Of a DNA stretch of 25,722 nt, positions 1-25,722 are shown one piece after another; positions within the stretch are counted from its first letter, which is position 1, and every line of letters begins with the position of its first letter. Under the pieces are notes generated by a model that was given only the letters and a program-made list of their open reading frames with translations, had not been told where the DNA came from and did no database searches. The stretch is from Planctomycetota bacterium (lineage in GTDB: Bacteria; Planctomycetota; UBA11346), in contig JBBQSO010000076.1 of NCBI GenBank assembly GCA_038213805.1, positions 1 through 25,722 on the forward strand. Direction: 5' to 3'. A program made the translations under genes and the position numbers.

Positions 1-96
1 GACCCGGATCCCCCGAAGAGGATGCGTCTCGGGGATCCGCTTCTCCATGCTCACAAAGCTGAAAAGGCTCGTCTGGGGTATGTCGTGTCCGCGCAT
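1..96 (-). CDS. IS5-family transposase, N-terminal 32 aa (continues off the left edge)
   Basis: Minus-strand ATG at 96 reads MRGHDIPQTSLFSFVSMEKRIPETHPLRGIRV with no stop to position 1. This matches the N-terminus of DUF772-containing IS5-family transposases (MRG..Q..LFSYVS.E.RIP..HPLR.I). Not in the ORF track. Confidence 0.88.
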   Translation of the reverse strand, partial: MRGHDIPQTSLFSFVSMEKRIPETHPLRGIRV

Positions 97-102
97 TGAC
101 AT

Positions 103-130
103 ACAATAACGAGTTGAATGGGTATTTCAA
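103..130 (-). promoter_or_regulatory. Putative sigma70 promoter of the transposase (TTGAAA-N16-TATTGT), probably giving a leaderless mRNA
   Basis: The -35 (130-125) lies inside the inverted repeat and the -10 is at 108-103. The ATG follows only 6 nt later and there is no SD. Confidence 0.45.
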
Positions 131-217
131 CAGCCTGCTAGGACTCCGATATCAACCAGCTCAATGCCGAGCGGTCGGATCGGGGCGCCGTGGTTACGAT
201 GGGAGCCAAGGAATGAA

Positions 218-247
218 GGTGCCGACCCCCGACAGAGAGTCGGCACC
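218..247 (-). other. Stem-loop between tRNA terminator and IS end
   Basis: GGTGCCGAC (218-226) and GTCGGCACC (239-247) form a 9-bp perfect inverted repeat, extended to 12 bp by G-U pairs on the minus strand. Confidence 0.5.
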
Positions 248-321
248 ATTTCTTTACCCTGAGCGGTTCGTTTTCTATCCGCGGTCTAAGCGCGGCCTAG
301 CCGCGGCGTCATCCTAGCGCC

Positions 322-360
322 AAAAACAAGCCCCTGTAACCGATTAGGCTACAGGGGCTT
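322..360 (-). terminator. Intrinsic terminator immediately after tRNA-Leu
   Basis: Minus strand AAGCCCCTGTAGCC-TAATC-GGTTACAGGGGCTT (14-bp stem, one G-U) followed by GTTTTT, starting 1 nt after the tRNA CCA. Confidence 0.75.
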
Positions 361-361
361 A

Positions 362-448
362 TGGTGCCCGGGACAGGACTCGAACCTGCACGCTTTTGAG
401 GGCGCTAGGACCTGAACCTAGTGCGTCTGCCAATTCCGCCACCCGGGC
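362..448 (-). tRNA. tRNA-Leu (anticodon CAG), CCA encoded
   Basis: GCCCGGG acceptor stem, TGGCGGAATTGGCAGACGC D arm, CTAGG-TTCAGGT-CCTAG anticodon arm, long variable arm, GGTTCGAGTCC T arm and a CCCGGGCACCA end; 87 nt. Confidence 0.97.
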
Positions 449-469
449 GGGTTTTGGTTTGAGGGGCGG

Positions 470-497
470 AACGTAGGGGGGCTTCGGGAAAGATCAA
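470..497 (-). promoter_or_regulatory. Putative sigma70 promoter for tRNA-Leu (TTGATC-N16-TACGTT) with GC-rich discriminator
   Basis: -35 at 497-492 and -10 at 475-470, followed by CCGCCC; about 20 nt upstream of the mature tRNA. Confidence 0.55.
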
Positions 498-801
498 GGC
501 GTGACCTGGGTTGCGTGCTGGGGCGGCGATGGAGTGCCGGCTGCGGTAGGTTCAGCTCCACGCTGCGCGGTCGCGCGGAGCCAAGTTGCGAGCATTCGCA
601 TGCGCCGAAGAATGAACGCGCGCACAGGCAATCGTTCGGCTAGAAAGCGCGGGGTTTGAGCGTGGCCCGCTCCGCGACTGGCTCGGTATCCACGAGCGTG
701 GTCCGGTGGGGAGGCGCTCACCATCATCGTGCGCGCGGATGCTCACGACAACGCCGCCACCGCCCGCGACGTACGCCGTATGTCTGAACCATGAAGGTGC
801 C

Positions 802-2964
802 ATGACCAAAACCGCCCGTCTCGTCCGTAATCTCCTGCTGCTTGGTGGCCTGGCCGTGGCGCTGCCGGCCGCCGAGTTGGCGCACGACGATCCGGTCGCG
901 CGCGCGGCGCTGCCCGAGTTCCAGATCATCCCGGCCGCGCCCACGGCCGAGCTGACACCGGCGCAGGACTGGCCGACCACGGAGCAGCTGCGCGGCTGGA
1001 GCCGCTCGCTGGGCGGGCCGACCAGCGACCGCTATTCGGCGCTCACCGCGATCACCCGCGCCAACGTCGCGCAGCTGCAGGTGGCGTGGACCTGGCACGG
1101 CGGAGATGGCGGCGGCGACATGCAGTGCAATCCCATCGTCGTCGCCGGCATCATGTACACGCCGACCTGCGGGCGCGGCGTGGCGGCGGTCGATGCGGTC
1201 ACCGGCACGGAGATCTGGCGCGCCGATCTCGGCCTGGGCAAGGCTGGCGGCTACGAGGCGCCCGCGCGGCGCGGGCTGCTGTATTGGCCGGGCGACGGCG
1301 CGAACGCTCCGCGCCTGTACCTGCCGGGCGGGCGCAAGCTGATCGCGCTCGAGGCAAAGAGCGGCGCGCGCGCCGAGGGTTTCGGCGAGCACGGCGCGGT
1401 GGTGCTGCCCGCGGGCAGCACCGCGGGCGCGGCGGTGTGCGGCTCGGTCATCGTCATCCCCGGCTTCGACCGCGACGTCTACGGCTTCGACATCGCCACC
1501 GGCAAGGCGCTGTGGACCTTCAACACCACGCCCACGGGCGCGGCGCCGGGCGCCGACACCTGGAAGACCACTCCGCCCGCAAATGCTGCGAATTGCTGGG
1601 GCGGTATCGCCATGGACGAGCCGCGCGGCATCGTCTACGTCACGACCGGCTCGCCCAAGCCGAACTTCAACGGCAGCGGCCACCTCGGCGACAACCTCTA
1701 CTGCAATTGCGTGCTCGCGCTCAAGGCTGCGACCGGCGCCTACCTGTGGCATTTCCAGGAGATCCGCCACGACATCTGGGACCTGGACCTGGCGGCGCCA
1801 CCGAACCTGGTGACGGTGACCCACGACGGCAAGCGCGTCGACGCGGTGGCGGCGGTGAGCAAGCTGGGCAACACCCTGCTGCTCGACCGCGTCACCGGCA
1901 AGCCGCTGTTCCCAGTGCGCCTGCGTCGCGCGCCGGTGTCGACGCTGCCGGGCGAGGTGACCTCGCCCTACCAGCCGGACCTCGAGCTGCCCGAGCCCTT
2001 CCTCACGCTGCCGATCCGCCGCGAGGATCTCTCCGACCGCACGCCGGCGGCCAAGCTCGCCATCGAGCAGCTCACCGCGCGCGCCAATTTCGGCTGGTTC
2101 GAGCCCTTCACCGAGGGCAAGCCGACAGTCTTCTCGGGCACCCACGGCGGCGCGGAGTGGACCGGCGCCGCGGTCGACATCCCGTCGGGCCGGCTGTACG
2201 TGAGCGTCAACCACCAGCCGCACATCATCACCGTGTTCCGCGACGATGACCCGCCGCCCGCCAAACCGGCGACGCTCGGAGAGCAGACCTTCCTGATGAA
2301 CTGCGCGGTCTGCCACGGCCCCGACCGCACCGGCCTGGGCGTGGCGCCGCCGCTGCGCGGACTGCGCCACCGCCTGGACGACGCGGCGGTGCGCGCGCTG
2401 TGGAAGACCGGGCGCAACAGCATGCCGCCGTTGCCGCCGACGGTCACGGCCGAGCAGAGCCAGGCGCTGCTCGATTTCCTGATGGGCCGCGACCGCGGCA
2501 AGGCCCCGCCGGCCGAGGAGCCGGGCGCACTGCCGCGCTATTCGTTCAACGGCTACCGCCGCCTGGTCGATCCCGAGACCTATCCCGGCATCAAGCCGCC
2601 GTGGGGCACCCTGGCCTGCATCGACCTGAACAGCGGACGCAAGCTCTGGCAGGTGCCGCTCGGCGAGTTTGCAGAGATGACCAAGGCGGGCATGCCCAAG
2701 ACCGGCACCGAGAACTTCGGCGGCCCGGCGGTGACCGCCGGCGGCCTGGTGTTCTGCTCCGGCACCAAGGACAACCGCATCCGCGCCTTCGACAGCGACT
2801 CGGGCGCCGAGCTGTGGTCGGCAGAGCTGCCCTTCCACGGCACCACCATGCCGACGATCTACGAGGCGGGCGGCCGCGAGTTCGTGGTCATCCCGGCGAC
2901 CGGTGGTGGGAAGATCGGCGGGCCCGAGGGGGATGCGTGGGTGGCGTTCGCGCTGCCGAAGTGA
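802..2964 (+). CDS. PQQ-dependent dehydrogenase (quinoprotein glucose dehydrogenase-like) with inserted c-type cytochrome domain
   Basis: Signal peptide MTKTARLVRNLLLLGGLAVALPA after a GAAGG SD. Motifs: RYSALTAITRANVAQLQVAW, WHFQEIRHDIWDLD, GGAEWTG, KPPWGTLACIDLNSG, GGPAVTAGGLVF, plus CAVCH (2302-2316) with a distal GRNSMPP Met. Start at 802 preferred over 706. Confidence 0.9.
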   Translation: MTKTARLVRNLLLLGGLAVALPAAELAHDDPVARAALPEFQIIPAAPTAELTPAQDWPTTEQLRGWSRSLGGPTSDRYSALTAITRANVAQLQVAWTWHGGDGGGDMQCNPIVVAGIMYTPTCGRGVAAVDAVTGTEIWRADLGLGKAGGYEAPARRGLLYWPGDGANAPRLYLPGGRKLIALEAKSGARAEGFGEHGAVVLPAGSTAGAAVCGSVIVIPGFDRDVYGFDIATGKALWTFNTTPTGAAPGADTWKTTPPANAANCWGGIAMDEPRGIVYVTTGSPKPNFNGSGHLGDNLYCNCVLALKAATGAYLWHFQEIRHDIWDLDLAAPPNLVTVTHDGKRVDAVAAVSKLGNTLLLDRVTGKPLFPVRLRRAPVSTLPGEVTSPYQPDLELPEPFLTLPIRREDLSDRTPAAKLAIEQLTARANFGWFEPFTEGKPTVFSGTHGGAEWTGAAVDIPSGRLYVSVNHQPHIITVFRDDDPPPAKPATLGEQTFLMNCAVCHGPDRTGLGVAPPLRGLRHRLDDAAVRALWKTGRNSMPPLPPTVTAEQSQALLDFLMGRDRGKAPPAEEPGALPRYSFNGYRRLVDPETYPGIKPPWGTLACIDLNSGRKLWQVPLGEFAEMTKAGMPKTGTENFGGPAVTAGGLVFCSGTKDNRIRAFDSDSGAELWSAELPFHGTTMPTIYEAGGREFVVIPATGGGKIGGPEGDAWVAFALPK

Positions 2965-3179
2965 GCGCGGTCGCGCCGTGACCGCCGTCGGGGCAGTCAA
3001 CCCCCATTCCCGCCGCGCCCATCCCCGCGCGACAAAGCTGTTGCCCCACCGCGCGTCCGGCGATCAATGGCGCCATGCCGCGCGCGCGTGACCTTTTGCC
3101 GTTCCGACCAGCCGCGCGTCCGTCCCGCAGCCGCCCCATGTGCCGTGCGGGTATCGTCGGCCCGCGGTCATCCGCTCGC

Positions 3180-3211
3180 GGACTTCCGGACTTCCGGACC
3201 TCCGGACCCCC
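3180..3211 (+). repeat. Degenerate 8-nt tandem repeat x4 (GGACTTCC, GGACTTCC, GGACCTCC, GGACCCCC)
   Basis: Read directly from the sequence; it ends 1 nt before the ATG at 3213. Confidence 0.8.
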
Positions 3212-3212
3212 G

Positions 3213-3962
3213 ATGAGGATCACCCCATCCCCCAAGCTGGTGCGCACCGTGGTCTTCGCGCTGACCAGGTCGCTGCGCTTCCACCTCTACGGGACCGAGC
3301 ACCTGCGCCAGGCGGGGCGGGCCAGCCCGACCGGCACGTTCTTCGTGACGCATTGGCACCAGAGCCTGCTCACCATCCTCGGACCGCACCACAACCTGCC
3401 GGTGGCGACGCTGTCGAGCCGCTCGCGCGACGGCGGCATCGCGGCCGCCTACCTCGAGAGCATCGGCATCAAGGTGGTGCGCGGCTCGTCGTCGAAGGGT
3501 GGCGCGGCCGGCGCCAAGGAGCTGATCCGCGCCCTGCGCGACGGCTACCACGCGGTGCTCAACGTCGATGGGCCGCGCGGTCCGTTCAAAGAGGTCAAGG
3601 ACGGCTCGATCGAGCTCGCGCGGCGTTGCGGCGTGCCGATCCTGCCGCTGGCGGCGCGCGCCACGCGCGAGCTGTCGTTCAAGCGCAGCTGGGACCGCTT
3701 CCGTGTGCCGCTGCCGGGCGCGCACGTCGCGGTGGTCTATGGCGAGCCGATCTTCTTCCCGCCCGGCGAGCCGAGCGCTGACGAGATCCTGGCGCGCCGG
3801 CGCATGCTCGCCACGCGCCTGCACGACCTTGAGGCCGAAGCCACGCGCCTGGTCGGGCGCGGCGACGCCTATCCGCCGCGCCGCTTCCTGACCTGGCTGC
3901 GCCGCGCGCCGCCGACAGCACCAGCACCAGCCACGCCAGCATCCCCCGGAGCCGCCCCATGA
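3213..3962 (+). CDS. DUF374 / lysophospholipid acyltransferase family protein
   Basis: WHQ, SRSRDG, VVRGSSSKGG, DGPRGP and SWDRFRVPLP motifs. ATG 3213 has GGA upstream, and the N-terminal extension to 3075 looks like noise. Confidence 0.88.
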   Translation: MRITPSPKLVRTVVFALTRSLRFHLYGTEHLRQAGRASPTGTFFVTHWHQSLLTILGPHHNLPVATLSSRSRDGGIAAAYLESIGIKVVRGSSSKGGAAGAKELIRALRDGYHAVLNVDGPRGPFKEVKDGSIELARRCGVPILPLAARATRELSFKRSWDRFRVPLPGAHVAVVYGEPIFFPPGEPSADEILARRRMLATRLHDLEAEATRLVGRGDAYPPRRFLTWLRRAPPTAPAPATPASPGAAP

Positions 3963-5296
3963 GCGAGACCTACGACCTGATCATCCGCGGCGGCACCGTG
4001 GTCAGCCACAGCGGCACTGCAGTTGGCGATGTCGGCGTGCGCGGCGGGCGCTTCGCCGCGCTCGGCGCGCTGTCCGGGGCGCGCGCGGCGAGCGAGATCG
4101 ACGCGCGCGGCCTGCACGTGCTGCCCGGCGCGATCGACAGCCAGGTGCACCTGCGCGAGCCCGGCCTGGAGCACAAGGAGGACCTTGCCAGCGGCACCGC
4201 CGCCGCGGCGCTGGGCGGCATCACCGCGCTTTTCGAGATGCCCAACACCAAGCCATCGACCACCACCGCGGTCGAGCTCGCCGACAAGCTCGCGCGCGCC
4301 AAGGGCCGCGCCTGGGTCGACCACGCCTTCTACATCGGCGGCGCCAACGACAACGTGGACCACGTCGCCGAGCTCGAGCGCCTGCCCGGCTGCAGCGGCA
4401 TCAAGGTCTTCATGGGCAGTTCGACCGGCACGCTGCTGGTCGAGGACGACGTCACGCTCGGGCGCATCGTCGCCAACATCCGCCGACGCATGGCGGTGCA
4501 CTGCGAGGATGAGATGCGGCTGCGCAGCCGGCGCGCGCTGATCCCCGAGCAGGGCGCGACCGCCGCGCTGCATCCGGTGTGGCGCGACGAGCAGACCGCG
4601 CTTCTCGCCACCACCCGCTTGCTGGCGCTGGCGCGCCAGCACCGCAAGCGCGTGCACGTGCTGCACGTCACCACCGCCGAGGAAATGGACTTCCTGCGCC
4701 AGCACAAGGACGTCGCCACCGTCGAGGTGCTGCCCCAGCACCTGACGCTGGTCGCGCCCGACTGCTACGAGCGCCTCGGCACCTTCGCGCAGATGAATCC
4801 GCCGATCCGCGACGCGCGCCACCAGGCGGCGCTGTGGGCCGCGGTGCGCGACGGCACCGTCGACGTGCTGGGCAGCGACCACGCGCCGCACACCCGCGCC
4901 GAGAAGGCGGTGCCGTATCCGGGCAGCCCAGCGGGCCTGCCCGGCGTGCAGACCCTGCTGCCGCTGATGCTCGACCACGTCAACGCCGGCCGCTTGACCC
5001 TGGAGCGCCTCGTCGATCTGACCAGCACCAGCCAGCAGCGCGTCTTCGGCATCGCCGGCAAGGGCCGCCTCGCTTGCGGCTATGACGCCGACATCACCCT
5101 GGTCGACCTCAAGCGCCAGCACACCTTCACCGATGCCGAGATGGCCAGCAAGTGTGGCTGGAGCCCGTTCACCGGCATGACCGTCACCGGCTGGCCGGTG
5201 GCGACCATCATTCGTGGGCGGGTGGTGATGCGCGATGGACAGCTCATCGGGTCGGCGGCGGGGGAGCCGATCCGCTTCCTGGAGTGCCTGCCCTAG
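3959..5296 (+). CDS. pyrC: Dihydroorotase (long, class I-type amidohydrolase)
   Basis: LPGAIDSQVHLREPG, GGITALFEMPNT, IKVFMGSSTG, HCEDE, HVLHVTT, MNPPIR, GSDHAPH and SKCGWSPF motifs; ATGA overlap with the upstream gene. Confidence 0.92.
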   Translation: MSETYDLIIRGGTVVSHSGTAVGDVGVRGGRFAALGALSGARAASEIDARGLHVLPGAIDSQVHLREPGLEHKEDLASGTAAAALGGITALFEMPNTKPSTTTAVELADKLARAKGRAWVDHAFYIGGANDNVDHVAELERLPGCSGIKVFMGSSTGTLLVEDDVTLGRIVANIRRRMAVHCEDEMRLRSRRALIPEQGATAALHPVWRDEQTALLATTRLLALARQHRKRVHVLHVTTAEEMDFLRQHKDVATVEVLPQHLTLVAPDCYERLGTFAQMNPPIRDARHQAALWAAVRDGTVDVLGSDHAPHTRAEKAVPYPGSPAGLPGVQTLLPLMLDHVNAGRLTLERLVDLTSTSQQRVFGIAGKGRLACGYDADITLVDLKRQHTFTDAEMASKCGWSPFTGMTVTGWPVATIIRGRVVMRDGQLIGSAAGEPIRFLECLP

Positions 5297-5535
5297 AGGA
5301 CGCGCGAGCTGTAAGTGACGTATGGCGAGCGCTAGGCGGGCTGTCGATCCGCGACGTCCATGTCCTCTGCCGCGTCCTGGTGCGTCGTCGTCCGCGACTC
5401 CCTGACGCCGCGCGGCTTTTGCCGCCATGTCGCGCTACATGCAATTATTTCCTGGAATTACCACGCGCTAACCGGTGAACTCAGCGGGTGCTTCCACACC
5501 CGCGGCAACTGAATGTATTCGGCCCAACGCAGCTC

Positions 5536-7872
5536 ATGCGCTGCAGCCGCGCCTGCATGGCCATCATGGTGTCCGCGACGGCCGTCGCGATGCATGCGGG
5601 CGAGGCGCCAGTGCGCCATTCCGCTGCTGATCTGGCGTCGGCCTATGGCGCGGACATCGCGCCGTTGCTGGCGACCTACTGCGGCTCCTGCCATGGCCAG
5701 AAGAAGCAGAAGGGCGAGGTCGATTTCTCTGCCATCGGCGGTGGCGAAGCGGCGCTCGCGCCGCGCGCGCTGTGGCGCAAGGTCGCGCACCAGCTCGCCG
5801 ATCGCGACATGCCGCCGGATGGTGAACGCCAACCCAGCGAGGCCGAGCGCGCGCACCTGGCGGCGTGGATCGCTGGGTTGCGCGACCTTGACCCGCCCAA
5901 CGCCGGGCGCGTCACCAGCCGGCGTCTGAACCGTGTCGAGTACGACCACACCATCCGCGATCTGCTCGGCGTCGACGCGCACCCGGCCGACGACTTCCCG
6001 GTCGACGACGTCGGCTACGGCTTCGACAACAACGGCGACGTGCTGTCATTGTCCCCGCTGCTGATGGAGAAGTACCTGATCGCCGTCGACGGTCTGCTCG
6101 ACCGCATCATCGCCGCCGACCAGCTCGACCTGCACCTGCCCGCCGGCGAGCTGAATGCGGTGCTCGACGGCCGGCCGGACGACGGGCGCGTGGGCACCAG
6201 GCAGCGCGCCATCTCGACCCCGGGCGAGGTCGATGCCACCATCGCCGCGCCGGTCGATGGCGCCTACACCATCCGCGTGCGCGCCGGCGCCGAGCAGGCG
6301 GGCAAGGAGCCGGTGCGCCTAGCGCTGAAGGTCGATGGCGTGGTGGCGAGCGAGATCACCGTCGTTGCGCCGGCGCGCAGCCCTGCCGCCTACAGCTGCC
6401 GCACCACGTTGGCGGCGGGCCCGCATCAGCTCGCGCTGATCTTCCTCAACCCCTTCAGCGCGGCGCCGGTCGACGCCGGCGCCGCACCGCTGACGGGGAA
6501 GGCCGCCGGGCCGCGCATGCGCACCGCGCTGATCGACGCGATCGAGGTCGTCGGCCCGCCGGCCGCGGCGCCCGGCGAGGCGCACCGGCGCATCGTGGTG
6601 GCGCGACCGGACAAGGTGCTGGACAAGGCGGCGGCGGCGCGGCGCATCGCCGAGAGCTTCGCGACGCGCGCCTTCCGCCACCCCGCGCGGCCCGCGGAGA
6701 TCGAGTTCCTGCTCGGCGTGTTCGCGCTCGCCGACCACCAGGGTGAGACTTTCAGCGAAGCGGTGAAGCTGATGGTCAAGGCGGCGCTGCTCGCGCCCGA
6801 GTTCCTCTACCGCATCGAGGAGGAACGCGCGCCGGACGCCGACGGCAACTACGCGCTTGGTGACTACGATCTCGCCGCGCGCCTGTCCTACTTCTTGTGG
6901 TCGACCATGCCCGACGACGAACTGCTCGTCCAGGCCCAGGGCGGCCACCTGCGCGAACCGGCGGTGCTCGAGGCGCAGGTGCGGCGCATGCTGAAGAGCC
7001 CGCGCTCGCGGGTCATGGTCGAGAGCTTCGCCGGGCAGTGGCTGCAGCTGCGCAAGGTGCTCGACGCGCGCCCCGACCGGAAGCTGTTCCCGGAGTTCAC
7101 GCCGGAGCTGCGCCAGGCGCTCTACGACGAGGCCATCGCCCTGGTCGATGGCGTGCTGCACGAGGGGCGCAGCACGGTCGAGCTGCTTGGCGCCGACTAC
7201 GCGTGGCTGAACGAGCGCCTTGCGAAGCACTACGGCATCGCCGACGTGAAAGGTGCGCAGCTGCGCAAGGTGCCGCTGACCGACCGCAATCGCGGCGGCC
7301 TGCTCGGGCTGGGGGCGCTGCTGACCGCCACCTCGATGGCCGAGCGCACCAGCCCGGTCAAGCGCGGGCGCTGGGTACTGGAGGAGCTGCTTGGCGCGCC
7401 GCCGCCCCCGCCGCCGCCGGCCGTGCCGGCGCTGGAGGAGCAGGCGAAGGCCGCCGGGCCGTTGGGGCTGCGCCAGCTTATGGAGCGCCACCGCAAGGAC
7501 CCCGCCTGCGCCGGCTGCCACCGCACCATGGACGCCATCGGCTTCGGCCTGGAGCGCTTTGACGCCATCGGGCGCTGGCGCGACCGCGACGGCGTCACGC
7601 CCATCGACGCGCGCGGCGAACTGCCCGGCGGACTGGCGTTCGATGGTCCCGCCGGCCTCAAGCAGGCGCTGCTGGCGCGCCAGGGCGCCTTCGTGCGCGT
7701 GGTCGCCGGCAAGCTGCTGGGCTACGCGCTCGGCCGCCAGCTCGAGGACTACGACGATGCTGCCCTCGACCGCATCGTCGTCGCGGCTGCCGCCGACGGC
7801 GATCGTCTCGATCGCCTGGTCATCGCGGTCGCGCTCAGCTTCCCATTCCGTTACCGACACCTCGCCGAGTGA
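5536..7872 (+). CDS. Planctomycete-type cytochrome c / PSD-domain protein (DUF1587-DUF1595-DUF1592-DUF1588-DUF1585)
   Basis: Signal peptide, CGSCH...MPP, RRLNRVEYDHTIRDL, GFDN, LAARLSYFLWSTMPD, FAGQWL, RGGLL, TSPVKRG.WV, CAGCH and GFGLE.FD.IGRWR. The start is uncertain (5488, 5536 or 5557). Confidence 0.92.
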   Translation: MRCSRACMAIMVSATAVAMHAGEAPVRHSAADLASAYGADIAPLLATYCGSCHGQKKQKGEVDFSAIGGGEAALAPRALWRKVAHQLADRDMPPDGERQPSEAERAHLAAWIAGLRDLDPPNAGRVTSRRLNRVEYDHTIRDLLGVDAHPADDFPVDDVGYGFDNNGDVLSLSPLLMEKYLIAVDGLLDRIIAADQLDLHLPAGELNAVLDGRPDDGRVGTRQRAISTPGEVDATIAAPVDGAYTIRVRAGAEQAGKEPVRLALKVDGVVASEITVVAPARSPAAYSCRTTLAAGPHQLALIFLNPFSAAPVDAGAAPLTGKAAGPRMRTALIDAIEVVGPPAAAPGEAHRRIVVARPDKVLDKAAAARRIAESFATRAFRHPARPAEIEFLLGVFALADHQGETFSEAVKLMVKAALLAPEFLYRIEEERAPDADGNYALGDYDLAARLSYFLWSTMPDDELLVQAQGGHLREPAVLEAQVRRMLKSPRSRVMVESFAGQWLQLRKVLDARPDRKLFPEFTPELRQALYDEAIALVDGVLHEGRSTVELLGADYAWLNERLAKHYGIADVKGAQLRKVPLTDRNRGGLLGLGALLTATSMAERTSPVKRGRWVLEELLGAPPPPPPPAVPALEEQAKAAGPLGLRQLMERHRKDPACAGCHRTMDAIGFGLERFDAIGRWRDRDGVTPIDARGELPGGLAFDGPAGLKQALLARQGAFVRVVAGKLLGYALGRQLEDYDDAALDRIVVAAAADGDRLDRLVIAVALSFPFRYRHLAE

Positions 7873-7879
7873 GATCACC

Positions 7880-9310
7880 ATGCGCAGGAACTGGCTCATC
7901 GACCGCCGCACCGCCCTCATGGGCCTGGGCGTGGCCATCGGCCTGCCGTTGCTCGAGACCATGGGCTGGGCCGATCCGCCGCGCGGTGGCGCCGCGACCC
8001 GGCCGCCGGTGCGCCTCGGCTTCATCAACGTGCCCAATGGCGTGAACCAGGCGCAGTGGTGGCCGAAGGACGAAGCATCGTTCACCCAGAGCGGGCCGCT
8101 GCCGAAGACCCTCGAGCCGCTGCGTCCGTTGCTCGGCGACGTGCTGCTGCTGGGTGGCGTCGACAGCATGCTGGCCATCGATCCGAAGGTCGGCAACGCC
8201 TCGCACGCGCGCGAGGTCAGCACCTGGCTGACCGGCTGCCACATCAAGGAGAAAGCGGTCGAGTGCGCGATCTCCGCCGACCAGGTGGCGGCGCAGCGCG
8301 TCGGCGCCTACACTGCGCTGCCCTCGATCGAACTGGCGCTCAGCCCGCTGCGCGCGGCCGGCGACTGCATGGAGGGCTTCTCCAGCGCATATTTCCACAT
8401 CTCGTGGCGTTCGCCGACCCAGCCGATGCCGGTTGAGGTCGATCCGCGTGCGGTTTACACCCGCCTGTTCGCAGCGCGCACTGCGCGCCCGGCGCGGCGC
8501 GGCGCGGCCCCCGCGCCGTCGCCGGTCGGTGACGGCGCCACCGCGGCGCCGCAGGGACGCTCGCTGGACGAGAGCATGGTCGACTTGGTGTTGGAGCACG
8601 CGCGCGCCATGCGTGGCACGGTTAGCGGCAACGACCGGCGCAAGCTCGACGAGTTCCTTGACAGCGCGCGTTCGCTCGAGACGCGCATCGCGGCGATCGA
8701 GAAGCAGGCGGCCGAGCGCGCGCGCGCCGCCGCCGGGGGCGCGGCGAAAAAGTCCTACAAGACCTCGCCGCTGATCGAGGTGAAGCCACCCGGTGCCATC
8801 CCCGAGCGCCTGGACGAACATGCGCGCATCATGTTCGACCTGGTCACCCTTGCCTTTCAGACCGACACCACGCGCATCTTCAGTCTGGTCATCGACAACG
8901 CCTTTGTGAGCCGCACCTATCCCGAGCTTGGCGTCAGCCAGCACCACGAGCTCTCGCACCATGACAACAACCCGGAGAAGCTCGCGGCGCTCGCCAAGAT
9001 CAACGCCTACCACGTCGAGCAGCTCGCCTACTTCCTGGGCCGCCTCAAGGGTCTGAGCGAGGGCCGCGACAGCCTGCTCGACAACTGCGCGATCCTGTAC
9101 GGCTCGGGCCTGTCGGAAGGATTCACCCACAATCCGCGCAATCTGCCCACCATCGTCGCCGGCCGTGCCGGCGGCAGCATCCGCAGTGGTCGCTTCGTCA
9201 AACAAGCGAAAGGCAACCAGTCCGACCTGCTCATGGGCCTGCTGGCGCGGGCGGGATGCCCGGTGGATGGGTTCGGGGATGGGACGAGGATGCTGGCGGA
9301 TCTGTCGTAG
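7880..9310 (+). CDS. DUF1552 domain protein (usual partner of DUF1592 proteins)
   Basis: Tat-like IDRRTALMGLGVAIGLPLLETM, RLGFINVPNG, ISADQ, LAFQTDTTR, HHELSH, LLDNC.ILYGS and GRAGG motifs. ATG 7880 lies 7 nt after the upstream stop, so the ORF-track start at 7391 is spurious. Confidence 0.92.
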   Translation: MRRNWLIDRRTALMGLGVAIGLPLLETMGWADPPRGGAATRPPVRLGFINVPNGVNQAQWWPKDEASFTQSGPLPKTLEPLRPLLGDVLLLGGVDSMLAIDPKVGNASHAREVSTWLTGCHIKEKAVECAISADQVAAQRVGAYTALPSIELALSPLRAAGDCMEGFSSAYFHISWRSPTQPMPVEVDPRAVYTRLFAARTARPARRGAAPAPSPVGDGATAAPQGRSLDESMVDLVLEHARAMRGTVSGNDRRKLDEFLDSARSLETRIAAIEKQAAERARAAAGGAAKKSYKTSPLIEVKPPGAIPERLDEHARIMFDLVTLAFQTDTTRIFSLVIDNAFVSRTYPELGVSQHHELSHHDNNPEKLAALAKINAYHVEQLAYFLGRLKGLSEGRDSLLDNCAILYGSGLSEGFTHNPRNLPTIVAGRAGGSIRSGRFVKQAKGNQSDLLMGLLARAGCPVDGFGDGTRMLADLS

Positions 9311-9470
9311 GGCCATCCGCCGTACGCATGGCCCCGGGCCATTTCAGACCCGCTCCTTTACGTGCGTTCCTCCCGTGACTCCCTGACTGTCGGGGATCCC
9401 GCCGCCCTGCCCCTTCCCAAGCGCCCCAGCCCCGCTCTCATGCCGGGCCACGCTAGTGAGGGGATCCACC

Positions 9471-12400
9471 ATGGACATGCAACGCGCGCTGGGTCTGAGC
9501 GAGGAGGGGGTCAACCAGGACGGCGACCGCCGCCAGCTGATCCGCTACATCACCCTCAAGCTCGCGGCGCTCGGCCATGAGGTGGTGCCGGCCGAGAGCG
9601 ACCGCGAATTCCTGGCGGTGGCGCGCGACCTGCTCGCCAACCACCGCGAGCAGGGTCGCCTGCTCAGCGAGGTGCTGCCGCCGGCCGATCAGCGCATCCA
9701 GGCCTTCCTCGACCGCCACCTCGCTGGTTGCGGCGACATCCCACGCCTGCCCAAGGACACCTTCATCCTCGACCGCCACGGCCTGGCGCGTGAACTGTCG
9801 CTGCCCGTCGACGGCGACCGCTTCGCGTCCGAGCTGCTGACCTCGTTCCGCACCGCCCAGGGCGTGCTGCACAATCCGCGTTCCGACCGCCGCACCACCC
9901 AGGGAGTGTTCCACATCGCCGAGGGCGGCCTGCCGGTGCCTGCGGACAAGTGCGCGGTGCCCAAGGCGGTGTTCGCCGCGCTGCTGCGTCACGCCCTCAA
10001 ACCGCCGCGCGCGCTGCTGCGCCTGCCCTTCGCCTGCGGAGAGCGCGGCCCAGGCACCGAGCTGACCGTCAGCCTGCTGCTGCGCCCGCTGGTCTGCCCG
10101 GAGGTCCCCGGGGTCAGCGCGCGGGCCACCATGGAGACGCGCTTCTTCGCGCCCGGAGGACTGGTCTCCAACCTCGACTTCGTCGAGTCGGTGTTCGGCA
10201 ACGCCGGCGACCCGACCCTGCCCGAAAACGATGCTGCGCTGGATACCGACCACTGGACCGGCCACACCGGCTGCGTGATCCTGGCGCCGCACCTGACCGC
10301 GCTGACCAAGCGCGACGTCGGCCTGCCGCACGCCGATCAGGCGACCCCGCGTCAGCGCGCCGAGGGCATGTGCTGGCGCGACGAGGGCGAGCGCTACAAC
10401 GGCGGCAACGCTTTCAAGATCACCTGCCGCACCGTCGACGGCGTGGTCGTCACCATCCTCGCCGACAACTACTTCGGCTACTGCAAGAAGGAGGTGAAGA
10501 CCCAGATCGGCTTCGCCGCCAACCGCTTCGGCGCCTGCGAGGAGGAGCATTCCGGCGGCGCCCTGGCCTTCGCCAGCTACACCCTGGGCGAGGTCTTCGC
10601 GGGCGACAACGCAGTGGTGCAGAGCCGCGGCCACACCTTCGCCGAACAACGTGAGCGCTTCGCGGCGCTTATGGACATGCAGAGCGAGGGCCACGGCATC
10701 GACAAGCGCTACCCGGACATCGTCTACGTGCCCGAGGACGTGCGCATCGACCAGCGCGCGCAGACGGTGAGCTGGCAGGGCGCGGCCGGGCGGCAGTCGA
10801 TCCGCCTGCGCCCCGGCTTCGCCTACGTGCACCCGGCCGGCTACAAGGTGCACCTTGAGAAGCACCCTGGTGCGCCGTCGTGGCGGCTGGTCGGCACCGT
10901 CGCCGAGGGCACCTTCTGCCACAAGCCGTGCACGGTCTCGGGCGGCGGCAAGTCGGAGATCGCCAAGTCGCTGGTCGACGCGGTGCTGTACGGGCCGGTG
11001 TTCATCAGCGATCTCGACCACGACCTTGACGCGGTCGCGGCGCTATGCGCGCGCGACTACGGCGACCGCATGCTGCCCGACCAGGCCCACGACTACAGCC
11101 GCCGTCCAAGCCGACCGCTGCTCGACCCGGCGCGCAGCCTGGGGTCGGTGATCAAGCTGTTCACGCCCTCGCCCGGCGAGTTCAGCCCGGCCTATAACGC
11201 GTGGCTGGCGACGGTGCCCAACCATGTGCGCGCGCTGCTCTTCATCATCAAACGCTTCTACCGTCCGGAATGGGGCGGCGATTGGCGCCAGCACTTCAGC
11301 GTCGACATCGTCAACGGCAGCCGCGGGCACGAGTTCAAGTTCGGCGACCGCAAACTGGTCGGCAGCTATCTGCGCGTCGGCCTGCAGGGCGACGGCTCGT
11401 GGCGCACCTTCAAGCTGCGCCAGGACTTCACCGCCGCCTTGAAGGTCCAGATGGAGGACGACATCACCGCTTCGGTGGTGGTGCCCAGCGCGCGTCTGTC
11501 GGGACTCAACCCCGACTACCATGCGCCCAGCGTCAAGCTTGCCGAGAACTGCGAGTCGCGGCTGTTCCAGCGCCCCGACGACGCGATCCACCGCGGCTAT
11601 GACAAGCAGGCCGAGATCGACATGGCCGCGCCCGGGCTGTTCGCCTCGAACTACGAACCGCTCACCGCCGAGGACGCCGTGGCCCTGGTCGACGACGCCA
11701 TGGGCTTCGAGGCTTTCACCGCACCGATGCAGGCGCGCCTGCGTGGCGCGGCGGCGCGCACCGGCGGCTACGTGGTGTCGAGCGCGCACCCGCGCATCGT
11801 CGACGGCAAGCGCACCAAGAATCCGCGCTATCTCCAGGTCAGGCCCGACCTCGTCCACCACCGCGACCGCTGGCTGGCGCTGGTCGGGACGCGTTTCCAC
11901 CGGCGCCTGGGTCCGCAGCAGGCGCTGCACCTGCCGGTCAACGCGGTGCTGGCCGGGCGGCGCAACAATCCGCCGGACGGCGCGATCCGCATGCTCGCGG
12001 TCTACAACCCGATCCACTACCAGGAGCTGCCCGAGCTGTTCATGGACTTCGCGTGCAGCCTGACCGGCAAGTCGCCGTCGACCACCGGCGCAGGCAGCGA
12101 AGGCGCGCTGACCAAGGGTCCGTTCAACATGGTGCGCGCCACCGCCGACCTCAACAACGCCCTGGTCAGCGCCATCCTCACCGGTGCCGACGGCTTCACC
12201 TCTGCGGCCGGGCACATCGGCCCGCACGTCCAGGTCGATCACGACATCAGTCTGCTCATCCCCGAGATCTGGTGCCGCCTCGCGGTCGCCGAGCGCGAGC
12301 CGGCGATGCTCATCCGCAACGGCCACCTGGAACGCATCGCCGACTTCAGCCACGGCGGACGCACGATCCCGGCCAGCCGGCTCGGCTATCGCATCACCTC

Positions 12401-12956
12401 GAAGTTCGTCCACACCTTCTTCGGACGCATTTTCGACACCCCCGCGGCGGTGTTCAACGAGGCCATCCTGCGCCCCGAGACCCAGGACCTGGCGGCCTTC
12501 GTCGCCGGCCTCGACTCCATCGTCGAGGCGCAGCAGCGCGTCGCGCAGAGCTACTTCGACGATGGCAGCATCGACGAGGCCAGCCCGCCGCTCGCCGCCA
12601 TCCTGCACGTCATGGCGCATGGCCACTGGCAGGGCAAGGGCATCGGCGATCCCGCACTACGCGCGCTGTTCACGCGCGAAAATCTGCTCGCCAGCGCCTG
12701 GTACCGCCGCCGCCTGGCAGTGAAGCAGGAACGCGACACCGCGCTGTGGCGGCGCCACGTCGCCGCGCTCGAGGCCTTCCTCGCGCGGCGCAGCCATCAC
12801 GACGAGGCGTGCCGCCTGGATGTGACCGGCCGCCTAGAGCGCGCCCGCGCCCAGCTCGCCGCCGTGCAGGCGCCGGACTATCTGGAGCAGCTGCAGGGGA
12901 CGATCGGGGCGGATCCGATGGGGAAGGGCGAGGCGGCGATGGGGGCGGGGCGGTAG
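9471..12956 (+). CDS. PPi-dependent phosphoenolpyruvate carboxykinase (EC 4.1.1.38)
   Basis: About 1160 aa with GVLHNPRSDRRTTQGVFHIAEGGLP, ADNYFGYCKKEVKTQI, EEEHSGG, CHKPCTVSGGGKSEI, RLFQRPDDAIHRGYD and SLTGKSPSTTGAGSEGALTKGPFN, typical of the Entamoeba/Propionibacterium PPi-PEPCK family. GAGGGG SD precedes ATG 9471. Confidence 0.9.
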   Translation: MDMQRALGLSEEGVNQDGDRRQLIRYITLKLAALGHEVVPAESDREFLAVARDLLANHREQGRLLSEVLPPADQRIQAFLDRHLAGCGDIPRLPKDTFILDRHGLARELSLPVDGDRFASELLTSFRTAQGVLHNPRSDRRTTQGVFHIAEGGLPVPADKCAVPKAVFAALLRHALKPPRALLRLPFACGERGPGTELTVSLLLRPLVCPEVPGVSARATMETRFFAPGGLVSNLDFVESVFGNAGDPTLPENDAALDTDHWTGHTGCVILAPHLTALTKRDVGLPHADQATPRQRAEGMCWRDEGERYNGGNAFKITCRTVDGVVVTILADNYFGYCKKEVKTQIGFAANRFGACEEEHSGGALAFASYTLGEVFAGDNAVVQSRGHTFAEQRERFAALMDMQSEGHGIDKRYPDIVYVPEDVRIDQRAQTVSWQGAAGRQSIRLRPGFAYVHPAGYKVHLEKHPGAPSWRLVGTVAEGTFCHKPCTVSGGGKSEIAKSLVDAVLYGPVFISDLDHDLDAVAALCARDYGDRMLPDQAHDYSRRPSRPLLDPARSLGSVIKLFTPSPGEFSPAYNAWLATVPNHVRALLFIIKRFYRPEWGGDWRQHFSVDIVNGSRGHEFKFGDRKLVGSYLRVGLQGDGSWRTFKLRQDFTAALKVQMEDDITASVVVPSARLSGLNPDYHAPSVKLAENCESRLFQRPDDAIHRGYDKQAEIDMAAPGLFASNYEPLTAEDAVALVDDAMGFEAFTAPMQARLRGAAARTGGYVVSSAHPRIVDGKRTKNPRYLQVRPDLVHHRDRWLALVGTRFHRRLGPQQALHLPVNAVLAGRRNNPPDGAIRMLAVYNPIHYQELPELFMDFACSLTGKSPSTTGAGSEGALTKGPFNMVRATADLNNALVSAILTGADGFTSAAGHIGPHVQVDHDISLLIPEIWCRLAVAEREPAMLIRNGHLERIADFSHGGRTIPASRLGYRITSKFVHTFFGRIFDTPAAVFNEAILRPETQDLAAFVAGLDSIVEAQQRVAQSYFDDGSIDEASPPLAAILHVMAHGHWQGKGIGDPALRALFTRENLLASAWYRRRLAVKQERDTALWRRHVAALEAFLARRSHHDEACRLDVTGRLERARAQLAAVQAPDYLEQLQGTIGADPMGKGEAAMGAGR

Positions 12957-13040
12957 GGGCGCCCCTCGCCGTGACCGGGAGGTTGGGTCGCGGTCGGCGA
13001 AGCCCTGACCGGAGGCGCGGTGCTGCTGCCCGACGCGCGG

Positions 13041-14342
13041 TCAGTTTGCAAACATCAGCGTCACCCCGGCGACGAGCACGGCGCTTGTCACCGTGGCTGA
13101 GTGGTCGACGGATGTTTCCTGGCCGGTTCCGACGTGCTGACCACGACGCACCTGGAGGGCGACATCGTAGGTGAGGAAGCGGGTCACGAGGCTCGCGCCC
13201 AACGAGCCGCCGAAATAGCGGTCGACGTGCGGGTCGACCGGATCGACATTGTCGAGGGCGCTCGTGGCCCGGCTCGGCAGCTCTTCATAGAGCATGCCGA
13301 TCCGGGCTGCGCACAGCGCCTCATCGAACAGGATGATGCGCTCGTAGCCGATGTAGACGTTGTATCCGTCCGGAAGCCGGTGCTGATCGACAAACCGGGA
13401 AATGGGATTGGCGCGGTCCCCGTGTGCTTCTATCCAATAGGCGCTCCACCGTGTCCAGGTGCAGTCGACGGCCACGGTGTCGGCGTCGCTGAGGGTCCAG
13501 GCGCACCCGAGCGTCGCGCTGGGCGGATAGTGCCAACGTCCCTGGCTTGTGTCGGACAGGTTGTCCGAGGCGGTGGGGCCGTCCTGGTCATGCTCGCGGA
13601 CATGTTCAACGGTCTCGATCGCGAGATTGAACGCCGGACGGTAGACGAATGCCAGCGTGAGCTCTGGTGTGGCGCGGAACCATATGCCGGTCACGACGTT
13701 GTTCCCACCCACGCTGCGCGTCTCGAACTCGTCTTCAGTCACGATCCGGATCGGGGTGCCGATGACGCTGCTGTCGGTGGTGCTGATGCTGTGGAAGTGG
13801 CTGGCGTGGGTGTGGGAATTCCGCCAGCTAGCCAGCGTCGCCCCGATCCCCAGGCCCGGAAGGGGCTCGATCGCGTAGCTCAAGCCGATGGAAGCGAAGG
13901 AGCCGTCCTGATTGTTCGAGAATGCGTTGCTTGTGAATTCGTCGCCGAAGGTGAGGCTCGTGGAACGGGTGAAATCGAATTGCCGCTGCCAGAAAAACCC
14001 GATGGTCTGCTGGATCCCCAAGAGGTTTAAGGGTAGCGCAAAATCAAGGTAATCGAGTGAGGCGGTGGTGCTCGTCTGGGACACGAAGCCGGGCGGACTG
14101 GATCGTCGCCAGTACCCACCGCCCGACACGGAGACCTCCGCGGATTCGAGCTGCACCGACCCTCCAGGGTTCCAGGTGATTCCGTTGACGTCATCGTCGA
14201 TAGCGGAGAACGCGCTGATGCCCATGGCGCGCACCCCCGATCCGGCGCGCTGGGCGCCATTCTCCTGGACCGCGAAGGCCAATCCGTGCCCGAGCACGAG
14301 ACCGGCTGCGCAGCGCGCGCAAGCGTTGCCAGTAGAGGTCAT
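13041..14342 (-). CDS. OmpP1/FadL/TodX-like outer-membrane beta-barrel protein
   Basis: Signal peptide ending LAFA, N-terminal plug motif GSGVRAMGISAFSAIDDDVNGITWNPGG, alternating amphipathic beta-strands, WTRWS, and a final strand VLVAGVTLMFAN. Confidence 0.8.
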   Translation of the reverse strand: MTSTGNACARCAAGLVLGHGLAFAVQENGAQRAGSGVRAMGISAFSAIDDDVNGITWNPGGSVQLESAEVSVSGGGYWRRSSPPGFVSQTSTTASLDYLDFALPLNLLGIQQTIGFFWQRQFDFTRSTSLTFGDEFTSNAFSNNQDGSFASIGLSYAIEPLPGLGIGATLASWRNSHTHASHFHSISTTDSSVIGTPIRIVTEDEFETRSVGGNNVVTGIWFRATPELTLAFVYRPAFNLAIETVEHVREHDQDGPTASDNLSDTSQGRWHYPPSATLGCAWTLSDADTVAVDCTWTRWSAYWIEAHGDRANPISRFVDQHRLPDGYNVYIGYERIILFDEALCAARIGMLYEELPSRATSALDNVDPVDPHVDRYFGGSLGASLVTRFLTYDVALQVRRGQHVGTGQETSVDHSATVTSAVLVAGVTLMFAN

Positions 14343-14908
14343 TGGAATGACAGGTCCATCTCCCTGGAGTAGCCATCGCCGGTCGCCTTGATGATCTTCC
14401 CCGAATTGAGAATGCCGCAGGACACGATCAGCTCGTACGACGAGGTCTTCTGCAACGATTGGATGATGACATAGTTGTGATCGCCATCCGGGAGCCGCTC
14501 AAAGGCGACAGGACCCCCATCTGCCAACGCGACGCCGACGTCCTCCAGGGATTTTCCCGGCGGCAGGATGAGGTGTATCAAAATATGACAGGTGTCGTCA
14601 GGCGCTAAGTAGGGGCCGGGCACGTCGGCGTAGAAGGACTTCGCTGGAATCGTTGTGAGGACATCGACAGGAAATTGAGGATCGGTTTTGTTCAGTGTAG
14701 AGTATCCGGGGGCAGTGTCCGACCAAGCGTGAATCTTGTAGTCTCCAGTGTGGGTGATGGAGAAATAAAAATCTGATCCCGAGATGGTCGGGGGATCACG
14801 TCTGTATACGGTGCCGTCGGATCTGAGGATCTCTATGTGGGGATGGGACGGGCTGATGCCCGCCTTGCCGCCAGCGTTATTGTAGAACACGCCGTGCAAA
14901 AGTGTCAT
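14339..14908 (-). CDS. Hypothetical protein, 189 aa, probably two small beta-sandwich domains, no signal peptide
   Basis: AAGGA SD 7 nt upstream, ATGA overlap with the barrel gene, and a non-shadow amino-acid composition. The fold is guessed from strand patterns only. Confidence 0.7.
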   Translation of the reverse strand: MTLLHGVFYNNAGGKAGISPSHPHIEILRSDGTVYRRDPPTISGSDFYFSITHTGDYKIHAWSDTAPGYSTLNKTDPQFPVDVLTTIPAKSFYADVPGPYLAPDDTCHILIHLILPPGKSLEDVGVALADGGPVAFERLPDGDHNYVIIQSLQKTSSYELIVSCGILNSGKIIKATGDGYSREMDLSFQ

Positions 14909-14943
14909 GATCTCGTCCTTGAGGTGCTGGGTGTACTGGTCAT
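14905..14943 (-). CDS. Possible 12-aa mini-ORF MTSTPSTSRTRS bridging two genes
   Basis: Its ATG overlaps the stop of the TPR gene (14943-14940) and its stop overlaps the ATG of the 189-aa gene (14908-14905). Confidence 0.3.
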   Translation of the reverse strand: MTSTPSTSRTRS

Positions 14944-16628
14944 TCGCCGACGGCGTCGACCTGATCGGTGAGTCGTCCGGAGACGACGGAAAGGGGGGCG
15001 ATGTGATCCTCCGGCGCCCCCGCCTCGACGATCGCGGCGACCGTGTGGTCGGAATCGTTCGGGGTGAGCACGGAGAGCCGCACGCCGCGGCGCACGCCGT
15101 CGAGGGTGCCGAGCGCGAGCTGGGCGGTGCCCTGCGCCGTCAGGCAGCGCCCATCCAGCACGGGGAAGTCGCAGCCCAGGCGGTTGGCGAGGGCCGCGAA
15201 CAGCTGGCCGCACGTCCGCTCGTCGGTGGCAGATGCGTACCCGTCGAGGTGGGCGAAGGCGACCCGGGAGTCACGGTGGATCAGGGTCAGGTAGCACTCG
15301 ATGCCGTCGGCTTCGCGGGTGATGATGACCGCGATCAAGTAGCGCGCCTGCTCGTCTGTCACGCGCGACAGCGTGCGCTGGCTGAACCAGCCGGCGCGCC
15401 ACATGGTGGTCTCCTCCAGCGCTGCGACCTGGACGTCGGCGCGCTCGTAGCGGAAGCGGTGCTCGCGCAGCAACGCCTCCTCGCAGCGCATGTCGTCGGC
15501 CTGATCCGGCAGTGTGCCCGGTCCCGACGCGGTCGCCGGCAAAAGCTGGGCGCGCGCGCGTAGCCGCAGATCGCGCGCCGGCGCCGGGCGCAGCTCAACG
15601 GTGGCATTGCGCTGCAGCTCGGCGCCACTGGCCAGCTGCAGGCGGAAGCGCAGTGCGTGACTGCCGGGCGGCCGGCTGACCGCGACCATGCCGGCGAAGC
15701 GCTGGCCGCTCAGCGACTGCGCGGAAACGCGCTCACCGCCCTCTTCGATAACCAGGCCGCGCAGGCCCCCCGCGCTGGCCGCCGTGATGCTGAACCAGGC
15801 GGTGGTGCCGGGCAGAGGATGGCTCGCCGGCGGGCCATCAATGGCGAAGATGTCTGCCTGCGGCAAGGCGATGGGTACTGCGGGCGGGACCACCGGACCC
15901 TGCTCCGGATAGCTGACCAGGGCGGCGGCCATCAGGGTGGCATCGCTGGGGAGGTCGGCGGAGAAGGTGCGGTCTGGCGCGACCGAGATCGCCTGCTGCG
16001 CGCGGCCGGGGGCGATGGCGACCAGCCCGTCGGCGGCGCCGGAGCAGTGCCCCTCGATGTGCAGCTGGGCGATGCCGGCGACGGGTGCGGCGGGCGCCAC
16101 CACCTCCAGCGTGAGCGCGCCGGGCGTCGCCGCCGCGGCCTCCGGCGTCTCCGGCCGGAAATGCCCGTCGTCGATACCGATGACCTGCGGCGCGGGAGGG
16201 GCGTGGAGATGATCGCCGGCGCGCAGCCCGGTGATGCGCTCGAGCAGCGCCACGGCCTTGGCGCTCGGCTCCTGGGTGAGGCTGATGCGCAGTTCTGATT
16301 CGGCCTCGTCCAGGCGCCCCTGCGCGATCAGCACCGCGGCCAGCTCGCGGTGGGCGAAGTAGCACGTGAAGTGCATGCCCCAGGTGCGCGCCATGCGTCG
16401 CTCGCGGCCGCGCAAGCGCAGGGCAATGCGCAGGTCGCGTTCGGCAGCCGCCCAGGCTTGGTGGCGGGCGAATACCAGGGCGCGCTCATCATACTGGTAC
16501 CACCGTCCGCGGAACGGCACCGACATCTCGCCGTAGACCACGCCCTGGTCGCTGACCGTGCGCGTCGCCTGGGCGCTGCAGCCAGTGGCCGCGAGCAGGG
16601 CTACGATGGCCAGCAGCGCGCACCTCAT
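14940..16628 (-). CDS. Lipoprotein with N-terminal TPRs, central Ig-like domains and C-terminal CsgG/HfaB-like plus FlgT-C-like module
   Basis: Lipobox ALLAATG-C; TPR helices (YFAHRELAAVLIAQGRLDEAESELRISL); beta-rich middle; RFRYERADVQVAALEETTM...GIECYLTLIHRDS (CsgG-like) then FPVLDGR...LALGTLDGVRRGVRL (FlgT-C-like). Confidence 0.75.
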   Translation of the reverse strand: MRCALLAIVALLAATGCSAQATRTVSDQGVVYGEMSVPFRGRWYQYDERALVFARHQAWAAAERDLRIALRLRGRERRMARTWGMHFTCYFAHRELAAVLIAQGRLDEAESELRISLTQEPSAKAVALLERITGLRAGDHLHAPPAPQVIGIDDGHFRPETPEAAAATPGALTLEVVAPAAPVAGIAQLHIEGHCSGAADGLVAIAPGRAQQAISVAPDRTFSADLPSDATLMAAALVSYPEQGPVVPPAVPIALPQADIFAIDGPPASHPLPGTTAWFSITAASAGGLRGLVIEEGGERVSAQSLSGQRFAGMVAVSRPPGSHALRFRLQLASGAELQRNATVELRPAPARDLRLRARAQLLPATASGPGTLPDQADDMRCEEALLREHRFRYERADVQVAALEETTMWRAGWFSQRTLSRVTDEQARYLIAVIITREADGIECYLTLIHRDSRVAFAHLDGYASATDERTCGQLFAALANRLGCDFPVLDGRCLTAQGTAQLALGTLDGVRRGVRLSVLTPNDSDHTVAAIVEAGAPEDHIAPLSVVSGRLTDQVDAVGE

Positions 16629-18157
16629 GGCGCGCCCTCGCCGTCGACGGGCACGCGCTCGACGCGCATGCCCACGGCGGCCGTGGCGCTGTCATCCAGG
16701 CGCAGCCGCGCGGTCTCGGTGTGGGCGCGCAGTACCGTGCCCTGCGCGCACGCGTGGTTGTGCGCATCAAGGATCTGCAGGCGGTCGCCCGGCTGCAGGC
16801 CGTGCCAGCTGCCCAGCGACACCTGTAGCGAACCATCCGGCGCGCACGCCAGGATCCGGCCCCGTTCCTCGAGGCGCTGCAGGGTCGAACGCAGCATGGC
16901 TTCGGCTGCGATGCGCACATCCGCGAGCGCCACGAAGCGCGAATCGACCATCTCGCCGGTCTCGACCACGGCCGTGCGCAACTGCACGTGCTGCTGGTCG
17001 GATGCGGCGCCCTGCACCATGACGAAGACTTGGCCGGCGATGAGATTGCCGCGCCTGACTAGGCTCTTCGCGCTGGCGAACCCTTCGTCACCCAGGCGGA
17101 TCTCGCCGAGCATTGGCGCGAGCGGCCGTTCCACCAGCTTGATGCCGATGGACTGCGCGGCCTCGGCGAGATCGGCCGAGAGTCGCGCGGACAGGCCCTT
17201 CCCGACGATGAACAGCGAACGGTAGGGGGTCTGCCACTCCTCGGGCGGTGGCGACGTCCGGGGCATAGCGATGGCCCCGATGCCGACGCCGGACATCGCG
17301 ACCAGGGCGAAGGTCGCGAACCTGCGGGGGGAGCGGGGTGGGCGTTCGAGGGCGAGCAATTCTGCGACCACCGCCGACCCGTCGGCGGGCCGCCGCGATG
17401 GCTCGAGCTCGGTCATCGCCCGCAGCAGCGGCGCGAGGCGGCGCGAGGTGCTGGCCAGCAGCGGTGGTTCGGTGTCGGCGAGGAACTTCCTCTGCCAGCT
17501 GTCCATGGGGCAGCCGGTGAGCATCTGCCAGTAGCACATGCCGAGCGAATAGACGTCGGCCCGGGCGTCAATCGCCTCCCCCGCCGCCTGCTCGGGTGCG
17601 GCGTATTGGGGCGTTCCGTAGTGCCCGCTCTCGAGCCGTGGCGGTTCGAGCAGGGAACGGGCCAGACCGAGATCAGTGATCTTGCTGGTCCCCCTCGGGC
17701 AGACCATGATGTTCGAGGGTTTGATGTCCCTATGCACAATGCCAGCGGCGTGGATTTCAGCGAGGCCCCGGGCCGCATCGAGGAACCAGTTCGCTCCCAG
17801 GGGATTGCGAGGCTCCTGCCGGTGCTCGGCGAACTGCTGCCAGGTGTATGCGAGCAGCTCGATGATCAGATACGGGTGACCGTGCGCCTCATCGATATGG
17901 AGGGTCTTGGCGATGTGCGGATGGTCACGCAATCTCATGCCGATCGACGCCTCACGGTGGAATCGTTCCCGCGGCAGATCTGGGTGCAGGATCTTGATCG
18001 CGACATCGACGCCCAGATCTCGGTAATTACCTCTGAAAACAACGCTCATACCACCACTGCCGAGACGCTCGGTGACGGTCACGCGGCCGAAGGGGAGGCC
18101 AGGAGTTATCCAGGCCCACGCGGAGTCATCACTCATTTGGTGCCTGGCAACTGACAT
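16625..18157 (-). CDS. Membrane-anchored Hanks-type Ser/Thr protein kinase with periplasmic CsgG-like plus FlgT-C-like module
   Basis: LGSGGMSVV, VAIK, HRDIKPSN, DLG, GTPQYAAPE and DVYSLG; TM segment FATFALVAMSGVGIGAIAM; then IKLVERPLAPMLGEIRLG...GNLIAG...AVVETGE and VSLGSWHGLQPGDRL. The start may be 18136. Confidence 0.9.
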   Translation of the reverse strand: MSVARHQMSDDSAWAWITPGLPFGRVTVTERLGSGGMSVVFRGNYRDLGVDVAIKILHPDLPRERFHREASIGMRLRDHPHIAKTLHIDEAHGHPYLIIELLAYTWQQFAEHRQEPRNPLGANWFLDAARGLAEIHAAGIVHRDIKPSNIMVCPRGTSKITDLGLARSLLEPPRLESGHYGTPQYAAPEQAAGEAIDARADVYSLGMCYWQMLTGCPMDSWQRKFLADTEPPLLASTSRRLAPLLRAMTELEPSRRPADGSAVVAELLALERPPRSPRRFATFALVAMSGVGIGAIAMPRTSPPPEEWQTPYRSLFIVGKGLSARLSADLAEAAQSIGIKLVERPLAPMLGEIRLGDEGFASAKSLVRRGNLIAGQVFVMVQGAASDQQHVQLRTAVVETGEMVDSRFVALADVRIAAEAMLRSTLQRLEERGRILACAPDGSLQVSLGSWHGLQPGDRLQILDAHNHACAQGTVLRAHTETARLRLDDSATAAVGMRVERVPVDGEGAP

Positions 18158-18172
18158 GAGGAGATAGAGGCA

Positions 18173-18199
18173 TGGACCATGAAAGCAAATTTAAATTCC
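18173..18199 (-). promoter_or_regulatory. Putative ECF-type promoter (GGAATT-N16-GTCCA) for the kinase operon, overlapped by palindrome AATTTAAATT (18188-18197)
   Basis: Spacing and motifs resemble the generic ECF GGAAC-N16/17-GTC consensus; located 15 nt upstream of ATG 18157. Confidence 0.3.
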
Positions 18200-18322
18200 G
18201 CGTAGAAGCGTATCGGCACGAAACAACATACGCGCACCGGCCTCGCACACCGGCAGTAGCAGGAAACTGCCGCTCGCTCAGTGGCTTTTCCGTATAGGGT
18301 TTCGCAACTCGGAGCAGCCGCC

Positions 18323-19195
18323 ATGAGCTTCTTTCCCGACCGGCCGCGCACTTTGCGCGAGGCGACGACCATGCTGAGCAGGTTCGCCGATCGTCGGGAT
18401 TGGATCGAGAGCCGCTGGTATTATTTTGAGCCGATTTGCCATTCGCTCGAGGCCCGAGGGGTGGGCGGTGAGAAAGCCCATGACCTAGCCATGGATCTCA
18501 TGCTGAAACTCGATTCGGTGATGCAGCAATATGATCCATCGCGCGGTCGCTTCAGGCCCTACCTTAGCAGGGTCCTCGCCAATCACTATGTCGACGCGCT
18601 CCGCATCGCGGGTCGACGCCCGCTCATATCGTTGGCGGAGGCACACGAGTGCGAGTCCGCCGATCAGCGTGCGGCCATCGATGAAGAGGTGGAGAGTGCC
18701 GCAATGCTCCACTATATCCGCATGGCTTATTACCATTTCGAGGTGCAGGCGCTCGCCGGGACATCGGGTGGGCGGAACCTCGCCCGCCCGTTGCGCGTCC
18801 TCCACCTGCTGCTTATGGAGCGGCGGAGCCAGCAGGAGATCATGGGAGAGCTGCAGATCTCAGAGCGGCAGGTGCGGGTCGACGCCAGCGCGGCTGCCGA
18901 TGCGCTGTCCGGCTGGATCAGGAAGTGGGTTACTGACGATGACCTGTTGGATGTCTCGGATTTTGCGAGACGCAAGGGCATCCAAGTGGAATTCAGTCTC
19001 ACAGGGATCGACGGCCTGTTCCGGCACCTCAGCGATCAGAAAGTCGCGAGCATCCACTTGTTACTTGTGGTCGCTTCGCGCAAGCCTGGCGCGCGGCCGG
19101 CAGGGACCGTATGTGACGGCGCAGGCATCGGTTTCCCGTTGCGTGGCGGCCAGACCATGATCGCTGAGCCGGGCCGGATCAGGAATCTTGCCTAG
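18323..19195 (+). CDS. ECF (sigma-70 family) sigma factor with C-terminal extension
   Basis: GGAG SD 8 nt before ATG 18323. Sigma2: YFEPI...AHDLAMDLMLKL...YDPSRGRFRPYLSRVLANHYVD. Sigma4 HTH: RSQQEIMGELQISERQVR. About 90 further residues follow. Confidence 0.82.
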   Translation: MSFFPDRPRTLREATTMLSRFADRRDWIESRWYYFEPICHSLEARGVGGEKAHDLAMDLMLKLDSVMQQYDPSRGRFRPYLSRVLANHYVDALRIAGRRPLISLAEAHECESADQRAAIDEEVESAAMLHYIRMAYYHFEVQALAGTSGGRNLARPLRVLHLLLMERRSQQEIMGELQISERQVRVDASAAADALSGWIRKWVTDDDLLDVSDFARRKGIQVEFSLTGIDGLFRHLSDQKVASIHLLLVVASRKPGARPAGTVCDGAGIGFPLRGGQTMIAEPGRIRNLA

Positions 19196-19392
19196 GACCC
19201 TGTACGGACGGTTTGCGATACTGATTACCGTGTGGCGACTCGGCCCGAGGATTTCATCGACGCGAGTGCCCTGCTATCAGCGGAAGCGTGGGGTTCCCTG
19301 CCGAAGGCGGATGGTCATCGGCGTCCTGGGCGTCGCAGGCGAGTCTGGTCCAGTCGATCGGGTTCCCTCACCCTCCCGTCCGGGAGGCTGGA

Positions 19393-19429
19393 GTTCCGCG
19401 ACGCCCTCACGAGGAGGGCGTCGCGGAAC
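19393..19429. terminator. Perfect 16-bp hairpin between convergent sigma and caspase genes
   Basis: GTTCCGCGACGCCCTC-ACGAG-GAGGGCGTCGCGGAAC, 21 nt past the caspase stop; no strong U-tract. Confidence 0.6.
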
Positions 19430-19450
19430 GGTTTGTCAGACCCGGAAAAT

Positions 19451-20878
19451 TCAGCTCAATCTGGGATAGACGGTCGTGCCATCATAGAGGTAGGCGGTGC
19501 CCTTGGCACAGTCGTAGGTGGCGTTGTGGTTGGTAGTGACAATGTGAATGAGATTTCCACGGGCCGTCAGCTGGACTACCTGTTTGGGGGCGACGTTGCG
19601 TTCCTCGTATCTGACCCAGCGCACGGCGTCCTTCTCATCAAAGGTCAGGACATGGACCCAGTCGTCCGTATCGTTGTACCAGGTGACGAAACCTTCGGCG
19701 GGATGCAGCAGGAATTCGAAACTCTGAATGATCTTCGATGCCTCCTCGGTGATGACCTTGATGGCGAAGCTTACCAGTCCGTCGGTCACAACATCCCTGC
19801 TCTTTGCGCTCGTGGCCTTCTTGCCTGCGCGCAAGCGGCAGATCTCCTTCAGCCTCGGGACAAGGGCGGAAGGTTTGCCGTCCGGCGACTGGCTGTCCTC
19901 CACCAGGCCGCGGATGATCTGATGTTCGAGGTCCTTCTGGGCGAATGCCAGATTCTGATCTTCGAGGGTATTCATGATGGCTCCTTGCAGATTTGGGGCG
20001 GAATGAGTTACCGCCCCGGGTTGGAGAGACGGATCGCGAGCGAGTTCGCTGAAAGTGGTAGAAAGGGCAAAGGGCAGTCCGCTCAGGGACCGGTTCGCGA
20101 CTAGTTGCGAGTTCTGCGCATAGCCGGCCTTGCGGATGGCTTCGGCCAGTCGCGCATGCAGATGGGAAATGTCCGACGAGGCGTTCGCATCGAGTTCCTG
20201 CAGGAGGAAATAGGACAGCACACCGTGGTATCCACCGTCGATGAAATCGTCGGCAGAGACCTCATCGGATCTACATCCGGAAATGAGCGCTAAGTTCAAG
20301 GCGCTCGTTACGTCAGGTAGCGAGCCCATCGCCAGGCCTTTGTGCCTGGCCGTGGAAAGCCGCCATTGCAGGTCCATCGGCATATGGAAGGTCCGGGCCT
20401 TGAACTGACGGGAGCGGGCGCTCGCGGCGCCCATATCCCTGGTCACCAACTGGCCCGAGTGGCACGAGTCGGAGATCCAGTAGAACCGGACTCCGTCAGG
20501 CAGCGTCGAAAAAAGCTCATTGAAATGCTCGTCCACCAATGCGTGCTCCACAGTGAAGTCGAAATCGATTGGGCAGATGCAGTCGTGGACCTTTTCGACC
20601 TCGCCATCCGGCGAGCGCAGCGGCAGGAGGGCGCCATGACCACTGAAGTGGAATATGAGGCGATCTTCCGGAGCAGCGTCGCAGACAAGCCAGCGCAGCC
20701 TCTCTCTGATCGCTTGCGCGGTCGCTCTGGCGTCGACGAGGAGGCGGATGTTTGCATCCTGGAATCCCGCCTTTTCAACCAGGAAGCGTGCCATTCCTTG
20801 GACGTCGTTTAGGCAGCCTTGGAGTTCATTGGGGTACGCATACGAGTTGATGCCGACTAGGAGCGCTTTATCTGCCAT
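19451..20878 (-). CDS. Caspase-family protease (peptidase C14, orthocaspase/metacaspase-like) with unknown C-terminal domain
   Basis: KALLVGINSY, LQGCLNDV, ATAQAI, FHFSGHG (His codon 20638-20636), ISDSCHSG (Cys codon 20464-20462), LISGCRSDEVS and HGVLSYFL; GAGGA SD before ATG 20878. Confidence 0.93.
   Translation of the reverse strand: MADKALLVGINSYAYPNELQGCLNDVQGMARFLVEKAGFQDANIRLLVDARATAQAIRERLRWLVCDAAPEDRLIFHFSGHGALLPLRSPDGEVEKVHDCICPIDFDFTVEHALVDEHFNELFSTLPDGVRFYWISDSCHSGQLVTRDMGAASARSRQFKARTFHMPMDLQWRLSTARHKGLAMGSLPDVTSALNLALISGCRSDEVSADDFIDGGYHGVLSYFLLQELDANASSDISHLHARLAEAIRKAGYAQNSQLVANRSLSGLPFALSTTFSELARDPSLQPGAVTHSAPNLQGAIMNTLEDQNLAFAQKDLEHQIIRGLVEDSQSPDGKPSALVPRLKEICRLRAGKKATSAKSRDVVTDGLVSFAIKVITEEASKIIQSFEFLLHPAEGFVTWYNDTDDWVHVLTFDEKDAVRWVRYEERNVAPKQVVQLTARGNLIHIVTTNHNATYDCAKGTAYLYDGTTVYPRLS
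19973..19986 (-). promoter_or_regulatory. Internal in-frame ribosome-binding site and start (AAGGAG-N5-ATG) defining a nested 174-aa product, 19975-19451
   Basis: Minus strand GCAAGGAGCCATCATGAATACC, located just after the caspase domain and a low-complexity linker. Confidence 0.6.
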
Positions 20879-20961
20879 GACAGTCTTCCTCAACGTATAA
20901 GTGGTTGGATTCGCGGGCCTTCCTGAGCCGCCTTCAGGGGAAGGCGGTGCCCGTTGCGCAC

Positions 20962-20967
20962 ATTATA
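20962..20967 (-). promoter_or_regulatory. Consensus -10 box TATAAT upstream of the caspase gene
   Basis: Perfect TATAAT about 83 nt upstream of the ATG in GC-rich DNA; no convincing -35. Confidence 0.45.
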
Positions 20968-21155
20968 CGTAGGAGTCTAACGAATCCGGCAGTCGGCAGT
21001 GGGTGTTTGCCCGGAGCGCGTTCTGGTGCGCCTCATCGGCTTCGGATGTAATCGAGAATAGGCTTCACCAAGCGACGTTGGCGGCAGCACCGGCTGATGC
21101 AGATGCCGCGCCGCTCGATCTCAAATGAATCCACCGCTACCTGCCAGAGTGACGT

Positions 21156-24100
21156 TCAGAGCCACACCTCGACATGGTGCTCCTTGCCATCATCGACCAG
21201 CGGGATCGCATGGTCCGGCACGTCCTGCCCGTCTACGCGCGTCGCCTGCGCGCCGCGCGCGACGGTGATGATGTAGGTGGCGGCGCCGTGGCGCCAGGTG
21301 CAGGTGAAGCCGTCCATGTCCTTGGCCAGGCAGGGTGTCACCAGCAACCGGTCGCCGTTTTTGCGTAGGCCGAAGAGTTCTTCAATGAGCAGGCGGTACA
21401 TCCAGCCGGCGGAGCCGGTGTACCAGGTCCAACCGCTGCGGCCGGTGTGCGGGGGGACGCCGTAGACGTCGGCGGCGATGACGTAGGGCTCGGCCTTGCT
21501 GGTCGCCAGGCGCTCGGCGTCGCCGCCGCGGCGCACCGGGTCGAGCAGGCGGGTGATCTCCCACGCGCGCTCGGCGTCGCCGAGGCGGGCGAAGGCCATC
21601 GCCACCCACACCGCGGCGTGGGTGTACTGGCCGCCGTTCTCGCGCACCCCGGGCGGGTAGCCGCGGATGTAGCCGGGGTCGAGCGGAGTGTGGTCGAAGG
21701 GCGGGTCGAAGAGCTGCACCAGTCCACGGCCGCGGCGCACCAGCTGCCGATCGACCGCGTCCATGGCGGCGCGCGCGCGCCCGGGTTCGCCCGCGCCGCT
21801 CAGCACCGCCCAGCTTTGCGGCAGCGAGTCGATGCGGCATTCGCTGTTCTCGGCGGCGCCGATCGCCGCGCCCTCGTCAGTGAAGGCGCGCAGGTACCAG
21901 CGTCCGTCCCAGGCGTGCGTCTCGGCGGCCTGGACCATGGCCGCCGCATCCGCGCGCAGTTCGGCGGCGACCGCCTGGTCGCCGCGGCGCTGTGCCAGCT
22001 CGGCGAGGCGCACCAGCACCTCATGCTGGAAGAATGCCAGCCACACGCTCTCGCCGCGGCCCTTGTGGCCGATGCGGTCGAAGCCGTCGTTCCAGTCGCA
22101 GCCGCCGATCAGCGGCAGGCCGTGTGCGCCGCGCCCGCGCGCGTGGCGCACCGCGCGCAGGCAGTGCTCGTAGAGCGACGCCGGTTCGCCGATGCCGGGC
22201 AGCTCATAGAGGTCGCCGTCCTCGAGGCGCGGGATGCGCCCGGTCAGGAACGGCACCTGTTCGTCGAGCAGCCCCATGTCGCCGCTGCACTCGACGTAGC
22301 GCGCCACCGCCAGCGGCAGCCACAGCAGGTCGTCGCTGCAGTGGGTGCGCACGCCGCGCCCGGCCGGCGGGTGCCACCAGTGCTGCACGTCACCTTCGGT
22401 GAACTGGCGGCCGGCGGCGCGCAGGATCTGCTCGCGCAGCAGGTGCGGGGCCTGGGCGCCGACCGCCATGGCGTCCTGGAGCTGGTCGCGGAAGCCGTAG
22501 GCGCCGCCAGACTGCGAGAAGCCGCTGCGCCCCCACAGCCGGCTGGCCAGCACCTGGTAGAGCAGCCAGCCGTTGGCGAGCAGGTCGAGGGCCGGGTCGC
22601 GGCTGGCGATGCGCACGCCGCCGAGCAGCCGCCGCCAGTGCGCGCCGACCGCCGCGAGTTCGGCGCGGGCCGCGTCGGGATCGCGCCAGCGCGTCGCCAG
22701 GGTGCGCGCCTCGGTGGCATCGGCGCCGCAGCCGAGCACGAACACCACCTCGCGTTCCTGGCCAGGCGCGAGTTCGCAGGGCACCTGGATGGCCAGGCAC
22801 GGGTCGAGGCAGGCGCCGACGCGCCCGCCGAGCCGGGTGCGCGCCAGGGCGTCGGGACTGCTCCACTGGCCGTTGCGGCCGAGGAACTCGCCGCGATCCG
22901 CGGTGACGGTGCGCAGGCGCACGCTGGCGTCGAGGAAGGCCACGCGCCCGGCGAAGTCGGCGCTGTAGGGGTTGCGCGCGGTGAGCGTGCCGCTGGCGCG
23001 GTCGACCGCGCTGATCACGTGCATCGCGCCGCGCTGGCGCAGTTCGCCCAGCGCCAGCTCGCAGCAGGCGGTCAGCGCCAGGCGCCGCACCCGGTTCGAA
23101 TGGTTGGTGATGCGCAGCACCAGGAAGCGCACCGGCGCTTCGACCGCGACGAAGGTGGTCAGCTCGCTCTCGAGGCCGTCGTAGGCGGTGGCGAAGCGGC
23201 TGTAGCCGAAGCCGTGGCGCACCACGTAGCGCGCCGGCGCGCGCGCCGGCCACGGGCACGGTGACCAGAAGCGACCGCTGTCCTCGTCGCGCACATAAAC
23301 GGCCTCGCCGGAGGCGTCGGTGGTGGCGTCGCCGTGCCACGGGGTGAGGCGGAATTCGTGGCTGTTCTCGGCCCAGGTGTAGCCTGCACCGCTTGCCGAA
23401 ACCACCGCGCCGAAGCGCGGGTTGGCGAGCACGTTGACCCATGGCAGCGGCGTGGTGCGCCCTGGTTCCAGGACGATGGCGTACTCCTCGCCGCCGGGCA
23501 GGAAGCCGCCCAGGCCGTTGGCGAAGGCGAGGTCCGCCGGCACGGCGACAGGCGCGGACGGTTCCGCGCGCAGCCCGACGCGCGCGGGTTCCAGGCGGTC
23601 GACCGGGCGCTCTGGGCGCGGCCGGCGCTCCGCCACCGCCTGCAGCGAGCCGGCGGTGTCGGTGATCACCAGCCGCGCCGCGGCCTGCAGCAGCACGCGG
23701 TCCTCATCGGGCATCAGTTCGCTGCGGCGCACGAACACGCCGCCCGGACGGTCGACCAGGCCGGCCGCGGGACCGGCGGCGACCAGGCCCATGAGCTGGT
23801 CGTGGAGCGTGGCGCGATAGCCCGAGACGTCCTCGTTCCAGATCACCAGATCGACCTGCAGGCCCATGGCGCGCCACCACGCATGCGCGGCGAGCACCTC
23901 GCGCACCAGATCGAGGCGCGCGGCATCGCTGATGCGCAGCAACGTGATCGGCAGGTCGCCGGAGATGCCGTGCGCCCACAACCCGGACTGGGAGCGGCGC
24001 CCGAGCGCGACCACGCCGGCGGGCGCACGGCGGAAGGAAGTGGCCATGACCAGGGCGCCGGCCAGGCGCGCCGCGGCCTGGGCCTGGGCTTCGCTGAGGC

Positions 24101-25721
24101 CGAGCTGGTGCAGCAGCAGGCGACCCTGGCTCCATGCCAGGCTGAAGACGCGCTGGGCGAGGTGCTGGTCGTGGTAGCGCTCGGCGATGGCTTCCGCCCC
24201 GGCGAGGTCGCCAGCCATGCCCCATACCAGGTCGACGACCACGCTCTCGCCCGGGCCGATCTCGACGCGGCGGCGGATCGCGGCGATGGGATCGAGCACG
24301 CAGCCGGTGGTGCCGGAAAGGGGCCCGGCCTGGTCGAGCGCGGCGGGGGCGGCCAGGGTGCGCTCGCGGCCGATGAAGCGCATGCGGTCGGTCTCGTAGC
24401 TGGGCGGCCCGGCCTGGCCGCCGTGCACCGCCATCAGATGCACGAGTACCGGCATGGTCTCGCCGGCGCGGCGCGGGCGGCGCCGGCAGAGCAGCGCCTC
24501 GCGCAGCACGTCCACCGAGGTCTGCACGAACAGCCCGGAGAATGCGGCGTGCGCGGCGTCGGCGGCGGCGGAACCGGCAACCACCTCGGCGCAGCTGGTC
24601 AGTTCGATGATGCGGCGCGAACCCGAGCGGTTGATGAGCGTGACGCGGCGCAGCTCGACGTCGTCCTCGGGCGAGACCGCGATCTCGGTGACGGTCTCAA
24701 GGTCGTGGTCGCGGCGGCGGAACTCCGCGCGCGCCGGGGTGAACACCGCTTCGTAGGAGCGGCTCGGGCGCAGCGTGGGCTGGTAGGTGTTCGACCAGGT
24801 GTGGCCACGCTGCACGTCGTGCAGGTAGCAGAACAGGCCGTCGGCCTCGCGCACCGCGTCCTCACGCCAGCGGTTGACCGCGAATTCCTGCCAGCGGCTC
24901 GCGCCGCCGCCGGCCGCGGTGATCATGACGTGGTAGCGGCCATTGGAGAGCAGCGTGGCTTCGGGCTGCGGGCTGTTCGGGTTGCTGATCACGCGGATCG
25001 CGGGCGCCTGGTCGGGCTCGCCGTGGAGCGCGACCGGCTCCTCGTCCGGCAGCTCGGCATCACCCGCCATCAACGGCGCGCGCTCCTGCAGCAGCAGCGC
25101 GACCGCCTTGAGCGCGGGATCCGCGGAGAAGCGCCGGCGCATCGGGCCTCCAGCGAGCGCGTGCAACATGGCGAGCAGCGCCATGCCCTGGTGATGGACC
25201 ATCCACGAGCGCACCACCCCGTGGCTGGTGCCGGGCGCCAGGCGCGCCGGGGTGTAGTCGATGGCTTCGTAGAAGCCGTAGCGGCCGGTGAAGCCCGCGC
25301 GCTGCAGGCGGCGCAGATTGGCGACCGCGGCCGGCGCGTCGACCAGCAGGGCCATGGCGCTGGCGTAGGGCGCGATGACCAGGTCCTGCGCAAGGCCGCG
25401 CTTGAGGCCAAGTCCGGGCACGCCGAAGCCGCGGTACTGCCATACCTGGGCGGCGTCGGTGAGGTGGTAGCCGGATTCCGAGATGCCCCATGGCACCCCA
25501 CGGCTGCGCCCGTAGTGGATCTGGCGCGCGACCACCGCGCGGTTGCTGCGCTCGAGCAGGGTGTCGGGGAACACTGGCATCAGCAGGTCGGGCATCAGGT
25601 ATTCGAACATCGAGCCCGACCACGACATCAGCGCGGGTTGGCCGCCGCTGGCCACCAGCGGCCGGCCGAGCGCGAACCAGTGCGCGAGCGGCACCTGGCC
25701 GCGCGCCACCGCCCAGTAGCT
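21156..25721 (-). CDS. ndvB: Cyclic beta-1,2-glucan synthase NdvB/ChvB/Cgs, 3' part (glucoamylase-like domain, two GH94 N-domains, GH94 phosphorylase domain)
   Basis: HWFALGR, SWSGSMFEYLMP, PWGISES, LLSNGRY, PWVNVLANP.FG, QSGGAYGFRDQLQD, DWNDG, GVRENGGQYTHAA and GWTWYTGSAGW. The frame stays open to the window edge, so the start lies outside. Confidence 0.93.
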   Translation of the reverse strand, partial: SYWAVARGQVPLAHWFALGRPLVASGGQPALMSWSGSMFEYLMPDLLMPVFPDTLLERSNRAVVARQIHYGRSRGVPWGISESGYHLTDAAQVWQYRGFGVPGLGLKRGLAQDLVIAPYASAMALLVDAPAAVANLRRLQRAGFTGRYGFYEAIDYTPARLAPGTSHGVVRSWMVHHQGMALLAMLHALAGGPMRRRFSADPALKAVALLLQERAPLMAGDAELPDEEPVALHGEPDQAPAIRVISNPNSPQPEATLLSNGRYHVMITAAGGGASRWQEFAVNRWREDAVREADGLFCYLHDVQRGHTWSNTYQPTLRPSRSYEAVFTPARAEFRRRDHDLETVTEIAVSPEDDVELRRVTLINRSGSRRIIELTSCAEVVAGSAAADAAHAAFSGLFVQTSVDVLREALLCRRRPRRAGETMPVLVHLMAVHGGQAGPPSYETDRMRFIGRERTLAAPAALDQAGPLSGTTGCVLDPIAAIRRRVEIGPGESVVVDLVWGMAGDLAGAEAIAERYHDQHLAQRVFSLAWSQGRLLLHQLGLSEAQAQAAARLAGALVMATSFRRAPAGVVALGRRSQSGLWAHGISGDLPITLLRISDAARLDLVREVLAAHAWWRAMGLQVDLVIWNEDVSGYRATLHDQLMGLVAAGPAAGLVDRPGGVFVRRSELMPDEDRVLLQAAARLVITDTAGSLQAVAERRPRPERPVDRLEPARVGLRAEPSAPVAVPADLAFANGLGGFLPGGEEYAIVLEPGRTTPLPWVNVLANPRFGAVVSASGAGYTWAENSHEFRLTPWHGDATTDASGEAVYVRDEDSGRFWSPCPWPARAPARYVVRHGFGYSRFATAYDGLESELTTFVAVEAPVRFLVLRITNHSNRVRRLALTACCELALGELRQRGAMHVISAVDRASGTLTARNPYSADFAGRVAFLDASVRLRTVTADRGEFLGRNGQWSSPDALARTRLGGRVGACLDPCLAIQVPCELAPGQEREVVFVLGCGADATEARTLATRWRDPDAARAELAAVGAHWRRLLGGVRIASRDPALDLLANGWLLYQVLASRLWGRSGFSQSGGAYGFRDQLQDAMAVGAQAPHLLREQILRAAGRQFTEGDVQHWWHPPAGRGVRTHCSDDLLWLPLAVARYVECSGDMGLLDEQVPFLTGRIPRLEDGDLYELPGIGEPASLYEHCLRAVRHARGRGAHGLPLIGGCDWNDGFDRIGHKGRGESVWLAFFQHEVLVRLAELAQRRGDQAVAAELRADAAAMVQAAETHAWDGRWYLRAFTDEGAAIGAAENSECRIDSLPQSWAVLSGAGEPGRARAAMDAVDRQLVRRGRGLVQLFDPPFDHTPLDPGYIRGYPPGVRENGGQYTHAAVWVAMAFARLGDAERAWEITRLLDPVRRGGDAERLATSKAEPYVIAADVYGVPPHTGRSGWTWYTGSAGWMYRLLIEELFGLRKNGDRLLVTPCLAKDMDGFTCTWRHGAATYIITVARGAQATRVDGQDVPDHAIPLVDDGKEHHVEVWL

Positions 25722-25722
25722 G

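Follow-up and report, generated by a model that had tools for sequence, protein, structure and literature searches.

A kinase, lipoprotein and FadL-family barrel cassette with a lineage-linked ECF-like sigma factor in a planctomycete: a probable trans-envelope sensor

A stretch of 25,722 nucleotides of planctomycete DNA (contig JBBQSO010000076.1), referred to here as the window, carries a group of genes for an outer-membrane barrel, a 189-residue protein, a lipoprotein, a protein kinase, a sigma factor and a caspase, which raises the question of which of them belong together and what they do. A preliminary description, made from the sequence alone, had proposed that all six form one system relaying a surface signal to transcription and proteolysis. 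An open reading frame check found all six genes in place and on the expected strands. The underlying observation is thus confirmed and its interpretation partly supported: the balance of probability lies slightly with a three-gene trans-envelope cassette in which a Hanks kinase sits in the inner membrane, with its lipoprotein and FadL-family barrel partners at the outer membrane, and to which a sigma factor is linked in one lineage. The cassette probably relays cell-surface signals to gene expression in this uncultured planctomycete.

The genes for the kinase (16625..18157, 510 residues), the lipoprotein (14940..16628, 562 residues), the 189-residue protein (14339..14908) and the FadL/TodX-family barrel (13041..14342, 433 residues with an N-terminal signal-like segment; the third cassette gene) follow one another on the minus strand. 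The kinase and lipoprotein genes overlap by 4 nt, as do those for the 189-residue protein and the barrel, while 31 nt separate the lipoprotein gene from the 189-codon frame. The sigma factor is encoded on the plus strand, where the longest reading frame runs from a GTG at 18281 to 19195; the likely true start is the TTG at 18353 (18353..19195), giving a protein of about 280 residues. The caspase gene (19451..20893, minus strand) is convergent with it. The block had been described as partly lower in GC, and this holds for the barrel (0.637), the 189-residue frame (0.554), the N-terminal half of the kinase (0.650), the sigma factor (0.618) and the caspase (0.584), against 0.70-0.74 in the lipoprotein gene and the flanks.

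The order kinase, lipoprotein, barrel, often with overlapping start and stop codons, is kept in about 25 divergent Planctomycetota loci from genomes and metagenomes, and the barrel adjoins the lipoprotein in 17 of the 20 assessable kinase-type loci; these three genes do travel together. The suggested neighbourhood analysis thus recovered recurrent linkage for the barrel and the kinase, and in part for the ECF sigma factor, but none for C14 genes in the 101 related loci. The source genome contains exactly two kinase C-terminal domains, two lipoproteins, two barrels and two sigma factors of the cassette families, and 72 kinases in total. Lipoprotein relatives occur in 12 of 41 related genomes, all within the window's own family. 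Literature searches found no published description of the cassette.

The kinase comprises a cytoplasmic catalytic domain (residues 27-258), a single transmembrane helix (280-298) and a periplasmic domain (about 323-493). It scores 121.4 bits against the Pfam Pkinase model (cut-off 31.7; E 5.8e-35), and residues K55, H142, N149 and D162 do not vary among 18 relatives, and D144 hardly does; by domain and catalytic residues, the predicted product is a Hanks-type Ser/Thr kinase.

The lipoprotein contains a lipobox cysteine (Cys17), a helical TPR-like region (43-136), two Ig-like sandwiches (173-347), an alpha/beta domain resembling those of FlgT, the TolB N-terminus, LpoB and CsgG (359-487), and a beta-barrel (492-561). 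Its AlphaFold model (pLDDT 76.9) is most similar in Foldseek to the LPHT ring (8z5n, E 1.7e-8) and FlgT (3w1e, E 8.4e-8), with TolB (7mx5) and PelC (5t0z) among the lower matches. The motif RMARTWGMHF.CYFAHREL, already pointed out, is present and proves to be the most conserved stretch in the family alignments. The earlier label 'CsgG' fits the fold, which agrees with FlgT, TolB and PelC, and the relatives, which give partial Pfam CsgG, LpoB and FlgO matches, but not the window proteins themselves, as CsgG (PF03783) had no match at E<=0.01 to the lipoprotein or the kinase. Even in the relatives the CsgG match spans only roughly positions 7-105 of 210, and so does not point to a membrane channel of the CsgG type; with no csg genes near the locus and a periplasmic alpha/beta fold that alone is common, identity with the curli channel was rejected. 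The fold is shared with FlgT of the Vibrio flagellar H-ring, PelC, the TolB N-domain, LpoB and CsgG, but the lipoprotein differs from all of these in adding a conserved TPR-like head and Ig domains, and no flagellar, Pel or curli genes lie nearby.

The window barrel reaches 21 bits against Pfam Toluene_X (cut-off 29.7), a cut-off exceeded by its orthologues in loci L033 (53.8 bits), L027 (40.6), L030 (37.6) and L028 (30.5) and by barrels of the broader family (47.9-75.2 bits); its match to BamG, 35 bits, is far under the cut-off of 250. The predicted topologies of barrel, lipoprotein and kinase agree with the proposal of one component for each envelope layer. A solitary barrel also occurs, and one clade encodes, after the barrel, a secreted protein that is rich in Ig domains and about 1000 residues long.

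The periplasmic domain of the kinase is a paralogue of the C-terminal FlgT/LpoB-like module of the lipoprotein (hhalign probability 96.9%, E 1.8e-10, 171 columns), and the profiles of the two domains cross-match, consistent with paralogy. Complex prediction on protein pairs, one of the checks suggested at the outset, gave a positive result: the lipoprotein (residues 20-562) and the kinase periplasmic domain (300-510) reached an ipSAE of 0.70, compared with 0.00 for the best of three controls. Among solved complexes 116 of 157 attain this value, and among mismatched pairs 2 of 215; these counts apply only approximately here because the alignments were made for this analysis, and the score may partly mirror resemblance to solved ring assemblies of the same fold (FlgT, PelC, CsgG). 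The runs share at least 63% of contacts, with a partner pLDDT of at least 74, and the predicted interface places kinase residues 372-408 against lipoprotein residues 354-426.

The lipoprotein-barrel pair is widespread, the lipoprotein profile retrieving 2077 relatives. Elsewhere, in place of the kinase, the periplasmic domain carries a cyclase-CHAT module (10 of 12 well-flanked broader loci), a TIR domain (one inner-membrane partner) or no cytoplasmic output. The kinase and the TIR protein each have a single transmembrane helix, as do six of the seven cyclase-CHAT proteins examined, and the CHAT domain of the cyclase-CHAT relatives is cytoplasmic. ECF/anti-sigma pairs lie inside the operon in 6 of the 12 well-flanked broader loci, the anti-sigma partner of the ECF factor in CHAT-type loci being zf-HC2. 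Three of the 16 lipoprotein relatives sampled carry a Peptidase_C14 insertion, forming periplasmic caspase fusions. The lipoprotein-barrel family is interpreted as a sensor of modular build that spans the envelope.

In the proposed mechanism the lipoprotein, tethered beneath the outer membrane next to the barrel, would pair through its C-terminal module with the kinase periplasmic domain, and a change at the outer membrane would alter this pairing and so switch the kinase. Such a change could come from a hydrophobic ligand that the FadL-like barrel lets in, or the barrel-lipoprotein complex could be perturbed by contact or damage. In the window's lineage the kinase may then act on the co-encoded ECF-like sigma factor and alter transcription, most likely by phosphorylating an invariant N-terminal Thr or by relieving the effect of the C-terminal extension.

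A similar layout is known from the Rcs system, in which the lipoprotein RcsF works with outer-membrane proteins and IgaA, and from FecA-FecR-FecI cell-surface signalling. Both share with the cassette an outer-membrane barrel with a lipoprotein or sensor, a single-pass inner-membrane partner across the periplasm and a transcriptional output. The parts, however, are unrelated: the barrel is of the FadL type and not a TonB-dependent transducer or porin, the lipoprotein is FlgT-like and multidomain, coupling would run through paralogous domains on both partners, and the output is a Hanks kinase instead of a phosphorelay or anti-sigma proteolysis.

FadL-family barrels transport hydrophobic substrates, as their Pfam description also states, and the cassette could instead be an envelope transport or assembly device, serving hydrophobic uptake or forming a FlgT/PelC/CsgG-like scaffold, which the kinase tunes and in which the sigma factor is no substrate. 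The likeness of the lipoprotein to ring scaffolds of larger machines (LPHT ring/FlgT, PelC), the Ig-rich protein following the barrel in one clade and the many cassettes that lack a sigma factor are consistent with this explanation. Yet in every case the partner in the inner membrane crosses it once and bears a cytoplasmic enzyme of signalling or effector type (kinase, cyclase-CHAT or TIR), and it is never a transporter or ATPase; ECF/anti-sigma pairs recur within the operons of the broader family; and the flanks of the planctomycete cassettes, which vary between loci, hold no conserved cargo, usher, ABC or polysaccharide genes. We regard a transport or assembly role as unlikely, though with an appreciable chance, and return to the sensor cassette and its putative target.

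The window sigma factor matches Pfam Sigma70_r2 (27.2 bits, cut-off 24) but no Pfam r4 model, and falls short of the TIGR02937 cut-off (39.8 against 42.9 bits). Its family comprises an N-terminal Ser/Thr motif, in which Thr6 is invariant in the 10 aligned sigma factors, the sigma2 and sigma4 regions, and, at the C-terminus, a conserved extension some 50-60 residues long. In the model (pLDDT 69.8) the helices of sigma2 and an HTH resembling sigma4 can be made out, and the best fold matches of the model are the ECF sigma factors AlgU, SigH and sigmaE at E 0.056-0.25, none reaching E<=0.001. This is a dedicated, divergent ECF-like family linked to one cassette lineage. On a kinase tree, which was built quickly and not by a careful search and on which the window kinase, the most divergent member, has a long branch of 2.1, the presence of the sigma factor can be explained by 3 changes, whereas shuffled labels need 7.1 and none of 500 shuffles goes as low. 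The interval separating the divergent kinase and sigma genes (18158..18352), read directly, contains no sigma-70-like site above chance and no motif common to other sigma-linked loci above shuffles.

The membership claimed for the sigma factor is borne out for one lineage but not for the cassette at large, since a sigma gene adjoins only 8 of the 22 assessable cassettes. The 14 others are among the grounds for a further alternative, that the cassette is a sensor whose kinase substrates lie elsewhere, the sigma factor being merely a frequent neighbour governed by its own C-terminal extension. The sigma link itself is weakened by seven lipoprotein-bearing related genomes, 78-94% complete, that gave no sigma match. 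Solitary sigma copies also occur; the one in locus L138 is flanked on both sides by some 7-8 kb that contain no cassette gene. The family also keeps the acidic residues of sigma2.2 (consensus D-x-D-D-L-T-H-E; K-A-H-D-L-A-M-D, with two acidic positions retained, in the window protein, its most divergent member), and its extension resembles those of self-regulated ECF groups, of which the ECF41/42 type is named in the available text of PMC8999054. Against this, the family is specific: both copies in the source genome adjoin the only two cassettes, among all of its kinases, and kinases with a linked sigma factor group together on the tree although they are about 30-35% identical. In locus L059 barrel, sigma, kinase and lipoprotein genes lie on the same strand, the barrel gene ending about 30 nt before the sigma gene and the sigma and kinase frames overlapping by 4 nt, and the scanned frames beside kinase-type sigma factors, the window included, yielded no anti-sigma domain. 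Mere neighbourhood thus appears doubtful, somewhat more so than a transport or assembly role, and a sigma factor acting downstream of the kinase is preferred.

ECF sigma factors phosphorylated by co-encoded Hanks kinases are described, in the portions of the sources at hand, for EcfP/PknT of Vibrio parahaemolyticus and EcfK/PknS of Xanthomonas citri, with ECF43 having lost the acidic DAED motif of sigma2.2 and carrying a conserved Thr instead (QTTA consensus) (PMC8999054, PMC13147305); planctomycetal groups ECF59, ECF61 and ECF62 are likewise given as kinase-linked in the excerpted PMC7826278. The window shares with these a single-pass receptor kinase beside an ECF-type sigma factor, a conserved sigma Ser/Thr and no anti-sigma gene, the kinase gene lying divergently from the sigma gene at 124-195 nt and, as in ECF43, being co-encoded without an anti-sigma gene. 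In contrast to ECF43, as far as those excerpts describe it, the acidic sigma2.2 is kept and has not given way to Thr, and assignment to that group was rejected; the mechanism of a phosphorylated Thr restoring the lost charge is therefore not directly transferable. The N-terminal Thr motif and C-terminal extension set the window family apart from the kinase-linked groups, as does its FlgT/LpoB-like kinase sensor, the known groups being described in the same excerpts with TPR, WD40 or multi-pass membrane domains and with no mention of a lipoprotein or barrel partner.

The analogy drawn earlier with caspase-sigma modules of CRISPR loci holds in a shifted form: in the wider family CHAT with an ECF/anti-sigma pair replaces the kinase, so that the theme is present there through CHAT and not through a C14 gene. 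In Craspase (Csx29/Csx30/CASP-sigma), a CHAT protease reportedly controls a sigma factor. Comparable cases are DdvA/DdvS of Myxococcus xanthus, where the available part of PMC11506125 describes CHAT-protease control of an ECF sigma factor by a periplasmic TPR-CHAT protein, DdvA, and the ECF54 context, in which CHAT-TPR occurs with a CarboxypepD_reg protein (PMC7826278, in excerpt). The broader-family CHAT proteins resemble these in being encoded with an ECF sigma factor and a zf-HC2 anti-sigma factor, but they are cytoplasmic and cyclase-fused, unlike DdvA as excerpted. The window, by contrast, has neither CHAT nor anti-sigma: no CRISPR-like array was found in it and no cas family or CHAT among its 17 reading frames scanned with Pfam, in line with the original designation of a module without CRISPR, and a type III CRISPR caspase/sigma module (Craspase and kin) was rejected.

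The caspase matches Peptidase_C14 over residues 9-266 (92.7 bits, cut-off 21.4) and retains the His of FSGHG and the Cys of DSCHSG, which we take to be the dyad motifs; its C-terminal half, about 200 residues, belongs to no known family and gave no lead in searches. The intact pair and the adjacency of the genes, together with the joining of the sensor to caspase-fold proteases in the wider family (cyclase-CHAT, C14 insertions) and one TIR partner, favour a single six-gene, defence-like system in which surface sensing acts on the sigma factor and proteolysis, as in type III CRISPR modules. So do a generic caspase match in PADLOC and a weak NCBIfam match, at 38.7 bits under a cut-off of 140, to the EACC1-associated caspase type. 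As a conserved unit, however, this system is largely refuted and, in our estimate, highly improbable: the C14 profile had no match in 101 related loci and the window caspase none by tblastn in 35 loci, no match was found in any of 10 same-genus genomes or of the other 11 lipoprotein-positive genomes, the gene forms its own transcription unit, and the protein is predicted to be cytoplasmic, lacking a signal peptide or transmembrane helix, in contrast to the fused periplasmic caspases. Its nearest relatives are stand-alone caspases, those with a source name coming from other phyla (Bacteroidota and Fibrobacteria). PADLOC-DB 2.0, proposed as a test for defence, returned no system-specific multi-gene match, only kinase-domain models (PD-T4-6, mad6 and others) and the caspase one; barrel, lipoprotein, 189-residue protein and sigma factor matched no family. 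The caspase, put forward as the least certain member, is a neighbour, probably a later, locus-specific low-GC addition outside the cassette.

The 189-residue protein, which had been counted in the operon, likewise falls outside the conserved cassette as a putative later, locus-specific low-GC addition: it is an orphan with no relative but itself in 5.8 billion clusters and was not found in any of the 101 related loci. GC3 is 0.70 in its frame and 0.43-0.53 in three of the remaining five, and it is probably a real low-GC gene, with weak leads only, to CarboxypepD_reg-like beta-sandwiches.

The window is contig C76 in a Planctomycetota MAG with a size of 5.5 Mb and a completeness of 90%. The ORF listing and Pfam searches confirmed all six genes at the places reported in the preliminary description, which had regarded them as one candidate system operating without CRISPR. 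The minus strand encodes a FadL-family outer-membrane barrel (13041-14342), a 189-aa ORF (14339-14908), a TPR/Ig/FlgT-like lipoprotein (14940-16628) and a Hanks kinase (16625-18157); the divergent gene of an ECF-like sigma factor lies on the plus strand (18281-19195, with the aligned family start at TTG 18353), and a C14 caspase gene converges with it (19451-20893, minus strand). Overlaps of 4 nt join the kinase gene to the lipoprotein gene and the 189-aa ORF to the barrel gene. The block is a GC mosaic, in which the lipoprotein gene (0.726) and the C-terminal half of the kinase gene (0.707) are host-like, and the lower values belong to the N-terminal half of the kinase gene (0.650), the barrel (0.637), the sigma factor (0.618), the caspase (0.584) and the 189-aa ORF (0.554). 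No CRISPR-like array was found in the window, no tRNA adjoins the block, PADLOC returned no match at system level for the locus, and a scan of 12800-21300 for sigma-70 promoters and terminators gave counts no better than chance. A BamG assignment of the barrel was rejected, the score being 35 bits where the cut-off is 250.

Of the proposed system, the kinase, lipoprotein and barrel recur together, the sigma factor accompanies them in one lineage, and the caspase and the 189-aa ORF do not recur. In tblastn comparisons of the window proteins with 14 loci and with a further 21 loci on genome contigs, all 21 titled as Planctomycetota-type MAGs, the order kinase, lipoprotein, barrel was found repeatedly, as the expected linkage of these three genes implied. 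The cassette genes frequently overlap at their ends, and the flanking genes vary by locus. Removal of near-duplicates left 27 kinase-type cassettes, the window counted, with some residual redundancy, namely the near-identical pair L052/L053 and the orthologous pair L013/L032. In 17 of the 20 cassettes with at least 1.5 kb past the lipoprotein gene, the barrel gene is adjacent to it. Of the 22 cassettes with at least 1.5 kb ahead of the kinase gene, eight carry a member of the sigma family, so that the anticipated linkage of the sigma factor holds in part. Of 41 related genomes, 12 have relatives of the lipoprotein, and every one of the 12 belongs to the window's own family (by taxon, 11 of 24 genomes in this family versus 0 of 16 outside it). 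One sigma-less clade of kinase cassettes has, after the barrel gene, the gene of a protein of about 1000 aa that contains an Ig-like domain of the Big_12 type (L028:5501-8620, L030:7883-10807, L035, L036, L038 and L058; 50-90% identity among the six); in the window's genome this protein has distant matches only, away from the cassette.

The lipobox Cys17 of the lipoprotein is invariant in the broad alignment. Its structural model (pLDDT 76.9) comprises a helical TPR-like head (43-136), two Ig-like sandwiches, an alpha/beta domain (359-487) and a small beta-barrel; the head carries the sequence motif singled out in the preliminary description and most of the invariant residues. Foldseek placed the Vibrio LPHT ring/FlgT on top (E 1.7e-8 and 8.4e-8) and TolB and PelC further down, and the protein is not a CsgG channel. 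The kinase has conserved catalytic residues and a single transmembrane helix (280-298), and its periplasmic domain is homologous to the C-terminal module of the lipoprotein (hhalign 96.9%, E 1.8e-10, 171 columns). Lipoprotein residues 20-562 and kinase residues 300-510 are predicted to bind, with a complex score of 0.70 against 0.00 for the best of three controls; among solved complexes 116 of 157 attained the mark for this score, and among mismatched pairs 2 of 215, proportions that apply only roughly because our own alignments were used. The runs had at least 63% of contacts in common, with a partner pLDDT of at least 74, and the predicted interface consists of the two paralogous alpha/beta domains, one per protein. 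Since ring assemblies of the FlgT-like fold have been solved, the complex score may partly reflect likeness.

Ten members of the sigma family can be aligned from a conserved start, which is ATG in eight, TTG (18353) in the window and ATC in L059, making the start of the L059 copy uncertain. The N-terminal motif M-D-x-A-S-T, in which Ala4 and Thr6 are invariant, is followed by the sigma2 region, a sigma4-like HTH and a conserved extension at the C-terminus, about 50-60 aa long and predicted to be helical (pLDDT about 80-90). The top fold matches are ECF sigma factors, at weak E-values of 0.056-0.25, and the score against TIGR02937 is slightly below the cut-off. An ECF43-type assignment was rejected because the family retains the acidic sigma2.2 motif. 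No shared promoter was recognised upstream of the ten sigma genes, the best two-block motif occurring in 4 of 10 where shuffles reach 3-5.

Although the whole genome encodes 72 kinase domains, it contains exactly two kinase C-domains of the cassette type, and exactly two lipoproteins, two barrels and two sigma factors of the respective families. Both sigma genes adjoin a cassette, and the second barrel gene is solitary on contig C20. With sigma presence called at E 5.6e-84 or better, the 41 related genomes comprise five with both lipoprotein and sigma factor, seven with the lipoprotein alone, two with the sigma factor alone and 27 with neither. One genome of the window's family, G024, in which a related sigma group may have expanded, encodes 12 weaker sigma paralogues (E 4e-20 to 8e-11) and has no lipoprotein match. 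The cassette-side sigma gene of a same-genus genome (G003:C3:112395-113250) is split in two frames matching residues 16-183 and 180-285, through either a frameshift or an assembly error. In a quick kinase tree, every sigma-linked cassette falls outside two well-supported sigma-less clades, and the sigma label requires 3 changes versus 7.1 in shuffles, with 0 of 500 shuffles as low; for four sigma-less rows the upstream DNA is too short for judging sigma presence. Solitary sigma copies away from cassettes also occur. The counts, the clustering on the tree and the solitary copies therefore indicate that the link of the sigma factor to the cassette is lineage-specific and not obligatory.

Of 1.84 billion representatives searched with a profile of the lipoprotein, 2077 proteins matched at E<=0.001; most are about 680 aa long and share with the window protein the TPR head, the Ig domains and the C-terminal module. 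Partial Pfam CsgG matches were present in 10 of 16 sampled relatives, and an inserted Peptidase_C14 domain in three (P0103, P0121 and P0161). In these three proteins, of about 1000 aa, the domain follows the Ig domains and precedes the C-terminal module, giving a periplasmic caspase form; one of them is named as from Desulfococcaceae.

A kinase-type partner was found in 14 of 80 metagenome loci. The other 63 broad-family loci, many of them on short contigs, contain the barrel (34 of 63), a cyclase-CHAT protein (27), an ECF sigma factor (20) and an anti-sigma factor (17); among the 12 well-flanked ones, barrel and cyclase-CHAT occur in ten each, and ECF sigma and anti-sigma factors in six each. 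The cyclase-CHAT protein consists of cytoplasmic Guanylate_cyc and CHAT domains, one transmembrane helix and external TPR and FlgT/LpoB-like domains; the helix was detected by a scan in six of seven proteins checked, L112 having none at the expected position. The zf-HC2 anti-sigma factor has no transmembrane helix. A protein with the layout TIR-TM-TPR-FlgT/LpoB-like is encoded directly ahead of a family lipoprotein and barrel at L069:2466-4373 (plus strand); this form, one example among the 80 metagenome loci, adds a third type of cytoplasmic output to the shared periplasmic sensor domain. At L034:9195-13026, in a Planctomycetota MAG of 46% GC, the partner has 263 aa and consists of a transmembrane helix and the periplasmic domain only, without a cytoplasmic enzyme, and the lipoprotein and then the barrel follow downstream. 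With kinase, cyclase-CHAT, TIR and enzyme-less partners, one periplasmic pairing module is thus kept throughout and the output in the cytoplasm can be swapped, which is the strongest argument that the cassette serves signalling and not transport.

The tblastn searches found the caspase and the 189-aa ORF in none of the other cassette loci, and the membership initially proposed for them was not upheld. Over 101 scanned loci the C14 profile matched the window and nothing else; the caspase has no match in ten same-genus genomes or in any of the other 11 lipoprotein-positive genomes, and in the window's family of genomes it has two weak matches only, restricted to the caspase domain. Database searches gave as its closest relatives stand-alone proteins with lengths of about 265-290 aa, labelled, where a source is named, as Fibrobacteria, Bacteroidetes, Cytophagales and Chitinophagaceae; full-length relatives are three proteins of about 470 aa with 36-37% identity, and the C-terminal half matches no Pfam family and nothing in the Atlas. 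No convincing direct repeats bounding the low-GC genes were found; a 25-nt direct repeat of 80% identity near both ends of the caspase gene (19486-19510 and 20936-20960) may be due to chance.

The 189-aa ORF is missing from every related locus, and a database search returned only itself. Its in-frame third-position GC of 0.70 suggests, from composition, a real gene that is foreign-looking like the caspase. It is unlike the ORF at the same position in L063 (E 7). A single comparison with the C-terminal domain of the broader-family anti-sigma factor gave one 42-residue stretch (E 8e-4), the score against our own anti-sigma profile was just 3.3 bits, and the Atlas proposed CarboxypepD_reg with a score of 0.90 but only 141 shared features. 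The apparent resemblance to CarboxypepD_reg-type beta-sandwiches or to the anti-sigma C-terminal domain is faint and serves as a lead only; CarboxypepD_reg proteins feature in ECF54 and ECF57 contexts (PMC7826278). Local addition is the best reading for both this ORF and the caspase.

Activation of ECF sigma factors by kinases is established for EcfP/PknT and EcfK/PknS (PMC8999054, PMC13147305), and the kinase-linked planctomycetal groups ECF59, 61 and 62 have been described, with kinases reported as TPR-fused, WD40-fused or multi-pass; the portions of these accounts covered deal with the outer domains of the kinases and give no envelope partners for ECF59/61/62 (PMC7826278) and no partners for kinase-linked ECFs generally (PMC13147305, PMC7826278). 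CHAT proteins are linked to ECF sigma factors in DdvA/DdvS (PMC11506125) and in ECF54 (PMC7826278). In the portion of the PMC7826278 supplement covered, CsgG, LpoB and Guanylate_cyc have 0 occurrences, FadL appears under ECF28 only and the CHAT domain itself under ECF54 only. The module was not found described in literature on CHAT/ECF/FadL or CHAT/cyclase/CsgG/TolB-like/anti-sigma combinations. The core of the cassette constitutes an undescribed variant of trans-envelope signalling.

Beyond the conservation, topology, paralogy and modular outputs established for the cassette, a signalling route can be proposed. The lipoprotein would reside beneath the outer membrane together with the barrel, and its C-terminal module would pair with the periplasmic domain of the kinase; an event at the outer membrane would alter this pairing and switch the kinase, which in the window's lineage would act on the adjoining sigma factor, with Thr6 or the C-terminal extension as candidate control points. 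Kinase-linked ECF sigma factors are abundant in Planctomycetes, and how signals reach them is largely unclear in the field; the cassette offers a testable route from outer-membrane barrel and lipoprotein through pairing of paralogous periplasmic domains to a kinase and a dedicated sigma factor with an invariant Thr. The occurrence of the sensor domain in fusion with CHAT, cyclase and TIR domains at other loci suggests a general plug-in architecture by which events at the outer membrane are relayed to widely differing responses in the cytoplasm; this would be of relevance to the envelope-stress and bacterial-immunity fields. A more far-reaching proposal, which we consider rather improbable, makes barrel and lipoprotein the outer half of a trans-envelope sensor that is widespread and undescribed and that serves immune-like or stress effectors as a surface-sensing front end. 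An inner-membrane adaptor would then join the constant periplasmic domain to interchangeable outputs (the Hanks kinase with its own sigma factor in the window, cyclase-CHAT plus an ECF/anti-sigma pair, or TIR), the sensor would report damage to the outer membrane, or contact with phages or predators, before the cytoplasm is reached, and the caspase was perhaps recruited beside the cassette as an extra output in the window's genome.

The flanks of the window encode ordinary metabolism. Searches with phmmer identified the 1166-aa ORF at 9456-12956 (plus strand), which lacks matches to the Pfam, NCBIfam and PADLOC families, as a PPi-dependent phosphoenolpyruvate carboxykinase (E=0 against PDB 6k31, AiPEPCK, and 8e1u, near full length), and a large GH94-type enzyme with glycoamylase, supersandwich and GH94 catalytic domains (21156-25722, minus strand) is cut by the window end. 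Upstream lies a DUF1592/DUF1552 pair (5488-9310, plus strand), whose counterpart in L040 (4178-7800, 45% identity) directly adjoins a kinase cassette, probably as leftover synteny.
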